From positions 360,530 through 424,529 of IMG/VR virus record IMGVR_UViG_3300017565_000001: a DNA stretch of 64,000 nt. One strand, written 5' to 3'. Positions 1 to 64,000 of this stretch are shown here, piece after piece. The position numbers were made by a program, and so were the translations under genes. Numbering within the stretch: position 1 is the stretch's first letter; every line of letters begins with the position of its first letter. The DNA comes from a virus (taxonomy: Duplodnaviria > Heunggongvirae > Uroviricota > Caudoviricetes). Under the pieces are notes generated by a model. That model was not told the origin of the DNA, did no database searches, and saw only the letters and a program-made list of their open reading frames with translations.

Positions 1-3000
1 AACACACGAGAACCGAAAATGCCACCAGCAGTAACACCGATGTTGATTTCATCATCCAGACGGTTCACGGTAACAGTGCTAGATGGAACTGCGACACCTT
101 GGCGATCCAGGAGTGAATAAACGCCATGTACCAGCTGTTCGACGTTTTGCACCGTACCGTGATCTGTCGTGAACTTAACTGAAGTTGATGCGGGGCTCAA
201 AGCAATAAACGTGCCCGCTTCCCATTGTGCTTGAGTCCAGTACAAGAATTCTTGTGCCGAGTAGCGGAAGTCTTTGATGACGTTTGCTTCGTTGTCATAA
301 TAGTCAAATACCCAGCCATCATTCTCTAGATTCTTCTGGTAACCACTGAGGAAGTCGGCGATGTCTTGGCGTGAATAGAACTCAGTGCCATAAGGAACAG
401 TGTCAACGAAATCTTCATGATCTTTATGCCAGATCAGGGAACTTGCTGGGCTGAACTTACCCGTGGACTCAGGAGTCCAGAAGTTTTGCTCAAATGCTCT
501 ACCACTTGTGTGTGATTTGATACAACGGTAATTGGTACCGTTGTATTGAACCAGAACACCTGATTGGTAATACGTGTCAACACGCCAGTCAACGGCGGAA
601 GGACCATCGTCACCGATAGAAATCTTAAATTTGCGGCCGGTTTCTCTGATAGGATTGATGGTGAATACTGGATTTACCACGTCGTAACCGAATACGCGCC
701 AACCCTTACCCGTCCACTCAACAATCACACCACCATAAAATTCTTCCCTAATGCTAGGGGAGCGATACAGTGCAATGTTGACGTCTTCCTGAGGGACCAG
801 ACCTGAGTTCTCAGTGAATGCCTTTACGCTTGCTGGATCAACAAAACCACCCAGCTTGTGAGCAATGTTTGCACTCAGAGAGCGAACTTTATTACCGAAC
901 GACGTTGTGACGTTTGCTCCTTGCGAACGCAGATAGTCACCAATCCATACTTGAACACCCAGTACACGAGTTGCGGTGGTACCAGTCATTTCATTGTGAA
1001 CCAGTGACTTCAAGTCGGCGGCGCGGTTCTTGGTCTTACTGCTGAACCATTGTTCAAACGCAAATGTTTCGTCACCAGCCACCCAATTGCTTTCAACAAA
1101 TCGAGCAGGCTTCATCAAGTAACTCAAGTGAGGGATCGTGAAGCTGGCCGAATAACTATTCCACCACATCATTTCGATTGGGGAACCATCACCAAAAGCC
1201 CATGGATTGCCGTACTTTTGCAAACCCGTATCCAACACGATGCCGGCTTCAACTGGATTCAACAGGTTACCCTGATCATCAACTGGAATGAAACGCGCCG
1301 CCGATGCTCGAGCATAGGTTTCGTTAGCTTCTCCGTTTGGATCAGCTTGGCCATTTTCGATAGCTGCAATCAAGGAAGCGCGTTTGGCGCTGTCCGTCCA
1401 TGAGTACAGTGCATCCCAGAAGCTTGGCTTGCTTGTGTAGCCAAACATCTCCCAGGGGTGCGTGTGGGGACGATCAGTGTCAAAGTAATGACGGTAGATA
1501 CCACGCCAGTAGCCTGGCAGTGCTTCACCATCAACATCCAGCAAAGTATTGTAGTTCCAAGTGAACGGATCATTTGCAACATACAATTCATTCTTGCGAT
1601 AGTTGTAGCCGTTTTGAGCAGCCCAACGTTCAAACATTGGACGTGCCACTTGGTTGAGCTCGTCACGTGAGTAATCACGTGTGCGGAACTTACCAGAAGT
1701 GTAAACAGTCAGATCAAATATTGGGCGCTCACTCTTGAACTTGTTGTTGGTGCTGTCGTAAATCATGCGTTCCAACGTCAAAGTCACAACGTCGCGACCG
1801 CTGAATACGATTTGATTCGTATCAACATCAAAAGTGGAAGTACCGCGAGTCAAACTACCATCATGGCCGCGCAACAGAACAGTGCCATTTTCAACGAAGA
1901 TTTCGGGAACCCACAACGGGCTCATACCCAAATACGCGCCGGTGGCGGGAATGTAGTATTCACCAATAACACCAGTGTTGGCAAAAGGAAAATCAGGCGT
2001 CTTAGCTGATTTCAACATCGTCAGCAATTGCAAGACGGTTGATTCTGGATCAACAATGGAATTTGAATTAGCCCAACTATTCAAAGCTTGGTTGAACTTG
2101 TTGCGGAAGCGCAAATATTCGCGTTCATTGTAAATCGTAGATTTCTGGAAGTCCAAAGCTGAATTGCTGCAAAGAAGCATAGTCTTCAACAATGGGCTAC
2201 GATGTTGCAGGATAGAACGACCCAAACTCAAGTCAAAGAAGTCACTATCCTTCGTCCAGTCATTACCTTCACGAACAACCTTGAAGTGGTTATTCCATTC
2301 GTTGGATGAGATCGTGGTGATTTCTTGATTCAGTGGGTTGGCTTGAAGATTGAATGGGATGGCGTAGAAACCATCAGCATTCTTATCTTGGTACGAACGA
2401 CCTGCAGGTTGCCACACTGAATGCAGCGTATCCTCACCGCCTTCAACCAAATCATAGAACTTCAAACCATCAACGGTTCCACTCTGATACGTGATAACAT
2501 CGGTGTTGATATGGTTGGTAAACTCCAGACTACCATATTTGTTGCGGCTGACATCGATCCCCAGGATCTTGTCCTGTAGGGTTCCACGCTTGTATGCGAA
2601 GATCTTGCTGCCACGGAATGTAGTACCGGGCAGTTCTGACAGCATACGCCCTTGTGTGTCAAACAGTTCAAACAATGGCTCACTGCCATCATTCCATTGC
2701 TGTGTGACCCAATTGGAACCGTCAAACCACCACGACTGTGCTTCGTCAATCAAAGCAACCGAGTCATAACGTTCTGGCATAGGTACTGTTGCGGCATCTT
2801 CCAAAGAAGTTAGACGCATACCATATTCCCAGTACTCATCGTTTGGGACATCCCAGTTGCTGAGTTCCAGATCAACGCCAACGCCATCCCATTCCATGGA
2901 ATTAGTCAACACTTCACCAGTCAGAATCTTCTTTTCAGCATTTGCTTGGGAGTTACGATTCACCAAGATGCGGATAGTGTTGGTGCCAGTTTGACCAATA

Positions 3001-4328
3001 GGTGGGAAGGTGATACCACGAACCCCACCGGTAATTGCCATCAAACCAACATCCATTTGTCCGATCATTGAGTACGGAGTATCCGAAGGATCATCCCAGC
3101 GGGCATTAACGTCCTGAAGACCATTAAATCCGTGATTGACCAAACGCAAGCTCTTATGAAACTCGATAATTGGACGAATAGCTTGGGTGGGCTGGTAATC
3201 CTCATGTGCAAAGAACATGAGGTCCTTGTGATACCAATGATTGGTGCGGCTCCAACGGTTAACGTTTTCGGCACCCTGCTCAATGGTCCAATACATGGGT
3301 TCTTCTACCCGAACTCCGGTTTGTGTCGGGGCGATCAAATCCAACAAACCATTTTCGTCACGAATGACCTGGTATACGTTGAATCCATTGTTGTCCTTGA
3401 TTGCAACACTCATTCCAGCACGCAAAGGAGGCGCATTTTCCACCAAAGATGGACCGTAGGTGACAGTCTTCGTGCCACCTGAAGTCTCAATCTGAGTGGT
3501 GATGTAGCCGTACACTTGAACGGGGTGCAGATACTCTGCCTTACCCACGATGTTTTGTGTATAGTTGGCATTAGACCAGATCTCGATTACATCACCAGCA
3601 GGCCATGCACCGCTGAACACAACGTTAGCGCCCATGATGGTAAAACCGTTGTCCTGGTTCCCATCAACAGTTGGACCACCCGTGTTGCCATCCAGAACTC
3701 CATTCTGATCGTCGTTGCCGTCAACCACACCTTCGTTCGTGACTGGTACACCATTACGATGAATCACATAGTCGACCACCATGCCCGGAATAGCCGTAGG
3801 CAGGGGGTAAACAGTTTGGAACCCATCAGAAACAGTATATGAATAGAATGGGTTATCATTCGTACCATTACCATCGTCATCACGGAAACCCAAGTCAAAC
3901 AACATGACTGGGGGACCATCAGGCAACCAATAGTAGTCACGGTAACGAGTCAGCTTGTCGATGTTGATTGGAGGACACCAGCTGTAAAAGTCGGTCTCCA
4001 ACAAACGTTCATGATTTTCAGTAATAGCACCTTGGAATCGCAGTTGATTGATCAGGTCTGGATAGAACAACAGATCTTCAAATGTACCATCGGTTGCTTT
4101 CGTGGTCATGGCAGGTTCAAGCTGATAGAATTCCCGATCAGCGTTGATTTCACTCTTGTAAAAGTCTTTCGAGGGGTCGAAATACGAAGGCTTTCGACCA
4201 ATGAAAGCATTTACGCTTTGGGTCTCGCCCGGTTGAAACACCTGATCCACTGTCGCATTGAAAAACTTCTGAAGCGTAGTGGTTTGGTGAATAACCGGAA
4301 GTTGCGAGATGAAACGTCTTTTTGCCAT
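1..4328 (-). CDS. Very large baseplate wedge/structural protein (gp7-position), truncated at window start (>1440 aa)
   Basis: Not in the ORF track because it runs off the window. ATG at 4328 overlaps the gp6-like stop (TAATG). Reads MAKRRFISQLPVIHQTTTLQKFFNATVDQVFQ... and the same frame is coding-like at positions 1-59 (LDDEINIGVTAGGIFGSRV). Follows gp25-gp6. Only the ends were translated. Confidence 0.7.
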   Translation of the reverse strand, partial: MAKRRFISQLPVIHQTTTLQKFFNATVDQVFQPGETQSVNAFIGRKPSYFDPSKDFYKSEINADREFYQLEPAMTTKATDGTFEDLLFYPDLINQLRFQGAITENHERLLETDFYSWCPPINIDKLTRYRDYYWLPDGPPVMLFDLGFRDDDGNGTNDNPFYSYTVSDGFQTVYPLPTAIPGMVVDYVIHRNGVPVTNEGVVDGNDDQNGVLDGNTGGPTVDGNQDNGFTIMGANVVFSGAWPAGDVIEIWSNANYTQNIVGKAEYLHPVQVYGYITTQIETSGGTKTVTYGPSLVENAPPLRAGMSVAIKDNNGFNVYQVIRDENGLLDLIAPTQTGVRVEEPMYWTIEQGAENVNRWSRTNHWYHKDLMFFAHEDYQPTQAIRPIIEFHKSLRLVNHGFNGLQDVNARWDDPSDTPYSMIGQMDVGLMAITGGVRGITFPPIGQTGTNTIRILVNRNSQANAEKKILTGEVLTNSMEWDGVGVDLELSNWDVPNDEYWEYGMRLTSLEDAATVPMPERYDSVALIDEAQSWWFDGSNWVTQQWNDGSEPLFELFDTQGRMLSELPGTTFRGSKIFAYKRGTLQDKILGIDVSRNKYGSLEFTNHINTDVITYQSGTVDGLKFYDLVEGGEDTLHSVWQPAGRSYQDKNADGFYAIPFNLQANPLNQEITTISSNEWNNHFKVVREGNDWTKDSDFFDLSLGRSILQHRSPLLKTMLLCSNSALDFQKSTIYNEREYLRFRNKFNQALNSWANSNSIVDPESTVLQLLTMLKSAKTPDFPFANTGVIGEYYIPATGAYLGMSPLWVPEIFVENGTVLLRGHDGSLTRGTSTFDVDTNQIVFSGRDVVTLTLERMIYDSTNNKFKSERPIFDLTVYTSGKFRTRDYSRDELNQVARPMFERWAAQNGYNYRKNELYVANDPFTWNYNTLLDVDGEALPGYWRGIYRHYFDTDRPHTHPWEMFGYTSKPSFWDALYSWTDSAKRASLIAAIENGQADPNGEANETYARASAARFIPVDDQGNLLNPVEAGIVLDTGLQKYGNPWAFGDGSPIEMMWWNSYSASFTIPHLSYLMKPARFVESNWVAGDETFAFEQWFSSKTKNRAADLKSLVHNEMTGTTATRVLGVQVWIGDYLRSQGANVTTSFGNKVRSLSANIAHKLGGFVDPASVKAFTENSGLVPQEDVNIALYRSPSIREEFYGGVIVEWTGKGWRVFGYDVVNPVFTINPIRETGRKFKISIGDDGPSAVDWRVDTYYQSGVLVQYNGTNYRCIKSHTSGRAFEQNFWTPESTGKFSPASSLIWHKDHEDFVDTVPYGTEFYSRQDIADFLSGYQKNLENDGWVFDYYDNEANVIKDFRYSAQEFLYWTQAQWEAGTFIALSPASTSVKFTTDHGTVQNVEQLVHGVYSLLDRQGVAVPSSTVTVNRLDDEINIGVTAGGIFGSRV

Positions 4329-7300
4329 TATGAGATCCTAAGGTTGGCCATTGTGTTGCCGTCGATGATTACAACGTCTTCGACTTGTGCTGTACTTATA
4401 AAGACTTCGTCTGTATCGCAGCGGACTTCGAAGAGTTCACCGAATTTGCCATTATCAGCTAGGGGAACGATCACTACAGAACTGATTGCAGCCGCCAATC
4501 GAATGTGCAAATATGCTGCCAGCTCGGTGTAGTAGAAGGTTTCCCCAAATTCCCACTTATTTACGTCAAAATAATCATTGATCGCCTGGATTACTCGTGA
4601 GCGAATTTCACCGTCACTCAACGAGGTATTGGGTAGACGAACGATCTTGAATTGTGCTTGTACCTCAGGACGTGCCTGGCTACCAAACAGATACTTGTAT
4701 TTGACTGGACGCCATACCAACTGATCACTGAACATTTTGTATTGTTCAAAGTCCTGGAAGGTGTTCTTCAAATCCAAGTCTGATGGTGCGGCAGGAATAT
4801 CGTCTTCCGGAGTGCCATCTTTAATCCATTGGCGAGTCAGGAAGTCATACTCAGAAGTCAGAACAAAAATGTCGATGATGTTCGTGACAGCTGGGTCAAT
4901 ACGAACATCGGAACCAGCGAAGTGGTCCCATTGGAACCGCAAGCTGCTACGACCCATCTCATAAACCAAAGACTCATCAACTGATGGCTCGTAAGCATTC
5001 AGAGATTCATTCCAAGTATAGAAGCCACGAGTGGAATCATTAGCTTGGGTACTTCCCTTCACAAAAACATCAGCCCCGTTGTAATTGGTTGGTAGCGTTG
5101 TGAACTGCTTAATATCCGAACGCGGATTCAACTTCTGGAAAATGTCCTGCAGGTCCTTTTGGAACAATGCAAAGTCCAGAGGTTGAGAACTGCCATATTC
5201 GATATTGGCCACATAATCAAAGCTGTCTGGCACATCAACTACACCATCGGCATCAGAATCCGTGGGGACTACCACTACCTTGCGGAAGTCCGCGAGTCCG
5301 TCAGGATCGTAAACATTATCCACGATATCAAATGTCACGCTTTCAGCCTTACGACCATCGACTTCGTATTCAGGCCATACGATTTTGATTGCATCACGAC
5401 GGTCAACACCTGACTTGCTATCAAGAACTTTGTGATTCTTCAAATCATGCCAGCGCACATCAGCAACACTCTCAAATACGTATCTGGTGCCGATGGCTGT
5501 TTCAAAGCTCCAGAATAATCCACCGTTATATGAGCCACTTAGCACCACAATGGCAGAGCCTTCAGGAGCTGGTTCACTTGGTTCCTGAATGTGCCATTGC
5601 CCAGCAAGAATCAAGGTCGAATACGACAGAATGCTTTGTTGATCAATCACATACCAGAGTTTGAATGGCTTCTTCAACGAGATAAATTCTTCCAGCTTTT
5701 GAACTTCACTGCTAGTACCCAGATCATCACGTTCCATTTCTCGGGTATCGAGAGTTGCTCGATATGGTGGAACGATCAAACGCATCACCGCACCATCAGG
5801 AATGGATTCGTCCAATGTTACTGGCTCAAGCTGCGGGTTTGTTAGATCAGTACTGAATACACAAGAAGTCGTGCTGGAGTTCAGTTTGGTGGTCATTACT
5901 TTGGCCCAACCAATCATGGTCTCGCCGTCAACTTGCCATTCAAACTTGATCTTGGCGTTAGGGCTGAGGAATTTCTGAACTGCATCGCGATCGGCTTGTG
6001 GTGCATCACTCCAAGGAGCCCCAGTATATGGACAGTATGCATCAGTTTGATTCCCACTGGCATCAAAATAACCTACCGAACTAGTGCCATCACTACGCAC
6101 CGACTTCCATTGGAAATTGTCATGGCTGAAGTGAGTCCCAAAAGAATCAACATTGGCCAACGTGTAATCCAAGAAATAGCTCTTCACATTGGGGTGTTCC
6201 AACATGGGTTGAATCTTCTTGGATACCATCTGTTCTGGGGAATAGTTGGCACTCAATGATACCTGGGTGTATTGATTCGCATTGAATTCCTTGTACAAAA
6301 TACCGTCTTGAGACAGAACCGTCGTATCCTGCAGAGTTGCCGTAGGATCATTGATATCAATGAAACGACTGTGGCCGCTGTAAACACGGTTTACAGCACG
6401 CATTTTCACAATTTCATTCGAACTCAGCGGGAATACGTTGTAGTCTTCACCGCTAACCATACGGTTTTGCGTGCCATAAACTTGTGGCGCCCGTTCACGA
6501 ATCTGGTCGATAGTTTCAGAGGCCAAAGCATTGCTTACGGTTTCCTGCAGGCTGAATTTGATAGTCAGATCCTGTGAACGGCCATAGGTATCCACATATG
6601 GAATAGTTACTGTGATGTTTTCCATATCACGAGGACGAATCTGATATTGACGACCATTTACCGTACGGAACCACACCTTCAAGTTACCGATAGGCACTGC
6701 GCCAAAACGACCATCCGAGAAGCGCAATGACACGGTGTCATCGTCTCTGGTGATTACGCTGAAGATGTCACGAACGTTTGCATCAATTTCGTTGAATGTG
6801 ATATTTTGGCTGAAGATTGCAGGTACTTTGGTCCAATTAACAGTCACATTGTTGCTGTCATCGAGTGTTTGGAACCATACGTCAGTTTCACTGATGTTAT
6901 TGGTGTCAATGTCGATAAGACGGTTTTCAATAGGGTTGACGATGGTGTAATTTTGTTGGTTGATGCTTCCCTGCTTGAAAAACAGGAAAAATCCAGTACG
7001 AGTGCTCGCATTGCCCTTGCCGTCGTTACGGTATAGCATGTGGAAACTATTGGCTGGGTCTGGAGTGCGTTCGCTAAAACCAACTTCATCCTCAAAGTCA
7101 ACGTTCACTAGCTCAAATTGCTCATTCGAACCATCAACTACCGCCCCAAAAGAGTAAACGCAATTGGGGTTACGGGCCGTATTCATCGCATACAATTGAG
7201 TAGTAGCGCCACCAAGTGTGCCACTCTTCAACGGAACGCCGTAGGGGTTGATTGATGGGAAGGTAGCATTCAGAACCAGAGTGAATTGCTCCATCCAATC

Positions 7301-7750
7301 AGGATTGTCCGGATCGTTCCATTTCACCGATGTGTTGTTGAGGTTCACACCAAAGCTGTCAACCACACTCTGTGTGGTCCTGACTTCTGTAATCTTCACC
7401 ATACCCCTGGCTGATTGCGCTCTACGGGGGTTGTAGGACAGGAATCGAGCAAGACGCAGAACTGATTCACGAGCCTGTGCCACTTCCAGGAAGTTTTCTC
7501 TGGCGTTCACGTCTGTGCGGAATGCCAAACTACCAGCAAGCCAGCTCAAGAGATCGATAATTGCTACGAATTCAGATGATTCAATCCAGTCATTGAAATC
7601 TTCTGGATAGTTTGTCTGAATGTACTGACGCAGTGCTGCGTTGATGCTTTGGGGATCATACGCATTGAAGTTAATCTGGTTAAACGCTCGGTACAGGACA
7701 GTCCAGTCCTCACCAGAAAATAGTTCAGTTTGGCGGAGTGCTTGACTCAT
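4328..7750 (-). CDS. Baseplate wedge subunit, T4 gp6-like
   Basis: 1140 aa; N-terminal FNDWIESSEFVAIIDLL...FLEVAQARESVLRLARFLSY, FSDGRFG and QNRMVSGEDY motifs typical of gp6/baseplate J family; directly after gp25-like gene. Confidence 0.85.
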   Translation of the reverse strand: MSQALRQTELFSGEDWTVLYRAFNQINFNAYDPQSINAALRQYIQTNYPEDFNDWIESSEFVAIIDLLSWLAGSLAFRTDVNARENFLEVAQARESVLRLARFLSYNPRRAQSARGMVKITEVRTTQSVVDSFGVNLNNTSVKWNDPDNPDWMEQFTLVLNATFPSINPYGVPLKSGTLGGATTQLYAMNTARNPNCVYSFGAVVDGSNEQFELVNVDFEDEVGFSERTPDPANSFHMLYRNDGKGNASTRTGFFLFFKQGSINQQNYTIVNPIENRLIDIDTNNISETDVWFQTLDDSNNVTVNWTKVPAIFSQNITFNEIDANVRDIFSVITRDDDTVSLRFSDGRFGAVPIGNLKVWFRTVNGRQYQIRPRDMENITVTIPYVDTYGRSQDLTIKFSLQETVSNALASETIDQIRERAPQVYGTQNRMVSGEDYNVFPLSSNEIVKMRAVNRVYSGHSRFIDINDPTATLQDTTVLSQDGILYKEFNANQYTQVSLSANYSPEQMVSKKIQPMLEHPNVKSYFLDYTLANVDSFGTHFSHDNFQWKSVRSDGTSSVGYFDASGNQTDAYCPYTGAPWSDAPQADRDAVQKFLSPNAKIKFEWQVDGETMIGWAKVMTTKLNSSTTSCVFSTDLTNPQLEPVTLDESIPDGAVMRLIVPPYRATLDTREMERDDLGTSSEVQKLEEFISLKKPFKLWYVIDQQSILSYSTLILAGQWHIQEPSEPAPEGSAIVVLSGSYNGGLFWSFETAIGTRYVFESVADVRWHDLKNHKVLDSKSGVDRRDAIKIVWPEYEVDGRKAESVTFDIVDNVYDPDGLADFRKVVVVPTDSDADGVVDVPDSFDYVANIEYGSSQPLDFALFQKDLQDIFQKLNPRSDIKQFTTLPTNYNGADVFVKGSTQANDSTRGFYTWNESLNAYEPSVDESLVYEMGRSSLRFQWDHFAGSDVRIDPAVTNIIDIFVLTSEYDFLTRQWIKDGTPEDDIPAAPSDLDLKNTFQDFEQYKMFSDQLVWRPVKYKYLFGSQARPEVQAQFKIVRLPNTSLSDGEIRSRVIQAINDYFDVNKWEFGETFYYTELAAYLHIRLAAAISSVVIVPLADNGKFGELFEVRCDTDEVFISTAQVEDVVIIDGNTMANLRIS

Positions 7751-7752
7751 AA

Positions 7753-8136
7753 TTAATATCCTTGTTCCGTCTGTCTTGTTTCAAAGTTAACCGTAAACAC
7801 ATCAACCACATCCAGGGGCACATACAGAAGCGTGATGCTCACTTGAATTGCATTGTGGGTGGTTTGAACGTCGGGGGAACCCTGCAGTCTAACCCTTGAA
7901 TCACTTTCGCAAATACGAATAGCTTCTTGTTGGACTGCATTTTTGATGTAGTCGGTGAATGGTTCCATCAGGTAATCCCAGATACGGCAGCCGTACTCTG
8001 GTCGCATCACTCGCTCACCTATACGAGTGTTGAAGTGATTGAGCAAATCTTGCTTGATGAGCTCAAGATCGTACATCTTGAAGCTCTTAGCTTGCGTGCT
8101 TCCTACAGTGCTGAATCCAGTGAAAATTGCGCTCAT
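7753..8136 (-). CDS. Baseplate wedge subunit, gp25-like
   Basis: 127 aa; IKQDLLNHFNTRIGERVMRPEYGC motif of the GPW/gp25 family. Confidence 0.9.
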   Translation of the reverse strand: MSAIFTGFSTVGSTQAKSFKMYDLELIKQDLLNHFNTRIGERVMRPEYGCRIWDYLMEPFTDYIKNAVQQEAIRICESDSRVRLQGSPDVQTTHNAIQVSITLLYVPLDVVDVFTVNFETRQTEQGY

Positions 8137-8158
8137 GGGAGTTCCATTGTTATCGATG

Positions 8159-8190
8159 TATTTATTCGTCCCATAAACTACGTAGATAAT
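8159..8190 (-). promoter_or_regulatory. Late promoter (ATAAATA, 8159-8165) plus upstream 18-bp pseudo-palindrome (8173-8190)
   Basis: TAAATA core resembles T4 late TATAAATA; ATAAACT-ACGT-AGATAAT lies 7 bp upstream. Confidence 0.65.
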
Positions 8191-8205
8191 AGTTACGTGT
8201 TCGCT

Positions 8206-8234
8206 TTGACTTGTAAACGTGGCGGTAATACTTT
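8206..8234 (+). promoter_or_regulatory. Sigma70-type promoter
   Basis: TTGACT-N17-TACTTT upstream of AAGGAG RBS and ORF 8250. Confidence 0.55.
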
Positions 8235-8249
8235 GTCCCTAAGGAGAAC

Positions 8250-8558
8250 ATGATGAGTAGTTACACGGTTTTCAGTAGGATCCCGGGGTATGTGGCTCAC
8301 GTTGGCTGGGATGCCTTGGGACAAACTTATTTCGCCTCAATCAAAGAGCTTGATGAAAACGAAGATGAACCCGACATTCAATTCTTGGTGGGTTCGTGGA
8401 TGGATGATTCCTGTGATCGAGCAGATGAGCTCGTGAGGAAAACGATGGCTTATATGGTGATCCCCGATCACGTCCTAGAGGCTGTAATCAGGGATCGAAT
8501 GCAGGATCCTGCTCCTGTGGGTATCATCTTTATTACTGACACCCCGTCATACCATTAA
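8250..8558 (+). CDS. Hypothetical protein inserted antisense within the baseplate block
   Basis: 102 aa, AAGGAG RBS, own sigma70-like promoter. Confidence 0.7.
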   Translation: MMSSYTVFSRIPGYVAHVGWDALGQTYFASIKELDENEDEPDIQFLVGSWMDDSCDRADELVRKTMAYMVIPDHVLEAVIRDRMQDPAPVGIIFITDTPSYH

Positions 8559-10462
8559 GCTGTGGGGTTGTATCCCCTGTAGGCGATTGAACGCGGCTCA
8601 ATGAAGTTGCGGAAATAGGCCGTGATAGCCCCTACGGTCTTGGGAGAACCTTTGTCGAAAAAGATCCAAGGGTTCGCATTCGCCGCGTCTGAACCAGCAA
8701 CTGAAACACCCGTTGCTGAACTATCCCCTAGGATCAATTTTGCGGCTGTTCTAGGGCCTGCAAAGTGAGCCATGTACAGGTGAGTGTTCGTAGGGCTTGC
8801 AACCCCATATCGCCTAAGAGCAGCACCGTTTTCTTTTGTAAGAAATGCAGCCATTAATGCGTTAGCGTATGGATCAAAACGATTATTGGGGATGTTGTAA
8901 CGAGATCCATAGTTATTGTAGAGGTTGTCCCAAGTTGCGTTGAGGATCTGATACAAGCCCTTAGCTGATGAGTAAGGCTTGCCAGTCTTCTTGTTCATTG
9001 GGATAGCGTTGGGGTTGAAGCTACTTTCCTTTTCGGCCATAGCCATCATAAAGCCAAAGTCAACGCCGACCACTTCACTAGCTCGACGAATCGCAGCAAC
9101 CACGTCCTCAGAAACATTAAAGGCGCCAATCTTTACCTTCTTGGCTTCTGCTTCTGCATCATATTCGACATCTTTCACTTCACCATCTCCAGTTCGTTGT
9201 TCTTTTGTTTGTGGAGCACTTTCAATTGGAGTATTGGGTGGAACGTCCGTCAACTGATCACCTGTACCCCTAATGGCAGCCGTTTGCCCCGGAATATCCC
9301 CTTGTGGGGGATCTGTGTTGTTGGTCTTGGGGTGACCATTCCATGGCTCATGCGTGGGCATTACACTCACAGTCACATCAACGGTACCCTTACGGTCGGA
9401 TCTAGTGAATGTGCCGGGAGTCGTGGCATCGGCTGCGTTGCCAATGTTATCGTAAATCATGCCATCTCGATAGATGGTATCAGCCTTAGTATTGTGAATT
9501 GGAGTGCTCTGATTGATCACACTCATGCCAGTTTGATGAATGCCTGCGCCCGCCCATGTCAATACATCGGCACCAGCCTTCATATTGATGTTTTGACCAG
9601 CATCCAGGTTGATATTTCGATCAGCTCTGAAGTTGAGATCTTGTTCAGCCCTAACGCTTGCACTGCCAGCCGTATAAACGTTCACACCATCATCACTCAA
9701 CTCCAACCAGGTATTACCCTTCTTGGTGTTCATGTAGATGTAGCCGTTCGTTTCATGCACAAGTATCTGGACTCCAGAACGAGTGCGGAAACGCATGTAT
9801 TCATTGGTGATGTCGTCGTCTATGTACAGTTGATGCGACCGTGGAGTCAGCAGACCATACACCTTTGATGGCGCCTCACGTCTCGCACTAGCGTCAGTGG
9901 GTCCACGTTCAAAGTCACTGTAGAGTCCTTGTGCCAACAACCCCTGATGCAACGGGGTGAAGCGTGGACGAGTGGGTGAATTGGGGGTGACGCTACCATC
10001 CTTCTTGTTGTATTCAGTGACTGGTGGCAAGATACCCTGTTGACCCTGGCTGAATGACACATTGCTGGCAACTCCAGGAACCATGTGATTCATGTTCTGT
10101 TGCCATACACATGCAAACCAGAAACCCTTTGTGGGTTCACCATTAAGGAAGGTGACCAGAACTTCGTTATTGAGATCTGGTGGTACAAACCACATACCGT
10201 AGCTAACCTGGCTACCATCCATGCTCTGTGATCCATTCACGTTTGCATCGATGTTCGACACACCTGCAAATGGGCTCGCATAGCTGACGACAAACCAACG
10301 ATCACGGTCGTTGGGATCCCCACCAAATTCAGGAATGTAAACGGCCAGACGTCCCATCTTTTGGACGTCTGTATTGCTTTTCACGATGCCAATATAGATT
10401 TTGCTGTCGTTTGGGCGACCAAATCCTGGCTCGTTATTATATCCTGGTTGCTTTTTCATCAC
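8555..10462 (-). CDS. Baseplate hub/spike protein (gp5/VgrG-like) with C-terminal lytic transglycosylase (SLT) domain
   Basis: N-terminal OB-fold pattern (DVQKMGRLAVYIP...PPDLNNEVLVTF), beta-helix-like repeats, PTHEPW, then AEKESSFNPNA...SAKGLYQI...YMAHFAG SLT motifs. Confidence 0.8.
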   Translation of the reverse strand: MMKKQPGYNNEPGFGRPNDSKIYIGIVKSNTDVQKMGRLAVYIPEFGGDPNDRDRWFVVSYASPFAGVSNIDANVNGSQSMDGSQVSYGMWFVPPDLNNEVLVTFLNGEPTKGFWFACVWQQNMNHMVPGVASNVSFSQGQQGILPPVTEYNKKDGSVTPNSPTRPRFTPLHQGLLAQGLYSDFERGPTDASARREAPSKVYGLLTPRSHQLYIDDDITNEYMRFRTRSGVQILVHETNGYIYMNTKKGNTWLELSDDGVNVYTAGSASVRAEQDLNFRADRNINLDAGQNINMKAGADVLTWAGAGIHQTGMSVINQSTPIHNTKADTIYRDGMIYDNIGNAADATTPGTFTRSDRKGTVDVTVSVMPTHEPWNGHPKTNNTDPPQGDIPGQTAAIRGTGDQLTDVPPNTPIESAPQTKEQRTGDGEVKDVEYDAEAEAKKVKIGAFNVSEDVVAAIRRASEVVGVDFGFMMAMAEKESSFNPNAIPMNKKTGKPYSSAKGLYQILNATWDNLYNNYGSRYNIPNNRFDPYANALMAAFLTKENGAALRRYGVASPTNTHLYMAHFAGPRTAAKLILGDSSATGVSVAGSDAANANPWIFFDKGSPKTVGAITAYFRNFIEPRSIAYRGYNPTA

Positions 10463-12957
10463 GTACCTTTGTTCTTGTTCTGATCAACTTGTTCAGGTTT
10501 CCAACCGAATGCTTGGAAAATCTGATACAGGGGCATCCGTTGGGCATCTATACGTTGACGAAACATACCACCTTCAAAGTGGTGATTAATTTTGGTGACC
10601 TTGTAAACACCCGTAAACGTATCATTTTCATTGAAAACGGGATTGTTGGTGTTGTCATCATATCCTTGTGGATATTTGAATTTCAACAGAAATAGTATGT
10701 CACCATCGTCCAAATTGGTTCGAGTTGGTTCATTCTTGTTCAAATTATCTCGAACAATGTTTGAACTAGCACCAGCCTGATAGTAATTTGTGAACGAGCG
10801 TTCCAAACCACCTGCCCCTAGCCAATATGGATCACCGATAATCTCCATACTCAAATTCTGCAGGGAGCCACCTTGAGTGGAGTACAATTGATCCATTACC
10901 GCACCGTAAATCGAACGATCTCGGTGGTAATAATCCGGGAATGCACCACTCATAAGGAACCTAGTGTCTTCGTTTGATTGCTGGATAGTTACTGGCATGG
11001 GTGCTTGTTGCATCAATGCCTTGCTTTCTTCTTTAACTTCTTCAGCATATTTGATTGCCGTGCGATCAGGAGCAATGGTACCAATACGAGACTGTGCAAT
11101 GCGGTTAAAATCCTGAATGGAATTACCCAAAGTACGATTCAATGAGTCAATTCGATTCTGAATGTCATCAACATCGGCACCAACAAATTCTTTATATTTG
11201 TCAAGTTCTTGACGTTGCTTGTCGATTTGTGCTTGCAAATCTAGTTGCTTCGCCTTATCAGTAGTCTTGGCCTGCTCGTCTTCAAGCTGACGGACCCTGG
11301 TGGTTCTATTACCAATTTCGTCACGTTGACGAACCAAATCAGCCAATTCTCGTTGATCTTTTGTGATACTTTCACGGTTCAAATACATGGCATGGGTAGT
11401 ATTGGATTCAATCGAATTACCAAAACCAGCCACACGCGGTAGCAAAGCCGCCCACGTTGTATTGAACGAAATGTCCAGATTTGTGACTTCGGTGTTTAAA
11501 CCAGTGAACAAATAATCATATCGTTTGGACAAATAGCCAGCCTTGCGCATAGTAAGGACGTTTCTGGCTTGTGCCCTGGGGTCTTTACTGATATCAACTT
11601 GAGCTGACGAAATAATTGGCTCTTGGGTGAAATATGGGATGACTGTGAAGATGTACTTGAGTTTGTAGCTTTCAGTCACATGATCGTAATCATTGATTTC
11701 AACTGTTGGAACCACCCTAAACACAACGGTACTCTTGATCTCCTTCTTGCCATCTGTCAAGTTGGATTGTGTCATTACAGCCTTACCAAGCTTTTGTGCT
11801 GCTTCGCTGTTGGCCATAAGCATTTCAACGATGTCGTGAATCTTAGCACCACGACCGAATGTACCAGTCGCATTACCAGCACCATCCAGGGAAAGATGTC
11901 GTTGTGTGTTCACATCTTGTTCGTTTGCAGAAACGATTTTGAAACCAGCAGGATCGATTTCCTGACCATCGTATATGAACTTTTGGACTCGGAATTCGTA
12001 AAGTCGATAGGTGGGGTCTTTGTACATTTCAGCATAAGCTTTGTTCAAAGATTCAGCCAATGCACTCAACATTGCTCCTACGGTATTTGCTTGAGGCATC
12101 ATGCTGAATGGAAGAGTATAGTCGTCACCATTTAGAGTGGCCTCTTCAAACGGCATCATAGTCATATGATACGTGCTTCCCTCTTCCGTGAAATTAGTCT
12201 GCACATCAAGAATCTTCAAGAAATACAACCATGAACCCTTATTGGGGAAATCGGCACATGGGTTTATGGCAAATGTACCATCTTCGTTATAGCCCTGGAA
12301 ACGAACCTCCAGAAAATACGACATCTTGGCGAAATTCCTAACCTTCAATTCACGAGCTGAATTGGCAACCATGTCCATGAAATTCACACCCATGGGTTCC
12401 TTAATCACCATATCGATTTTGGTGGCACTCATGCTGCGAGTCTTGGGATTGGGTGATGGCACTGTTTCAATATTCAAACTCATGATGCTGAGTCCAGTAG
12501 TGCCTGTTTCCACGATAGTTGTTTGTTTGCGTCCACTGATTTCCTTTAACAATGAAGGATAATCAGTAATGTTGGAATAATTGAATGGGCTATCATCAGT
12601 CATAAACAGGCGAGCGTGATAGGTGGCTTGGCGCACACCACTCAACACATTCGCATTCCAACCATCCAAAGAGTTCAGAGCCTCAAAGGGAGTATCAGGG
12701 TTGATACCTTCAGGAGTTTGTGATGGCTGCGTTTTGGCATTTTGTTCGGCCTGAGCCTTCTGCGCTGCTTCGGTCTTCTTGGCAACTTCTTCTAGTTCCT
12801 TGAGTTTGGTTTTTCCAAACTCAACCGCCTGACCGGCAGCGTCATATACCGTGCTTACGGCATTAGTTACCTTGGAGGTAAGAGTATCAAAAAGCGAATT
12901 CCCTTGGCTTGGTGCTGGGGAATCCGAATCTACAAAGTCTGGCGTCTTATTTGCCAT
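10459..12957 (-). CDS. Baseplate hub protein (gp27-like)
   Basis: 832 aa; C-terminal IIGDPYWL and FTGVYKVTKINHHFEGGMFRQRI hub motifs; upstream of gp5-like gene. Confidence 0.65.
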   Translation of the reverse strand: MANKTPDFVDSDSPAPSQGNSLFDTLTSKVTNAVSTVYDAAGQAVEFGKTKLKELEEVAKKTEAAQKAQAEQNAKTQPSQTPEGINPDTPFEALNSLDGWNANVLSGVRQATYHARLFMTDDSPFNYSNITDYPSLLKEISGRKQTTIVETGTTGLSIMSLNIETVPSPNPKTRSMSATKIDMVIKEPMGVNFMDMVANSARELKVRNFAKMSYFLEVRFQGYNEDGTFAINPCADFPNKGSWLYFLKILDVQTNFTEEGSTYHMTMMPFEEATLNGDDYTLPFSMMPQANTVGAMLSALAESLNKAYAEMYKDPTYRLYEFRVQKFIYDGQEIDPAGFKIVSANEQDVNTQRHLSLDGAGNATGTFGRGAKIHDIVEMLMANSEAAQKLGKAVMTQSNLTDGKKEIKSTVVFRVVPTVEINDYDHVTESYKLKYIFTVIPYFTQEPIISSAQVDISKDPRAQARNVLTMRKAGYLSKRYDYLFTGLNTEVTNLDISFNTTWAALLPRVAGFGNSIESNTTHAMYLNRESITKDQRELADLVRQRDEIGNRTTRVRQLEDEQAKTTDKAKQLDLQAQIDKQRQELDKYKEFVGADVDDIQNRIDSLNRTLGNSIQDFNRIAQSRIGTIAPDRTAIKYAEEVKEESKALMQQAPMPVTIQQSNEDTRFLMSGAFPDYYHRDRSIYGAVMDQLYSTQGGSLQNLSMEIIGDPYWLGAGGLERSFTNYYQAGASSNIVRDNLNKNEPTRTNLDDGDILFLLKFKYPQGYDDNTNNPVFNENDTFTGVYKVTKINHHFEGGMFRQRIDAQRMPLYQIFQAFGWKPEQVDQNKNKGT

Positions 12958-13268
12958 TAGGTCATCAATCCTTCAATTCTTGTTTTTGTTGGAACCCAAA
13001 TCTTCACATTTGCTTGAAAATCCCAAATGGGATCACGAATCAAGTTCATATTTCTAACCATGAACACCCACCAATATGACGGCGTGCCATAGAAGTCGTA
13101 ACTCATGAGATCAGGTCTAAACTGATACTTAGTTGAAATTTCTTCATACGTATCCGTACTATCTGGCAGCACTTCCCTTAGGGTAATTGGCAGCAAATAC
13201 CAATTAGTTTGGTACGTATCAACGTATGGTGATTGAGCAGAATATTGTTGGCGTGGCATTAGATCCAT
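12957..13268 (-). CDS. Baseplate wedge protein, gp53-like (LysM-like)
   Basis: RPDLMSYDFYGTPSYWWVFMVRN motif. Confidence 0.8.
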   Translation of the reverse strand: MDLMPRQQYSAQSPYVDTYQTNWYLLPITLREVLPDSTDTYEEISTKYQFRPDLMSYDFYGTPSYWWVFMVRNMNLIRDPIWDFQANVKIWVPTKTRIEGLMT

Positions 13269-14095
13269 CCCTTGTTTTTCATGAGTTTGCCGGTGCGAAA
13301 GTCGTCCAGATTGAATTCCTCGCGCAATCTCTTGGGAGTATTTTGAACCACCAAAGTCATTGTTATTTGCAAAACAGAGGGTAATCTAGCTGTGCCACCT
13401 GCTGTTTCGATATCAATATAGTGGGCGTCTTTACCCAACGAATATCCATGATCAGTCAAAATAACTGGAAGATCGTTGAACATGTACTCACCATAACCAG
13501 AGAACAACAGAACAGGTGGTGGCATACCAGGTGTCTTATTGGTTTTACCAAAATACATCTTGGATACCGTACGCAGGAAGTGAATCACAGCCAACATATA
13601 TTGGCCTTCCCGATAGTTGGAGATAGTGAAGTCACCAGTAAGTCTGAACTGAGTGCTGGGCGTACTTTTGTAGATCTTGTAATCTTGATTGGTATGAGTG
13701 AGTGAGGTGGTTGCGTAATCGACTGATTGCGTCCAATCAATAGTTGGGGTGTAGGGGAACAACAGACCATTGGTCTCGTACATGATTTTCAACAAGTTGG
13801 ACGGATCATTGGGACCGTATACTTGATCTGGTTGCATGGCACGAAGGCGGACTCGATTGTCCGCCGTGTTGGGCGTAGGAAGCCCTAGAGCACCCTGGAG
13901 TTGATCAATGCTGTCAAACTGTAGATTCGCGGAAAGAGCTCCCACGGGATCATCCAGAAACCCCAAAGCTGTTTGTTTTGCTTTATTGACGGTTGCGACT
14001 ACTCCAGTAACGTCAGCGACTGTCGTCTTGACATTGTTTGCTACTGAACCGGCCTGTCTTGCCAAACTATTGATTTTATCAAATGGACTCGCCAT
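13259..14095 (-). CDS. Baseplate/tail-tube initiator (gp48/gp54-like)
   Basis: LFPYTP...HFLRTVSKMYFG...PPPVLLFSGYG motif; position before gp53-like gene. Confidence 0.6.
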   Translation of the reverse strand: MASPFDKINSLARQAGSVANNVKTTVADVTGVVATVNKAKQTALGFLDDPVGALSANLQFDSIDQLQGALGLPTPNTADNRVRLRAMQPDQVYGPNDPSNLLKIMYETNGLLFPYTPTIDWTQSVDYATTSLTHTNQDYKIYKSTPSTQFRLTGDFTISNYREGQYMLAVIHFLRTVSKMYFGKTNKTPGMPPPVLLFSGYGEYMFNDLPVILTDHGYSLGKDAHYIDIETAGGTARLPSVLQITMTLVVQNTPKRLREEFNLDDFRTGKLMKNKGWI

Positions 14096-14633
14096 CTCGG
14101 ATACCTAACCCCTGCCTGACCGCGTGGTATAGTTCTGCGATCACGGAAGGGTCAGCTTCTGGGACGCAGCTTGAGAATTCCTCAAAGTTCCCTTCAGCGG
14201 CAAGTTTCCGAGCCTGAGTTGCGGAATAGTCTTCAGCAGTACGTTCGATCACATACGTGTCGATTTCTTTAAGACCCAGAGCCTTTTCAGGATCAGGGTG
14301 GCCAATGTACTGTTTCAAACCCTTGATTAGATCGCCATCACGATCTTCACCAATTACAAGAACTCCCCTTTCATATCCTTGTTGCGCCAATTCACGGCAA
14401 ACCGTGAACGCATTGACGCATGACTGGAACTCAGTATTGGGAAAGAACTCCTTCAGAAAATGCAATTTCTGCTCAACTGAAAGTGGATTCTTCTTGCTGT
14501 CCTGGGAACGTGTCACGAACAGGCGGCAATCTGATCCGGTTGTTCGAGCCAACTCATGGGCTGCTCTAAAGAGCTTCTCATGTCCCTTCGTGGGAGGGTT
14601 GATTCGTCCGGTTGTAAATACTACCTGTTTCAT
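14079..14633 (-). CDS. Cytidylyltransferase-like nucleotidyltransferase (HxGH superfamily)
   Basis: FTTGRINPPTKGH, KNPLSVEQK and YSATQARK motifs. Confidence 0.8.
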   Translation of the reverse strand: MKQVVFTTGRINPPTKGHEKLFRAAHELARTTGSDCRLFVTRSQDSKKNPLSVEQKLHFLKEFFPNTEFQSCVNAFTVCRELAQQGYERGVLVIGEDRDGDLIKGLKQYIGHPDPEKALGLKEIDTYVIERTAEDYSATQARKLAAEGNFEEFSSCVPEADPSVIAELYHAVRQGLGIRDGESI

Positions 14634-14643
14634 GTTTTCCTCA

Positions 14644-14675
14644 TATTTATGGAGAGTATTAAGTGCCTATATAAC
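14644..14675 (-). promoter_or_regulatory. Late promoter (14644-14650) plus 18-bp pseudo-palindrome (14658-14675)
   Basis: ATAAATA on minus strand; ATTAAGT-GCCT-ATATAAC 7 bp upstream. Confidence 0.65.
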
Positions 14676-14777
14676 TGGAGTTATTCATCTGTTGCCAATA
14701 TTGCTGGTACCCAAACATGGTACTAGAGTTAACCCATAGCTTCAACAAAGCTTATAAAAACAATAACAGAGAGCAGT

Positions 14778-15647
14778 ATGACTGACCAAATTAAACAACC
14801 CGTAAAGTACCTGAACAATAAGGAACTACTGGCTGAAATTCACAAGAGTAAACTCACGTATTGTGTGAGTCTCGCTCCCGAATACTCCATGTATGACGCT
14901 ATTGTGGCAAAACGCACTGATATAACTGATGAAGTGCTGGAAGCTGCAAGAATCCGCAAAGCTCATCTGTTGAGCCAAAGCGCCAAAGCTGTCCTCAGAG
15001 CTGAAGGTGCCAAACAATCAGTACTCAAGGAAGCCGTTATTGATCCCCTGACTATTCCCATGGAACAAGTCGTAATCAGGGTCATGACTTCCGAACACAT
15101 TCCCCTTGATCCCGATCGCAAGCGTAAGGGTAAGGGCGAAAACGCAGATCACAAACGCACCCCCTTCCTGCCCTTCAAACACTTCATTCGCAAAGATGGC
15201 GAACTCGTGGAAGTATTGCGCTCGCATTGGACTGGTGATTTTGAAACCGGCCACTTTGACATGGATCAAGGTCGTATGACGAACGGACTGGCTGTCATGT
15301 TTATGATGCTGGTTGATCGATATGCTCGCCGTTATAACTGGCGGGGCTATACGTATCTGGATGAAATGAAGAGCCATGCTTTGTTGCAGCTCAGCCAGAT
15401 CGGTCTGCAATTTAACGAAGCCGTTTCCGATAATCCTTTCGCATTTTACACGACCACGGTGAAGAACTGTTTCACTCGTGTGCTTAATCTGGAAAAGAAG
15501 AATCAAACCATCCGTGATGATATTTTGATCATGAATGGCGTCACACCATCATACACTCGCCAAACCGACTATGAATACGAACGTGGTGCCGCGGCCAATA
15601 CTTCAGAAGTGATTACCTACACGGGCGATCAACTGGACAACGAATAA
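14778..15647 (+). CDS. Late-transcription sigma factor, gp55-like
   Basis: YLNNKELLAEI, RYNWRGYTYLDEM and SDNPFAFYT motifs; precedes gp47/gp46 as in T4-like phages. Confidence 0.85.
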   Translation: MTDQIKQPVKYLNNKELLAEIHKSKLTYCVSLAPEYSMYDAIVAKRTDITDEVLEAARIRKAHLLSQSAKAVLRAEGAKQSVLKEAVIDPLTIPMEQVVIRVMTSEHIPLDPDRKRKGKGENADHKRTPFLPFKHFIRKDGELVEVLRSHWTGDFETGHFDMDQGRMTNGLAVMFMMLVDRYARRYNWRGYTYLDEMKSHALLQLSQIGLQFNEAVSDNPFAFYTTTVKNCFTRVLNLEKKNQTIRDDILIMNGVTPSYTRQTDYEYERGAAANTSEVITYTGDQLDNE

Positions 15648-15698
15648 TTTTTGTGCGCTGCCGCGACAAATACTACAATAGAATCATAGAAGGTAAAC

Positions 15699-16715
15699 AT
15701 GGCAGAACTATTTGAAAAGATTGCTGGTTTCACAGATATTCACTTCGGTAGAAAGGGCAACGATCGACAGGCAAACCAGGACAATGAAGATTTCATTACC
15801 TGGTTTATTGAAGAAGCACAAGCTTGGGGCGCCAAGCAAATGGTCTTCTGTGGCGATTGGCACGATAACCGACACAATCTGCACGTAAGCACAATGAATT
15901 ACAGTCTGAGCAACATGGAACGGCTCAGCAAAGCATTTGAGAAAGTTTGGTTTATTCCCGGAAACCACGATTTGTTCTATCGCGAAAAGCGTGAGATCAA
16001 TAGCGTGGAATTCGGCCGCAATATTCCAAACATGACCATTATTAACGAACCCACGACTATCGACGGTGTGACATTCATGCCGTGGCTAGTCGGTGAGGAA
16101 TGGGAGAAAATCCCTGAAATCGAGAGCCGATATATGTTCGGCCACTTCGAATTGCCTCACTTCTTTATGAATGGCCAGGTAGAAATGCCCGACCATGGTG
16201 GTTTGAGATCTGATCACTTTAAACATCAGGAATATGTTTTTAGTGGTCACTTCCACAAGCGACAGTCGAGAGGTAATGTGGTTTATGTGGGTAACCCATT
16301 CCCCTTTAATTTCAGTGATGCATGGGATGATGACAGAGGTGCATTCTTTCTGGAATGGGGCCAAGAGCCCTTTTTCAAAGAATGGCAGGATGCACCCAAG
16401 TATCGCACCATGAAAGTTAGTGAGCTCCTGGAGGCACCAGAACGTTTCATGCTTCCCAGATCGTATAACCGCGCCAGTATTGACGTGGATATTTCGTATG
16501 AAGAAGCGCAATTCATCAAAGAGACTTTCATTACTCAATTCAAGGCCCGGAAAATTGATCTGGTTCCCATGAATAAAGAGGAAGAGAATCAGGAATTTGA
16601 TGACAGCGTGATGTTCCAGAGTATCGATCAAATCGTCATTGAGGGTTTGAATTCGGTTCAAAGCACTGGCATCAAGAACGAAACACTGGTAAGCATCTAT
16701 AACGGACTCAAATAA
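15699..16715 (+). CDS. Recombination endonuclease subunit, gp47/Mre11/SbcD-like
   Basis: Metallophosphoesterase motifs DIHFG, GDWHD, GNHD, GHFH. Confidence 0.92.
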   Translation: MAELFEKIAGFTDIHFGRKGNDRQANQDNEDFITWFIEEAQAWGAKQMVFCGDWHDNRHNLHVSTMNYSLSNMERLSKAFEKVWFIPGNHDLFYREKREINSVEFGRNIPNMTIINEPTTIDGVTFMPWLVGEEWEKIPEIESRYMFGHFELPHFFMNGQVEMPDHGGLRSDHFKHQEYVFSGHFHKRQSRGNVVYVGNPFPFNFSDAWDDDRGAFFLEWGQEPFFKEWQDAPKYRTMKVSELLEAPERFMLPRSYNRASIDVDISYEEAQFIKETFITQFKARKIDLVPMNKEEENQEFDDSVMFQSIDQIVIEGLNSVQSTGIKNETLVSIYNGLK

Positions 16716-18499
16716 TGTTGAAAATCACTGATGTGTCAATGCGTAATTTCCTCAGCGTTGGCAATGCACCTCAATCGGTAAAGCTCTGTGACAAGGGTCT
16801 TACCCTTGTCCTGGGTGAAAATATGGACACTGGCGGCGTGAATAGCCGCAATGGTGTTGGTAAGAGCACACTCCTGCAAGCCGTATCGTTCGGCTTGTTT
16901 GGTATCCCCTTGAGTAACATCAAGAAGGATAACTTGGTGAATAATATCAATGCCAAGAACATGGTTGTTAGCATCAGCTTTGAGCGCGACAACAAGAAAT
17001 ACAAGATCGAACGCGGCCGTAAGCCGCAATTCGTCCGCTATTATGTGGATGATGGTTTGGTAAACGACGCCAATACTGACGAAAGTCAGGGCGACTCACG
17101 CAATACGCAAGCTGAGATTGAGAAGGTTCTGGGCTTTAGCCATGACATGTTCCGTCACATTGTGGCCATGAACACGTACACGGAACCATTCTTGAAGCTG
17201 AAGCCGGGCGACCAACGTCAGATTATTGAAGAACTGTTGGGTATCACCCAAATCAGCACTCGTTCAGATGTTTTGAAAGAGTTGATTAAGGGCACCAAGG
17301 ATTCGGTTAAGGAAGAAGAGTTTCGCATTAAGGCTGTTCTGGAAAGTAACCAGAAAATCCAATATGCGATTAATGACCTGGATGCCAAAAGCAAGCATTG
17401 GAATCAAGGTCAGCGTAATCGAATTGATCAGGCAATGAACCAGTTGAAGGGGTTGCAAGACCTTGACATTGAAGCTGAAATTGAGGCCCACAAGCTGATT
17501 GTGGATTTTAAGACGCTCACAGCTGAAATAACCAGAGCTCGTAAGGATTTGCATCGCCAGGAAAATGACCTGATGACGCGAAACAAAATGTATGAGCGTT
17601 TGGTTGCCCATTATGCTTCGGCACAAGAGCACAAATGTCATGCTTGTGGACAAGACATTCATGATGATTCACATGAGCGCCAAATTGCTGATCTAAAGAA
17701 GCAAATTGACAAGGCTGAGCCAGAGCTTCTCCAAGCTGCTTCGGATGTTGAGGCAACCCAAGCTCTGATTCAAGAACTTCGAGACGCACTGGCGTCGATT
17801 GGTGACGAACCAGTCACTACCTATGCAACTTTGGAGCAAGCTTACGAGCACCGCAACACCATCAACAACCTTCGTGAGACTATCGCTCGTGAAGAAGCCA
17901 GTCTGAATCCATACATGGAACAGATTGAGACTTTGAAATCGAATGGGTTGCAGCCAGTCTCATATGATGTTTTGAATGAACTACAAGTGTTGCTGAAACA
18001 TCAGGATTTCTTGTTGAAACTTCTAACCAGCAAGGATTCGTTTATTCGCAAGAAGATCATCGACCAGAATATCAACCACTTGAATCATCGGTTGAACTAC
18101 TACTTGGAAAAGCTGGGTTTGCCACACGAAGTTCGTTTCAAGAGCGATCTGAGTGTTGAAATCTCGCTGCTGGGTCGCGACTTTGACTTTGAACAATTGT
18201 CGCGTGGTGAGATGAACCGTGTTATTTTGTCCACTAGCTGGGCCTTCCGTGATGTATGGGAAAGCTTGAATCAAACAGTTAATCTGATGTTTGTTGATGA
18301 AATGATCGATAATGGTCTGGATCAACAAGGTGCAGAAAGTGCCCTGGAGCTGATGAAGCGCATGGCACGTGAACGTGGCAAGAATATTTTCTTGATCTCC
18401 CACAAGGATGAACTGATTGGTCGAGTTAATACTATTCTGAAGGTCAAGAAAGAAAACTCGTTTACTAAATTTGAGGCAAACGCAGAAGATGCAGAATGA
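16715..18499 (+). CDS. Recombination ATPase subunit, gp46/Rad50/SbcC-like
   Basis: Walker A NGVGKST, CHAC zinc hook, LSRGE signature, MFVDE Walker B, ISH. Confidence 0.93.
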   Translation: MLKITDVSMRNFLSVGNAPQSVKLCDKGLTLVLGENMDTGGVNSRNGVGKSTLLQAVSFGLFGIPLSNIKKDNLVNNINAKNMVVSISFERDNKKYKIERGRKPQFVRYYVDDGLVNDANTDESQGDSRNTQAEIEKVLGFSHDMFRHIVAMNTYTEPFLKLKPGDQRQIIEELLGITQISTRSDVLKELIKGTKDSVKEEEFRIKAVLESNQKIQYAINDLDAKSKHWNQGQRNRIDQAMNQLKGLQDLDIEAEIEAHKLIVDFKTLTAEITRARKDLHRQENDLMTRNKMYERLVAHYASAQEHKCHACGQDIHDDSHERQIADLKKQIDKAEPELLQAASDVEATQALIQELRDALASIGDEPVTTYATLEQAYEHRNTINNLRETIAREEASLNPYMEQIETLKSNGLQPVSYDVLNELQVLLKHQDFLLKLLTSKDSFIRKKIIDQNINHLNHRLNYYLEKLGLPHEVRFKSDLSVEISLLGRDFDFEQLSRGEMNRVILSTSWAFRDVWESLNQTVNLMFVDEMIDNGLDQQGAESALELMKRMARERGKNIFLISHKDELIGRVNTILKVKKENSFTKFEANAEDAE

Positions 18500-18887
18500 C
18501 GATCAGGAATGGTCGGTCGAGCATGTAACGGTGGATCCCAATGAAGCTGGTTGGGATCCAGCAATGCTTTACAGACATGAGTTCCAATACCGAATGTTTT
18601 TCAAGAAGTCACAATACGATTTCACCAACGCTATGGCATTGGCTGATCTCAGATATATGCTTTCTGAGCAGTGTGGCGAAGAAGATAAGGACTGGGTCGT
18701 TGAACAATGTTCAGACTACAGAACTGGGGATGACGAGCGTTATGGCAACGCCGTATATCTGACTAGCATGACTTGGATGCTAATGATGAAGCTAGACGGG
18801 AATATGAGTAATGAGGTCGATTACTTACGCGATACAAGTGAGCATTTCTGGAAAGCTGCTACCATCATCGAAACAAGAGCTGGATAA
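18489..18887 (+). CDS. Hypothetical protein (small-paralogue family)
   Basis: ATG at 18489 overlaps gp46 end; C-terminal VYLTSMTWMLMMKL motif. Confidence 0.65.
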   Translation: MQNDDQEWSVEHVTVDPNEAGWDPAMLYRHEFQYRMFFKKSQYDFTNAMALADLRYMLSEQCGEEDKDWVVEQCSDYRTGDDERYGNAVYLTSMTWMLMMKLDGNMSNEVDYLRDTSEHFWKAATIIETRAG

Positions 18888-19319
18888 ACATAAAGCCCCA
18901 TTAGGGGCTTTATTTTCGTCGAAATAATGAATCTTTTTCACGAGTTCTCGATGACACATCATCAAGATCAATACGTCACTGCTGTTTTCCAAAAAGACCG
19001 ACTTGATGAGACGGTCTTTGCGATAAGAACAGTATCTGTGTTTGACAATTTTGTATTGACCAGTGGTCAATTGTTTGATGCTGTCAAGCAATTGTCTGGA
19101 GGATCGAGAAGCATCCCCATAGCTCATATCGTGGATATTGAAAAACAGTTGGGCGCCGAAGCCATCTTGTACTGGAGCAACATCAAGGGTCTTGGGAGGA
19201 AGACGTTCAGCCTTCCGTTTTGATGCTCTCAATCGTTTACCGCGGTCAATTGACGGAGAGCTAGTTACAGCGCTCTGAAATTTGTTCCGCTTCTTCCATG
19301 CTCGTTTTGATTGTTTCAT
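18825..19319 (-). CDS. Hypothetical protein (small-paralogue family)
   Basis: Coupled to resolvase stop; VFLENSSDVLILMM motif; 3' end reads through the terminator and overlaps the converging gene. Confidence 0.6.
   Translation of the reverse strand: MKQSKRAWKKRNKFQSAVTSSPSIDRGKRLRASKRKAERLPPKTLDVAPVQDGFGAQLFFNIHDMSYGDASRSSRQLLDSIKQLTTGQYKIVKHRYCSYRKDRLIKSVFLENSSDVLILMMCHRELVKKIHYFDENKAPNGALCLSSSCFDDGSSFPEMLTCIA
18890..18913. terminator. Bidirectional intrinsic terminator
   Basis: ATAAAGCCCC-ATTA-GGGGCTTTAT between converging genes. Confidence 0.75.
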
Positions 19320-19828
19320 TTACTCAAATCTAGGATGACGTCTTTGTTATCCGCCACGAACTTCGTCAGTTCTGTGACAACAAAGGAGTTCTTCCCATCA
19401 TTGTATACGGCATGGTTGCCAACCGCAACCTTTGGTGCCAGATCGTGTGAATAGCAGATGAACCAACCCTTACGGTTGATTTTGAATGCTACAAACCATA
19501 GATCACCCTCTTCCACGCAATCAAGAGTCTGCTCAATCCACTTGTCCAATTGTGGCACTTTGCCACCAGTGATAAGGGAATGGAAGGGAAATTCTGCGTA
19601 GAACTTACACTCCAGGACCAATTTTGGCATGTGGCCAGGAGGAATGATGTCTCCCTTTGCGTGCCTTACTTGTCCTTCACTCAAAAATTCACGGCGATGG
19701 GCATTCTTACCACCAATGTAAGCACCGCTGTTGGGGACGCGAATGAACGAACCACCGAAGGTATTCTTCAAAATGGTACAAAGTTCACGTTCTCCCGAGT
19801 TGCCTTTTGCCTTAGCTTTTCCCGTCAT
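19316..19828 (-). CDS. Holliday-junction-resolvase-like PD-(D/E)xK nuclease
   Basis: KAKGNSGERE...RVPNSGA...GDII...ECK...W pattern. Confidence 0.75.
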   Translation of the reverse strand: MTGKAKAKGNSGERELCTILKNTFGGSFIRVPNSGAYIGGKNAHRREFLSEGQVRHAKGDIIPPGHMPKLVLECKFYAEFPFHSLITGGKVPQLDKWIEQTLDCVEEGDLWFVAFKINRKGWFICYSHDLAPKVAVGNHAVYNDGKNSFVVTELTKFVADNKDVILDLSK

Positions 19829-19883
19829 TATAATTCCTATTCTTATGGGATGGTCCCACCATGTTACAGTGGGACCATAATTG

Positions 19884-20069
19884 TTACAATAATGGCAAGC
19901 CAGTCTCTTCCGTGTTCTTCACACGTTTCTTGACGTCTTCCATCATTTCCATTCTTTCTTTGGGACTCAGCGTCCAAGCTTCTTCCCTACTCAAACTACC
20001 CCGCATATACCACATGAGTTCGTGGATGAATTGGCGAAGCTCCTTTTGGTCATGAGCCATTTGGGCCAA
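19884..20069 (-). CDS. gp51-like baseplate hub assembly domain, probably expressed as a -1 frameshift extension of the upstream gene
   Basis: LMWYMRGSLSREEAWTLSPKER motif; frame is open back to the slippery site at 20114-20120; no convincing RBS. Confidence 0.65.
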   Translation of the reverse strand: MAQMAHDQKELRQFIHELMWYMRGSLSREEAWTLSPKERMEMMEDVKKRVKNTEETGLPLL

Positions 20070-20098
20070 AAGGTCACCAATATGCTCAGGCGGAGTTT

Positions 20099-20944
20099 TT
20101 AGGAGCCTTGCCCGAAAAAATTGGCAGGGTCAAACTCAACAATGGTTTCCCAGGTCTTAGAGCATTGCGAACACGTAACCGAGTGTTTCTTATTGATACC
20201 GGCTTCGTTGATTTCCTTCAGCTTGTTTTCCAAAGCGTGTGTTTGGTTTAGATCGATGTTGTGAATGAACTCGTCAATAAACTGTCGTTCGGTAACTGTG
20301 CCACCTGGTGTGACAACTCGTTCCACGCATTCAGCGATCATCTGAACGTTCATGTCATTGAGTACCTTATAGCTTTGATTGATGAACGATTGACGTTCAT
20401 CATCAGAGACTTCAAGGTTGTCCAACAACTGAAGTTTTCTGGTTTCTTGGAACACTGTTGAACTTGCTTTGGTGCTGTTATGCAGGTTGAACGGACGCAA
20501 ATACACGTTCAACTCATCACTTAGGCGAACCAAATACTCGTCCTCCAATGGTGCAACGGTATCCAGAATACCGTTGATGTTGAATTCATAAGCGTTTTCT
20601 GCACCACAATGTGGGCATTCGCTTTCAATGGTCATCATTTCGCCGTATGTTGATGCTCTGATACCCAACAGAATAGCGTCAACGTCTGGACTTGGTAGTT
20701 GGCGTGGATCCTTGATAGCAGGGCAGCAACTCTTGATAACTTCCTCAATAGCCATACCACTCATCAGAGCATCAGGGCTTTTCATAAGTAGTTCATCTTG
20801 AGCACGCATGGCCATAATTGGCAACTCACCGGTAGCCGTTAGGTTGATGTTGCCTGCGTCTTGAAAACGACCGTTGCTTGGTAGCTTGATGTGAACACCA
20901 GGCAAACGGAAATATTTTTGTAGCGGATTAATTTGTTGGTCCAT
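20099..20944 (-). CDS. Baseplate hub assembly protein, gp26-like
   Basis: NPLQKYFR...IKLPSNG, DVDAILLGIR, CPHC and CSQC zinc motifs, ends DPANFFG. Confidence 0.85.
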   Translation of the reverse strand: MDQQINPLQKYFRLPGVHIKLPSNGRFQDAGNINLTATGELPIMAMRAQDELLMKSPDALMSGMAIEEVIKSCCPAIKDPRQLPSPDVDAILLGIRASTYGEMMTIESECPHCGAENAYEFNINGILDTVAPLEDEYLVRLSDELNVYLRPFNLHNSTKASSTVFQETRKLQLLDNLEVSDDERQSFINQSYKVLNDMNVQMIAECVERVVTPGGTVTERQFIDEFIHNIDLNQTHALENKLKEINEAGINKKHSVTCSQCSKTWETIVEFDPANFFGQGS

Positions 20945-20973
20945 AAAGTCTCACGTTAAAGACATGTGTCAAG

Positions 20974-21019
20974 TATTTAGTCAGCTGATTATCTGAGCAC
21001 TTAATTCTTTCACTAAATA
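20974..21019. promoter_or_regulatory. Divergent late promoters sharing a central 18-bp pseudo-palindrome
   Basis: TATTTAG (20974-80, minus-strand CTAAATA) - 7 bp - ATTATCT-GAGC-ACTTAAT (20988-21005) - 7 bp - CTAAATA (21013-19). Confidence 0.75.
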
Positions 21020-21043
21020 TTTGATATTCATTAGAGAATCAGT

Positions 21044-23545
21044 ATGGCTGACATTTCCCAACAAGATCTACAGAATTTGACAGATGCGATTAATCGCCTA
21101 TCTGGCGGTAACCGGATGGGCAATTCCAACCGTACTGGTTATTCGTCAAGTTCTGGTTCTGACGATAAAGCGGTATCTGGTAAGAAGAAAGAATTTGTCA
21201 AAGGAATGGACAACGTCGTAAATGCGATGTCCAAGAGCGACAAAGAATTCAACAATCTGTACAAGTCCACCAAAGACGTAGCCGGACAAACTAAAGAGTT
21301 GGCCGCCAACTTCAAGTCAATGGCTGCTTGGATTGCACTGGTTGGTACCGCTACCACTTCAGCAGTGAATGCGGTAAATGCAAGCGTTGACACATATCGA
21401 GACATGTCTAATGTGGGCCAGACGTTTACTGGTTCCATGTTGAAGATGCAGATGGCAGCGGCTGATGCAGCTCTACCACTGGCTGATTTTGCCAAGCTTA
21501 TCAAGGATAATGCTATGGCGGCCGCAGTTATTGGTACAAAGGGTTTGGGTGATATGAGCAAGGGACTTCGTGCTAGTTTGCGCGAATTTGACCTCTTGAA
21601 CCTCACTACTCAAGACTTGAATGATTATCTGTCTGAATATACCGAAACACAACGACTGTACGGTAATTTGCAGAATCTCAACCAAATGCAAGCTACCAGC
21701 TCCATGAAGGATCTAGCCATTGAGACCACGAAGCTATCTCAAATGACTGGTAAGAATCGTATGGATATCATCAAGCAAACGGCTCAGGCGTTGCGTGATG
21801 ACAGTATGATTTCCCTTCAGTTGATGAACAGTGGGCGAAATCTACAGGAATTCAACGACAGTACTCAGAAGGCGATTGCGCATTTGGCCGCCTTGCCTGG
21901 TGAAGCTGGTACCCTGATGTCCAGTATGCTGTCGCAAACCATTGGTAGGGGTTCGGCAGAATTGACTGACATGTCATCCGATCTCATCAAGGGTGGTATG
22001 TACGGCATCAACTCCATGATGAATGAGATGGCCGAAAAGGTCAAAAAGGGTGAAATGCCCGACATGGAGGAGTTCAGAGATCGCTTTGTAGCAGAAGCCA
22101 AACAGAATATGTCAGCTATCAAATGGCAGGCTGACACTGGTAATCAATACGCCAAGAAGATTGTTCAAATGGTTGGTCAGATGTCCAACTTGACTGGCAA
22201 ACAATTGGCTGATTTGACGAAGCAACAGGCTATCACCAGCACGGTGATGCGCCTGCAGGACACGTTCAACAATTTCTCAGGCTTCCTTAGAACAAAATTC
22301 TTCACTGCCGTGGAAGAAATTTTCAAGGCATTCGACAATTCTAAATTGAAACCACAGCTAGAAGCATTGGGTGCTCGCTTTGGTGAATTGATGGATCGCT
22401 TCGGAACGTTCCTCACTAAGGTATTCTCACCAGAAAACTTGTTGTCTATGGGTAACAAGTTGACATCTTTCCTGGATGGTGTTGGGACGGCATTGCCCAA
22501 ATTCCTGGAGGTGGCTGGATCATTGAGCGAAAAGTTCATAGCTGTTGTGAAACCCATGATTGAAGGATTTTCGTGGATACATGACAAATTTGGTCTTCTG
22601 GGTACTGCGGCTGCTGGTCTCGTTGCTTATTTGGGTGTAAAGGGTGTCGGTGGCTTGTTGGGTGGCTACATGGCCAAAATCAAGGGTGGCCTTTCCGAGA
22701 AATTCAACGTGGGTCACGGTATTGATAATGTCGGGATTCAAAATGGTGGTTTGAAGGTTTGGGTCGTTAATAACGGCAATGGTGGTTTTGATAGAGGATC
22801 ACGAGGTCGAGGAAGAAAATCTGGCCCAAGACCCAACAGACCCGGTTCCAGAAATCGTGGTGGGTCAGTCAATAGACCAGCCGGAAGAGCCGGCGGCATT
22901 GCTGGTGAAGCTGCAAACAAATCTGGTGGTTTCTTCAAGAGGGCCGCAAAAGGTGTTGGTAATATCGTCGGTAAGACTGGTGGACTTTGGGGCAAACTTC
23001 CAGGACTGGCTAAAGGTGGTGCCCTGGGTATTGGTGCTAGTTTGGCTCTAGACGCACTTCCAGATTTCGCTGGTAAGAAGGTTTTGAGCGCAGGTTCAAA
23101 CATCGCAGGTATGGCTTCTACTGGGGCCGCTATTGGTAGCATTATTCCAGGTGCTGGTACTCTGATTGGTGGTTTGGTGGGCGGTGGTCTGGGCGCTATC
23201 AAGGAAGCTTATGACAATTGGGATGACATCACCAAGACTACCAGCAGTATTTGGGACGGTGCAAAGAATATGGTTAGTGGATGGTTTGGTCCATCGGTGT
23301 CAGCCCCAATCACACCAAAAACGCCTGATATGCCAAAGCCTGATAACACGGTAATGTCGGAGCGTGAACAGCAACAAATGAAGGACATGCTCAATAAGGC
23401 AATGGAATCGAATCAGAGTGCCATGATTGAATATTTGTTGAACAAGAATACCTCTGAATCAACTCTGTTGGCCATGCAGATGATCGAAGAACTTAAGAAG
23501 ATGAACAGAACCAACAAGTCGATCGCCGACAATACGGATCAGTGA
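21044..23545 (+). CDS. Probable tape measure protein
   Basis: 833 aa, alpha-helical Ala/Met/Gln-rich with Gly-rich hydrophobic segments (GAAIGSIIPGAGTLIGGLVGG); adjacent to gp26/gp51-like chaperones. Confidence 0.65.
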   Translation: MADISQQDLQNLTDAINRLSGGNRMGNSNRTGYSSSSGSDDKAVSGKKKEFVKGMDNVVNAMSKSDKEFNNLYKSTKDVAGQTKELAANFKSMAAWIALVGTATTSAVNAVNASVDTYRDMSNVGQTFTGSMLKMQMAAADAALPLADFAKLIKDNAMAAAVIGTKGLGDMSKGLRASLREFDLLNLTTQDLNDYLSEYTETQRLYGNLQNLNQMQATSSMKDLAIETTKLSQMTGKNRMDIIKQTAQALRDDSMISLQLMNSGRNLQEFNDSTQKAIAHLAALPGEAGTLMSSMLSQTIGRGSAELTDMSSDLIKGGMYGINSMMNEMAEKVKKGEMPDMEEFRDRFVAEAKQNMSAIKWQADTGNQYAKKIVQMVGQMSNLTGKQLADLTKQQAITSTVMRLQDTFNNFSGFLRTKFFTAVEEIFKAFDNSKLKPQLEALGARFGELMDRFGTFLTKVFSPENLLSMGNKLTSFLDGVGTALPKFLEVAGSLSEKFIAVVKPMIEGFSWIHDKFGLLGTAAAGLVAYLGVKGVGGLLGGYMAKIKGGLSEKFNVGHGIDNVGIQNGGLKVWVVNNGNGGFDRGSRGRGRKSGPRPNRPGSRNRGGSVNRPAGRAGGIAGEAANKSGGFFKRAAKGVGNIVGKTGGLWGKLPGLAKGGALGIGASLALDALPDFAGKKVLSAGSNIAGMASTGAAIGSIIPGAGTLIGGLVGGGLGAIKEAYDNWDDITKTTSSIWDGAKNMVSGWFGPSVSAPITPKTPDMPKPDNTVMSEREQQQMKDMLNKAMESNQSAMIEYLLNKNTSESTLLAMQMIEELKKMNRTNKSIADNTDQ

Positions 23546-23587
23546 TTTTCTGAGAACTAAATACCAGCATAATTTTGTGAGCATTTA

Positions 23588-25360
23588 ATGTCCTGGAAAA
23601 AGCATTTTAGAGTAGTAACTGTTCCAAACGCGAACACCAGTAAGCCGAATTCGTCTTCGGGTGAGAGTTCGGCTTCGCACGGATCCGGCTCAAAGTTTTC
23701 CAGCTATCTGCCAGAAATCTACGCCGGCCATCCAAACCGCATTCAACGATACATGCAGTATGATGACATGGATCGTGACAGTGTGATCAACGCAGCTCTT
23801 GATACGATTGCTGACTTCTGTACTCAAAGCGAAGAGCACACGGATTCACAATTTGAAGTCAATTATTTGGGCGAAGCAAACGAAACAGAAGTAAAGATTC
23901 TGAAGACGACACTTCAAAAGTGGACCAGATTGAATGACTTCCGTCAACGTCTTTGGTACATCTTCCGTGGTGTTATCAAGAACGGTGATCAATTCTTCGT
24001 GCGTGATCCTGAAACCAAGGAATGGTTGTGGATTGATCATTACAACGTTGACTTGGTGAAGGTTGACGAGGCCAAAGGCCGTGAACCTGTTGAATATGTG
24101 GTCCGTAATCTGGACTACAACAAGCAAGCAAAGCTTGCTACTAAGCCTGCCAACAACAGTGACTATGGCGTAAACGGAGTCAGTGCTGGCATTGCCAGAG
24201 GCCCGTTGAGCACGCCAGGTGCTGGTGCGGGAACCAGCTTCAACCTGGCCGGTAGTGATGCGTCAGTGCCTCATGGTAATCAACCCACTAACGAAGTATC
24301 GGTTATCGACGCCAAACACGTCGTTCACCTAAGCTTGAGTGTGGGTATGGACAATAACTGGCCCTTCGGTTCTTCGATTCTGGAGTCAGTGTTCAAGGTA
24401 TTCAAGCAAAAGGAACTGTTGGAAGACGCGGTAATCATCTATCGCGTGCAACGTGCCCCAGAACGTCGAATCTTTAAGATTGACGTGGGTAATATGAATC
24501 CCGTTATGGCTAATGCTCATATCGAGCGTATCAAGAACGAGATCCATCAACGTCGCATTCCAAACAGGACTGGAGGCGGCAGTTCAGTCATGGACGCTGC
24601 CTACAATCCCTTGAGTATGTTGGAAGACTATTTCTTTGCCGTAACGCCAGAAGGCCGTGGTTCGACTATTGACACCCTTCCTGGGGGCGATGCAACGGGT
24701 GAAATTGGTGACCTGAGCTTCTTTGATAAAAAGCTCAAGGATGCTCTGCGTATCCCGTCATCGTACTTGCCTGGTGCAAACGAGCAAGGTGCCGCTTATA
24801 ACGACGGCAAGTTGGGCGCTGCCATGATTCAAGAATTCCGCTTTAACAAATACTGCATGAGGCTGCAAAGCTTGCTGTCCCCAGTATTTGACCGAGAATT
24901 CAAGGCGTTCTTGAAAGAAAGTGGTATTATGATTGACGAGAGCTTGTTTGAGCTGAACTTCAATCCGCCACAAAACTTCGCCAAATATCGCCAAGTGGAT
25001 CTGGACTCTGCGCAAATGGGCGTTTACAGCCAGATCGCAGACAACAAGCGTTTGAGTGAGCGTTTCAAGCTGAAGCGCTTCTTGAACCTTACTGAAGAAG
25101 AACTGTTGGAAAACGAACGCTTGTGGGCTGAAGAAAACCCCAGCAAGATGAAGGCCGCAACTGGTGCCACAGAAATGGGTCCTGGTGGTGGTGACGGTCT
25201 CTCGAGTGTTGGTGTTCGTTCTGGTGGTGACGACTTCGGTGACTTTGCTGATGATGGTGATGCAACGGAAGAAATTGGTGGTGATGAGGGTGACGGTGGT
25301 ACAGACACTGAAGCCACGGTTGATGCAGTTGACACCACGCCTGACGATACGGAGACATGA
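23588..25360 (+). CDS. Portal vertex protein, gp20-like
   Basis: LLEDAVIIYRVQRAPERRIFKIDVGNM, SMLEDYFF...GRGSTIDTLPGG; CTAAATA promoter at 23557-63. Confidence 0.95.
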   Translation: MSWKKHFRVVTVPNANTSKPNSSSGESSASHGSGSKFSSYLPEIYAGHPNRIQRYMQYDDMDRDSVINAALDTIADFCTQSEEHTDSQFEVNYLGEANETEVKILKTTLQKWTRLNDFRQRLWYIFRGVIKNGDQFFVRDPETKEWLWIDHYNVDLVKVDEAKGREPVEYVVRNLDYNKQAKLATKPANNSDYGVNGVSAGIARGPLSTPGAGAGTSFNLAGSDASVPHGNQPTNEVSVIDAKHVVHLSLSVGMDNNWPFGSSILESVFKVFKQKELLEDAVIIYRVQRAPERRIFKIDVGNMNPVMANAHIERIKNEIHQRRIPNRTGGGSSVMDAAYNPLSMLEDYFFAVTPEGRGSTIDTLPGGDATGEIGDLSFFDKKLKDALRIPSSYLPGANEQGAAYNDGKLGAAMIQEFRFNKYCMRLQSLLSPVFDREFKAFLKESGIMIDESLFELNFNPPQNFAKYRQVDLDSAQMGVYSQIADNKRLSERFKLKRFLNLTEEELLENERLWAEENPSKMKAATGATEMGPGGGDGLSSVGVRSGGDDFGDFADDGDATEEIGGDEGDGGTDTEATVDAVDTTPDDTET

Positions 25361-25593
25361 TGAGACTGAATGAATTTGAATCACCAATGCCTAAGGGCAT
25401 GTATGACCCCAGAGAAGACGCAGTATCTATGGCACATCTGGATGACACCAGAAAGCCACGTCTGACTCTCAGGGACTTGAATCGCCTAAAGAAACTCAGG
25501 GCTTTCCGAAAGCTCCAGGACTTGAAACGAAGAGACTCACTTTCCACTATCTACGGACAGGGCGAAGGTGACGATGACGGTGGCGACTTCTAA
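25357..25593 (+). CDS. Small prohead core-like protein
   Basis: 78 aa coupled to portal; DDTRKPRLTLRDLNRLKK; starts MRLNEFE. Confidence 0.7.
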   Translation: MMRLNEFESPMPKGMYDPREDAVSMAHLDDTRKPRLTLRDLNRLKKLRAFRKLQDLKRRDSLSTIYGQGEGDDDGGDF

Positions 25594-25615
25594 ACCGTAA
25601 AGGGTCTTATTTAAT

Positions 25616-25641
25616 AGAAAACGCGGAATTCCGCGTTTTCT
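25616..25641 (+). terminator. Intrinsic terminator-like hairpin
   Basis: AGAAAACGCGG-AATT-CCGCGTTTTCT perfect inverted repeat. Confidence 0.7.
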
Positions 25642-25704
25642 TCGTGCCATTTTTAAATACAAAGTAAATAGAGCGAACATCTGTTTGTTCTAGGGAGAAA
25701 TTAA

Positions 25705-26973
25705 ATGCGTTCAATTTTGGAAAAAGCTCTGGTAGCTCTTATCAACGAGGATAAGGAGACGGCCGATAAGCTTTTCCATGACTTCGTTCTTGAGCGTTCA
25801 CGCCAGATTCACGAATCTATTCGTCAGGGCGAGGACTTTGTTCTTGATGAGGGTCTGGAAGACAGTATCGCCGTAGAAGATATGTTTAGTACGCCAAGCC
25901 AAATTGGTGAAATGAAGGGTCCTTATGGTGACGATGACGATCCTGAGGATTACGTTGAAGACGACAACGAACTCGACGAAGACGAGTTCCAGGAACCCAA
26001 TAAGGCTGAACTTATTGATATGGGTTACGAGGTAAGCAAGCTGTCGCCACACATGCTAAACAACCACGAATACGAGCGTGGCGGCCAATGGTGGGAAGTC
26101 ACCAAGTTCAACCAAAACGGTGATGCCGTAACGGTTGCTCGAGTACCAGGTGTTGAAATCGATGCTTGGGATGCTGCACAAGAGCACGCCAACGGCGGTG
26201 GTAGCATGGTTGAAGGCAAGTCATACAAGCGCAACCGCGATGACGACGCCGATGAAAAGAAGAAGCAGGACAAGGACCAATCCAAGGCCCGCCAGCAAAA
26301 GCGCGAACCCGTCGAAGAAGGCAAGACTTTCAAGCACGATGACGAAGATGGCGATGCTAAGGACAAGAAGAAGGCTGATCAAAAGAAGCGCGACGAGAAG
26401 AAGTCGAAGCGTGAACCTGTTGAAGAAGGCCAACTGACCGCCACTCAAGGTGACGACGGCGTCCTGACTATTGTTCACGAACCAGAAGGTGCTGCTGTTC
26501 CTATGGCCGCCCCTGTAGTGGAACCCGTTGTTGGTGGCGAAATGGCACCAGAAACGGATATGGATATGGACTTGGATCCAGGCGTTGACGAATTTGATTC
26601 GGTTTCCGATGACGAATTCTCAGCTCTGGGTGAGTCTCTGGTTTCTGAACTGGAAAAGATCATCGTCACCAACAAGGATGGCGAAGAAGCTGGTAATGGT
26701 AAGGCAGTGAAGCAAGAACGTCATAGCCCAACACCTAACCGTAACGCTGATGATCGTGTCGACCATGCCGCCCCCGTGGAAGTAAAGGGTGACGAGCACA
26801 ATGGTTTCGATCGTGAAACTTCCCCATCGGTTGAAGGTTCGAAGGTTCGCCAGAACGCTTTCAAGCAGGGTAAGGACTCGTTGGATGCAGTAAAGGATGG
26901 TGGTGACACCAAGGCTTTGCTGAATCAACTGGGTGACGACAAATCGGCCAAGAGCCCAATCGCTGGTAAGTAA
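25705..26973 (+). CDS. Acidic prohead core/internal head protein, paralogue A
   Basis: 422 aa; GTAAATA promoter and AGGGAG RBS; between portal and protease; N-terminus nearly identical to the next gene. Confidence 0.75.
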   Translation: MRSILEKALVALINEDKETADKLFHDFVLERSRQIHESIRQGEDFVLDEGLEDSIAVEDMFSTPSQIGEMKGPYGDDDDPEDYVEDDNELDEDEFQEPNKAELIDMGYEVSKLSPHMLNNHEYERGGQWWEVTKFNQNGDAVTVARVPGVEIDAWDAAQEHANGGGSMVEGKSYKRNRDDDADEKKKQDKDQSKARQQKREPVEEGKTFKHDDEDGDAKDKKKADQKKRDEKKSKREPVEEGQLTATQGDDGVLTIVHEPEGAAVPMAAPVVEPVVGGEMAPETDMDMDLDPGVDEFDSVSDDEFSALGESLVSELEKIIVTNKDGEEAGNGKAVKQERHSPTPNRNADDRVDHAAPVEVKGDEHNGFDRETSPSVEGSKVRQNAFKQGKDSLDAVKDGGDTKALLNQLGDDKSAKSPIAGK

Positions 26974-26980
26974 TGTGAAT

Positions 26981-27004
26981 TTGGCGGAGCAAATGCTCCG
27001 CCAA
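26981..27004 (+). terminator. Terminator-like hairpin
   Basis: TTGGCGGAGC-AAAT-GCTCCGCCAA followed by TCTT. Confidence 0.65.
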
Positions 27005-27149
27005 TCTTCGTGCCAGCCATTTGTTAAATAAAGACAGTTATTTGCTGAAACTGATGATTATTCATCGCTATTTTCGGCGAGTAAAAAGTAGGTAGTAAAT
27101 AACAATGAACATTCGCCAGCGTTTGTTCATAAGAAATAGGGAGACTAAT

Positions 27150-28088
27150 ATGCGTTCAATTTTGGAAAAAGCACTGGTTGCTCTTATCAACGAAGATAAG
27201 GACCAGGCTGATGCTTTGTTCCACGAATTCGTTCTCGAACGTTCTCGCCAGATTCATGAATCACTGCGTCAAGGCGAAGATATGATTTTGGACGAAAACT
27301 GGGAACAATCTCTCGCCATCGACGAAATGTTTTCGGAAGCTGATCTGTTGGAAGCTGACGAAGACGAAGGTGATGACGAAGTTGTCGGCGCTGAAGGCGA
27401 CGACACTGTGGAAGGCGACGATGAAGCTGAAGGCGATCAAGCCGATGCTGATGAAGAAGCCGAAGATGAAGAAGATGAGGAAGGTGAAGACGAAGGTGAT
27501 GAGCCTATCGAAGATCGCGTTTCCGACCTGGAAGCCCAACTGGCTGAACTGACTGCTGAATTCGACGCTCTGATGGGCGATGAAGAAGTCGTTGGTGACG
27601 AAGTTATGGTCCCAGAACTCGGTGATGACGAAGTCGAAGAAGGCGAACTGGATATCACGCAAAGTGATAACGGTGACATGACCATCACGCACCACCCCGA
27701 TGATGTAGCTGCCATGGATGACGAGCAATTCGAATCCCTGGGTGAGTCGATCGTCGATGAACTCGAAGACGTTTCAGTTAAGCACGCTGAAGGTATGACG
27801 ACTGACGGCAAGCTGCCAGTTGACACCAAGGGCCGTGCATTGAGCAACAAGCACGAAGACCGTCTTGCTGGCGAGCCAGTTGAGATCAAGTCGAGCCAAC
27901 ACAACGGCTACGAGCGTGAAGCTGCTCCTAAGAACGACACAATGAAACCACGTCGCAACACTGTCAAGAAGTCGACTGATGGTCAATCCAAGGTATCCAA
28001 GGAAGGCGACAAATCCGCCGTTCTAAATACTGGTAAGGAAGACACGTCTGCTTTGAAGGGCTTGTTTGACAAGAAATTGGCGAAGTAA
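27150..28088 (+). CDS. Acidic prohead core/internal head protein, paralogue B
   Basis: Start moved to ATG 27150 (AGGGAG RBS; MRSILEKALVALINEDK matches paralogue A). Confidence 0.75.
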   Translation: MRSILEKALVALINEDKDQADALFHEFVLERSRQIHESLRQGEDMILDENWEQSLAIDEMFSEADLLEADEDEGDDEVVGAEGDDTVEGDDEAEGDQADADEEAEDEEDEEGEDEGDEPIEDRVSDLEAQLAELTAEFDALMGDEEVVGDEVMVPELGDDEVEEGELDITQSDNGDMTITHHPDDVAAMDDEQFESLGESIVDELEDVSVKHAEGMTTDGKLPVDTKGRALSNKHEDRLAGEPVEIKSSQHNGYEREAAPKNDTMKPRRNTVKKSTDGQSKVSKEGDKSAVLNTGKEDTSALKGLFDKKLAK

Positions 28089-28091
28089 ATC

Positions 28092-28727
28092 ATGAAGAAT
28101 TTTCTAACAGAACGACTGACGTTTGACCAAGCTGGACTGAAGGTCGAAATCTCGGAAGCTGCTGACGCAACGACCGGTATCCGCCCCCTGTTCATGAATG
28201 GTATTTTCGTTCAAGGTGGCGTCCGCAACCTGAACGAACGCGTCTATCCCGTATCGGAAATCCGTCGCGCTGTGGAAAATGTTAATGAGATTCTGGGTCG
28301 CGGAGAGAGTGTTCTGGGTGAAGCTGATCACCCAGAAGAACTCAACATCAACCTGGATCGAGTTAGCCACATGATTACGCAGATGTGGATGGATGGTCCT
28401 AACGGGATGGGGAAATTGAAGATCCTACCCACCCCAATGGGCAACATCGTAAGAACACTGCTGGAAAGCGGTGTGAAGCTGGGTGTTTCCAGCCGTGGTA
28501 GCGGCAACGTTACTGATGGTGGTGAAGTATCCGACTTCCAGATCGTGACGGTTGACATCGTTGCGCGTCCGAGCGCTCCTAACGCCTATCCGCAGGCAGT
28601 TTATGAAGCTCGCAACGCAAGACGTGGCGCAATCATCGAAGACCTGGCTCAAGCTGTACAGCATGACGCCAAGGCCCAACAACACCTGAAGAAGGAATTG
28701 TTGGACTGGATCAATAAATTGAAATAA
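28092..28727 (+). CDS. Prohead protease, gp21-like
   Basis: GIFVQGGVRNLNERVYP, GEADHP, GVSSRGSG, DIVARPSAPNA motifs. Confidence 0.95.
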   Translation: MKNFLTERLTFDQAGLKVEISEAADATTGIRPLFMNGIFVQGGVRNLNERVYPVSEIRRAVENVNEILGRGESVLGEADHPEELNINLDRVSHMITQMWMDGPNGMGKLKILPTPMGNIVRTLLESGVKLGVSSRGSGNVTDGGEVSDFQIVTVDIVARPSAPNAYPQAVYEARNARRGAIIEDLAQAVQHDAKAQQHLKKELLDWINKLK

Positions 28728-28737
28728 GGGGTGGTCC

Positions 28738-30135
28738 ATGGATAACATCGTAAAGAAATTGTTTGAAGCTGGATTGCTCAGTGAAGACGACCAAAAGTCT
28801 CTTCAAGAATCTTTTGACGCTCGTATTGCTGAAGCTAAGGCCGACGCAGAAAGCCAAGTCCGTTCGGAAATGGCTGCACGTTACGAGCAAGACAAGAGTT
28901 CCTTGGTAGAAGCTATGGAACACGCTTTCACTGACGTAGTTCAGAAACACGAAGCCGACAAGGCTGCTGAAGTTGCAAAGCTTCAAGAAGCCCGTGCTGC
29001 TTTCGAATCCGCTAAGGCTGGTTTGCAAGCTCAGTACAAGGCAAAAATCAAGGAACGCACCCAGGTTTTGGAATCTTTCGTGCTGAACAAGTTGAGCTCC
29101 GAGCTCGGCGAATTCATGCAAGACAAGAATGCCGTTTCGGAAATGCGCGTCAAGTACGCAGCCGCTCTGGCTGAATGCAAGACCGCATACAAGGCTCGCA
29201 TGTCTGAAAACATGCAGCTGATGCGTAAGTTTGTGCTTGAAAAGCTGGAAGGCGAACTGGCAACCCTGCGTGAGCAGCAAGCCGCGTTTGTTCAGCAAAA
29301 GGCCGAAGTCGTCAAGGAAGCTGCTGACGTCAAGGCTGCCCTGCAAGCTCAATATGCTGACCGCATCGCAAAGATGGACAAGTTTGTTGTGTCCAAGGTT
29401 GCTGCCGAACTGCGTGAATTCCAAGAAGACAAGCGTGCCCTCGTTGAAAAGAAGGTTCAACTGGTTGCTGAATCCCGTGAAAAGCTCGCTGAAACCCAGC
29501 GTACTTTCATCAAGGAAGCTGCAAAGTTGGTTGACCAGAAAGTCACCGAGTCACTCAAGACTGAGCTGTCTCAGTTGCACGAAGACCTGGAAGCGAATCG
29601 TCAGAACATGTTTGGTCGCCGTATTTTCGAAGCGGTTGCCAGCGAGTTCATGTCGAGCTACTTTGCAGAAGGTACGGAGTTGAAGAAGCTAGAGAAGGTT
29701 ATGGAAGCTCAAGCTGCTGAACTCGCCAATGCTAAGAAGCTGTTGCAAGAATCCAAACTTCAAATCGACGTAGCTTCGCGTAAGGCAAAGCTGGCCGAAG
29801 AGAAGGCAAGCCGTACACAAGTCATGGGTGAGCTGTTGTCGCCACTGGCTCGTGATAAGCGCGCCGTAATGCAGGAATTGCTGGAATCAGTCAAAACCGC
29901 AGGACTTCGTGACGCTTTCAATAAATATCTTCCAGCAGTCCTCAGTGAGGCCAGCAAGAAGAACGTTCAACAATCACGCCAAACTTTGAGTGAAGCGCCT
30001 GTTGAGAAGAAGAGCACTGTAGCTATTACTGGCGACCAGCGCATTAACCGACTGACCGAATCGGTCAAGGCTGAAGGTTCAGAAGCCGTGTCAGAGATGA
30101 CCGCAGAAATTCTGAAACTAGCCGGTATCAAGTAA
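28738..30135 (+). CDS. Prohead scaffold protein, gp22-like
   Basis: Long coiled coil between protease and capsid; FGRRIFEA; ends ILKLAGIK. Confidence 0.85.
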   Translation: MDNIVKKLFEAGLLSEDDQKSLQESFDARIAEAKADAESQVRSEMAARYEQDKSSLVEAMEHAFTDVVQKHEADKAAEVAKLQEARAAFESAKAGLQAQYKAKIKERTQVLESFVLNKLSSELGEFMQDKNAVSEMRVKYAAALAECKTAYKARMSENMQLMRKFVLEKLEGELATLREQQAAFVQQKAEVVKEAADVKAALQAQYADRIAKMDKFVVSKVAAELREFQEDKRALVEKKVQLVAESREKLAETQRTFIKEAAKLVDQKVTESLKTELSQLHEDLEANRQNMFGRRIFEAVASEFMSSYFAEGTELKKLEKVMEAQAAELANAKKLLQESKLQIDVASRKAKLAEEKASRTQVMGELLSPLARDKRAVMQELLESVKTAGLRDAFNKYLPAVLSEASKKNVQQSRQTLSEAPVEKKSTVAITGDQRINRLTESVKAEGSEAVSEMTAEILKLAGIK

Positions 30136-30153
30136 ACCAGGAGTGATATAAAA

Positions 30154-31359
30154 ATGACTAAACTGTTTGAATCTCAATGGGCAGTGACCAAGAAGTTGCT
30201 GTGCGAAGGCAAGGATCTGACCCATAACCAGGATGGCAGCGCCAATCCTACCAAGAAGAAGATGATGGAAACCGTTCTTGAGAACACGTACCGTGAACTC
30301 AAGCTGATGGAAAATGCAACGGCTGGTGCTACCAACGCTGCAAACGTGGCTACCCTGAACAAGGTTATTCTGCCCGTTATCCGTCGTGTTATGCCTACCG
30401 TCATCGCTAACGAAATTATCGGTGTTCAGCCTCTGACCGGCCCTGTCGCTCAGATCCACACACTGCGCGTTCGTTACGCTGACAGCCACGCTGGCGTTAC
30501 TGCTGGTGCTGAAGCTCTGAGCCCATACGCCATCGCCCGTGCTTACTCGGGTAACGGTGACGCATCCGCTCCTAAGGCTGCTCCTACTTCCACTCTGGAA
30601 GGTACGGCTGGCAAGCGTCTGAGCATCCAAATCCTGAAGGAAGTTGTTGAAGCCAAGACACGTCGTCTGTCCGCTCGTTGGACGTTCGAAGCTGCTCAAG
30701 ATGCACAAGCCCAACAAGGCATTGACATCGAAGCAGAAATCATGGCTGCTCTGGCACAAGAAATCACCGCTGAAATCGACCAAGAAATTCTGGTCTCTCT
30801 GCGTGCTCTGCCAGGTGCTCCTACAGCTTCGTTTGACCAAGCCGCTGTGTCCGGTACCCCAACGTTCGTTGGTGACGTCCACGCTGCTCTGGCTGTTCTG
30901 ATCAACCGTCAAGCTAACTTGATCGCTGCTCGTACACGTCGCGGTGCTGGTAACTGGGTTGTTGTTTCCCCAACCGCTCTGACCATCCTGCAATCTGCTA
31001 CGACTTCGGCTTTTGCTCGTACAACTGAAGGCACGTTCGAAGCCCCTACCAACACCAAGTTTGTTGGTATGCTGAACAACTCGATGCGCGTTTATGTTGA
31101 CCAATACGCTTCCGATGACACTCCTGTCCTCGTCGGCTACAAGGGTCAAGGCGAAATCGACGCTGCCGCTTATTACTGCCCATACGTGCCTCTGACTTCG
31201 TCTGGTGTTGTGGTTGATCCTAACACCTTCGAACCAGTCGTGTCGTTCATGACCCGTTACGGCTACCTGGAACTGACGAACACCGCTTCGTCGCTGGGTA
31301 ACGCTGCTGACTACCTGGGTCTGGTCGGTATCAACACTGCTAACCTGAAGTTCCTGTAA
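30154..31359 (+). CDS. Major capsid protein, gp23-like
   Basis: VIRRVMPTVIANEIIGVQPLTGP, AKTRRLSARWTFEAAQD, YYCPYVPL, FMTRYG. Confidence 0.96.
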   Translation: MTKLFESQWAVTKKLLCEGKDLTHNQDGSANPTKKKMMETVLENTYRELKLMENATAGATNAANVATLNKVILPVIRRVMPTVIANEIIGVQPLTGPVAQIHTLRVRYADSHAGVTAGAEALSPYAIARAYSGNGDASAPKAAPTSTLEGTAGKRLSIQILKEVVEAKTRRLSARWTFEAAQDAQAQQGIDIEAEIMAALAQEITAEIDQEILVSLRALPGAPTASFDQAAVSGTPTFVGDVHAALAVLINRQANLIAARTRRGAGNWVVVSPTALTILQSATTSAFARTTEGTFEAPTNTKFVGMLNNSMRVYVDQYASDDTPVLVGYKGQGEIDAAAYYCPYVPLTSSGVVVDPNTFEPVVSFMTRYGYLELTNTASSLGNAADYLGLVGINTANLKFL

Positions 31360-31411
31360 TCAACTGTGGGGCTAGACCCCACTTGATACATACTTAGGTT
31401 GAAGGCAAAAG

Positions 31412-31439
31412 AAAGCCACTGAGAAATCAGTGGCTTTTT
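31412..31439. terminator. Intrinsic terminator after capsid gene
   Basis: AAAGCCACTGA-GAAA-TCAGTGGCTTTTT. Confidence 0.85.
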
Positions 31440-31459
31440 CTTCATCCCTACGTTTTGAA

Positions 31460-31735
31460 TCAGGTCACGTAAATGATGCGTTCCTGGAAATTGATGCCAA
31501 CCATGGCTTCATCTTGATCATCAGGCGGACCGTCGTAAACGACCACGTACAGGATGGGATCGGGATCACTGCAACGAGGATCATTGTCATCCTGCCACTC
31601 CAGATACTCGCTGATTTTCGTCAGCCTGCTGACTTCGTCTTCCGTGATTTGGTCTTGCTTGTAGGAGAACTCACCACGGCTCACTTGTTCTAGCTTGATA
31701 CCAAACAGTGCTTCGATGCGGGTGTAAATGCTCAT
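31460..31735 (-). CDS. Hypothetical protein
   Basis: 91 aa; AAGGAG RBS; sigma70-like TTGACT-N17-CACAAT upstream (~31771-31799). Confidence 0.7.
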   Translation of the reverse strand: MSIYTRIEALFGIKLEQVSRGEFSYKQDQITEDEVSRLTKISEYLEWQDDNDPRCSDPDPILYVVVYDGPPDDQDEAMVGINFQERIIYVT

Positions 31736-31848
31736 TTACTGCTCCTTGTGTTTGTCTACCATGTATCGCATTGTGGTACCAAATGAACTAGGAGTCAAGC
31801 AGTCATCTCGTTCATTCGCCATAAATACAGGTTTAATATTGGTGAAAT

Positions 31849-32991
31849 ATGCGATATTCTGAACTCATGGAATTGTTTGACGGCGGAAACAAATGGAAAG
31901 CCGTAACCGACGGACAAAACGGCAAAACATTTTCATTCACAGTCAATGACGTCCCGTTTACGATGATCTTCCGTAGAACCTCAAAGTTCCTGAAGGGTAA
32001 ACACATTTGGTTCTGGAGTCCTTCCTTTGATATCAGGGGTAGGGACGAAGATGATCAATACAAGCTGACTGGTGATGGTGACTCGGTGGCAATCCTCAGC
32101 ACCGTAGTTGACATTATGCGACATGTCATAAACAAAGAACACAATCCCAACATCATCTTTACGGCTGATGAGGCTGACGGTTCTCGTTCAGCCTTGTACA
32201 AACGCATGGCAACCACACTGACTCGTAATTCCCAGTATCAGGTAGTTACTGAACAGGAACCAGGTGTCACAGTCATCATGCTGCTGAACGCCAAAACGCA
32301 ACAAGAGTTGAGTGAAGAGGTAGTCGTGGAAGCCCCTAAGACTGCCGCTGCCAGGTTCTATTCAGAACCCTATGGCTCGGAAAAGGCTTTGATTTATTAC
32401 GCTTCCATGGCCTTTGGTGGGCATCCATTGGTGAAAAGGAAACAAGCCAGTACGTCAGCATTTGAGTACAAGTATTACATCAAGGGTACGAATACGGTTG
32501 TTGGTCGTTCAACGGCTGATGGTAAGTTCTATCTGGCGCAGAATCCCAATAACCCAGAATTCAAACCAGAGAAGGACAGGTTCGCAGCAAAGGATGCTGG
32601 AAAGGTAGAACCCAAAGTGGAACCTAAGGCCGAACCAAAAGCCAAACCACCAGCCAATAAGGTATCAGCTGACACGGTACTTTCCGAGATTAGACAGGCA
32701 ATGCAACGTGGACTGACCAAACGTTGGACAATTTTTCGCAGTAGTTCAGCAAAAGAAATGGGTCACGACAATCCCCTGACTGTTTGCTTTGAAGTGCGTG
32801 ACTGGGGTGACTGGGAAGTTCCGCCCGGTGAAGAAGATGATGGCGATTACGATTGGCAGCAAATGACTCAAGAAACGTCAAACCAATTGCGAACAATCAT
32901 TACTGCGGCCAGAGCCAAATATCCTGATTTTAATATCGGGGTACAAAGTGGTGAGAAAAACTGGATCTACATTGATGTGACTCCCAAATAA
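31849..32991 (+). CDS. Putative internal head protein (multi-domain)
   Basis: Late promoter 31821-27; N-terminus MRYSELME; internal ELSEEVVVE linker and a PKVE/PKAE repeat linker. Confidence 0.65.
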   Translation: MRYSELMELFDGGNKWKAVTDGQNGKTFSFTVNDVPFTMIFRRTSKFLKGKHIWFWSPSFDIRGRDEDDQYKLTGDGDSVAILSTVVDIMRHVINKEHNPNIIFTADEADGSRSALYKRMATTLTRNSQYQVVTEQEPGVTVIMLLNAKTQQELSEEVVVEAPKTAAARFYSEPYGSEKALIYYASMAFGGHPLVKRKQASTSAFEYKYYIKGTNTVVGRSTADGKFYLAQNPNNPEFKPEKDRFAAKDAGKVEPKVEPKAEPKAKPPANKVSADTVLSEIRQAMQRGLTKRWTIFRSSSAKEMGHDNPLTVCFEVRDWGDWEVPPGEEDDGDYDWQQMTQETSNQLRTIITAARAKYPDFNIGVQSGEKNWIYIDVTPK

Positions 32992-33051
32992 GAATCAAGG
33001 GTTAGTGAATACTATGGGGTGAACGTTCACCCCATCTTTAGGGTTAGTCAT

Positions 33052-33741
33052 ATGATTGATAGAAAATTATTGATGACCATGTACCAGGATCCTGGTACAA
33101 CATCACCAGTAGGACCAGGGCCAGACACATTGATTCTCGGCGATATGACTGCTGGATATTATGGAACAGTTGCAAGCACTGAAGTCTTCAGTGCATCTCA
33201 ACTAAGAACTGCATTGGGAGTAACGACTGGAACTATTTGGAATGATACACCCTTGTGGGCAAAATTCGCTCACAACGGTTTAATCAAATACATTCCAATG
33301 GCGCCATTGGCTTACAGTTTAACTTGGCAGGCTCTTTATTTGGCTGGTGCGGTATATCCAAGTGGACCTGGTAACTATCCACCCACCGGCCAACCTGTGA
33401 CTCAGCAAGGAAAACAAGTAATGAATGGTCAGGGTTATAAGTTTTCCTGCGCTTTGATTTCAACTGGAACTGATCCGGTCCCAGTTAGTACCATACCAGC
33501 ATCCACATCTGAATATGCATTGATCAACAGGCTAATGAATGGACCCTGGGGTACTTCCACATATCAGGACTGGGGAGTGAATAATTTCTCCGCATATATG
33601 TGGATTATGCAGAGTCTTGATACCACTACTAATACCAAATTGAGTATCAGCTATTTGGCGAATAACGTAAACGGATATTCGACAGATCCCAATGACAACA
33701 GAAACATTTTGCATTGGCGTCCCATCCTTACGCTTCAATAA
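33052..33741 (+). CDS. Virion structural/adhesin-like protein (GPxxLxxG...AGYYG...WRPxL family)
   Basis: Starts MIDRKLLM; clear paralogue of 42672..43439. Confidence 0.65.
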   Translation: MIDRKLLMTMYQDPGTTSPVGPGPDTLILGDMTAGYYGTVASTEVFSASQLRTALGVTTGTIWNDTPLWAKFAHNGLIKYIPMAPLAYSLTWQALYLAGAVYPSGPGNYPPTGQPVTQQGKQVMNGQGYKFSCALISTGTDPVPVSTIPASTSEYALINRLMNGPWGTSTYQDWGVNNFSAYMWIMQSLDTTTNTKLSISYLANNVNGYSTDPNDNRNILHWRPILTLQ

Positions 33742-33742
33742 G

Positions 33743-33770
33743 AAAGGGGAGAACAGTTGTTCTCCCCTTT
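33743..33770. terminator. Bidirectional terminator
   Basis: AAAGGGGAGAAC-AGTT-GTTCTCCCCTTT between converging genes. Confidence 0.75.
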
Positions 33771-33787
33771 GTCAATCAGATGATCAA

Positions 33788-33931
33788 TTACTTGACATCT
33801 TTGTCTTCAGAAACGACGGTAGTGACGTCATCAACCTTCTTCTTGAAGAAACCAACAATCTTGGTGTACAGAGTAGGCGAATAGTGACCAACTGCCAGAC
33901 CAGCAACAAAACCAATAATCAGACTAAACAT
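33788..33931 (-). CDS. Small single-pass membrane protein (47 aa), late
   Basis: GGAGG RBS, late promoter 33963-69; MFSLIIGFVAGLAVG hydrophobic N-terminus and charged tail. Confidence 0.65.
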   Translation of the reverse strand: MFSLIIGFVAGLAVGHYSPTLYTKIVGFFKKKVDDVTTVVSEDKDVK

Positions 33932-34028
33932 AAGAATATCCTCCAGTAAATTAGGACAATGATATTTATGGTGAACCATGCCAATTCTAAAGACTCCTTT
34001 AATGAATAAATATGTAAATCGTTCGATC

Positions 34029-34106
34029 TCTTGATGAGTTCCAATGATCAAAATATTCATGGAGAGCTGTCACTACTTCCTAATAGTGTGAGAACTCCAG
34101 GTAGAC
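34029..34106 (+). repeat. Box-hairpin-box element copy 1 (candidate small RNA)
   Basis: TCTTGATGAGTTC...CACTA/TAGTG hairpin...AGAACTCCAGGTAGAC, just after late promoter 34006-12; homologous copies at 44279 and 44408. Confidence 0.6.
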
Positions 34107-34126
34107 TTCTACAAACTGGCAATAAT

Positions 34127-34930
34127 ATGCGATACCATCAAATAATTAACGAGCTCGTGGGGGTGAAGCAATTCGCCAATATGAACGCTCAAGAGGTTCT
34201 TGACTATATCAAGAACACAATGGGTTCGACCAACATTCAGGTGTTGGGTCAAGGCTCGATGGGCGCTGCCCTGAAGATCGGTTCAACGGTATATAAGCTG
34301 TGGCAACAGGACAGTGCCTTCACTGACTTTGTGAAATACGCCAAGGCCAACTCCAATAACCCATATCTACCAAAGTTTTTCACTGATGTGAAAAGAATGC
34401 CTGCATTCTTTATTCGTCACGAAGACAGTGGCGATTATGTCAACTATGTTCGTATGGAAGAACTTGCACCATTGGGTGATTTGTTGAGTGGATCCTTTCC
34501 ATTGAAAATGGAATATCAAGATGCCGAAGACGAAGACGAACGTGGGCATCTGGGCCGTGTGAAGATAACCAGGGTCATTGAAATAATCAATGATTTACCA
34601 GACTCGGTCTTTCAGCCATTACGCCAATTCCAATTGAAGTTGAACGGAATGACTGGTCATGAATACAAATTAGACGACTTTCCAAATGACTTGAAACTGT
34701 TTGTTGAAACCCTTATGGAGATTAAACAGTTGGGTCATAACTTGGACCTTCACCCAGGCAACTTTATGTCCAGAGGTGGAAAACAATTGGTGATCATGGA
34801 CCCCATTGCCAACAAGGAAGACTTAAAGTTGAATCGAATATTCAGCAAGTTCAATTCCGATTTGAAGGCAAAAGCAAGTGAAGAAGCAAAACAAGCAATG
34901 ACGAGTAGAGTGTTCAGAAGTGGCCAATGA
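34127..34930 (+). CDS. Protein-kinase-like (Ser/Thr kinase fold) protein
   Basis: VLGQGSMG glycine loop, VYK lysine, MEEL hinge, DLHPGN catalytic loop, IMDP; start MRYHQIINE. Confidence 0.75.
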   Translation: MRYHQIINELVGVKQFANMNAQEVLDYIKNTMGSTNIQVLGQGSMGAALKIGSTVYKLWQQDSAFTDFVKYAKANSNNPYLPKFFTDVKRMPAFFIRHEDSGDYVNYVRMEELAPLGDLLSGSFPLKMEYQDAEDEDERGHLGRVKITRVIEIINDLPDSVFQPLRQFQLKLNGMTGHEYKLDDFPNDLKLFVETLMEIKQLGHNLDLHPGNFMSRGGKQLVIMDPIANKEDLKLNRIFSKFNSDLKAKASEEAKQAMTSRVFRSGQ

Positions 34931-35363
34931 TCATAGAGTTCCCCCAAAGCCACCATGGTTTGATACGGTACCAGAAGGGACATGTAAGTGGTGCAATAAG
35001 CAAATAGGATTGACGAAGAAAGGACAACCCAGCAAGTCACGCTGGCACCCTACATGCGTCAAGGAGTACAAGTTACTGTTCTGGCCTACTACCACGAGAC
35101 GAGCAGTCCTAAAGCGTGATAAAGGGGTTTGTAGGGGATGTGGTGTGCAGTGTAGTGGTAAAGGTGCTACACGGTGGCATATGGATCATATCCAACCACT
35201 AATAGAGGCTCAGGGGAATATGGATTTCTGGCGACTAGGAAACTTACAGACTCTATGCACTGCATGCCATAAAGAAAAGACTAGCAGGGAAGCGACTGAG
35301 CGCGCCGAAAAACGAAAATTGAAAAGAGAAAGCGATGTTGCACAAAAAGATCCTATTAAGTGA
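34920..35363 (+). CDS. HNH endonuclease (zinc-finger type)
   Basis: RDKGVCRGC...DHIQP...NLQTLCTACHKEK. Confidence 0.88.
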   Translation: MANDHRVPPKPPWFDTVPEGTCKWCNKQIGLTKKGQPSKSRWHPTCVKEYKLLFWPTTTRRAVLKRDKGVCRGCGVQCSGKGATRWHMDHIQPLIEAQGNMDFWRLGNLQTLCTACHKEKTSREATERAEKRKLKRESDVAQKDPIK

Positions 35364-36099
35364 AGCTGCGATAGACGATACACCGGTGGTCATTGATGCC
35401 AATGTGAAATTTCTTTGTCACTTTGATCAGAATCCACCGATCAATGCTGCGACAAATGGAGCTGGTACTGTGGTGAATGCCGGCTATTATAGAACACAAG
35501 TCATAACAAATGATCCCGCGTCTGCTAAATTTGGACAAGGATACTTGCTGCATGGTGGTACGGTTGGGGGTGGTGCTAGTGAGTATGTCACTTTTCCAAA
35601 AGGCTTTTCTTTCGGAACAAATAATTTCACTATTGATTCGTGGCATCTATGGAATGCATATGGATCAGCCAACGGTGCCCAACAGTATGGTTGGGAGTTT
35701 GGTTTGAATACGTCAAACAACTACTGTGGTTTGAATCTTTCAGGAACTCGATATAACGGTGGTATGCAGCTTACGGTTAATCGCGGTTTTAATGGTGTTC
35801 CAGCAGCAACCATCAACATACCTGGTCTATCATCTTTGTTGCCAACTACGGCGTATTTCCATGTCGCCATCGTTAGGGATGGATCGGTAATTAGGGTTTA
35901 TACAAATGGTATTTTGCGAAACTCACAAAATATCGGAGCGATAGCCATAACTGAAGGTACGCTACTGAAATTTGGTGTATCAAGTAATGCATACCAACCA
36001 GGTTGCGCTACTGACGAAGTTCGCATCGTTATGGATCAGGTTCTGTACACTGACGACTTTACGCCACCAACGGCGCCATTCCCCAATCCGATTATTTGA
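35335..36099 (+). CDS. LamG/concanavalin-A-like lectin domain virion protein
   Basis: FGTNNFTIDSW, HVAIVRDGS, DEVRI...YTDDFTPPTAPF. Confidence 0.75.
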   Translation: MLHKKILLSEAAIDDTPVVIDANVKFLCHFDQNPPINAATNGAGTVVNAGYYRTQVITNDPASAKFGQGYLLHGGTVGGGASEYVTFPKGFSFGTNNFTIDSWHLWNAYGSANGAQQYGWEFGLNTSNNYCGLNLSGTRYNGGMQLTVNRGFNGVPAATINIPGLSSLLPTTAYFHVAIVRDGSVIRVYTNGILRNSQNIGAIAITEGTLLKFGVSSNAYQPGCATDEVRIVMDQVLYTDDFTPPTAPFPNPII

Positions 36100-36124
36100 T
36101 GACGGTTATCCTAAAGAGAAAGTA

Positions 36125-36799
36125 ATGATATCAAAACGTTTGTTGATGACGAAGAAGGTAGCACCCGCCGGTGATCCCAATACGCTATTGATGATTCAAG
36201 GTGGTAGTATTGTGGATCAATCACTCAACCATTATTCTGGGACTCTACAGGGTACGAATTCAATCGTTTCAACAGGCGGAAAATTCAATAATGGTTATTT
36301 GGATTTTACGAATGGTCGATTGAATTATGATTTGCCCGACGTTACCACCAATTTGTTCATTGAGGCTTGGGTTCAATTGAAATCAAACTTCAATGGCACT
36401 TGGTGCCATTTAGTCGGGAAGGGAAACGGTCTGAATCAAGGCACATGGGTCATGGGGATTCAAAGCCGACAATTGACATTTGCGATCGGTGGTAGCACGA
36501 CGTCAAACCAATTCGCAGTTCGTGGAACGTCTACACTCGTAGCTAGTCAGTGGTATCACCTTGCCGCAAGTAAAGTTGGCAGCAGCTACTATGTTTTCGT
36601 GAATGGGGTTCGTGAGAATACGGGGACTTCAGCCTATTCTATGATCAATACTGCGGGATTCTCAATAGCAGACAGAAGGGCAAACGATATGTATTTGCAA
36701 TATCCAACAGCTGGGTTATTTGGAGGAGTGCGTATAGCTCTCAACAATAGTTCGCCAACTGCTACCTTCACACCGCCAACGGCTCCTTGGACTTCTTGA
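36125..36799 (+). CDS. LamG/concanavalin-A-like lectin domain virion protein
   Basis: Starts MISKRLLM; IEAWV, WYHLAA, FVNG; ends FTPPTAPW. Confidence 0.75.
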   Translation: MISKRLLMTKKVAPAGDPNTLLMIQGGSIVDQSLNHYSGTLQGTNSIVSTGGKFNNGYLDFTNGRLNYDLPDVTTNLFIEAWVQLKSNFNGTWCHLVGKGNGLNQGTWVMGIQSRQLTFAIGGSTTSNQFAVRGTSTLVASQWYHLAASKVGSSYYVFVNGVRENTGTSAYSMINTAGFSIADRRANDMYLQYPTAGLFGGVRIALNNSSPTATFTPPTAPWTS

Positions 36800-37133
36800 T
36801 GAAGGGATTGGTATCCTTGCACACAACATCCCACATAGAAGATTGATAATGGAGACAATCAGTGAGCTTTGCTATCGCTTCCCAATCGTCACTGTTGGTG
36901 AAGTACAGCTCAGTCATCCCCATCAAATCCCGATGGAGCATGAAATCAACGCCTGAGTCCCTGATAAGGCGTTTGAAGTCCGAATGATAGTCGGAATGGT
37001 GAGTCACGTAAACGATCGAATATTGGTGGGCTCCTTTCTTGGCCCACCAGGTTCTGGGCAAATTACCAATATCAGTCCTGACCTTGGTGCCAAACCGCAA
37101 GCGCAGATACCACCAGATCCGTCTTGATAGCAT
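36768..37133 (-). CDS. Hypothetical protein (small-paralogue family)
   Basis: Start MLSRRIWW immediately after upstream stop; LYFTNSDDWEAIAKL. Confidence 0.6.
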   Translation of the reverse strand: MLSRRIWWYLRLRFGTKVRTDIGNLPRTWWAKKGAHQYSIVYVTHHSDYHSDFKRLIRDSGVDFMLHRDLMGMTELYFTNSDDWEAIAKLTDCLHYQSSMWDVVCKDTNPFIKKSKEPLAV

Positions 37134-37134
37134 T

Positions 37135-37617
37135 TTAAATCCGATCGTGATCGTAAAACATGACTTCACCCAGTCTACTGTTGTGGAGTCTGGCATGCAT
37201 AAGCCAGTCATCATTGGACATGGCCACAACCCAGATGACATTGTCTTCACTGGCAGTCATTGGTGTCCAGGGAACAGTCATCCATTCAGCGCCACACCCG
37301 TCAAGTAAATCCGCCACTTCTTTTCGGAAAGCTTGCTCCAGATCTCTGATTGTGACGGCTTGGTCTCGAGCAGATGTATTGAACCCTCGGTACCATTCAT
37401 CCCGAACGAACCTGGATACGTAAAACAGGTAGACGTGTTTGTACTTGTTGGGGTTCACATGAATCCACCAGCTTCTTGGACCCTTGTAGGAATCATGAAA
37501 TCTTCCCACAAATCTGGGTTCAAAGATGGTACGAATGGTAGCGAAGAGAGATCGAAAGAATTCAAACACGAGTGTCCACCCGGGATACGTTGTCATCAAA
37601 AATAGAAGTTTCACCAA
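37135..37617 (-). CDS. Hypothetical protein (small-paralogue family)
   Basis: VAMSNDDWLMHARL; start uncertain (possibly 37596). Confidence 0.6.
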   Translation of the reverse strand: MVKLLFLMTTYPGWTLVFEFFRSLFATIRTIFEPRFVGRFHDSYKGPRSWWIHVNPNKYKHVYLFYVSRFVRDEWYRGFNTSARDQAVTIRDLEQAFRKEVADLLDGCGAEWMTVPWTPMTASEDNVIWVVAMSNDDWLMHARLHNSRLGEVMFYDHDRI

Positions 37618-37996
37618 ACATCAGACGATAGTGGATCAACCACTCGTCTGATTCCGCACCCACATAGAAAAATCTGGGGTTCTGCTCCATACAGATTCGA
37701 ACATCATGGCCTAACCGGTTTATTTCGACCAGATGATTTGAAATCTGGTGGTGGGCATTGTATAAGCGTTCTAATTCGCTGTGGACTTCGTCAAGCTCAT
37801 AATGAATGTTGGCAAAATCACGAGATACGCTGAAGATCCAAACTTTTCGCACATGCTCCCAACCTTTTCGATCCCACCAAAGTGATCGATCGATAGTGAG
37901 ACCAGCCGCCTTTATCTTGCGGCTGATTGTACGACGTTTGAACTCCCACCACAGGGAGCGCAATTCACCGATGCTTGCCATGAACTGCGGCGCCAC
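37562..37996 (-). CDS. Hypothetical protein (small-paralogue family)
   Basis: LRSLWW...RSLWWDRKG; VGAESDEWLIHYRL; start possibly 37981. Confidence 0.6.
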   Translation of the reverse strand: MAPQFMASIGELRSLWWEFKRRTISRKIKAAGLTIDRSLWWDRKGWEHVRKVWIFSVSRDFANIHYELDEVHSELERLYNAHHQISNHLVEINRLGHDVRICMEQNPRFFYVGAESDEWLIHYRLMFGETSIFDDNVSRVDTRV

Positions 37997-38426
37997 AAAG
38001 GCCCATCAGCGAGAAGTCAGCCAAATATTGTGCGAGTTCGGCCTTGTCACCAAAGACCCAGGCACAAGTGTCAAGCGGCAACAAATGCACCACTGCACCA
38101 TCCACCAACGGATAAGTGGGATCATGAACAACACTGGCAAAGAAACCGGCATCTTGGATGGCCATAACTTGCGCATTCATCAAGCTACCATCGGTAACGC
38201 CAAGCGTGATCGCCGTGCCGAAACCCAGTTCTTTACCCACACCTTGTTCCAGCCACAAATCATACAGCTTGGAAAGCTGGGAGTTGGGTTGTTCGGTCCG
38301 ATGAGCTTGCATGGCCGTTTGGAATTGGTGGGCGGCGTGAGAGCCTTGAGCTACGGCCTTGCCGGCGTTCATACTGGCCAAGTCGGTGCGCATGAGGATA
38401 TAGAAATACGGGGTCTTGGTGGTCAT
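37965..38426 (-). CDS. Peptidyl-tRNA hydrolase 2 (Pth2)-like protein
   Basis: YILMRTDLASMNAGKAVAQGSHAA is the Pth2 N-terminal signature; GGAGG RBS. Confidence 0.75.
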   Translation of the reverse strand: MTTKTPYFYILMRTDLASMNAGKAVAQGSHAAHQFQTAMQAHRTEQPNSQLSKLYDLWLEQGVGKELGFGTAITLGVTDGSLMNAQVMAIQDAGFFASVVHDPTYPLVDGAVVHLLPLDTCAWVFGDKAELAQYLADFSLMGLCGAAVHGKHR

Positions 38427-38493
38427 AGGGCCTCCTTCTTTAATGAACGAAGTATAACATATGGCCGAACGAAAGCAAGCCATAAATATTGAC

Positions 38494-39501
38494 ATGAATA
38501 CTGGAACACACAATGATTTCTACAAATGGGGCTGGGATGATGGCTGGTTCAATGCTCCACCAAATATCGACTCTACTTTCAAGGTGACATTCAAGTCACC
38601 ACAAAATACTCGAACCCTTAGAGAGGAATTGGTTGATGCTTGTCATCTGGTGGCAAATCGATTCAGCAAGCCCTTGATGGTGTGTTTTAGTGGTGGACTT
38701 GACTCTCAGATTGTTTGCTTGGCACTATTGGAAGCACAGATTCCATTTACGCCATTTATAATGAGCTGGAAAGCACCCGATGGTCATGTAATAAATGGCG
38801 ATGACGTAAAATATGCCATGGAGTTTTGCCAACGCCATGGATTAATTCCTTTGACTGATAGTGGATACTTGGAAGAGTTCTTGGAAGCAAAAGGACGTGA
38901 CTCAGCAAGAATCTCCAGGATCCCGTATTACAGGATGTTGACGCAAACTCACTATGCTGATAAGTTCAAGGATCAATATGCATTATTGATATGCGCCGGG
39001 AATCCCAACTTTGACGTAAGGGATGGTGAACTTATGATAAGTGCGCCCACGTCAACTATTCAACAATATTTCATTGACAATGACGTACAGGGCTCGGCCC
39101 AATTCCTCAAATACACGCCTGAACTATTCTGTTCGCAGGTACTGAATCCTATCACCAAATCATTCGTTGGATCTTTTCCAAGCTTGTATTCAGTATATGA
39201 AGAAAACAGTAAGACTCCGTGGTGGAGTTGGCGTCTATTCACATCGTATATCAAGCCCCTTATATACCAAGCATGTTGGGAAGATGGCTTGATTCATCGA
39301 AGCAAACGACACGGCTTCGAGACATATGATGATACTTTCTGGAAAGCCGAAATCCACCGTATAGGTTCTGAATCTTTCGGCCACAGGGATAATGAAGTAA
39401 GATTGAAGATCGGTGACTTTATGGCTTTCGCCGAATCAAAGTCACCGTTGCATCAAATTTGGTATGCAGATGGTAGAGTCCTTCACGAGCCAGTTATCTG
39501 A
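38494..39501 (+). CDS. PP-loop adenine-nucleotide alpha-hydrolase family protein
   Basis: VCFSGGLDSQ PP-loop; late promoter 38482-88 supports start at 38494. Confidence 0.7.
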   Translation: MNTGTHNDFYKWGWDDGWFNAPPNIDSTFKVTFKSPQNTRTLREELVDACHLVANRFSKPLMVCFSGGLDSQIVCLALLEAQIPFTPFIMSWKAPDGHVINGDDVKYAMEFCQRHGLIPLTDSGYLEEFLEAKGRDSARISRIPYYRMLTQTHYADKFKDQYALLICAGNPNFDVRDGELMISAPTSTIQQYFIDNDVQGSAQFLKYTPELFCSQVLNPITKSFVGSFPSLYSVYEENSKTPWWSWRLFTSYIKPLIYQACWEDGLIHRSKRHGFETYDDTFWKAEIHRIGSESFGHRDNEVRLKIGDFMAFAESKSPLHQIWYADGRVLHEPVI

Positions 39502-39841
39502 CCGATTCAACCATGTACGTGTGATTGCCAATCCATTGTTGATCCAACAACATGGCCATCATGATCCAGTTAACATCACGACAACACACCGTAGCAATAT
39601 GAGTGTGTTGTCCACGAATGGCAGTATCACCGAACGACAGAGTGAAATCACCATCCAGATGCTCCTGCAGAAACTCGTTCAACAAAAGTCGACGGTCGTC
39701 AAATAGTCGCATAGCCGTCAAGTAACCCTGTTGATTTTCACGAGTGGTTACCATGATGATGGTAGCCTTGTGCGGATAACGACCTTGATTTCTGGGGTCA
39801 TTGGGTGGAATCTTGGCGTTCTGGACTTCGATGTATGCCAT
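39494..39841 (-). CDS. Hypothetical protein (small-paralogue family)
   Basis: Coupled start (TAATG); VCCRDVNWIMMAMLL. Confidence 0.6.
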   Translation of the reverse strand: MAYIEVQNAKIPPNDPRNQGRYPHKATIIMVTTRENQQGYLTAMRLFDDRRLLLNEFLQEHLDGDFTLSFGDTAIRGQHTHIATVCCRDVNWIMMAMLLDQQWIGNHTYMVESVR

Positions 39842-40134
39842 TACTCAACTCCCTCAGCAGCAAACCACTCATCGATGGTGTAGATGTTTGGACCGTAGAA
39901 GACCCCGTTTTCAAAGAAGTCGGACGGCGAAAAGGTTTGGCCAGCGAACGTAACCTCACGTTCAAACTGCGAACGTTTGATGAGATCCTCGAAATCAACA
40001 AGGGCCGCCTCCGAGGATTCGTATTTGAACGGAATGGTTTCTCCGCAAGAATACGTGCAGCCATCACCAACCGTGAAACACATCACCAAACGTTCCATGA
40101 CTTTCTCCGTTATTGATTGCGCCAAATGATACAC
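39841..40134 (-). CDS. Hypothetical protein
   Basis: Tightly packed in the minus-strand operon; start may be ~40098 (MERLV). Confidence 0.6.
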   Translation of the reverse strand: MYHLAQSITEKVMERLVMCFTVGDGCTYSCGETIPFKYESSEAALVDFEDLIKRSQFEREVTFAGQTFSPSDFFENGVFYGPNIYTIDEWFAAEGVE

Positions 40135-40149
40135 GATTGGCGCAAAGAA

Positions 40150-40422
40150 TCAACGCGCAGCAGGTTTGTCTTCCTCAAGCGCCTTCCACTTCATTGCAGG
40201 GCGACAACGTTCGATTACGCCCTGGTCATTAACTTTGGGCAACCAAGTATTCCCAGCCAGATACAACACTTGACCATACGGATTGCAACGTTCGGCCATA
40301 GTGGAAGTGACAGCCTTGATAACCTTACCGGAATCAGTGATGAACATGGGTTCATCCACGGGGGCACTACGGTCGGTACATCCGACCAACAGTACGACAA
40401 ACAATGCGGCGATATATTTCAT
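40150..40422 (-). CDS. Putative lipoprotein
   Basis: MKYIAALFVVLLVG-C lipobox signal; AAGGA RBS. Confidence 0.7.
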   Translation of the reverse strand: MKYIAALFVVLLVGCTDRSAPVDEPMFITDSGKVIKAVTSTMAERCNPYGQVLYLAGNTWLPKVNDQGVIERCRPAMKWKALEEDKPAAR

Positions 40423-40435
40423 GGTCGAGTTGTCC

Positions 40436-40954
40436 TTAGAATTTGATGTTATGCATCTTGGCAATAGCAAGCATCGCCTCAGCGTTACCCTTGGCGTCGT
40501 CCAGAGCGTCATGGGTGTGCTTGGTGATCTTCAGATGCTTCCACTTAGATGCGGCGCGCCAATCCTTCTTGAGACCCGCATAGAAGTCCCCAATGCGACG
40601 TGAGCTGAACCCGAATGGATTCTCGCCCAAATATCGGTGGCAGTAATAGTTCACGAACTGCCAATCAAAGCCGTTGTTATCAGACACGAAAACGGCATTA
40701 CCTTCGTTTGTGGCGTTGATGAAGGTCAACAGGTCTTTCATGACTTGAAGCGGATCTTCATAAGTCATTGTTTCATCACGGGTCAATCCGATCGCTTTCA
40801 GGGCTCCTGGATCGTACTGGTCAGTGACGGGTTTCAGGGTGCGAACGAAAGTCGTATCCAGTGCGTCGTCCACTTTGACAATGCCGATTTGCACCATACT
40901 GAATAGTCCGGGACAAGGGCCGTCAGCCTCAACGTCAACCACATAAATGCTCAT
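40436..40954 (-). CDS. DEDDh 3'-5' exonuclease
   Basis: VVDVEADG, NNGFD, HDALDDA; AAGGAG RBS. Confidence 0.85.
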   Translation of the reverse strand: MSIYVVDVEADGPCPGLFSMVQIGIVKVDDALDTTFVRTLKPVTDQYDPGALKAIGLTRDETMTYEDPLQVMKDLLTFINATNEGNAVFVSDNNGFDWQFVNYYCHRYLGENPFGFSSRRIGDFYAGLKKDWRAASKWKHLKITKHTHDALDDAKGNAEAMLAIAKMHNIKF

Positions 40955-40985
40955 TTGTTTGTTCTCCTTATATGATGGCGCCATT

Positions 40986-41381
40986 TTATGGTGAAATCAT
41001 TTTGGGATCAAGTGAATGTTCACCCACACCTTCAATGAAACGAAGCTGTGATATCATCCAATTCAGATCATGGAGACGCAGATACATGGCGATGTCCTGA
41101 TAATCACCATTGAAATAGATGACGAGGACTAGATCCTTTACCAAAACCATAGAATCCACAAAATTCTCAAGTTTGGGTCCGTGTTCTTCTACGAATGCCC
41201 GATACTCTTCATGGCATTCGTTTGGGCGGCCATTCACGAATTCTCTTAAAACTGGACTGAACAGAAGTCGATATCGGAATTCTGGTTGGGGCCAATATGA
41301 TAGCGAACCACCGATCCGATCGTCACCGTAGATGACTTGATCGTGCCATGGTTCCGTTGGATTGAAATGTGTTTTTGGCAA
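40986..41381 (-). CDS. Hypothetical protein (small-paralogue family)
   Basis: GGAGG + TTG start; IYFNGDYQDIAMYLRL. Confidence 0.6.
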   Translation of the reverse strand: MPKTHFNPTEPWHDQVIYGDDRIGGSLSYWPQPEFRYRLLFSPVLREFVNGRPNECHEEYRAFVEEHGPKLENFVDSMVLVKDLVLVIYFNGDYQDIAMYLRLHDLNWMISQLRFIEGVGEHSLDPKMISP

Positions 41382-41426
41382 ATGGACCTCCGTAGAGGTC
41401 CATTTTATGGCGTCAATTACCGGGAA

Positions 41427-41822
41427 TCAACAGGATTGGCGATATTCAGTAGCCAGAATCATAGAAACTAACCACTCCCGTTCCATCAACCTGGCTATAA
41501 CCATCCAGGAATCATCATGAACATAAAGTTCCAATGATCCACTATGGGGGTCCTGATACAACTCCAGACTGTCAGAATCCAAGTTTAGATCTTGTATACC
41601 CTGTATGATCCGATTACGGATGATAGAGGTAGTAGCTCGTTTCTGAGCTATGCAGAAGATCACTCGTTGCGGGAAGTTACAATTCTTCCAGGGTCTAACG
41701 CTTTCATCCCAGTGTTTTCCAGGGACCAAGGGGTCATCCACGGGAAGTTTGCTGGGATGAAGCACGGTGATTTTACGGTTCACCGTGTTTTCAAAGAATG
41801 TCGCCAATGAGCTATTGTTCAT
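41427..41822 (-). CDS. Hypothetical protein (small-paralogue family)
   Basis: Coupled to neck-gene stop; LYVHDDSWMVIARL. Confidence 0.6.
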   Translation of the reverse strand: MNNSSLATFFENTVNRKITVLHPSKLPVDDPLVPGKHWDESVRPWKNCNFPQRVIFCIAQKRATTSIIRNRIIQGIQDLNLDSDSLELYQDPHSGSLELYVHDDSWMVIARLMEREWLVSMILATEYRQSC

Positions 41823-42586
41823 TATCCAATGACGAAGCTGTATCCGTAATTGCCATCGATCTGCGTTGCAACTTCACGCTCTAGACGCTCTAGCTCAGCG
41901 AGACCCTCTGACTTCATGGCGTCCCCGTTGAGTGTTGCACCGCCCTGTGGCCCTGCAATCTGACTGAACTTGCTACGAGCTTCACCAATGATGATCTTTG
42001 CTTGAGCAATCGAATAGTCACGAATCCATGGCCTTGAATATACGTCAGTGATGATAAGTTCTTCAGGCTTTTGATTGTAGGCCCACAGTAACAAAGTTTC
42101 AGTGGTTCCGAATTTGCGATGCAACTGAAGACGATGACGTGAAGCTTCCCATGTGAAGATAATCTCACGGCCGAACATACGACCAGCAAGCTCCTGGTAC
42201 TGCATGGCGAGGTCATACGTTGCGAGTGATCCCGAAGCACCAGCTTGTTGGCTCTGGTTGGGGTTGCTCAACATGTACAGGTTGTTGGTGTAGGCCAGGT
42301 TGAAGGGGTCAATCTGCGCTCCCGTACCAGCATTTGAGCCAATGCCACGACGATACACTTGACGCACCAACTGAACTTCTGGTGGCAGCGTGTAAACGTC
42401 TTGATCTCTTTGAGTATCCAGGAAAATGAAGCTTTCTTCCATTGCATTGCTGGCCCTCTGACGATAACGGTCGATAGCCATGGTTACAGCCAGGTCGTAA
42501 TGCTCTGGGTCTGCTTCCAAGTCAATGATACCAGCACCCAGACGGAGCTGAACTTCTTTAACGAGTTTCTGTCTTGCGGTAGTCAC
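41822..42586 (-). CDS. Neck protein, gp13-like
   Basis: GGAGG + GTG at 42586; LRLGAGIIDLE...WIRDYSIAQAK...KFSQIAGPQGGATLNG. Confidence 0.88.
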   Translation of the reverse strand: MTTARQKLVKEVQLRLGAGIIDLEADPEHYDLAVTMAIDRYRQRASNAMEESFIFLDTQRDQDVYTLPPEVQLVRQVYRRGIGSNAGTGAQIDPFNLAYTNNLYMLSNPNQSQQAGASGSLATYDLAMQYQELAGRMFGREIIFTWEASRHRLQLHRKFGTTETLLLWAYNQKPEELIITDVYSRPWIRDYSIAQAKIIIGEARSKFSQIAGPQGGATLNGDAMKSEGLAELERLEREVATQIDGNYGYSFVIG

Positions 42587-42671
42587 AGAAAACCTCCAAT
42601 TGAATTTGTACCAGATATTTACCCCTAGGTGAAACCATTTATCAATAAATATTTGATTAATTGGGGAAGTC

Positions 42672-43439
42672 ATGAACATTAATCAAAAGCTACTATTCAA
42701 CCAAGGGAAGAAGGCCTCGGGTCCAGTAATTCCTGGCGATACAGGATTGGGGCCCACAACACTCGTGGGGTCATACCAAAATCCCAATGATCCACAGAAG
42801 TTCGCCGGTTACTACGGGACGATAACAGCCACCAACTTCTTTACTGGAACCCAAGTGGCGAGTGGTATTGGTCTTAGTGGAGGAACTGCTATAAACGACA
42901 CTACGATCTGGATGAAGTTTATTCTGGATGGTAAAATCATACTGATCCCACAGAAACCGATTAGATATGGCTCCTTTTGGAATAACCTATACGCGGTTGG
43001 TGCCGTATACGGTGATGGAACGACTGGCACATTCCCAGCCACCACCCCTGTGATTCAATCAGCAGTTGTATCAAGGTCTGGATATTCATACCGAGTACGA
43101 TTGATACACGGATACAATAGCGATCCAGCTGCTCAAACCACCGCTGCTGATGCTCCAGTGACTTTTGGTTCTGAATGGAATCGCCTCCTATACAACGTTT
43201 GTTCATCAGTAACTCCCAGCAGTCAACAGGGTACCAAATGGGCATCATTTACTAATGCTGATATGGGCTTTAACGGTAGTACGGGGAGCATAAGCATCGT
43301 TCAGGAAACAACCAGTAGCACCAACAACAGTATAGGTTTGCTGCGAGGATTCAACGGTGTTGATGGTTGCACGTATGGCAGCAAATCTAATATCAATAAT
43401 AATGGCGGGTGGCGCCCAGCCCTAGAACTAATCATCTGA
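42672..43439 (+). CDS. Virion structural/adhesin-like protein, paralogue of 33052
   Basis: GPTTLVG...AGYYG...WMKF...GSEWNRLLY...GWRPALEL; late promoter 42645-51. Confidence 0.65.
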   Translation: MNINQKLLFNQGKKASGPVIPGDTGLGPTTLVGSYQNPNDPQKFAGYYGTITATNFFTGTQVASGIGLSGGTAINDTTIWMKFILDGKIILIPQKPIRYGSFWNNLYAVGAVYGDGTTGTFPATTPVIQSAVVSRSGYSYRVRLIHGYNSDPAAQTTAADAPVTFGSEWNRLLYNVCSSVTPSSQQGTKWASFTNADMGFNGSTGSISIVQETTSSTNNSIGLLRGFNGVDGCTYGSKSNINNNGGWRPALELII

Positions 43440-43454
43440 TCTTATGGGGAAATC

Positions 43455-44264
43455 ATGAACATATCAGACCAAATACTACTGACTGGTGGAAAATTCATTC
43501 AGAAGTATACCGCAACAGCAAATAAAACTTCTATGGTTTGGGGTGACACGATCGCTTTTACCATAACTCCCAGCCCAGTCCTGAAGGCTAACAAACAGAT
43601 ATTCTGGAAATTGATTGGTAATACTACGATCACTAGTTCAATGGTGAGAAGTGGTGGCATTCAGGGCTCACCCACGATGGTGGCGAATACTCCCCTGACT
43701 GTAACCCTTGTGACTGATGTGGTGAAAACATCAGGCTTGCAGATAAGACTTGTTATGGCAGAAACATCAGCCGATTTGACAGCAGGAACGTATAAGGCAT
43801 CCAGTCCTCTGGTTAATATGACAATTAGTCCAACTTCATCAGCTACTCTGTCAACAGTTGGCTCCAGTACATGGACGGTCCCAACAAACGTTTACAAGAT
43901 CACGGCTACGATCGATGCTGCGGGTGGTGGAGCAGGTGGTCCTTACTTTTTCTATGGATCAACGGGTGGTCCTGGTGGTAATGGTGGCAGAATCACATAC
44001 ACGGTCTATACGACTCCTGGAACTCAATACGGATATACGGTTGGTTCAGGTGGACAAGGCGGTGGTGATGCATTGAATGGTTCTAGTGGTACGAATTCAG
44101 TATTCAACAATAATACCGCCATAGCAGGAGGTGGTGGCTTTTCCAGTTCAGTAAGAGGTGGATTAGGAGCTAGTGGTACTAATGGTGGTAATGGCTTGGG
44201 TAGTCCTGGTGGTCAGACAAGTGGTGCTACTGGTACCAATGGTAAGATCGTTATTAACTGGTAA
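43455..44264 (+). CDS. Glycine-rich adhesin-like tail-fibre protein
   Basis: WTVPTNVYKI...AAGGGAGG...GGNGG...VGSGGQGG; ends GKIVINW, a polyglycine-rich domain typical of fibre-tip adhesins. Confidence 0.7.
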   Translation: MNISDQILLTGGKFIQKYTATANKTSMVWGDTIAFTITPSPVLKANKQIFWKLIGNTTITSSMVRSGGIQGSPTMVANTPLTVTLVTDVVKTSGLQIRLVMAETSADLTAGTYKASSPLVNMTISPTSSATLSTVGSSTWTVPTNVYKITATIDAAGGGAGGPYFFYGSTGGPGGNGGRITYTVYTTPGTQYGYTVGSGGQGGGDALNGSSGTNSVFNNNTAIAGGGGFSSSVRGGLGASGTNGGNGLGSPGGQTSGATGTNGKIVINW

Positions 44265-44278
44265 TCACTAAGGTGGTT

Positions 44279-44471
44279 TCTTGTCATGATTCATGGATCA
44301 TACCACAACCAATAAGCGACTATGTGTGATGTCGTAGAACTCCAGGTAGACATATGGGAATTGGTCCATGGTTCACGAATAATATCAATGGGATTTCATG
44401 GACCACTTCTTGATGAATTCATGACGAAGATATCAAACAGACCTTTTGACTGTGGGCAATCTCCAGGTAGA
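44279..44471 (+). repeat. Two tandem copies of the box-hairpin-box element (44279-44351, 44408-44471)
   Basis: AGAACTCCAGGTAGAC identical to 34091-34106; second CTCCAGGTAGA at 44461; TCTTGATGAATTC at 44408. Confidence 0.6.
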
Positions 44472-44557
44472 TAATCGCAGATTTGATATCAACATCAAGT
44501 AATCAGTTCATTTAACCAGTCTCACCTCTCACTAAATATTCATATGAGAGGTGACTT

Positions 44558-45625
44558 ATGCCCAAACTTTCAATCTGGAATAGTGGCCGCAAGGGAAACG
44601 ATTATCGTTTCATTGATGGCACAATTGCTGAGTATTTCAGCATAGGTGGAACAGCCGCCTACATTCACAAATATCTGGGAACCTACGACGCTGACGGTAA
44701 TCCCACGATCGATCAAATGTCCATCCAGGATATGTTGTTTCTGGAAAACCGAGACCGAGTCTACGACAAGGATGCACTGGAGCTTCGTGGTATCTACAAC
44801 GTGCAGGATTCAGAATTTGACCTGCGTCAATTTGGCATCTTCCTGAATAACGATGACATTTTCGTGGAATTCCACCTGAATGGCATGATAGAGATTCTGG
44901 GAAGAAAGCTCATGAGTGGCGACGTTCTGGAGTTTCCTCATCAGCGCGAAGATGCATTTTTGGACGAAAACAAACCAGCCGCCAACAAATACTACGTGGT
45001 GACGGATGCCAATCGCGCATCCGATGGTTATTCGCAGACCTGGTATCCCCATATCTGGCGTGTCAAATGCACGCCATTGACCGATGCACAGGAATACCGT
45101 GACATTTTGGACAAAGCTCCCGAGGACCCATTTGGTCTCCTGGTTAGCGATCCTGGCTTTGGTAATGTTCGTGACATCATGAGTAGTATCGCTCGTGAAC
45201 ATGGTATCAATCAAGCCGTTATTGACGAAGCCAAGATCTACGTCCCCAAGAGAAACTTCGAGACGCAGCAATTCTACATCGTCCCGGGTTCGGATAAAGA
45301 GGGCGAGTATCCCTGGGTGTTTTCTGGTGATGGCGTTCCACCTAACGGTGCAGAACTGGTTGGTAGCGGAAACAGTTTCCCATTGGACCCACAGCAGGGT
45401 GATTATTACCTGCGACTGGATTATGAACCACATGTGTTGTTTCAACGTGAAGGTTCCAGATGGCGCCGAGTTGAAATCGATTATCGCAAGGAAGATTGGA
45501 GTATGGCCCATCGCTTGATGGAGACCTTCATTAATAACAAGAACACCACAACGTTTGACGACGGTGAAACCGCACCCGAAAAACAAGCGTTGAGCAAGGC
45601 CGTGAAGCCACGTGCCGATTTTTAA
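44558..45625 (+). CDS. Neck/head-closure protein, gp14-like
   Basis: IQDMLFLENRDRVYD, FDLRQFG, LGRKLMSGDVLEFPH; late promoter 44532-38. Confidence 0.75.
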   Translation: MPKLSIWNSGRKGNDYRFIDGTIAEYFSIGGTAAYIHKYLGTYDADGNPTIDQMSIQDMLFLENRDRVYDKDALELRGIYNVQDSEFDLRQFGIFLNNDDIFVEFHLNGMIEILGRKLMSGDVLEFPHQREDAFLDENKPAANKYYVVTDANRASDGYSQTWYPHIWRVKCTPLTDAQEYRDILDKAPEDPFGLLVSDPGFGNVRDIMSSIAREHGINQAVIDEAKIYVPKRNFETQQFYIVPGSDKEGEYPWVFSGDGVPPNGAELVGSGNSFPLDPQQGDYYLRLDYEPHVLFQREGSRWRRVEIDYRKEDWSMAHRLMETFINNKNTTTFDDGETAPEKQALSKAVKPRADF

Positions 45626-45636
45626 GGAGAGCACAC

Positions 45637-46116
45637 ATGAAAACAGGAAAAGGCGGCAAGGACCTCATTAAGTTCTACGAGGGTCTTCCAAAACAAAACA
45701 AGGCGGGCAAGTATCCACCATATATTTGCCCGGCTGGCTATCCAACCCTGGGTTACGGTAGCCGATACAAGATGAATGGCAAAGAAGTGACGATGAAGGA
45801 CAATGCTGTCACATTGACTGAGGCTGAAGAACTCTTGGATTATTCCCTGGGTACATATGAAGCTGTGGTTAATAGTCTGGTTACGGTACCACTCACCCAG
45901 AACCAGTATGATGCCCTGGTAAGCTTCGTATACAACCTGGGAGCAGCTAATTTCAAGAGTTCGACACTGTTGCGCAAGTTGAACGCTGGAGACTACCAGG
46001 GGGCCGCAGAACAGTTCCTGGTATGGAATAAGGCACGAGTAAATGGTTCCTTGGTTGCACTGCCTGGCTTGACCAAGCGTCGCACAGCTGAACGTGAACT
46101 GTTTTTGAAGAACTGA
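45637..46116 (+). CDS. Endolysin, GH24 lysozyme
   Basis: IKFYEG...CPAGYPTLGYG, LTQNQYDALVSFVYNLG, GLTKRRTAE. Confidence 0.92.
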   Translation: MKTGKGGKDLIKFYEGLPKQNKAGKYPPYICPAGYPTLGYGSRYKMNGKEVTMKDNAVTLTEAEELLDYSLGTYEAVVNSLVTVPLTQNQYDALVSFVYNLGAANFKSSTLLRKLNAGDYQGAAEQFLVWNKARVNGSLVALPGLTKRRTAERELFLKN

Positions 46117-46125
46117 GGATAAGCA

Positions 46126-46158
46126 ATGGCATTCGATTATTTCTACGACGCGCCATAA
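46126..46158 (+). pseudogene. Orphan 5' fragment of the gp15-like gene (MAFDYFYDAP*)
   Basis: GAGGA RBS; peptide matches the N-terminus MSGYDYFYDG of 46891. Confidence 0.7.
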
Positions 46159-46189
46159 ATAGAAGGGGCATCAATGCCCCTTCTTTCAT

Positions 46190-46894
46190 ATGAATTATTT
46201 CAAAATCTACCAAAATCTAGTAATTAAAGCCCAATCTAGAAATAGTCTGTCGGGTTATGTAGAAATTCACCACATTATCCCAAGATCTATGGGTGGTTCC
46301 GATATTGATTCGAATTTGGTCAAAATGACTGCTAGGGAACATTTTGTCGCTCATTTATTACTCGCCAAAATGTATGGTGGCCCAATGCTAACAGCCCTTT
46401 GGTATATGACAAACAAATCCAAAGGCAGTCTTGGTAGTAGAACCTATTCTTGGTTGAAAGAAGAAAACGCGGAAAGAATGTCCATCATTCTTTCCGGAAA
46501 AACCAAAAGCCCTGAACACCTGGCGAAAATATCCGAGTCCCTAAAAGTAAGCGAGCGGGCCAGGGAACAACGTGAGGCTAATCATGAGGCGATGCGTGGT
46601 AAAAGCAATTCTCATAAGGGCCAGCAACAAAATCCCGAATGGATTGAAAAGCGAGTTTCAAAGTTAAAAGGCCAATCTAGATCCGATGAGACAAAGGAAA
46701 AAATGGGTGCTTGGATTAGAACCACAGAAACCAAAGACAAAATACGCAAATCTCGGATTGGTAAATCATCTGGAATGAAGGGAAAACGGCACGACTCTGA
46801 AACATTGCAGAAGATGAGTGATGCCGCAAAGGGAAAACCATGGAGTGAAGCTCGTAGAGCAGCTTACCTCAACAAAAGGAATGAAATAAAATGA
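46190..46894 (+). mobile_element. Free-standing HNH homing endonuclease with NUMOD3-type DNA-binding repeats
   Basis: EIHHIIPRSMGG...NLVKMTAREHFVAH; C-terminal KSPEHLAKIS, RSDETKEKM, HDSETLQKMS repeats. Confidence 0.88.
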
Positions 46895-48294
46895 GTGGAT
46901 ACGACTACTTCTACGATGGACAAGTGCGCCGATTTCTAACCCAAGTCGTTCGAGCATTCTCGGGCTTTCAATATGAGGTGGCTGGTAGAGATGGATCGGG
47001 GCCTGAGCTTAGGGTAGTGCCCTGCCGTATGGCGACACAGAACCGCCAGGTAGGGCACATTCTCAAGAACAATAGTGAGAACTCACTATTGAGTGTCCCT
47101 ATGATTACTGTATTCATTCGAGAAGCCAACATCAATCGTGGTCGAACACAAGCTCCTGGCTTGACGTCATCCGTCCATGTAAATGAACGTGCCATTGATG
47201 AGGCTACGGGTGAATACACAAGCGAAAGCGGTCGCCGTTATACGGTTGAACGTATGATGCCACATCCCCTAGATGTAACCCTTCAGGTTGATGTCTGGAC
47301 CAGCAATGAGCATCAGAAGCATCAACTGTTTGAGCAAATCTACATGGCATTCAACGTGGGATTTTCCATTCAGAACTCTGACAATCCCGTTGACTGGTCG
47401 GCTATGACTGACATGATGTTGGCTGATATGACGTGGTCCTCTAGAACTGTTCCTATTGGCACCAATGATGAAATTGACGTCATGACCTTTGTGTTTGAAA
47501 TGCCAGTTTGGATTTCCCCACCAGCTAAGGTTCGTCAACAGCGCCTTATCCATCAAATCGTTACGAACATTGTGGATGGTGGTGCAGTGGACGAAGACCG
47601 GGATTATCCCGAAGGGCCACAACGTGGCAGACTGGCCGACGGACCATTGCTCACACGCAAGATCGTCACTCCCGACAACGCTCAAATCAGAATCTCTGGT
47701 GACAGCATCACTCTGCTGGGTTCTGATGGTTCCGAGTTCAAGCCTGATGGTTCCGTATATGTGTGGAAAGATCTGTTGGATCAATACGGCAATATGCAAC
47801 CGGCGGTAAGTCAATTGAGGCTCAGAAATAACATTGAACAGGATTTGTCCCTGGATATCGTTGGTGAAATCCAGTATACGAATGCTCCTAATGTTCTATC
47901 TTGGCACATTGATCTGGATACCGTTCCATCAAATACCCTGCAACCAATCAAGGCTATTATTGATCCGTTGAAGAACCACCCAGGTAATCTGCCTGAAGCT
48001 CCCGCGGAAGGTCACCGGTATTTGATCATCAAGGACATGGGCGGCAGTGAAGCTTGGGGCATTCCTCCGGTTACGTTGACGCAGCCATCCAAACCAGCCC
48101 CCGCTTTTGCTAGAGCTGGTGATATCATTGAATACCGCAATGGTGCATGGATTGTTGCATTTGCTTCAAACGACACAACGGAGATTCAGTATGTTGTGAA
48201 CATGAAGACTGGCAAGCAATTGAAATTCGATGGTGAATGGATCATGAGCATTGACGGTGAGTATATGCCTGGGGAGTGGAGACTTTCCCTATAA
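46891..48294 (+). CDS. Tail terminator/sheath stabiliser, gp15-like, with C-terminal extension
   Basis: YFYDGQVRRFL, YTVERMMPHP, QKHQLFEQI, PVWISPPAKV. Confidence 0.85.
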   Translation: MSGYDYFYDGQVRRFLTQVVRAFSGFQYEVAGRDGSGPELRVVPCRMATQNRQVGHILKNNSENSLLSVPMITVFIREANINRGRTQAPGLTSSVHVNERAIDEATGEYTSESGRRYTVERMMPHPLDVTLQVDVWTSNEHQKHQLFEQIYMAFNVGFSIQNSDNPVDWSAMTDMMLADMTWSSRTVPIGTNDEIDVMTFVFEMPVWISPPAKVRQQRLIHQIVTNIVDGGAVDEDRDYPEGPQRGRLADGPLLTRKIVTPDNAQIRISGDSITLLGSDGSEFKPDGSVYVWKDLLDQYGNMQPAVSQLRLRNNIEQDLSLDIVGEIQYTNAPNVLSWHIDLDTVPSNTLQPIKAIIDPLKNHPGNLPEAPAEGHRYLIIKDMGGSEAWGIPPVTLTQPSKPAPAFARAGDIIEYRNGAWIVAFASNDTTEIQYVVNMKTGKQLKFDGEWIMSIDGEYMPGEWRLSL

Positions 48295-48299
48295 TTCAC

Positions 48300-48328
48300 T
48301 TGAGTTCCACCAAATGAAGTAGTACACT
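48300..48328 (+). promoter_or_regulatory. Sigma70-type promoter
   Basis: TTGAGT-N17-TACACT, followed by a 12-bp leader hairpin. Confidence 0.55.
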
Positions 48329-48358
48329 GATGGCTTGTAAACACTACAGGCCATCATC

Positions 48359-48724
48359 ATGCGCGAAGAATTCGAAAGCGGCGAAGTCGACCCCAGCAAG
48401 CCTCGTGAACCCATGACCGACAAGGAGGTGGCTGACTTCGCAAAAGCCATCTATCGCAACGAAATCTTCACCAGCTGGATGATCCGCAAAGGTGATGAGG
48501 GTCTACTTCACATGATCTTCATGCCCCTCATCTTTCTGGATGAAGTCCAACAAAAAGAATTGGTTGCCGATAAGGTGGCTCACTTCTGGGCCAAGATGTC
48601 CGAGGCTGGTCCTCGTTCCGTAAATGGCTATCCAATCTTTATGAGCTTGGGTTCGCTCACGCAGTATGATTCTGAACGCATCATTGCCAAGTACAACGAA
48701 ATTCGAGAACTGCTGGGAGACTGA
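48359..48724 (+). CDS. Hypothetical protein
   Basis: 121 aa, first gene after promoter; AGPRSVNGYPIF motif. Confidence 0.7.
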   Translation: MREEFESGEVDPSKPREPMTDKEVADFAKAIYRNEIFTSWMIRKGDEGLLHMIFMPLIFLDEVQQKELVADKVAHFWAKMSEAGPRSVNGYPIFMSLGSLTQYDSERIIAKYNEIRELLGD

Positions 48725-48725
48725 T

Positions 48726-48998
48726 ATGGCGCAATTTACCAAAGAACAATGGCGAGCGCACAAAGGCTCCTTCCATTACATGCGTCATCGCACCGATAAG
48801 CTGGCCGATATTCACCTGGACATTATCAAGAAGTGGCTGAATCTCAACGTCCAGGGATGGTGGTATTTTGACAAAAGTGGCCTCGACTCTTACCTTTATG
48901 CTTTCGAGAACGAGGCAGAAATGGTAACTTTCAAAATCTGGTTATCTGACCGCCCGTTCGAACGGGACTTCGGTGAGATAAATGGAAAAACGGTATAA
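48726..48998 (+). CDS. Hypothetical protein (small-paralogue family)
   Basis: GGAG RBS; IKKWLNLNVQGWW...YAFENEAEMVTFKIW. Confidence 0.65.
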   Translation: MAQFTKEQWRAHKGSFHYMRHRTDKLADIHLDIIKKWLNLNVQGWWYFDKSGLDSYLYAFENEAEMVTFKIWLSDRPFERDFGEINGKTV

Positions 48999-49566
48999 AA
49001 TAAAAAGAACAGACACCAACCAATTTTGGACAGGCTACGGAAGCACTTTCTCTAAGTCGGGAACCTCCTGGAAATCCCAGGAGTCCGCAGCAAACGAACT
49101 AGCAAATCAGTTAAGGTGGCGGCACAAGTCGATCCTGGATTGGATCGAACTTGCTGAAGTCGTTGAATATGAAGTTGTCGAAAATGAAGTCGGCACAATC
49201 CCTGCACAAGAATCAGTAAAAAACAGGATATTCAACAAGAAGCAAGAGACCAAATACGGCAAGGCCTTCGTGGCAGAATATGCCAAGCTTGTGAAAGAAA
49301 AGGGTGTGGGTTTCTACAAATGCGCAATTCTGGTTGACTATCGGGGTTATGAGGAGTTCAGGACCAACCTGAAGAATCTGGGCCATAGCTCACGCTGCTA
49401 CAAGAAAACAAGGAACTGGATTTGGGTTAATGACGATGATGTGATAGTCAAAGCCAAACTGCTGGGTGATTTCAAAGATTCGGTCAATTTGATTGAACTG
49501 GAAAACGCTAGGGCTGAGTTCTGCCAATCAATATTGGACGTGAACTCTATCAAAGTCCGTTACTAA
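48982..49566 (+). CDS. Hypothetical protein
   Basis: 194 aa in operon; C-terminal IWVNDDDVIVKAKL. Confidence 0.7.
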   Translation: MEKRYKIKRTDTNQFWTGYGSTFSKSGTSWKSQESAANELANQLRWRHKSILDWIELAEVVEYEVVENEVGTIPAQESVKNRIFNKKQETKYGKAFVAEYAKLVKEKGVGFYKCAILVDYRGYEEFRTNLKNLGHSSRCYKKTRNWIWVNDDDVIVKAKLLGDFKDSVNLIELENARAEFCQSILDVNSIKVRY

Positions 49567-49591
49567 ATCATGAACAACAATAAGAAAAATC

Positions 49592-50260
49592 ATGAGCAGA
49601 AAAATCGAAATCATTGGTATCTTGGGCTTCAAGGGAAGCGGTAAGGATACCGCAGCCCAAGCCCTAATCCGCGAACAGGGCTTTGAGAAGTTTGCATTTG
49701 CGGATGCACTGAAAGATACTCTGGCGGCAATGTTTTGCTGGGATCGGAAGGCGCTTGAGGGGACTACTCCCGAAAGCCGAGCATGGCGTGAAACAGTAGA
49801 CACCTGGTGGGCCAAACGTCTGAATATCCCGCATTTCACCCCCAGGTTCGCGATGACTCATGTGGGTACTGAGGTGCTTCGTAAGCATTTCCATGATGAC
49901 ATGTGGCTGGCGAATATCGAACGTCGCATTGATCTCAGCAATAGCGACAAGGTGATCATCACTGATTGCCGCTTCCCCAACGAAGCGGGTATGATTCGTC
50001 GAATGGGTGGTAAGTTCATTCGCATATTCAAGGGACCGGTGCCCAGTTTCTGGTCTCAGACTGGTGAATCAGCCAACCACCAAAAGCATCGGTACGAAGA
50101 GACAAGAGCGTATATGGCCACACACTATCCAGATGTTCACGAAAGCGAATGGGGTTGGAACCATATAACCGTTGATTGTGACATTCTGAACAACTACGGC
50201 ATTGGGGAACTGCAATCTACCATGCTACAAGCCTACAAGGGACTGTATGTTCAGTCTTGA
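49592..50260 (+). CDS. Deoxynucleoside monophosphate kinase, gp1-like
   Basis: GFKGSGKDT P-loop, FADALK, ITDCRFPNE, HESE. Confidence 0.92.
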   Translation: MSRKIEIIGILGFKGSGKDTAAQALIREQGFEKFAFADALKDTLAAMFCWDRKALEGTTPESRAWRETVDTWWAKRLNIPHFTPRFAMTHVGTEVLRKHFHDDMWLANIERRIDLSNSDKVIITDCRFPNEAGMIRRMGGKFIRIFKGPVPSFWSQTGESANHQKHRYEETRAYMATHYPDVHESEWGWNHITVDCDILNNYGIGELQSTMLQAYKGLYVQS

Positions 50261-50831
50261 TGAAAATGCGAACCTCTGCCTGAGTGGTGGAGCAGAGGGT
50301 GCTGATCTTCAATGGGGGATGTGTGCTGGATTGTTGGGACATCAAGTAATTCATTGGAGCTTTGAGGGTCACAACACTAGGGCGCCAACCAATGAAGTGG
50401 TTCGGTTAACTGATGAACAGTTGGCCGAATCCACTGACTTGATTAAGTTGGCTAGTGTTCCTCTCAAAAAGCATCCACCCAAACAGTTATTCGTCAAGCG
50501 ACTCATCCAACGCAACTATTTTCAGGTTGCTTGGAGTGAATCTGTCTATGCAGTTGCCACTATTAAGGACGGTGTCGTTCAAGGTGGTACTGCATGGGCA
50601 GTTTACATGTTCCTGAACCGAACTGATATACAGAGACCACCAGTATACGTCTACGATCAAACCAGAGCCTCGTGGTTCACTTTCGATCATGACAAGCAGG
50701 ACTGGGAAGCGATTGTGTCTCCACCGCAACCAAGGGGTATTTGGGCGGGTATTGGGACTAGGGAATTGGACCAGAATGGTAAACAAGCCATCAGGGATTT
50801 GATGGACTTCGTAAAGCCACAGATGCCCTAG
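50247..50831 (+). CDS. SLOG-superfamily (DprA/YpsA-like) protein
   Basis: LSGGAEGAD, RNYFQV, GGTAWAV, AGIGTR motifs. Confidence 0.6.
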   Translation: MFSLDENANLCLSGGAEGADLQWGMCAGLLGHQVIHWSFEGHNTRAPTNEVVRLTDEQLAESTDLIKLASVPLKKHPPKQLFVKRLIQRNYFQVAWSESVYAVATIKDGVVQGGTAWAVYMFLNRTDIQRPPVYVYDQTRASWFTFDHDKQDWEAIVSPPQPRGIWAGIGTRELDQNGKQAIRDLMDFVKPQMP

Positions 50832-50895
50832 AAGCACTGATTTCTCAGAGTCAGCATAAATACTCCAACATAGCATTGTTTGGAGGATACCCAAT

Positions 50896-53829
50896 ATGGC
50901 AAATCTAGTGAGTCCAGGCGTACAAGTTACCGTCATTGATGAGAGCTTTTACGCATCGTCTGGACCTGGCACAGTTCCTCTGATTGTGATTGCCACCCGC
51001 AGCAACAAGCCTTCGCCTACTGGCACTGGCATTGCTCCTGGTACAGTTCAAAGCGAAGTAAACAAACCATTCATCGCAACAAGTCAGCGTGAGCTGATTC
51101 AAACGTTTGGTAACCCTAATTTTGTGACCGTTCAAGGTACGCCTGTACATGGTCACGAACTGAACGAATACGGCCTCCACGCCGCTTATCAGTACCTGGG
51201 TATCAGCAACCGTGCATACGTGATGCGTGCTGACATTGACTTGGGCCAATTGGATCCAAGCGTTTCGGCTCCACGTGGTGAACCCCTGAATGGTACATAC
51301 TGGTTTGATCTGAGCGAAACACAATTCGGAGTTTTTCAAAGTTCGGGCGCGATCTCGTTGGATCCGTTCCTGAAGCAAAGCGTTCTGGTGGTTTCTAACC
51401 CTGACGAAGTCGATCAAAATACCGGTAAGCCCCTGGGTTCTCTGGGTGAGAACGGTGACTTCGCCATTGTTACTGCCGAAGCAACCAACCGCGTTTTTGA
51501 AAAGGTCCCAACTTCTAACGGTTCCCTGTGGCTTAACGTTGGCTCACGTGCTTGGACGATGTCTCGTTCCTTCGTGCGTGGTTCACAAGCTGCTGGCACT
51601 GTGGTTGTTGGTAACAGTTTTAACCTGAACAACGTGACAATCGTTCTGAACAGCACGAACTTGGGTCAAATTGTAAACGACATCAATGACGCTATTCAAG
51701 CTTCATCGGTACTGAGCGACTTGACTGATCCTCAGAATCCAATTCCTTACGTGATCGCAAGCGTTGATTCGAGTGGCTTCCTGAAGTTCAACTTCGTTCT
51801 GCCATCGATCACACTAGCTAACGTGACTGGTACTCCCCTGACTGATCTGGGTCTGGCTGCTGGTACTTTCAATGGTACTAAGCTCACATATGCCCCTCAC
51901 AACCGTGTTCCACAGAGCTCTGTTGCTGGTGACGTATGGATCAAGACCACTTCTCTGAACGGTGGTGCCAAGTATGTCGTAAAGTTCTACAATGCAACAC
52001 AAGGCCAATTCGTTACCGTAGATGCTCCATTCTACGCTGATGACGCCGCCGCATCGGTTGCGTTGGGTTCGAACCCACAAGTTGGTACTCTGTATATTCA
52101 GTACAACCCAGAAGGCACTAGCCAGCAAGCTCTGGCCGGCCAACTGATCAAGCGTTGGAACGGTTCTGTTTGGGAACAACTGTCGTACGAACAAGACGAA
52201 CAAGCTCCTACGACTGATCCCGAAGATGGTACGATGTGGTACAACGTTGATTTCCGTGCTGACATTATGGTCAATGACGGCGATCAGTGGGTTGGTTACC
52301 GCAAGATGTATCCCGCTACTGACCCCAACGGTGTTGCTCTAATGAGCGTAGCTCCTTTGGCTCAAAGCGATGAAACTCCATTGGTCGACAACGACTTGTG
52401 GTTGGACACGAGCGATCTGGAAAATTATCCAGCTCTGTATCGTTACAACGCAGCAAGCCGCCGCTGGACTCAAATCGACAATACGGATCAAACTACGCCG
52501 TTCGGTATCGTGTTTGCTGACGCTCGTGAAAACAGCGGTCCATCTTACATGGGTGCTTCGAACGACTACGTTCGCAACTCTGAAGAAATGAAGGACATGG
52601 TCCTGAGTAACTTCGTTGATCCTGATTGCGTTGATCCTCGCACATACACTGGTGGTTGCCTGTTGTTCAACACACGTTTCGGTACGTACAACGTAAAGGA
52701 ATGGAAGCCTGAGTGGTTTGCACTGGGTGGTTTTGACGACAACACAGACTTCACCTTCGAAGAGTATGAAGTGGGTGGTGGATTCTATATTGATGGCGGC
52801 CAAGCCGTGCCTATCAAGTTCCCAGCACTGGAAAAGGCTGGTCGTTGGGTTACCACAAGCGGCAATGCAGTTGATGGTTCGCCATACATGGGTCGTAAGG
52901 CTCAACGTATCATGGTCGTTAAGGCCCTGAGCGCAACTGTTGCAGCAAACGAAGACATCCGTTCGGAATTGATTTACTTCAACTTGATGGCCGTTCCTGG
53001 TTACCCAGAACTGATCGACGAGATGGTAATTCTGAACACGGACAAGAAGGAAGTCAGCTTCATCGTTGGCGACACCCCTGCTCGTTTGGCTCCAAGTGGT
53101 ACAGAAATTCAACGTTGGGCTACAAATGCCAACAACGCCGCCAGCAATGGTGACGCTGGTCTGACTTCGAGCAATCCATACATTGGTATCTACTACCCAT
53201 GGGGTTTGACAACGAACTATGACGGTAACGAAATCATGGTTCCACCTTCCACGATCGCTCTGCGTACTATGGCTTATAACGACCAAGTGTCGTATCCATG
53301 GTTTGCTCCAGCGGGCTTTACTCGTGGTCTGGTTACCAATGCAAGCTCGGTAGGTTATTTGGACGAGGAAGGTGAATACGCTCCCGTTATCCTGAATCAA
53401 GGACAACGCGATGTTCTGTACACCAACAAGATCAACCCTATCGCTTACATTCCAAACCGTGGTCTGGTTGTTTATGGTCAGAAGACACTGAACCCAGTTG
53501 ACAGTGCCTTGGATCGCGTGAACGTTGCTCGTTTGACCAACTACATGCGTTACAACCTGGACAATCTGGCTAAGCCTTTCTTGTTCGAACAAAACGATTC
53601 GCAAACACGTGACAGCTTCCGCGTTACGATTGAACGATTCCTCATGGGTCTCGTCGGTCAGCGCGCTCTGGAAGACTTCTTGGTAGTTTGTGATGAGTCG
53701 AACAATACACCAGAACGTCGTGATCGCAACGAATTGTGGGCAGATATCATGATTCAGCCAATCAAGGCTGTTGAATTCATCTACTTGCCAATTCGTATCC
53801 GTAACAGCGGTGATTCTCTGGAGTTGTAA
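50896..53829 (+). CDS. Tail sheath protein, gp18-like
   Basis: LVSPGVQVTVIDES, PWFAPAGFTRG, LYTNKINPI, SALDRVNVARL; late promoter 50856-62. Confidence 0.95.
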   Translation: MANLVSPGVQVTVIDESFYASSGPGTVPLIVIATRSNKPSPTGTGIAPGTVQSEVNKPFIATSQRELIQTFGNPNFVTVQGTPVHGHELNEYGLHAAYQYLGISNRAYVMRADIDLGQLDPSVSAPRGEPLNGTYWFDLSETQFGVFQSSGAISLDPFLKQSVLVVSNPDEVDQNTGKPLGSLGENGDFAIVTAEATNRVFEKVPTSNGSLWLNVGSRAWTMSRSFVRGSQAAGTVVVGNSFNLNNVTIVLNSTNLGQIVNDINDAIQASSVLSDLTDPQNPIPYVIASVDSSGFLKFNFVLPSITLANVTGTPLTDLGLAAGTFNGTKLTYAPHNRVPQSSVAGDVWIKTTSLNGGAKYVVKFYNATQGQFVTVDAPFYADDAAASVALGSNPQVGTLYIQYNPEGTSQQALAGQLIKRWNGSVWEQLSYEQDEQAPTTDPEDGTMWYNVDFRADIMVNDGDQWVGYRKMYPATDPNGVALMSVAPLAQSDETPLVDNDLWLDTSDLENYPALYRYNAASRRWTQIDNTDQTTPFGIVFADARENSGPSYMGASNDYVRNSEEMKDMVLSNFVDPDCVDPRTYTGGCLLFNTRFGTYNVKEWKPEWFALGGFDDNTDFTFEEYEVGGGFYIDGGQAVPIKFPALEKAGRWVTTSGNAVDGSPYMGRKAQRIMVVKALSATVAANEDIRSELIYFNLMAVPGYPELIDEMVILNTDKKEVSFIVGDTPARLAPSGTEIQRWATNANNAASNGDAGLTSSNPYIGIYYPWGLTTNYDGNEIMVPPSTIALRTMAYNDQVSYPWFAPAGFTRGLVTNASSVGYLDEEGEYAPVILNQGQRDVLYTNKINPIAYIPNRGLVVYGQKTLNPVDSALDRVNVARLTNYMRYNLDNLAKPFLFEQNDSQTRDSFRVTIERFLMGLVGQRALEDFLVVCDESNNTPERRDRNELWADIMIQPIKAVEFIYLPIRIRNSGDSLEL

Positions 53830-53847
53830 AACTTCTAGCTTGAAAGT

Positions 53848-53878
53848 AAAATGGGCATCCTTTGTGGTGCCCATTTTT
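53848..53878 (+). terminator. Intrinsic terminator after sheath gene
   Basis: AAAATGGGCATC-CTTTGT-GGTGCCCATTTTT. Confidence 0.8.
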
Positions 53879-53904
53879 ATGACTGAAAAACGAAGAAATT
53901 TCAA

Positions 53905-54555
53905 AATTGTTATTGAGGATGCTACGCTCACTCAGAACGTATTTCTACTCAACGCCCCCAATAAGAATGCAGCCATAACCCAACTCAGTTGGTTGTTCAA
54001 TCGCATGGGTGTGACTGTTGTGGGTGATTTGACTCGTCGAATCCGACGGTTTAGCATCCTGAAGGGCAAGCTGCGTGGTTCGAAGGTTACTGCTCCAGCA
54101 CGAAGCCGAAAATCTTCCAAAGGTTCACCCCGATGCACCATTTACAGTTTGGTGCCGGACAATATCTCAACCTGGGAGACCCCCAGATCATATCGTGCCA
54201 AACGTGCGATCAGAATGCGAGTTGTTGATTTGTACTACAAGAAAAAGCTTGACACGAAAGCAAAAGGCAACTAATCTAATTGTTGACCGCAAGGTATTCA
54301 GTCGAAGGAGAGCAATCTCCAGAACCCATAAGATATTCACTGGTGACTGGGAGGTGGGTGCGACCCACACTATGGCAAGCCCTCTGTCGCAGGAGGGGGT
54401 GAATATTGATCCCGAGTTTACGGGGATAGATTGAAGGGCACGTTTATCAGTTAGTTGGTCCCAACAGCAATGACTTGTCTCCGCGTCAAGGAACCAGACG
54501 GGTGATTGATAAACAAAGAATGAGCGAGTGATTTCAGTCACTCGCTCATTCACCA
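53905..54555 (+). ncRNA. Candidate large structured non-coding RNA (~640 nt), family unassigned
   Basis: More than 12 nested helices found by eye, G-U pairs favouring the + strand, two GCAA tetraloops; see findings. Confidence 0.6.
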
Positions 54556-54833
54556 TTCCTACGCTTTTCCCATAATCTCAACATACGCTCACTCTGATGA
54601 GCTTTCTCCGATTCGGTCATGGGTCGGTGCTTCTTACCCACATTTCCTTCCCGAATCTTCGCCCTAGTTTCGATTGAACGAGGCTGTCCCCAGTTTGGAT
54701 TGGCCTCACCAGTCTTTGAACGTCTGATGGCCTCAACGTGCTCAGACGTCTTCTTTTTGCCCCGTAGAGCATTCCGAATCTTGTCTTTAGTTTCTTGAGA
54801 ATGTGCCACTTTCAACCTTGTAAATGTTGTCAC
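54546..54833 (-). CDS. NUMOD3-repeat basic protein with no nuclease domain
   Basis: HSQETKDKIR, KTSEHVEAIR, GEANPNWGQPRSIETRAKIR; minus-strand late promoter 54846-52; start uncertain. Confidence 0.7.
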   Translation of the reverse strand: MTTFTRLKVAHSQETKDKIRNALRGKKKTSEHVEAIRRSKTGEANPNWGQPRSIETRAKIREGNVGKKHRPMTESEKAHQSERMLRLWEKRRNGE

Positions 54834-54899
54834 TTATTCATTTGATATTTAGCAATAAATACAGATGAATATATTCATCCTTTGTAAGGAGATTTCTCT

Positions 54900-55484
54900 A
54901 TGACAACCCTATCAAGGTTTGGCGTTCCACTTGGCGGCGGTGCAGGCCGTGGTGGTATGCTTCAGCCCAAGGTAAAGTGGAAGTTCCGCGTTCGTGTTGT
55001 TAACTTTGGTCCCATCGCTGGTGGTATCGAGTTGACACAAAACGTCATGTCGGCAACTCGTCCAACTTTCCAACAGAGTGAACAAGCAGTTCACTCGTAC
55101 AACTCGGTCGGTTACTATGGTGGTAAGCCACAATGGAACACGGTAGACATTGAAGCTCGTGATGATGTGACTAACACATTGAGCAAGCTAGTCGGTCACC
55201 AAGTCCAGAAGCAACAGAACCACTTTGAACAAACCAGCCCACTCGCTGCCAGCAACTACAAGTTCCAGATGTATTTGGAAACTCTGGATGGTGGTAACGA
55301 TGCCGTTATTGAACAATGGTTCCTGGAAGGTTGCTTCCTGACCAACGTCAACTATAGCAACTTTGATTACAGCAGCAGTGACATGGTTACTGTTTCGATG
55401 ACGGTTCGTTACGACATCGCTACTCAAAGCGGCGGCCTCATGCCTCTTCTGCCACAACTCGCCACTGGCGTCATGTTGGGTTAA
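54900..55484 (+). CDS. Tail tube protein, gp19-like
   Basis: LQPKVKWKFRV, YYGGKPQW, EQWFLEGCF...VRYD; after sheath; late promoter 54855-61, AAGGAG RBS. Confidence 0.88.
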   Translation: MTTLSRFGVPLGGGAGRGGMLQPKVKWKFRVRVVNFGPIAGGIELTQNVMSATRPTFQQSEQAVHSYNSVGYYGGKPQWNTVDIEARDDVTNTLSKLVGHQVQKQQNHFEQTSPLAASNYKFQMYLETLDGGNDAVIEQWFLEGCFLTNVNYSNFDYSSSDMVTVSMTVRYDIATQSGGLMPLLPQLATGVMLG

Positions 55485-55487
55485 GAT

Positions 55488-56771
55488 ATGGCTGTATATC
55501 AGGATCAGTTTGGCAACCCTCTTATGCAGCGATCGCCCTCACAGGCGGTCCGCATATTTGGGTTGGATCAAGACGCGTTTCTGGGCGTCCCCGGTGGGGG
55601 CGCTTCAGTTGGACCACCACGTCCCAAATTCCTATTCGTTGTTCGATTTATTCGAGGAGCGGGTGAAGGTAATGCCAAGTGGAAAGATGGTCTGTCATTT
55701 GCGGTTCGATCGTTTGATCGTCCTCGCATTCAACCACAAACGCAAGAGTTCAATCAGTATAACAAGAAGCGATTGGTCCACACCGGCGTAAAGTTTGGTG
55801 GGGTAAACGTTGACTTCTACGATACCGTTGACTCAGTTGTTTCGTACATGTGGAATGAATACGCCGCTTATCACTTCGGTGATTTCCGCCGCCAAACTGA
55901 TACTGATTGGAAATACGATGCCACCTATGAGCAATTTTACAACTCGGGTAACCGAGGCTTTGGTGTAACTTTGCCTGGTGGTATCAGCTCGTCGGATACT
56001 GAAGCTGGATTCTTCTTTGAAAAAGTCGAATGCTATCAGTTCTTTGGTGGACTGTACACACAGTTTGATTTGATTCACCCCAAAATTACATCGTTCGATC
56101 CTGATTCGATGGAATATGAAAATAGTGGATCAAACGGTATTCGTATGAGTATGGAATATGAAACCGTCATCTACCATAATGGATTGATTCCTGCTCCCAT
56201 CGTCACGAACGAAGAGTTGGTTGGTCTCTATGGTAATCAACTGGATGGTAACGTATACGAACCACCAGGTTCATATCAACGTAATATCTTTCAGAATCTC
56301 AGTACTCAAGCCAACGGTGTCAACAACCTGGTAAGAAGTGTTGGTCGTCTGATTGGAAGCGAATCACTGGCTGGTGCTGAAGTTATTCCTGCAAATGTCA
56401 CTAAGGGCTTGGGTGTTCTGAGTTCCTTTGGTGTATTCGACTTCGGTGGAGGTGTGGATCAAATCTTGTCGCCTATCACCGGTTCATTGGCTCAAATTGC
56501 CAATACTGACTTTTCAACACTGGGTCGTAATGGTGCAACCATCCTGCAAACTAGCCAAAGTGGTATCAATGCAGCGAAGTTTGATGTTGCTGCCGGCCAA
56601 GCCCAGAAAGCTCTTGGTCCCAACGCACAGACACAGGCTGGTCTCACTGCCGCATATGCAGAAAGCCAGATTAACGGAACTCCACTTCTGACTGTAATGA
56701 ATAACAGTCGTCCCAGTTCAAGTCAAATTGGATTCAGGACAACACCACCCACTCAACCACCATTGCTATGA
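55488..56771 (+). CDS. Tail-tube-fold protein (second tube-like/baseplate tube component)
   Basis: PKFLFVVRF, FNQYNKKR, LIHPKITSF...MEYE tube-like pattern. Confidence 0.55.
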   Translation: MAVYQDQFGNPLMQRSPSQAVRIFGLDQDAFLGVPGGGASVGPPRPKFLFVVRFIRGAGEGNAKWKDGLSFAVRSFDRPRIQPQTQEFNQYNKKRLVHTGVKFGGVNVDFYDTVDSVVSYMWNEYAAYHFGDFRRQTDTDWKYDATYEQFYNSGNRGFGVTLPGGISSSDTEAGFFFEKVECYQFFGGLYTQFDLIHPKITSFDPDSMEYENSGSNGIRMSMEYETVIYHNGLIPAPIVTNEELVGLYGNQLDGNVYEPPGSYQRNIFQNLSTQANGVNNLVRSVGRLIGSESLAGAEVIPANVTKGLGVLSSFGVFDFGGGVDQILSPITGSLAQIANTDFSTLGRNGATILQTSQSGINAAKFDVAAGQAQKALGPNAQTQAGLTAAYAESQINGTPLLTVMNNSRPSSSQIGFRTTPPTQPPLL

Positions 56772-57205
56772 CAAAGTACAGTCAAGGTGAATTCGCACCC
56801 ACGAACACCCAGAAATACATCGGTAAGTTTCCTATAACTTACCGTTCATCCTGGGAACTCAGCATGATGCGTGTCCTGGACTTGCATCCAAACGTCACAC
56901 AATGGGCGAGTGAATCTATAAGTATCCCATATCAACATCCACTGACTGGTAAGTGGACGTTCTATATTCCTGACTTTCTGATCGTTTTTGTTGATAAGAA
57001 TGGCAACAAGCGGGCAGAAATTATTGAAATCAAACCCCTGAAAGAAGCTGTGGTAGAAAAGGCCAAATCCAAGAAGGATAAATTGGTATTAGCAGTCAAC
57101 CAAGCGAAATGGGCCGCAGCAATTGCGTGGTGTCATAAAAATGGCATGACCTTTCGCGTTATGACTGAGGAACAGCTTTTTAGACAACCGGGAAGTAAGA
57201 AATGA
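56768..57205 (+). CDS. Head completion nuclease, gp4-like
   Basis: KYIG...YRSSWE...WASE...YIPDF...EIKP...NQAKW. Confidence 0.9.
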   Translation: MTKYSQGEFAPTNTQKYIGKFPITYRSSWELSMMRVLDLHPNVTQWASESISIPYQHPLTGKWTFYIPDFLIVFVDKNGNKRAEIIEIKPLKEAVVEKAKSKKDKLVLAVNQAKWAAAIAWCHKNGMTFRVMTEEQLFRQPGSKK

Positions 57206-57732
57206 GTAAAGCTATTCAAGAATCACTTGAACTTCCAGTACTCGAGGACTTGTTGAAGTCCTCGTTTCAAGAAGGCGCGACTGACGAAGATGAAGTAACC
57301 GATGATATGGTTGAGCAACAGGAGTCAATCGACTTGGTTGAACAAATGGATGCGAACCTCTCAAGTGGTAATGTGCCCACGAATCTCGCAGATATTCAAG
57401 CGATCAAAGATCATGAAGGCGCAATGGACACCATTTATACGGAAACCCTGCAACATGCGAAGGATCTCATGGATCTGGGTTACAACGTGGACACTCGTTC
57501 TGCCGGCCGAATCTTTGAAAATGCCGCAAACATGTTCAAGATTGCCCTTGACTCCAAGAACTCAAAACGCGATGCTCAATTGAAACGATTGAAGCTGCAA
57601 CTTGACGAACGAAAGCAAGAATTGGCTGAGAAAGGCGCAAGAGGTGGTGAGGGCGAAGTAATTGATGGTGAAGTAACAATCATTGAAGATCGCAATGCGC
57701 TCATCAAGATGCTGAAGGGCAACAATAAATAA
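57202..57732 (+). CDS. Probable terminase small subunit
   Basis: Helical, DLMDLGYNV...RIFENA...DRNALIK; position between gp4 and terminase large subunit. Confidence 0.5.
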   Translation: MSKAIQESLELPVLEDLLKSSFQEGATDEDEVTDDMVEQQESIDLVEQMDANLSSGNVPTNLADIQAIKDHEGAMDTIYTETLQHAKDLMDLGYNVDTRSAGRIFENAANMFKIALDSKNSKRDAQLKRLKLQLDERKQELAEKGARGGEGEVIDGEVTIIEDRNALIKMLKGNNK

Positions 57733-57759
57733 AGACATAATTCAGCTCTGGAGAGCAAC

Positions 57760-58527
57760 ATGAATCTTAGACAATACATTGCGGAGAGCGAAAAGAAGTT
57801 CAGCTATCGCATCAAAAGCGTGGCCGACCTGCCCAGCGGCTTCGAACAAATCAAACGCTTCTTGCAGCGCTACAACTTGATTGATATCAAGAAGCCCAAG
57901 AAGACCATCATGCAAAAGAATCCCCTGGATTTTGAATCCGTACCCAATGCCGAGGTTTACATAATGGATGTGACGTTGGGGCTACCCATTAGCTCTTACG
58001 TGATTCAGCGTGAACTGGTTGGTGTACTGGGTCTTCCAGGTGACTATTTGGTGGTTCGCGGTGAGAATGATCCCGTGGAACAACAAGTTATCGCAGGTGA
58101 CCAATCAGCTGATATCAAGAAACAAGCTGAGAAGAAAGACCTGTCACCAGCCGCTCTTCTGGGTACTGACTCGCAATACCCCGAGGCTGAACAAACTGCT
58201 GATGGCTCCAATTATTACGGCAACAGCTACAACTCACGTCTATTGGATTATCTGGAAAAGCAATCCCAGGAACGTGTTGAAGCTATGAAGGTTGACGCTC
58301 CCGCTCCATTGTTCAAGTGGTTGGATATGCCCAAACCAGAAGTCGACAGCGACTTTAATCGCGACATCAAGAATCCAACAATTCTTCCCAAAGAAACTGA
58401 TGCTAAGGTCCCTACCCCGACCGGCAATTTCGATGATGAAGGAAAGGTTATGAAAAAGACCTACGTGGATTCGAAGGGCGCCACAAAGACGTTGACTGCC
58501 AAACCTAATTCTATTCGCAAGGACTAA
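57760..58527 (+). CDS. Hypothetical virion/head protein
   Basis: Late promoter 57725-31; starts MNLRQYIAESEKKFSYRIK. Confidence 0.7.
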   Translation: MNLRQYIAESEKKFSYRIKSVADLPSGFEQIKRFLQRYNLIDIKKPKKTIMQKNPLDFESVPNAEVYIMDVTLGLPISSYVIQRELVGVLGLPGDYLVVRGENDPVEQQVIAGDQSADIKKQAEKKDLSPAALLGTDSQYPEAEQTADGSNYYGNSYNSRLLDYLEKQSQERVEAMKVDAPAPLFKWLDMPKPEVDSDFNRDIKNPTILPKETDAKVPTPTGNFDDEGKVMKKTYVDSKGATKTLTAKPNSIRKD

Positions 58528-58529
58528 AG

Positions 58530-59402
58530 ATGAATATCGATCCTAAGATTATCGCTCGCCTGTTGAACTACGGCCAGGTACAAGAAAGCGAAAACCCATA
58601 TGATGTCACATTTGACACACCCGCTAGTCGTGGTGATGCCGCTGACCACAATCAAGTAAACGGCATGGGTGACAACCCCATGAAAGATCCTTCGATCCAA
58701 GAAGACGTGGCGATCACTCCCATTATGCTCAGCAAGCTGAACCATCTGCTGAATGGTATTGGCATTCAGGATTCAGACATTGCTATGGGTGATGTGGACC
58801 TGGACGCTGACAAAGCTGTCATGATTCTGAAGAACGTGACTGGTGAAACTCTAAACGGTGCCGCCGCCCAAGGCAAGATTGCTGGTATGATCACCCAGTT
58901 GGGTGATCGTCTGATGGGTAAGGACGAACCCCAAGTCAACTCCTCAGCCACCCAGCAAACTTCACAACTGGATGAGTTTCAGGATATTCCATATGGTAGC
59001 CGTTTCAGCTACGTGGTTGACAGCCTGGGCAACGTGAACATTTACGACGGCGATGCTGGTACGGCCGTGAATCTTACTGGCGAAGATGCCATGCAAGCTA
59101 TCGCTGAATTGCAAGCCGCCGGTGACGATGACGAAGCCATTCAACAAGTTTTGAGCCATTACCAACATGTGATGGAAAACGGCATCGTGGGTGACGAAAG
59201 CGAGATCGATGAAGGTCCAGAAGTGGATCAAATCGTCACGCAACTGGAAGCCATTCAAGCCCAACTCAAGCATGTTGTTGAGAACGCTACTGCCGTTCCT
59301 TCCAATAACGTTCATGACTGGTACAAGCAGAACATGGTTCAAAATGAACTGGAACCTGCTCTTGAAGCCGTTAACCGAGTATTGGCGCAACTAAAGGGCT
59401 AA
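58530..59402 (+). CDS. Hypothetical acidic head protein
   Basis: 290 aa, several (I/L/V)xE potential processing sites. Confidence 0.65.
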   Translation: MNIDPKIIARLLNYGQVQESENPYDVTFDTPASRGDAADHNQVNGMGDNPMKDPSIQEDVAITPIMLSKLNHLLNGIGIQDSDIAMGDVDLDADKAVMILKNVTGETLNGAAAQGKIAGMITQLGDRLMGKDEPQVNSSATQQTSQLDEFQDIPYGSRFSYVVDSLGNVNIYDGDAGTAVNLTGEDAMQAIAELQAAGDDDEAIQQVLSHYQHVMENGIVGDESEIDEGPEVDQIVTQLEAIQAQLKHVVENATAVPSNNVHDWYKQNMVQNELEPALEAVNRVLAQLKG

Positions 59403-59467
59403 TTCCCTTTCGCATAAATCATGGGGTATAGATGTGAATCTATACCCCATTTCTTCATAGAAAATAT

Positions 59468-61051
59468 ATGAGTGCAAACGATCTTATTAAGAAAGGCCAT
59501 ACGAAAGACACGTATAACGCCACCAAGTTGGATGAACTTGAACTGAGTACGGTAAATCCAATCTATTTCATTGAACGCTTTATCAAGGTGCAACACCCTA
59601 TCAAGGGTAGCGTGCCACTAGTCTTGTACCCATTCCAGAGGCGAATGGTTGAAGGCTTCTGGAAAAACCGTTTTGTTGTGGGCCTAACTGCTCGACAGAT
59701 GGGTAAGACTACAACGGCCGCCGCGTTTCTGTTGTGGAAAGCCATGTTCAACGCTGACACGCAGATTCTGATTGCGGCTAACAAGTTCTCCCAAGCTATG
59801 GAAATTATGGACCGTATTCGTTATTCATACGAAGAATGTCCTAATTATATCCGTGCCGGCGTGACCGAGTACAACAAGGGTACCATCACCTTTGACAATG
59901 GTTCCAGTATCACCGCTCGCGCAACTACAAGCGATGCTGGTCGTGGTCTGTCCATCACCCTCTTGTACCTGGACGAGTTCGCATTTGTGCGACCCAACAT
60001 GGCATCTGAGTTTTGGACTTCCATTCAACCAGTTCTGTCTACTGGTGGTGGATGCATTATTACCAGCACACCAAAGAGTGACGAAGATCAATTCGCACAG
60101 ATCTGGAAGGGCGCCAATGATAACGTAGACGACTATGGTAATACACGTCCCGACGGCACTGGTCGTAACGACTTCTTCCCTATCAAGGTGAAGTGGGATG
60201 AGCACCCAGAACGTGATGAAGCTTGGGCTGCTCCGTTCCGCGCATCCTTGGGTCCTGCTCGTTTTGCGCAGGAATTTGAATGTGAATTCGTTACTGACGA
60301 TGAAACATTGATCGAACCCATGGCATTGGCTCGTATGCGTGGTGCGAACCCTGAATTCTTTACTGGGACCATCCGTTGGTTTAAAGAACCAGAAGCAAAC
60401 AAAACATATCTGGTGGGCTTAGATCCTAGCCTGGGTACAGGTGGTGACTCATCTGCAATCCAAGTATTTGAGTTGCCTGGAATGATCCAAATTGCTGAAT
60501 GGCAACACAACAAGACTCCGCCCAGAGATCAAGTACGCCACCTGCTATACATTCTGAATTTGATTGATAGCGAACTCAGAGATAATTCAGACCAGGAGGG
60601 TGATCCAGTCATCTATTGGACTGTTGAAAACAATACTCTGGGTGAAGCTATCCTACAAATCATTGAGGATACGGGCGAACACGCTTTCCCCGGTACGTTC
60701 ATTAGTGAAAAGCGACGCCCTGGTGCTAGTCGCCGCTTCCGTAAGGGTCTGACTACCAACAACAGCAACAAACTGGTTGCCTGTTCCAAGTTCAAGAGCC
60801 TGGTTGAAAGTGATCGCATGAAAGTTAACAGCCAGCAATTGTTGAAACAACTGAAGACCTTTGTGAGCAGTGGTAGCAGTTATGCGGCAAAGAGTGGTGA
60901 ACATGATGACCTGGTTATGGCCGCCATGCTTTGCGTTCGTATGCTGGAAACAGTTATCAATTGGCTGGATGCTGAAGAATCAGAGGATCTCAAGGAAACA
61001 ATTAACTTGGATGATGACTTTGGTGATCCAATGCCCGTCATTATTGGGTAG
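59468..61051 (+). CDS. Terminase large subunit, gp17-like
   Basis: ARQMGKTT Walker A, LYLDEFAF Walker B, ITSTP, GLDPSLG, HDDLVMA; no intein or intron evident. Confidence 0.96.
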   Translation: MSANDLIKKGHTKDTYNATKLDELELSTVNPIYFIERFIKVQHPIKGSVPLVLYPFQRRMVEGFWKNRFVVGLTARQMGKTTTAAAFLLWKAMFNADTQILIAANKFSQAMEIMDRIRYSYEECPNYIRAGVTEYNKGTITFDNGSSITARATTSDAGRGLSITLLYLDEFAFVRPNMASEFWTSIQPVLSTGGGCIITSTPKSDEDQFAQIWKGANDNVDDYGNTRPDGTGRNDFFPIKVKWDEHPERDEAWAAPFRASLGPARFAQEFECEFVTDDETLIEPMALARMRGANPEFFTGTIRWFKEPEANKTYLVGLDPSLGTGGDSSAIQVFELPGMIQIAEWQHNKTPPRDQVRHLLYILNLIDSELRDNSDQEGDPVIYWTVENNTLGEAILQIIEDTGEHAFPGTFISEKRRPGASRRFRKGLTTNNSNKLVACSKFKSLVESDRMKVNSQQLLKQLKTFVSSGSSYAAKSGEHDDLVMAAMLCVRMLETVINWLDAEESEDLKETINLDDDFGDPMPVIIG

Positions 61052-61089
61052 TCACATAAATAACTGAACACTTTATTATTCGAGACGAT

Positions 61090-64000
61090 ATGATTGACTT
61101 TAGTGATTTCTGCACAGAGATTTTTCAAATTCTGCGCGCATACGGGCGAGATCTCGTTCTATATGACGAACAGGGTAATCGCGTTTACGAACCAGCTGAC
61201 GCTCGTCGTTTTTACATGCTGGGCGAAAACATTCTGTTGAGTATTCACGAAGATGGCGACAACAGTTCCTTGAAATTGTATTTGAGCAATTCCGTCAATT
61301 TGGACCAAGCAAATGGCTTCATTGAAATGCTTAGAAACATTGCCATCAAGTCCAATCTGCTTTTTCACGTTAAGAAGTTTGATAAAGAGATAAAACCACA
61401 AGATTTCGCCACTAGGGCGTCCGTTAATGAACAGGAGAATGTAAACATGAATCTAATGGAAGGTTTGTACGGCACCAGCAAGAGCTCTTACCTGAAGCTC
61501 GAAAGTGCCCGTATGATCGTTCGCCACAGTGCGAAGGTCAATGAGAATATGATCGGTAGCCGTGGCCGCAACATCCAGGCAATCTTTGTTGAAAACGCCC
61601 TGGGTGAGCGCTTCCTGTTCCCTGTGAACATGCTTTCCGGTGGCCGTGCTATGACTCAGCACGTCAACCAAGGTGGCACATTTGCGGACGAAGTTGGCCA
61701 ACAGATCATCCGCATGGCACAAGATTTCCGCAATCTGGCTCGTGTCCAACAACATGGCAAGACTGACGCCATTGCTCAACCCGAAACTTTTGCCTCAGTT
61801 CAGGAATCGATCCTGGAAGGTATGAAGTCAATCAAGCGCTCGTTTGGTCGTGTTTACGAAGCCAAGAGCTATGGTCGCGAAACTGGTCGTCTGACCGAAG
61901 CCGCAGCCCTGATGGAAGACAGCGAAAATCTGCAAGAAGCCGTGGCAGCATGGACGGGCATTCTGGGCGAAGGAATTGAACAAGAAGCTGTCCTGAGCCT
62001 CGCACGCTTGGTAAAGCTGCCAGAAGCCCAAGAAACCCTCGACGAAGAGATCATTGACGAAGCAAGTGCTGAAGAATTCACAGAAGTCGCCGAAGATGAA
62101 GTCACGGATGATGAAGGCGTTGGTAGCCAGATCGACCTGACTGTTGAAGGCACTGCTGAACAAGAAGCCCTCGAATGCAACGACAACCCAGTCATTAAGC
62201 AATTCAATGAATGGATGGCTGGCTTTGATCCAGAAAACTTCCTGGAAGGTAAAACTTTCAAGGACCAGAAGGATGGCGCTGACGTTGGTCGCAAGAAGAA
62301 GGAAGACAAGACTCGTCGCCAAGAACGCGATGCCAAGCGCAAGCCAGTTGAAGAAAGCGCTGGTCTGGTTGGTGAACCCGTCGAAGTATCAGGTCGTATC
62401 TCTGAACCAGGTTACTACATCGTAGACCGTGGTGACCGTCCAGTGTTTGGCCCCTTCAAGTCAGAAGGTGAAGCTGAACAGCACGGTGATACGGATGGTC
62501 GTTTCCGTGGTTTCAACGTTGAATACTTCAGTGACTTCGATATTAGCCGCCTGTACGAGGGCAAGACCTTCAAGCACGACGACGGTGATGACGACGGTTC
62601 GGATCCCAAGGGCAAGAAGAAGGACGCCAAGAAGAAGCGTGACGAAAAGAAGGAAAAGCGCGAACGAACTGACGAAGATCAGTCACTTGACCTGTGGAAG
62701 AACCAAGTCAAGGCTGCTCATCCAGAAGTTGCAGGTAAGCTGAAGTTCAAGGGCCGCCACGAAGATGGCAAGACTCTGGTTTCCGCTGAAATCGACGGCG
62801 AAGATCGCACTTACGGCGTCTTTGACATGGGTGACGAGAAGGGTGAAGTTCTGGAGAACAAGTTGAAGGAATTCGATACAAGCACCGAAGAACCTTCCAT
62901 TCATGATCTGAAGAGCCAATTGATGGCTGCGGAAATCAAATTGCGTTCCATGAGCCCATTCGATCCAGCCTACCAACAAGTTCTGACTCAGAAGCAAAAC
63001 GCAGAAGCCAAGCTGAAGGGTGCATCGCGTTATGGTCGCCCAGTTGTGGAAAACATGTTCCCCGACAATGATGACGACTATGAGGAAGATGACGTTAGCG
63101 ATCTTATCGCCAAGTATTCTAAAGATGGTTATGAAGTTCGTCGTGTCCCTCAACATGAATTGAACAATGCAAACATGTATTCCACGGTGTATCGCGTTTG
63201 GGATCTGCAGGCCAACAAGATGCTTGGTCTGGTCGGTTCAGAAGCTGATGGCTGGCGCCTCATTGATCAACACGTGAAGGAAACTGGCGGCAGCACAATG
63301 GAAAGTCAAATCAACGAATACGACCTGGATTCTGATTCAGATGACACTGAGTCCGAAGAGGGTGGTGATGTTCATGATCTGAAGAGCCAACTGGCGCAAA
63401 CCCAGTCTGAACTGTCCAAGATGAATGCATTCAGCCCCATGTATGGTCAAGTCATGCGCAAGCGTGATGAACTTCAGGGCAAGCTGAAGGGTATGAGCCG
63501 TTATGGTAAGGCCGTTGCGGAAGATTGGGCTGATGGTGATCTGATGGCTGAAGATGGCGATGCCGTATTCACGGATGAAGAAGAAGGTATGGTTTCTGAA
63601 TCCCCCAACAAGCCAATGATTCGTGATGATGGCTGGTTCCAGATTGATGCAGAAGTCATGCTCGACTCGGAAGAAATGGCCGACTACGAAGCTGAATTGG
63701 CTGACTTGGGTTACTTGGTCGATCGTGACTACGAGTGGAGTATTGCTGGTGGTGATGACACTCCAGATGGTATCATTGTCCGTTCTGATGCAATGCGCAA
63801 CGACCGCAAGGTGCGTGGTCTATTGGGTGAGATTCATGGTCCTGGTGCTTACGCCAATTTCGATGACGAAGAAGGCGAGGACGAGGATGAAGATGATGAA
63901 TTCAAAGAATCACATAAGTGTGATGATGTCATCCCAGCTAACCAGCAAAAGGACTTCAAGAAAGATGTCCAGAGTCCCAACAACGACGATGAAACGTATG
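61090..64000 (+). CDS. Large acidic, repeat-containing head/virion protein, truncated at window end (>970 aa)
   Basis: Not in ORF track; ATG 61090 after late promoter 61056-62; MIDFSDFCTEIFQILRAYG...; in-frame internal CAGGAG-ATG at 61447 (MNLMEGLYGTSKSSY); same frame coding-like at window end. Confidence 0.8.
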   Translation, partial: MIDFSDFCTEIFQILRAYGRDLVLYDEQGNRVYEPADARRFYMLGENILLSIHEDGDNSSLKLYLSNSVNLDQANGFIEMLRNIAIKSNLLFHVKKFDKEIKPQDFATRASVNEQENVNMNLMEGLYGTSKSSYLKLESARMIVRHSAKVNENMIGSRGRNIQAIFVENALGERFLFPVNMLSGGRAMTQHVNQGGTFADEVGQQIIRMAQDFRNLARVQQHGKTDAIAQPETFASVQESILEGMKSIKRSFGRVYEAKSYGRETGRLTEAAALMEDSENLQEAVAAWTGILGEGIEQEAVLSLARLVKLPEAQETLDEEIIDEASAEEFTEVAEDEVTDDEGVGSQIDLTVEGTAEQEALECNDNPVIKQFNEWMAGFDPENFLEGKTFKDQKDGADVGRKKKEDKTRRQERDAKRKPVEESAGLVGEPVEVSGRISEPGYYIVDRGDRPVFGPFKSEGEAEQHGDTDGRFRGFNVEYFSDFDISRLYEGKTFKHDDGDDDGSDPKGKKKDAKKKRDEKKEKRERTDEDQSLDLWKNQVKAAHPEVAGKLKFKGRHEDGKTLVSAEIDGEDRTYGVFDMGDEKGEVLENKLKEFDTSTEEPSIHDLKSQLMAAEIKLRSMSPFDPAYQQVLTQKQNAEAKLKGASRYGRPVVENMFPDNDDDYEEDDVSDLIAKYSKDGYEVRRVPQHELNNANMYSTVYRVWDLQANKMLGLVGSEADGWRLIDQHVKETGGSTMESQINEYDLDSDSDDTESEEGGDVHDLKSQLAQTQSELSKMNAFSPMYGQVMRKRDELQGKLKGMSRYGKAVAEDWADGDLMAEDGDAVFTDEEEGMVSESPNKPMIRDDGWFQIDAEVMLDSEEMADYEAELADLGYLVDRDYEWSIAGGDDTPDGIIVRSDAMRNDRKVRGLLGEIHGPGAYANFDDEEGEDEDEDDEFKESHKCDDVIPANQQKDFKKDVQSPNNDDETY

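What the first reader, a model, noticed from the sequence alone, without database searches (positions are those of the whole stretch)
34006..44500. Three-copy box-hairpin-box element (TCTTGATGA ... CTCCAGGTAGA) at both edges of the accessory region
Seen: copy 1 at 34029-34106, copy 2 at 44279-44351, copy 3 at 44408-44471, all non-coding on the + strand. Each has a 5' box (TCTTGATGAGTTCCAATGA / TCTTGTCATGATTCATGGA / TCTTGATGAATTCATGA), a variable middle and a hairpin of different sequence (CACTA/TAGTG; GCGAC/GTCGT; ACAG/CTGT). An invariant CTCCAGGTAGA follows, with 16 nt identical between copies 1 and 2. Copy 1 starts ~17 nt after a late promoter. The 44.3-44.5 kb spacer has extra long stems (TGGTCCATG/CATGGACCA, GATATCAAA/TTTGATATC, CTTGATG/CATCAAG). 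Inference: fixed boxes around variable cores with conserved structure suggest a family of small late RNAs (guide-, decoy- or antitoxin-mimic-like; TGATGA resembles a box C motif). DNA recombination sites next to the adhesin genes are an alternative.
Basis: partly seen in the sequence, partly recalled or inferred. Interest (0 to 1): 0.8.

Follow-up and report, generated by a model that had tools for sequence, protein, structure and literature searches.

The report
Dispersed conserved DNA motif, jumbo phage
A strictly conserved 22-40-base DNA motif with looser side boxes lies at ten places in a 424-kb phage genome, marks spots where related phages swap gene cassettes, and is preserved even inside two genes, so it looks like a working DNA signal and not the folded small RNAs first proposed.

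Summary
CTCCAGGTAGA occurs 3 times in the window and 15 times at 10 loci in the 424,529-bp jumbo myovirus (about 0.2 expected). Further copies occur in at least five related uncultured phage lineages, and none in 185,579 bacterial or archaeal genomes.

The element is a mosaic. It has an invariant linear block, (G)ATGTCGTA(R)A or ...AAT/RAA, then CTCCAGGTAGA, then nTnnnnnAAnT. Loosely conserved TTCAYGR/TTCNNGAAT, CAATGGGATT and ATTCATGGAGAG boxes precede it.

I found no RNA-structure signal:
- RNAalifold gave -0.34 kcal/mol with 0 covarying pairs.
- Fold z-scores were -0.75 to +1.25.
- The core hairpins were not significant.
- There was no Rfam hit and no Nop gene.

Copies lie in both orientations (13 co-oriented, 4 antisense). 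Two lie in frame inside genes: guaC (antisense) and a 534-aa ORF (sense). There synonymous sites are frozen across relatives (22/23 vs 153/302 codons, p=8e-6; 10/12 vs 46/186, p=7e-5).

Window copies sit exactly at junctions where relatives gain, lose or replace cargo genes, including adhesin-like ones. Left and right halves reassort across the core.

Best reading (0.42): a functional, protein-recognised DNA cis-element, most likely promoter-like, that also serves as a recombination junction. It is PeSL-like in role but not a PeSL. The scan had not noted this element on other DNA.

The parts
33019..33741 (+). Adhesin-like cargo gene immediately upstream of element I. It has no homologue in the syntenic relative G015.
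   Evidence: PHROG virion-protein hits. tblastn against G005/G015 found nothing at E<=1e-3. Present in the 95% relative L146.
34006..34012 (+). Late-promoter-like ATAAATA upstream of element I.
   Evidence: Read. Conserved in L146. The G015 homologue has CTAAATA 22 nt before its ATG, with a Shine-Dalgarno sequence and no element.
34029..34126 (+). It is a type-2 unit lying between the late promoter and the ATG at 34127 of a kinase-like gene.
   Evidence: The orthologous site in L146 holds a type-1 unit closest to this genome's A2 copy.
34055..34066 (+). ATTCATGGAGAG box. It is shared with two other units (G2 and H2) 39-41 nt before the core.
   Evidence: Exact 12-mer at only 3 genome sites. 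Alignment.
34095..34105 (+). Invariant core CTCCAGGTAGA.
34106..34119 (+). 3' box CTTCTACAAACTGG (family consensus nTTCTGCAAACTTG).
42672..44264 (+). Two cargo genes, one adhesin-like and one Gly-rich. Together with element J they form an insertion between the Ad2-like gene start and the late promoter of the gene at 44558.
   Evidence: Absent from G015, where the two flanking genes are back to back. Present in L143. Replaced by an unrelated 157-aa gene in L144.
44279..44362 (+). Element J1 (copy 2). It is a type-3 unit with GATGTCGTAGAA at 44328-44339, the core at 44340-44350 and the CATATGGGAATT linker box at 44351-44362.
   Evidence: (34-nt identity with locus A).
44362..44405 (+). Spacer module. 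Stem TGGTCCATG/CATGGACCA encloses the TTCACGAAT and CAATGGGATT boxes.
   Evidence: An analogous module with a different stem (ATGCCA/TGGCAT) occurs at locus E. It is not statistically supported as RNA structure.
44408..44499 (+). Element J2 (copy 3). It is a type-1 unit with the core at 44461-44471 and the 3' box TAATCGCAGATTTGATA at 44472-44488, enclosed by CTTGATG/CATCAAG and GATATCAAA/TTTGATATC.
   Evidence: In L143 the corresponding unit is type 3.
44532..44538 (+). Late-promoter-like CTAAATA of the virion gene at 44558. It marks the ancestral junction downstream of the element.
   Evidence: Conserved in L143 and L144. TATAAATA sits at the same place in G015.

Best explanation
The three window copies belong to a lineage-specific family of interspersed mosaic DNA elements. 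Their working part is a linear, sequence-defined block of about 22-40 bp. It reads GATGTCGTA(R)A (or a diverged ...AAT/RAA version), then CTCCAGGTAGA, then nTnnnnnAAnT. Optional, loosely conserved TTCAYGR/TTCNNGAAT-type boxes precede it.

I propose that it acts as double-stranded DNA recognised by a protein. The most likely form is a promoter- or operator-type signal of a phage-specific class. Because identical copies lie at many gene-cassette boundaries, it would also serve as portable homology. The phage's own homologous recombination would use that homology to swap unit halves and to move neighbouring cargo genes in and out, adhesin-like genes included. In role it resembles the PeSL 'mobile regulatory cassettes' of T4-type phages.

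Shown here:
- the family and its mosaic structure;
- the absence of conserved RNA structure;
- its location at indel and rearrangement junctions;
- swapping of unit subtype at orthologous sites;
- nucleotide-level purifying selection inside two genes.

Inferred only: that a protein reads it, that it is promoter-like, and that recombination between copies causes the cassette turnover instead of merely accompanying it.
For: Family and distribution:
- There are 15 exact cores at 10 loci against about 0.2 expected, and 0 for the control pattern.
- An nhmmer profile finds the same 15 plus 1 decayed copy and nothing else.
- Related copies occur in G005/G015, in four metagenome contigs and in Logan contigs L140-L149.
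- The nine other clade genomes searched have no exact copy of the 11-nt core. The 22-nt block is absent from 185,579 prokaryote genomes.

Linear, not folded:
- Eleven type-3 units share the invariant ATGTCGT..AACTCCAGGTAGA.T.....AA.T.
- RNAalifold gives -0.34 kcal/mol, 3 pairs and 0 covariation.

DNA-level constraint in either orientation:
- In guaC (element antisense), 22 of 23 same-amino-acid codons are identical across three phages inside the element, against 153 of 302 outside (p=7.6e-6).
- In the 534-aa ORF (element sense), GATGTCGTAAACTCCAGGTAGARATCTCGAAACTYTACAGT is kept in four phages down to 47% protein identity. That is 10 of 12 against 46 of 186 codons (p=7e-5). The GA before TGT is kept although the residue alternates between Gly and Arg.

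Junction role:
- Element J plus two cargo genes are inserted exactly between two genes that abut in G015.
- L144 has a different cargo gene with two cores at the same place.
- Locus H lies in a 13.6-kb stretch missing from G015, and the G005/G015 copies lie at a synteny breakpoint.

Recombination between copies:
- Each 3' box type occurs with several 5' types.
- There are 44-48-nt identities between distant loci.
- The orthologous I and J sites in a 95% relative hold other subtypes.

Promoter-like hints (weak):
- Orientation is 13 with local genes and 4 against (one-sided binomial 0.025).
- Several downstream genes start 18-32 nt after the core without a Shine-Dalgarno sequence.
- The core ends in a TAGAnn hexamer with the A2 of a -10 element, and T6 in most copies.
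- No transposase or recombinase was found that could offer another mechanism.
Against: - No -35/-10 sigma-70 pair and no terminator coincide consistently with the copies.
- No phage RNA polymerase of the T7 type was found, though that search had no positive control.
- One core lies only 3 nt before a start codon.
- Four loci are antisense to their neighbours and two are intragenic. This is unusual for promoters.
- No binding protein is identified.
- The orientation bias is modest and some loci are not independent.
- The frozen synonymous sites could in principle reflect recent exchange of the block between phages and not function.
- Gene boundaries outside the window rest on a crude ORF caller of my own.
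Confidence: 0.42

Rival explanations
1. Purely selfish mobile repeat, MITE/RPE-like. The element copies itself to new sites, including in-frame insertions into tolerant loops of genes. It has no function for the phage. Conservation reflects the needs of its mobilising enzyme or recent spread.
For: - It is multi-copy, short and non-coding, and is restricted to a narrow lineage.
- It is embedded in frame in guaC at the variable loop where IMPDH carries its CBS domain. It is absent from the guaC of G006, G007 and several others.
- It is embedded in frame in a second gene.
- Copies lie at non-syntenic sites in G005/G015.
- Some loci carry partial inverted cores of 7-10 nt.
- Rickettsia RPEs set the precedent for in-frame insertions (PMC10969869).
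Against: - There are no general terminal inverted repeats, and no target duplication could be seen.
- No Y1 transposase, TnpB, serine recombinase or tyrosine recombinase is in the genome.
- Positions are stable between relatives at 85-95% identity.
- The intragenic copy in the 534-aa ORF has persisted, with frozen synonymous sites, down to 47% protein identity. This is hard to explain without function.
- No decayed copies are scattered around the genome, except one.
Confidence: 0.18
2. Recognition site of a phage-encoded sequence-specific DNA enzyme or replication factor. This could be a nickase site as in T5, phiKMV and tf, a homing-type endonuclease site, or an R-loop origin as in T4 ori(34). 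Breaks or R-loops at the sites would make them recombination hot spots.
For: - The size of the invariant block (22-40 bp) fits such sites.
- Copies function-neutral to orientation and inside genes are acceptable for such sites.
- There are ten loci spread over the whole genome.
- Mosaicism and rearrangement breakpoints occur at the sites.
- HNH genes are present and polymorphic nearby.
- Phage nick sites are short repeated consensus sequences, for example CGACxxxxxCCTA/CTCCGG in phiKMV-like phages (PMC3517423).
- From my own recollection, not checked against a paper here: T4 ori(34) lies inside a gene.
Against: - Known nick sites all lie on one DNA strand. Here the split is 7 forward and 8 reverse.
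- The likeness to the phiKMV consensus is only compositional. The order of the sub-motifs is mirrored (my reading).
- No nuclease gene travels with the element.
- Nothing physical can be tested from sequence.
Confidence: 0.17
3. RNA-level element. Either it is a family of small structured late RNAs, or it is a linear mRNA motif. A linear motif could be a processing site, a binding site for a protein or sRNA, or sense/antisense pairing between mRNAs that carry opposite orientations.
For: - Most copies are co-oriented with transcription (13:4).
- Element I lies inside the 5' UTR of a late transcript in two phages.
- A 6-bp pairing GGGATT or GAGATT with AATCTC is possible in type-1 units, and TGGAG with CTCCA in type-2 units.
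- mRNAs carrying opposite orientations could form duplexes of up to about 24 of 25 nt.
Against: - There is no consensus structure or covariation.
- Fold z-scores are not below shuffles on either strand, and the hairpins are not significant.
- There is no Rfam family.
- No flanking promoter/terminator pair was found.
- There is no Nop gene and no box D.
- The antisense intragenic copy in guaC is as constrained as the sense copies. This argues for a DNA-level reading.
- The variable cores have only chance-level complementarity to the genome.
Confidence: 0.12
4. Remnant of a coding sequence: a decayed ORF or a shared peptide motif such as (V/I)YLE on the minus strand.
For: - In guaC the reverse strand reads FAEFYLEIEQ.
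- Unrelated IMG/VR phages carry the core inside a conserved gene that reads ...VYLEEKR.
Against: - The core is read as KLQVE, TPGR and (reversed) YLE at different loci.
- Most copies are intergenic.
- Conservation is at the nucleotide level, synonymous sites included.
- The IMG/VR hits share nothing beyond the pattern.
Confidence: 0.01

Closest known systems
PeSLs (promoter-early stem-loops), the 'mobile regulatory cassettes' of T4-type phages (PMC2839356, PMC4122927)
   Same: Both are short composite intergenic repeats in a T4-related myovirus. Both concentrate at boundaries of non-core cargo genes. Indels and replacements between close relatives have their ends at the repeats. Crossovers occur inside short identical boxes.
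   Different: A PeSL is a sigma-70-like early promoter plus a terminator stem-loop. Neither is detectable here. This element has a much longer invariant block. It occurs in both orientations and inside coding sequence, and it is under synonymous-site constraint there.
Rickettsia palindromic elements and other intragenic MITEs (review PMC10969869)
   Same: Both are short repeats found in frame inside unrelated metabolic genes without destroying them. The guaC copy sits in a surface loop that tolerates insertions.
   Different: There is no palindromic or terminal-inverted-repeat architecture. Only 2 of 10 loci are intragenic. No transposase was found. The intragenic copies are conserved more strongly than the host gene's own synonymous sites.
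REP/BIME mosaic elements with RAYT transposases
   Same: Both show mosaic combinations of a few short motifs, often in tandem pairs, mostly extragenic. A GTAG tetranucleotide lies inside the core.
   Different: There is no conserved imperfect palindrome and no Y1/RAYT gene. The element is phage-borne.
Site-specific nick consensus sequences of T5-, phiKMV- and tf-like phages (PMC3517423)
   Same: Both are short exact consensus sequences repeated a few to about 15 times per phage genome, with enigmatic function.
   Different: Known nick sites all lie on one strand. Here both strands carry copies. The sequence likeness to CGACxxxxxCCTA/CTCCGG is superficial. No physical evidence is available.
Archaeal/eukaryotic box C/D guide RNAs
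   Same: TGATGA is present near the 5' end of two window copies, and a variable stretch lies between fixed boxes.
   Different: TGATGA is not conserved in the family. There is no box D, no k-turn pairing and no Nop-domain protein. Copies lie in both orientations and inside genes.

Membership tests
PeSL (T4-type mobile regulatory cassette) | Strong sigma-70-like early promoter (-35/-10) within the repeat | tested here: not met
   Consensus scans at both window loci give no consistent site and counts at or below the shuffle means. No conserved -35 lies 17 nt before TAGAnn.
PeSL (T4-type mobile regulatory cassette) | Adjacent stem-loop acting as a terminator | tested here: not met
   No terminator-like site lies in the elements. 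Hairpins are not better than shuffles.
PeSL (T4-type mobile regulatory cassette) | Located at the ends of indels or replacements of non-core genes between close relatives | tested here: met
   Loci I, J and H against G015, L143/L146 and L144.
PeSL (T4-type mobile regulatory cassette) | Recombination between neighbouring copies yields mini-circles | not testable with these tools
   Needs inverse PCR on infected cells.
MITE | Terminal inverted repeats | tested here: not met
   Complementarity of the flanks to the core is not general (Fisher p 0.19 upstream, 0.80 downstream). Only 4-5 copies have a 7-10-nt inverted partial core.
MITE | Target-site duplication at filled versus empty sites | tested here: inconclusive
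   Empty sites exist only in relatives too diverged for nucleotide-level boundaries.
MITE | Cognate transposase in the genome or host | tested here: inconclusive
   No Y1_Tnp, TnpB zinc-ribbon, resolvase or tyrosine recombinase was found in the phage. DDE families and the unknown host were not tested.
REP/BIME with RAYT | GTAG-headed imperfect palindrome plus a Y1 (RAYT) transposase | tested here: not met
   GTAG lies inside the core, but there is no conserved palindrome. PF01797 is absent.
RPE-like intragenic repeat | In-frame, stop-free presence inside unrelated protein-coding genes | tested here: met
   guaC and the 534-aa ORF, which is collinear with single proteins in relatives.
Box C/D small RNA | Conserved box C (RUGAUGA) and box D (CUGA) brought together by terminal pairing | tested here: not met
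   TGATGA is in 2 of 3 window copies and is not a conserved column in the 22 units. There is no CUGA after the core.
Box C/D small RNA | Nop5/Nop56-type partner protein | tested here: not met
   PF01798 is absent from the genome, and the control rang in 4 archaea. Fibrillarin and L7Ae were not tested.
Any Rfam family | Match at the gathering score or a suggestive E-value | tested here: not met
   No hit on the elements in the window or in seven other loci.
IS200/IS605-derived element or omega-RNA | TnpA (Y1) and/or TnpB nearby, with subterminal hairpins | tested here: not met
Phage nick-site consensus | All sites on one DNA strand | tested here: not met
   7 forward and 8 reverse.
Phage nick-site consensus | Physical single-strand interruption at the site | not testable with these tools
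   Needs virion DNA.

The most novel reading that the evidence does not exclude
The 22-40-bp block is a previously undescribed class of phage cis-acting DNA signal. It could be a promoter for a phage-specific transcription mode, an R-loop origin, or a nick or cleavage site. Purifying selection maintains it even inside two unrelated protein-coding genes, in either orientation. Its dispersed copies would be the programmed exchange points through which this jumbo-phage lineage gains, loses and swaps cargo cassettes, adhesin-like genes included.
Probability: 0.35. Interest if true: 0.7.

Novelty: new variant of a known kind. Interest (0 to 1): 0.5.

Why it matters
Jumbo phages of the Atu_ph07/Phosso clade are almost unstudied at the level of gene regulation and genome plasticity.

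This motif is a concrete, testable handle. It is a 22-nt exact sequence that marks ten loci. It survives inside coding sequence against synonymous drift. It sits exactly where related phages differ in cargo, including receptor-binding-type genes.

If it is a promoter or origin class, it defines a regulon or the replication map of a 424-kb virus. If it is a recombination or nick site, it explains how cassettes are exchanged. It also explains why assemblies of these phages break at it.

There is a cautionary lesson too. 'Fixed boxes around variable hairpins' in three copies suggested a structured RNA. That impression disappeared once 22 copies were compared.

Tried and rejected
- Rfam at gathering and E-value thresholds, on the window and seven other loci: nothing on the elements.
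- tRNA/tmRNA scan of the window: none.
- blastn of both window loci against 50,697 phage records: no match.
- IMG/VR scan with core plus GCAAACTT: 4 hits, all chance matches inside one conserved gene of unrelated small phages.
- Structured-RNA tests gave no support: unit folds, core hairpins against shuffles, RNAalifold and strand folding with dinucleotide shuffles.
- General pairing of the flanks with the core: not significant.
- Helical phasing of TTCNNGR boxes: a weak signal at 10.5-12 nt. Copies are not independent, so I did not use it.
- Guide-target idea: blastn-short of all loci against the genome gave only 13-19-nt chance-level hits.
- Sigma-70 promoter and terminator scans: nothing consistent.
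- Sigma-54-type GG-N10-GC reading, by eye: the spacing is 9, and the GC is not conserved in relatives.
- Link to late promoters: only loci I and J have a TAAATA motif nearby.
- Enzyme searches in the genome found none of Y1_Tnp, TnpB, resolvase, tyrosine recombinase, Nop or T7-type RNAP. The RNAP search had no positive control.
- Neighbouring genes show no shared family and no nuclease.
- The two other guaC insertions are not repeats. A CAATGGGATT at genome position 339826 is a chance match in coding sequence.
- The phiKMV nick consensus was compared and judged only superficially similar.
- Whole-contig motif counts in the Logan relatives could not be made, because those records are not held.

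Full report
**1. The observation**

The window is bases 360,530-424,529 of a 424,529-bp virus record with direct terminal repeats and 47.7% G+C. Its structural genes are T4-like: baseplate wedge, portal, a 977-aa sheath and the large terminase. The terminase is 58.6% identical to that of Sinorhizobium phage Phosso and 55% to that of Agrobacterium phage Atu_ph07.

CTCCAGGTAGA with up to one mismatch occurs 3 times in the window, against 0.61 expected. None of 100 shuffles reached 3. The listed stems, the 16-nt identity between copies 1 and 2, and ATAAATA 17 nt before copy 1 are all present.

**2. The family is genome-wide**

The exact 11-mer occurs 15 times in the genome, 7 forward and 8 reverse. 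The reversed-order control pattern occurs 0 times. By my arithmetic, chance would give about 0.2.

A profile built from the 15 copies finds those 15, one decayed copy (CTCCAGGTAaGA at genome position 234,289), and nothing else above noise. Sensitive BLAST of the loci against the genome adds nothing.

The copies form ten loci, named A-J here. In genome kb they lie at 40.8+, 69.0-, 132.7+, 155.9-, 190.3-, 234.3+, 276.6-, 344.9-, 394.6+ and 404.9+. Five loci hold two cores 75-150 nt apart. Loci I and J are the window copies.

**3. Anatomy**

Lining up all units shows an invariant centre. It consists of AA(A/T), then CTCCAGGTAGA, then a 3' box nTTCTGCAAACTTG(ATA). The 3' box is replaced by cWTATGGGAATT when another unit follows.

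Upstream there are three forms:
- **Type 3:** GATGTCGTA(R)A abuts the core. It is preceded by TTCAYGR boxes or by 10-11-nt tandem repeats that differ between loci.
- **Type 1:** CAATGGGATT or ACGAGATT, then about 26 nt, then AAT and the core.
- **Type 2:** ATTCATGGAGAG, then about 25 nt, then RAA and the core.

The 'variable cores' of types 1 and 2 are not free sequence. They share (T)TGATGnTG...AA with the type-3 box, so they are diverged versions of it.

**4. Mosaicism**

Distant loci share long exact segments: 44 nt between C and G, 48 nt between E and F, and 34 nt between A and J. Each 3' box type is found joined to several 5' types. For example, ATTCTGCAAACTTG follows a type-1 unit at B and a type-3 unit at D. 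So the left and right halves have reassorted across the core.

**5. No sign of a structured RNA**
- Eleven type-3 units from five phage lineages align with an invariant linear block. RNAalifold gives -0.34 kcal/mol, three pairs and no covariation.
- The three window copies fold no better than dinucleotide shuffles. Their z-scores are -0.75, +1.25 and +0.51, and the reverse strands behave alike.
- Ten units gave z-scores between -1.9 and +0.75 on both strands.
- Pairing between the flanks and the core is not general. A few loci do carry 7-10-nt inverted partial cores.
- Rfam has no match.
- There is no consistent sigma-70 promoter or terminator.
- Only loci I and J have a late-promoter motif nearby.
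- There is no Nop-domain gene.

**6. Orientation and coding context**

In this genome seven loci point the same way as their neighbouring genes. Three do not (B, D and E). Adding independent loci from relatives gives 13 with and 4 against, a one-sided binomial of 0.025.

Two loci lie inside genes:
- **Locus B** is antisense inside GMP reductase (PF00478, E=1e-66). It sits in a 40-residue segment that the guaC of relatives G006 and G007 lacks. Other phage GuaC proteins have nothing there, or unrelated inserts at the same loop.
- **Locus C** is sense inside a 534-aa ORF. This ORF is collinear with single proteins of relatives, so it is one gene.

The core is read as KLQVE, as TPGR and, reversed, as YLE. 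It is therefore not a peptide motif.

**7. Nucleotide-level selection**

Protein searches found closer relatives than IMG/VR holds.
- **guaC.** The guaC genes of two other phages (86-88% protein identity, 85-88% DNA identity over 2-6 kb) carry the same antisense element. I compared codons whose amino acid is the same in all three phages. Inside the element 22 of 23 codons are identical, against 153 of 302 elsewhere (Fisher p=7.6e-6). The one change in the central stretch falls in a hairpin loop.
- **The 534-aa ORF.** Its orthologues in three other phages (72, 65 and 47% identity) all keep GATGTCGTAAACTCCAGGTAGARATCTCGAAACTYTACAGT. That is 10 of 12 same-amino-acid codons identical, against 46 of 186 elsewhere (p=7e-5). 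The preceding linker is unalignable, and the synonymous sites immediately after the block vary freely. The GA before TGT is kept although the residue switches between Gly and Arg.

The block is thus constrained as nucleic acid, in sense and in antisense contexts alike. This favours a DNA-level function. Pure junk fits it poorly, and so does an RNA read from one strand only.

**8. Distribution**

The nine more distant clade genomes that were searched (terminase 69% identity or less) have no exact copy of the 11-nt core. The closest IMG/VR relatives, G005 and G015 (terminase 74%), have three copies at other positions. All three carry a lineage-specific 3' box, TTTTGAGGAAYTYG.

Four short metagenome contigs carry CATGTCGTAAACTCCAGGTAGACTTC after arrays of TTCNNGAAT boxes. 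The 22-mer is absent from 185,579 bacterial and archaeal genomes.

**9. Junctions of cassette exchange**

Synteny with G015 shows the following:
- The two genes at window 42672-44264 plus element J form an insertion. It lies exactly between the start of the Ad2-like gene and the late promoter of the gene at 44558. In G015 those two genes are back to back.
- The adhesin-like gene at 33019-33741 is also missing from G015.
- Element I (about 98 nt) lies between the late promoter and the ATG at 34127. The G015 homologue has CTAAATA, 22 nt with a Shine-Dalgarno sequence, then ATG.
- Locus H lies between two LamG/adhesin-like genes, in a 13.6-kb stretch that G015 lacks.
- The G005/G015 copies sit at a breakpoint where genome position 349.6 kb is joined to an inverted 418-393 kb segment. 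They lie upstream of genes that have no element in this phage.

Two closer relatives add detail:
- In a 95% relative (L143/L146) the elements are at the same two positions but have been remodelled. The I site holds a type-1 unit that most resembles this genome's A2 copy. The J site holds one decayed and two intact type-3 units.
- In an 81% relative (L144/L145) a different 157-aa gene preceded by two cores occupies the J position. Two independent assemblies end inside a core, as expected for a repeat.

**10. What could move or read it**

The genome has no Y1 transposase, TnpB, serine recombinase or tyrosine recombinase. No T7-type RNA polymerase was found, but that search had no positive control. 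Neighbouring genes share no family.

The phage carries the T4-type recombination and repair set, for example an SbcC-like protein. Ectopic homologous recombination between copies is therefore the simplest driver of the mosaicism. This is an inference.

**11. Interpretation**

The evidence fits a functional, sequence-defined DNA site that doubles as portable homology at cassette boundaries. I favour a promoter- or operator-type signal for four reasons:
- the size of the block;
- the orientation bias;
- the short leaders without a Shine-Dalgarno sequence at several downstream genes;
- the TAGAnn end of the core.

This step is inference. No -35 element, factor or transcript is in hand, one core is 3 nt from a start codon, and intragenic and antisense copies are unusual for promoters.

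A nick, cleavage or origin site is a serious rival and would explain the recombination directly. A purely selfish repeat is weakened by the long-term synonymous-site conservation and by positional stability. The structured-RNA reading is the least supported.

**12. Comparison with known systems**

In role the element is closest to the PeSL cassettes of T4-type phages (PMC2839356, PMC4122927). It lacks both of their defining parts, the sigma-70 promoter and the terminator stem-loop. It shares in-frame intragenic residence with Rickettsia RPEs (PMC10969869) but has no palindromic architecture. It is not a REP/BIME, an IS200/IS605 derivative, a box C/D RNA or any Rfam family.

I file it as a new variant of the interspersed regulatory/recombination cassette kind, with its function still to be shown.

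**13. Limits**
- Gene boundaries outside the window come from a crude ORF caller of my own.
- All relatives are metagenomic contigs, some from the same samples, so the loci are not fully independent.
- The host is unknown. A betaproteobacterial-type tmRNA in the genome is a hint only.
- No expression or physical data exist.

Noticed in passing
L001:2304-2711 (genome 41,612-42,019; outside the window): Strong Rfam matches to the betaproteobacterial two-piece (permuted) tmRNA: RF01850 at 128 bits and RF04321 at 134 bits. The site lies about 0.7 kb downstream of element locus A. This is a hint that the host is a betaproteobacterium.
   Followed up: no
window 46190-46894: The HNH endonuclease gene between the endolysin and gp15 genes is absent from the 95% and 81% relatives, where lysozyme is followed directly by gp15 (L143, L144). 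A 51%-identical copy is present in G015. This is a homing-endonuclease presence/absence polymorphism.
   Followed up: partly
genome 155,590-156,478 (L019/L005; outside the window): An 890-nt stretch with no ORF of 100 codons or more lies between two + strand genes (the longest is 83 codons) and contains element D in antisense orientation. Rfam finds nothing. It could hold an unannotated RNA or small genes.
   Followed up: no
genome 68,690-69,943 (guaC; L018): Besides the element, this GMP reductase has two further insertions of 15 and 19 residues relative to G006/G007. They are not repeated DNA. The 19-residue one is shared with many phage GuaC proteins, and its codons 311-320 are nearly identical in three phages.
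   Followed up: partly
genome 67,894-68,586: A 201-aa gene directly upstream of guaC is missing from the 88%-identical relative contig L140. This is another small cargo indel, and no element lies at its ends.
   Followed up: no
G015 (L103-L105) against genome 315-418 kb: The closest IMG/VR relative has the 393-418 kb structural segment inverted and joined to 349.6 kb. It also lacks about 13.6 kb (336-349.5 kb). The endolysin gene at window 45637-46116 has no homologue on that contig.
   Followed up: partly
L008:1-80 (genome 232,863-232,942): A weak, truncated match to the Y RNA-like family YrlA (29.7 bits, gathering score 69, E=0.0075). It may relate to the Ro/Y-like RNAs that other first-stage notes describe for this genome.
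   Followed up: no
L144 and L145, position 1: Two independent Logan assemblies of about 122.8 kb and 122.6 kb end at the same base inside the GATGT|CGTAAACTCC box of an element. A repeat breaking a de Bruijn graph would do this. A physical end or nick is not excluded.
   Followed up: no

What the first reader, a model, noticed from the sequence alone, without database searches (positions are those of the whole stretch)
53905..54555. ~640-nt densely structured candidate RNA between tail sheath and tail tube genes
Seen: after the sheath terminator, almost the whole stretch folds into nested helices on the + strand. AGGATGCTA (53916-24)/TAGCATCCT (54052-60) closes a domain containing CGCTCAC/GTGGGTG, ACCCA/TGGGT and CGTCG-AATC-CGACG. 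Further helices: GCACCA/TGGTGC (54135-55); CTGGG/CCCAG (54172-86); ATCGTGC/GTGCGAT (54192-210); AGTTGTT/GGCAACT (54220-72); ACC-GCAA-GGT (54286-95); GGAGA-GCAA-TCTCC (54307-20). GATATTCACT/GGTGAATATT (54332-407) encloses GTGGGT-GCG-ACCCAC and a CCCT/AGGG hairpin. Then ATCCCG/CGGGGAT, GTTTATCAGTTA/TGATTGATAAAC (54442-514) and a perfect 14-bp terminal hairpin. Frequent G-U pairs and GNRA loops point to RNA, on the + strand. I could not recognise RNase P, tmRNA, group I or group II cores. Known: phages carry large ncRNAs of unclear function (GOLLD, ROOL), and phi29 uses a packaging RNA. Inference: an unassigned large ncRNA embedded in the morphogenesis cluster, possibly acting in assembly, packaging or counter-defence.
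Basis: partly seen in the sequence, partly recalled or inferred. Interest (0 to 1): 0.9.

Follow-up and report, generated by a model that had tools for sequence, protein, structure and literature searches.

The report
New pseudoknotted phage RNA plus ORF
The flagged 640 bases are two genes: a small fast-evolving protein gene, then a real ~240-base folded RNA from a widespread phage RNA family that is absent from Rfam and often lies in phage tRNA gene clusters or beside Ro60 genes; its function is unknown.

Summary
Partly confirmed. The stretch is not one 640-nt RNA.

- **53879-54274 (+)** is a protein gene (131 aa). It has full-length homologues, mostly third-codon-position changes, pN/pS of 0.11-0.25 in its N-terminal domain, and a confident AlphaFold core.
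- **54283-54514 (+)** is a genuine structured RNA. It has 7 helices, a pseudoknot (CCC 54325-27 with GGG 54349-51) and complementary, covarying hairpin loops.
- **Covariation:** across 67 homologues, 89% of cells pair, against about 40% in slid controls, and 36 of 38 pairs show changes on both sides. The pseudoknot's third pair is C-G or U-A, never mixed (0/67).
- **Folding energy** alone is unremarkable (z about -1).
- **Known families:** none of 4227 Rfam families matches, including YrlA, group I introns, HDV-like ribozymes, pRNA, GOLLD and ROOL.
- **Distribution:** found in at least 66 further viral contigs. It lies in tRNA arrays (same strand, abutting tRNAs), 2-5 nt after Ro60 genes, before family A DNA polymerase genes, or between sheath and tube.
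- **In this phage** it looks like a stand-alone gene, with a sigma-70-like promoter and a terminal hairpin.

Function is unknown. My best guess is a trans-acting stable RNA tied to tRNA or RNA-surveillance biology. A sequence look-up found no copy in other windows of the scan.

The parts
53851..53878 (+). Hairpin plus T-run after the tail sheath stop codon (53827-29); likely the sheath terminator. It abuts the ATG of the small ORF.
   Evidence: Read from the sequence. The scan tool did not list it because its loop is 10 nt.
53879..54274 (+). Small protein gene (P0001, 131 aa). It has a conserved N-terminal RNFKI motif, a disordered basic insert (about residues 50-85) and a conserved C-terminal strand.
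   Evidence: Full-length homologues at 64% and 51% identity. A profile search found 31 representative members. Third-codon-position changes dominate, and pN/pS is 0.36-0.65 overall and 0.11-0.25 in the N-terminal domain against the two nearest relatives. AlphaFold mean pLDDT is 79, with blocks at 90 or above for residues 11-50 and 91-120. No Pfam, PHROG or PDB fold match.
54249..54277 (+). Sigma-70-like promoter of the RNA: TTGACA, 17 nt, TAATCT. It overlaps the end of the ORF.
   Evidence: The same position holds better matches in relatives: TTGCAG-16-TATAAT in L004, TTGCAC-17-TATAAT in L030, TTGATA-16-TATTAT in L034. The window's own -10 is weak (3 of 6) and the scanner did not list it. Inferred, not shown.
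54286..54295 (+). H1: 3-bp hairpin with a GNRA loop. It is variable or replaced in distant relatives.
   Evidence: 75% of cells paired across 67 sequences; weakest helix.
54307..54320 (+). H2: 5-bp hairpin.
   Evidence: Covaries; 92% of cells paired across 67 sequences.
54322..54331 (+). Near-invariant GAACC(C/U)AUAA. CCC (54325-27) is the 5' strand of the pseudoknot.
54332..54407 (+). Core three-way junction. H3 (54332-41 with 54398-407, 10 bp) encloses GGUGACUGGG, whose GGG at 54349-51 is the pseudoknot 3' strand. It also encloses H4 (54346-48 with 54374-76), hairpin H4a (54354-68) and hairpin H4b (54380-85 with 54392-97).
   Evidence: All 10 H3 pairs change on both sides. The pseudoknot's third pair is C-G in 29 and U-A in 38 of 67 sequences, never mixed. 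The H4a and H4b loops (UGCGA and UCGCA here) are complementary in six sequence variants; own-pair score is 4.5 against 2.7 for cross pairs.
54410..54425 (+). H5: 5-bp hairpin with a 6-nt loop (AGUUUA here).
   Evidence: 94% of cells paired across 67 sequences, and all 5 pairs change on both sides.
54442..54514 (+). H6: a 3' domain with a long closing stem around two or three hairpins, giving a cloverleaf-like outline. It is variable.
   Evidence: The closing stem covaries by eye among window, L024, L028, L004, L005 and L030. A plain intrinsic terminator replaces it in L044 and L034. ARAGORN calls a tRNA-Gln at this position in L150. ARAGORN finds no tRNA in the window.
54518..54551 (.). 14-bp hairpin that ends both converging transcripts. 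Its T-run lies on the minus strand.
   Evidence: Relatives L028, L030, L031, L044 and L034 have ordinary + strand terminators after the RNA.
54546..54833 (-). Convergent 95-aa gene made only of NUMOD3 motifs (the DNA-binding part of homing endonucleases). It is a neighbour, not part of the RNA.
   Evidence: Pfam NUMOD3 at E = 2.4e-11 and PHROG homing endonuclease. Also present in L024.

Best explanation
The stretch holds two separate genes.

(1) 53879-54274 encodes a small, rapidly evolving basic protein of unknown function.

(2) 54283 to about 54514 (up to 54551 with the terminal hairpin) is the gene of a stable structured RNA. It belongs to a widespread phage RNA family that is not in Rfam.

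Shown:
- The fold has two 5' hairpins, an H-type pseudoknot (CCC with GGG), a 10-bp helix closing a three-way junction whose two hairpin loops are mutually complementary, a further hairpin, and a variable cloverleaf-like 3' domain.
- The family recurs in very different phages, in different neighbourhoods and in either orientation relative to its neighbours. It therefore acts as a self-contained unit, not as a signal for the sheath or tube messages.

Inferred:
- In this phage it is transcribed on its own from a host-type (sigma-70-like) promoter and ends at the hairpin. In many other phages it is co-transcribed with tRNAs and cut out with them.

Guess (about 0.3): it works in trans as a folded adaptor or decoy in tRNA or RNA-surveillance biology. 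That is the company it keeps: tRNA and tmRNA arrays, Ro60/Y-RNA loci and an RNA ligase gene. It would bind a protein such as Ro60, a tRNA-handling enzyme or a host nuclease through its invariant junction nucleotides. The phage's own morphogenesis genes are probably only its landing site.
For: Protein gene:
- Homologues and a 31-member family.
- Codon-position bias and pN/pS.
- Confident fold.
- The family HMM is found only in RNA-bearing loci: 9 of 14, against 0 of about 80 loci without the RNA.

RNA is real:
- Between window and L008, the RNA region aligns with only scattered differences, whereas the adjacent ORF product is 51% identical and its middle aligns poorly.
- Compensatory changes appear on an unfitted alignment.
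- Pair counts far exceed shuffles and slid controls.
- Pseudoknot covariation is 38 U-A, 29 C-G and 0 mixed. The search pattern that found most of the sequences allowed all four combinations.
- Loop-loop complementarity is kept through six sequence variants.
- Every + frame has stops in all 10 homologues tested, and the minus-strand ORF 54188-54556 is not conserved.

New family:
- No Rfam match at E up to 1-5 on the window or on 7 homologous loci, nor at E up to 0.1 on 5 Ro60-bearing loci.

Stand-alone unit:
- Promoter-like hexamers sit at a fixed distance upstream and terminators follow.
- Inverted orientation in L038.
- Single copy per genome.

Neighbourhoods:
- 66 of 80 pattern hits in viral contigs are full-length matches.
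- A tRNA lies within 500 nt in 20 of 67 loci, and the nearest tRNA is on the same strand in 24 of 24.
- The Ro60 (TROVE + vWA) stop codon lies 2-5 nt before the RNA in L220 and L196. Ro60 lies within 4 kb in L214, L156, L173 and Phosso.
- Family A DNA polymerase follows in about 11 loci.
- An RNA ligase gene and homing endonuclease genes are among the neighbours.
Against:
- The window's own -10 hexamer is weak and its hairpin lacks a + strand T-run.
- Folding energy is not better than shuffles.
- The functional guess rests on neighbourhood only.
- Only 5 of 50 RNA-bearing records encode Ro60, and only 1 of 7 near-complete ones. This phage's complete genome has none.
- In L220 and L173 a separate weak Y-RNA-like match lies on the other side of Ro60. 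The new RNA is therefore not the obvious Y RNA.
- 43 of 67 loci show no tRNA within 3 kb.
- The 52 extra sequences were found with a pattern containing the two invariant motifs, so conservation of those motifs in the large alignment is partly by construction.
- The alignments used for pair counts were fitted to the model.
Confidence: 0.6

Rival explanations
1. The core is a self-cleaving or processing ribozyme of a new class. It would trim the tRNAs or tRNA-like domain joined to it, as proposed for the HDV-like theta ribozymes of gut phages.
For: - The core abuts tRNAs on the same strand (0-27 nt) in 10 loci.
- In the sheath-tube clade it is followed by a cloverleaf-like domain, which ARAGORN calls tRNA-Gln in L150.
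- The pseudoknot, the invariant junction purines and the compact size (about 105-150 nt) suit a catalytic core.
- Theta ribozymes are often associated with phage tRNA genes and are proposed to cut tRNA 3' trailers (PMC10879173).
Against: - No match to any Rfam ribozyme family.
- The helix order does not fit the HDV fold. Only 6 nt, with no P3/L3 hairpin, lie between the 10-bp helix's 5' strand and the pseudoknot's 3' strand, and the pseudoknot has only 3-4 bp (my reading).
- Most loci have no adjacent tRNA.
- L044 and L034 carry the core with only a terminator.
Confidence: 0.13
2. The RNA assembles with itself. The two complementary loops pair between molecules, giving rings or cages as in phi29 pRNA, ROOL and GOLLD. 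The assembly holds or presents tRNAs or other cargo.
For: - The complementary loops of two hairpins on one three-way junction covary through six variants. The data do not say whether pairing is within or between molecules.
- The neighbourhood matches that of ROOL and GOLLD, described as phage RNAs 'often near tRNA islands' that form cages (10.1101/2024.12.08.627333).
Against: - The two hairpins sit side by side on one junction, the arrangement in which purine and lysine riboswitch loops pair within one molecule (my knowledge).
- The RNA is several-fold smaller than ROOL or GOLLD and matches neither Rfam model.
Confidence: 0.12
3. The RNA and the small basic protein encoded just upstream form a dedicated RNA-protein pair.
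For: - The ORF family occurs only where the RNA occurs, always directly upstream on the same strand: 9 of 14 RNA loci near sheath genes against 0 of about 80 without the RNA.
- The protein carries a long basic disordered insert.
- It diverges much faster than its neighbours: 54% identity where the sheath C-terminus is 96% identical.
Against: - The RNA family is far wider than the protein family: at least 66 further viral contigs against 31 representative proteins.
- The complete Phosso genome and three further RNA-bearing records lack the protein at E up to 0.1.
- No RNA-binding fold was recognised (best Z = 4.5).
Confidence: 0.08
4. It is a cis-acting element: a riboswitch or leader for the downstream gene (tube, DNA polymerase), or a stabilising 3' UTR of the upstream gene.
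For: - In about 11 loci the RNA lies close upstream of a family A DNA polymerase ORF; the ORF starts 8-9 nt after the RNA in L210 and L190.
- In L044 and L034 the core is followed directly by a terminator, as in termination-type riboswitches.
- The tertiary complexity is aptamer-like.
Against: - Neighbours differ completely between loci.
- It is inverted relative to sheath and tube in L038.
- In the window a convergent gene and a separate late promoter lie between the RNA and the tube gene.
- In tRNA arrays it has tRNAs on both sides.
Confidence: 0.05
5. One reading: one ~640-nt RNA (53905-54555) dedicated to tail or head assembly or to DNA packaging.
For: It lies between the sheath and tube genes in this phage and in about 13 further viral contigs, plus the loci reached through the tube protein. 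Many helices can be drawn along the whole stretch.
Against: - The 5' 370 nt are coding and their helices are not conserved.
- Most family members are outside morphogenesis clusters.
- It is absent from Atu_ph07 and from most relatives with the same sheath.
- The phage has a terminase (the syntenic L008), so a pRNA-type motor RNA is not expected.
Confidence: 0.02

Closest known systems
ROOL and GOLLD RNAs (Rfam; Breaker laboratory; cryo-EM preprint 10.1101/2024.12.08.627333)
   Same: All are phage and prophage RNAs of unknown function, often near tRNA islands. All have elaborate covarying structure with pseudoknots, and no protein partner is known. Loop-loop contacts are prominent.
   Different: The new RNA matches neither Rfam model. 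Its core is about 105-150 nt (about 240 nt here), several-fold smaller; the preprint gives many GOLLD members as exceeding 800 nt. Self-assembly is untested.
Bacterial and phage Y RNAs (YrlA, Rfam RF02553) with Ro60/Rsr (PMC4201824)
   Same: In L220 and L196 the RNA starts 2-5 nt after a Ro60 gene on the same strand. In four further loci, including Phosso, it lies within 4 kb, which is the criterion used for YrlA. It sits among tRNAs and carries a cloverleaf-like 3' domain, recalling YrlA's modular design of a handle plus a tRNA-like part.
   Different: No YrlA model match on the RNA. No T-arm or D-arm sequence motifs are seen, and the GNCGAA(N)G motif occurs in the window only, not across the family. 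Most carriers, this phage included, encode no Ro60. Separate weak Y-like matches flank Ro60 on its other side.
HDV-like theta ribozymes of gut phages (PMC10879173)
   Same: Both are compact pseudoknotted RNAs that lie directly beside phage tRNA genes.
   Different: No match to HDV-like Rfam families. The helix order lacks P3/L3 and the pseudoknot has only 3-4 bp. Cleavage is untested.
phi29 packaging RNA (pRNA)
   Same: Both have a three-way junction bearing two hairpins whose loops are complementary and covary between relatives (the pRNA features are from my knowledge).
   Different: No Rfam pRNA match. The host phage is a terminase-packaging myovirus. Family members lie mostly in tRNA arrays, not by packaging genes.
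Phage T4 stable RNAs rnaC and rnaD (species 1 and 2)
   Same: All are non-tRNA stable RNAs of unknown function, encoded within a phage tRNA cluster next to a homing endonuclease gene.
   Different: With filters off, the family model finds nothing in the T4 tRNA region (best 5.7 bits).

Membership tests
Any Rfam 15 family (4227 models) | A covariance-model match at or near the gathering score | tested here: not met
   No match on the RNA at E up to 1 in the window, at gathering score over the whole window, at E up to 5 on 7 homologous loci, or at E up to 0.1 on 5 Ro60-bearing loci.
YrlA / bacterial Y RNA | Encoded within 4 kb of a Ro60 (TROVE) gene on the same strand | tested here: inconclusive
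   Met in L220, L196, L214, L156, L173 and Phosso. Not met in this genome, which has no TROVE domain, or in 45 of 50 other carrier records, many of them fragments.
YrlA / bacterial Y RNA | tRNA-like T and D stem-loops and a GNCGAA(N)G motif near the 5' end (PMC4201824) | tested here: not met
   RF02553 gives no match on the RNA. The 67-sequence consensus shows no T-loop or D-loop motif. GUCGAAG occurs in the window (54301-07) but not in close relatives.
YrlA / bacterial Y RNA | Binds Ro60/Rsr | not testable with these tools
   Needs a pull-down or RIP experiment.
Group I intron | Core with P3-P7 pseudoknot and P4-P6 domain, flanked by the two exons of one gene | tested here: not met
   No RF00028 match. 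No split gene: the tube protein aligns over its full length with intact homologues. Nothing stands in the position of P4-P6.
HDV-like (theta) ribozyme | Nested double pseudoknot with P1, P1.1, P2, P3 and P4 in the canonical order | tested here: not met
   No Rfam HDV-clan match. Only 6 nt lie where P3/L3 should be.
HDV-like (theta) ribozyme | Self-cleavage at its 5' end | not testable with these tools
   Needs an in vitro cleavage assay.
phi29-type pRNA | Sequence and structure match, and a location in a phi29-like genome with a pRNA-dependent motor | tested here: not met
   No Rfam pRNA match. The context is a jumbo myovirus with a large terminase.
ROOL / GOLLD | Match to the family model | tested here: not met
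tRNA (3' domain H6) | A cloverleaf recognised by a tRNA finder | tested here: not met
   ARAGORN finds no tRNA in the window. It does call a tRNA-Gln at the equivalent position in L150, so the window's domain may be a decayed relative. This is inference.
Protein-coding gene (53879-54274) | Conserved open frame with purifying selection at codon level | tested here: met

The most novel reading that the evidence does not exclude
The conserved core of about 105-150 nt is a new class of compact functional phage RNA that acts directly on tRNAs or RNA-surveillance machinery. It could be a new ribozyme that processes the tRNA or tRNA-like domain joined to it. It could instead be a second, non-YrlA type of Ro60-linked adaptor RNA that phages deploy against host RNA-targeting defences.
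Probability: 0.25. Interest if true: 0.9.

Novelty: new variant of a known kind. Interest (0 to 1): 0.78.

Why it matters
**Why the family is worth study**
- Few structured RNA families with this much tertiary architecture (pseudoknot plus covarying loop-loop pairing) remain unassigned, and past examples turned out to be ribozymes, riboswitches or self-assembling cages.
- It keeps the same company as tmRNA, tRNAs, Ro60/Y RNAs, ROOL and GOLLD. It therefore probably belongs to the poorly understood RNA toolkit that large phages bring into the cell.

**Why it is tractable**
- It is small enough for direct biochemistry and structure determination.
- One cultured carrier exists: Sinorhizobium phage Phosso on S. 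meliloti.

**Annotation**
- The work corrects the annotation of this locus. It holds one real small protein gene and one RNA gene, not a 640-nt RNA.

Tried and rejected
- **blastn against 50,697 phage records.** The whole gap gave no match. Two homologous loci matched only through their tRNAs, or not at all.
- **First motif scan of metagenome contigs** (GACTGGGNGGTGGGTGCGAC). All 12 hits were spurious, mostly reverse complements of tRNA 3' ends.
- **Genome contigs pattern scan.** 28 hits, only one real: L142, a Pirellulales MAG contig, probably a prophage.
- **Ro60 partner idea for this phage.** There is no TROVE domain in the complete 424,529-bp genome.
- **Atu_ph07.** The RNA is absent from the whole genome.
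- **T4 rnaC/rnaD homology.** None found.
- **Coding potential of the RNA region.** Rejected: stops occur in all + frames of all 10 homologues tested, and ORFs 54075-54434 (+) and 54188-54556 (-) are not conserved.
- **Fold of the small protein.** Foldseek gave nothing at E up to 0.001. The best VIA-align Z was 4.5 (AcrIE2 and ribosomal proteins), within noise.
- **Complex prediction.** Not used: it scores protein pairs only, and no protein-protein claim is made.
- **Group I, HDV-like and RNase P mappings by hand.** The helix order does not fit. Short resemblances to RNase P CR-V, to the 3' strand of vertebrate Y RNA and to group I J8/7 are recalled from memory and treated as chance.
Full report
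**Setting.** The window is the last 64 kb of a 424,529-bp phage genome with direct terminal repeats. The tail sheath gene (50896-53829) and tail tube gene (54900-55484) are clear. The closest cultured relatives are Agrobacterium phage Atu_ph07 (52% identity) and Sinorhizobium phage Phosso (48%). The finding covers most of the 1070-bp gap between sheath and tube.

**What is in the gap.** Four things lie there:
- an ORF at 53879-54274 (+);
- about 270 nt with no conserved ORF;
- a 14-bp hairpin at 54518-54551;
- a convergent 95-aa gene at 54546-54833 (-), made only of NUMOD3 motifs, the DNA-binding part of homing endonucleases.

The hairpin's T-run is on the minus strand, so it scores as the NUMOD3 gene's terminator.

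**The 5' 370 nt are a protein gene.**
- The 131-aa product has full-length homologues at 64% and 51% identity.
- A profile search of 1.8 billion representative proteins finds a small family of 31 proteins, mostly of 90-160 aa. They share an N-terminal RNFKI motif, a conserved GY, a variable basic insert and a conserved C-terminal strand.
- Against three relatives, differences concentrate at third codon positions. pN/pS is 0.36-0.65 overall. In the N-terminal domain it is 0.11-0.25 against the two nearest relatives and 0.51 against L024. It rises to 0.6-0.86 in the basic middle.
- AlphaFold gives mean pLDDT 79, with blocks at 90 or above for residues 11-50 and 91-120.
- No Pfam, PHROG or solved-structure relative is found.
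They pair at background level: 41%, 48% and 68% of cells. The eighth, AGTTGTT/GGCAACT, runs into the stop codon and was not scored.
- The gene diverges unusually fast. Window and L008 are 54% identical here, while the sheath C-terminus is 96% and the tube 98% identical.

**The 3' 240 nt are a structured RNA.**
- In the syntenic contig L008 the region after the ORF stop aligns with only scattered differences. It still aligns in L004 and L005, whose tube proteins are 71% identical, with visible compensatory changes.
- RNAalifold on a plain MAFFT alignment of six homologues finds 27 of 48 pairs with double changes.
- A covariance model of the 147-nt core and a broader one recover the RNA in further loci. 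Pair counts are 94% (13 sequences), 93.6% (15) and 89.1% (67), against 38-47% for slid partners. No shuffle of 500 reaches the paired fraction or the covariation score.
- The fold runs as follows: H1 (54286-95), H2 (54307-20), the near-invariant GAACCCAUAA (54322-31), H3 (54332-41 with 54398-407), then H5 (54410-25) and H6 (54442-53 with 54503-14). H3 encloses GGUGACUGGG, H4, H4a (54354-68) and H4b (54380-97).

**Two tertiary contacts emerge.**
- CCC (54325-27) pairs with GGG (54349-51). The third pair is C-G in 29 and U-A in 38 of 67 sequences and is never mixed, although the search pattern allowed all four combinations.
- The loops of H4a and H4b are complementary (UGCGA and UCGCA here). They stay complementary through at least six different sequences. 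The own-pair score is 4.5 against 2.7 for cross pairs; 80% of own pairs reach 4, against 13% of cross pairs.

**Further properties of the RNA.**
- G-U pairs fix the strand as +.
- Folding energy alone would not have found this RNA (z = -1.08).
- Every + frame has stops in all 10 homologues tested, and the minus-strand ORF seen in the window is not conserved.

**Transcription unit (inferred).**
- A TTGACA-17-TAATCT motif (54249-77) overlaps the end of the ORF. Relatives hold better sigma-70-like promoters at the same distance.
- Ordinary + strand intrinsic terminators follow the RNA in L028, L030, L031, L044 and L034.
- In L044 and L034 the H6 domain is missing and the terminator follows the core directly, so the core is the conserved functional part.
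- In L038 the RNA is inverted relative to sheath and tube. This excludes a role as a signal within their messages.
- The RNA is single-copy in this genome, in Phosso and in two large contigs. It is absent from the whole Atu_ph07 genome and from 75 of 80 loci that share the sheath.

**The family is much wider than this clade.**
Of the 80 loci returned, 66 carry a full-length match.
- G+C ranges from 34 to 68%. Some records are proviruses and several are near-complete genomes of 90-150 kb.
- One match lies in a Pirellulales MAG contig.

**Neighbourhoods fall into groups**:
- *Sheath-tube:* about 13 of these contigs.
- *tRNA arrays:* a tRNA lies within 500 nt in 20 of 67 loci. The nearest tRNA is on the same strand in 24 of 24, and it abuts the RNA at 0-27 nt in 10 loci. 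Phage tmRNA genes lie in several of the same arrays.
- *Ro60 (TROVE + vWA):* its stop codon lies 2-5 nt before the RNA in L220 and L196. Ro60 lies within 4 kb in L214, L156, L173 and Phosso.
- *ParB-like gene, small ORF, RNA, family A DNA polymerase:* about 11 loci.
- *Other neighbours:* homing endonuclease genes are frequent (7 HNH among 107 adjacent ORFs). An RNA ligase gene and a TnpB-type transposase gene also occur.

**Comparison with known RNAs.**
- Rfam 15 gives nothing on the RNA.
- Rfam does hold YrlA (RF02553). In Ro60-bearing loci, its weak matches and those of the nematode Y-like sbRNA family lie on the other side of Ro60, not on this RNA.
- YrlA's defining T and D arms and GNCGAA(N)G motif (PMC4201824) are not features of the family.
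- Only 5 of 50 carrier records encode Ro60, and this phage does not.
- The helix order does not fit group I introns or HDV-like ribozymes, including the tRNA-associated theta ribozymes (PMC10879173).
- T4's rnaC and rnaD are unrelated.
- By context, the nearest analogues are ROOL and GOLLD: phage RNAs near tRNA islands that self-assemble. By architecture, the nearest analogue is the three-way junction of phi29 pRNA with its complementary loops.

**The small protein and the RNA.**
- Among sheath-linked loci, the ORF family is found only directly upstream of the RNA: 9 of 14 loci with the RNA, 0 of about 80 without.
- The RNA occurs without the protein in the complete Phosso genome and in other records.
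- A dedicated pair is therefore possible only as a lineage-specific addition.

**Verdict.**
The RNA is real, on the + strand, unassigned and richly structured, but it is about 240 nt, not 640.
- The proposed link to morphogenesis is not supported.
- The most likely reading is a self-contained stable RNA gene of a new, widespread phage family. It probably acts in trans in tRNA or RNA-surveillance biology; I put that function at about 0.3.
- The live alternatives are a new ribozyme, a self-assembling RNA, and a partner of the neighbouring protein.

**Limits.**
- There are no expression data.
- The large alignment was seeded by a motif pattern and fitted to the model.
- Many contigs are fragments, so the absence of Ro60 or tRNAs from a contig is weak evidence.

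Noticed in passing
window 54546-54833 (-): A 95-aa protein made only of NUMOD3 motifs, with no nuclease domain. It converges on the RNA and shares its terminal hairpin. It is conserved in L024 (87 aa), and L008 aligns closely over the same stretch. It could be a decayed homing endonuclease or a domesticated DNA-binding protein.
   Followed up: partly
window 53879-54274 against flanks: The small ORF diverges far faster than its neighbours: 54% identity where the sheath C-terminus is 96% and the tube 98% identical. Its basic middle has pN/pS of 0.6-0.86. This pattern is consistent with relaxed constraint or an arms race.
   Followed up: partly
L001 (Atu_ph07) 9140-10795; L002 (Phosso) 10624-12288: Both cultured relatives carry a Ro60-like RNA-binding protein gene between sheath and tube. 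Atu_ph07 has a 650-bp unannotated gap between it and the tube gene. That gap holds no copy of the RNA described here and was not examined further.
   Followed up: partly
L220 7636-7700 (-); L173 8984-9046 (+): Immediately upstream of phage Ro60 genes there are near-threshold matches to the nematode Y-RNA-like sbRNA family RF01656 (37 bits against a gathering score of 38, and 28.6 bits). They may be phage Y RNAs.
   Followed up: no
L038 5487-5560 (-): A sub-threshold match to the alphaproteobacterial sRNA family mmgR/suhB (34.8 bits against a gathering score of 41; E = 0.0018), about 400 nt downstream of the RNA on the same strand in a relative.
   Followed up: no
L205, L225, L228, L213, L197, L187: Phage tRNA arrays that hold the RNA also hold tmRNA genes, called by ARAGORN with tags ending in ALAA. 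Several stable-RNA genes thus travel together.
   Followed up: no
L142 (Pirellulales MAG contig), L207, L202, L210, L190, L223: A conserved gene order recurs in G+C-rich proviruses: ParB-like gene, a 120-166-aa ORF of no known family, the RNA, then a family A DNA polymerase ORF. In L210 and L190 that ORF starts 8-9 nt after the RNA. In L142, L190 and L223 the upstream ORF ends 0-3 nt before the RNA's first base; in L210 it overlaps it by 6 nt.
   Followed up: partly
window 54860-54899 and relatives: The tube gene is preceded by a conserved AATAAATAC or CATAAATAC motif, which resembles a T4-type late promoter. In the window, a back-to-back copy on the minus strand faces the NUMOD3 gene.
   Followed up: no
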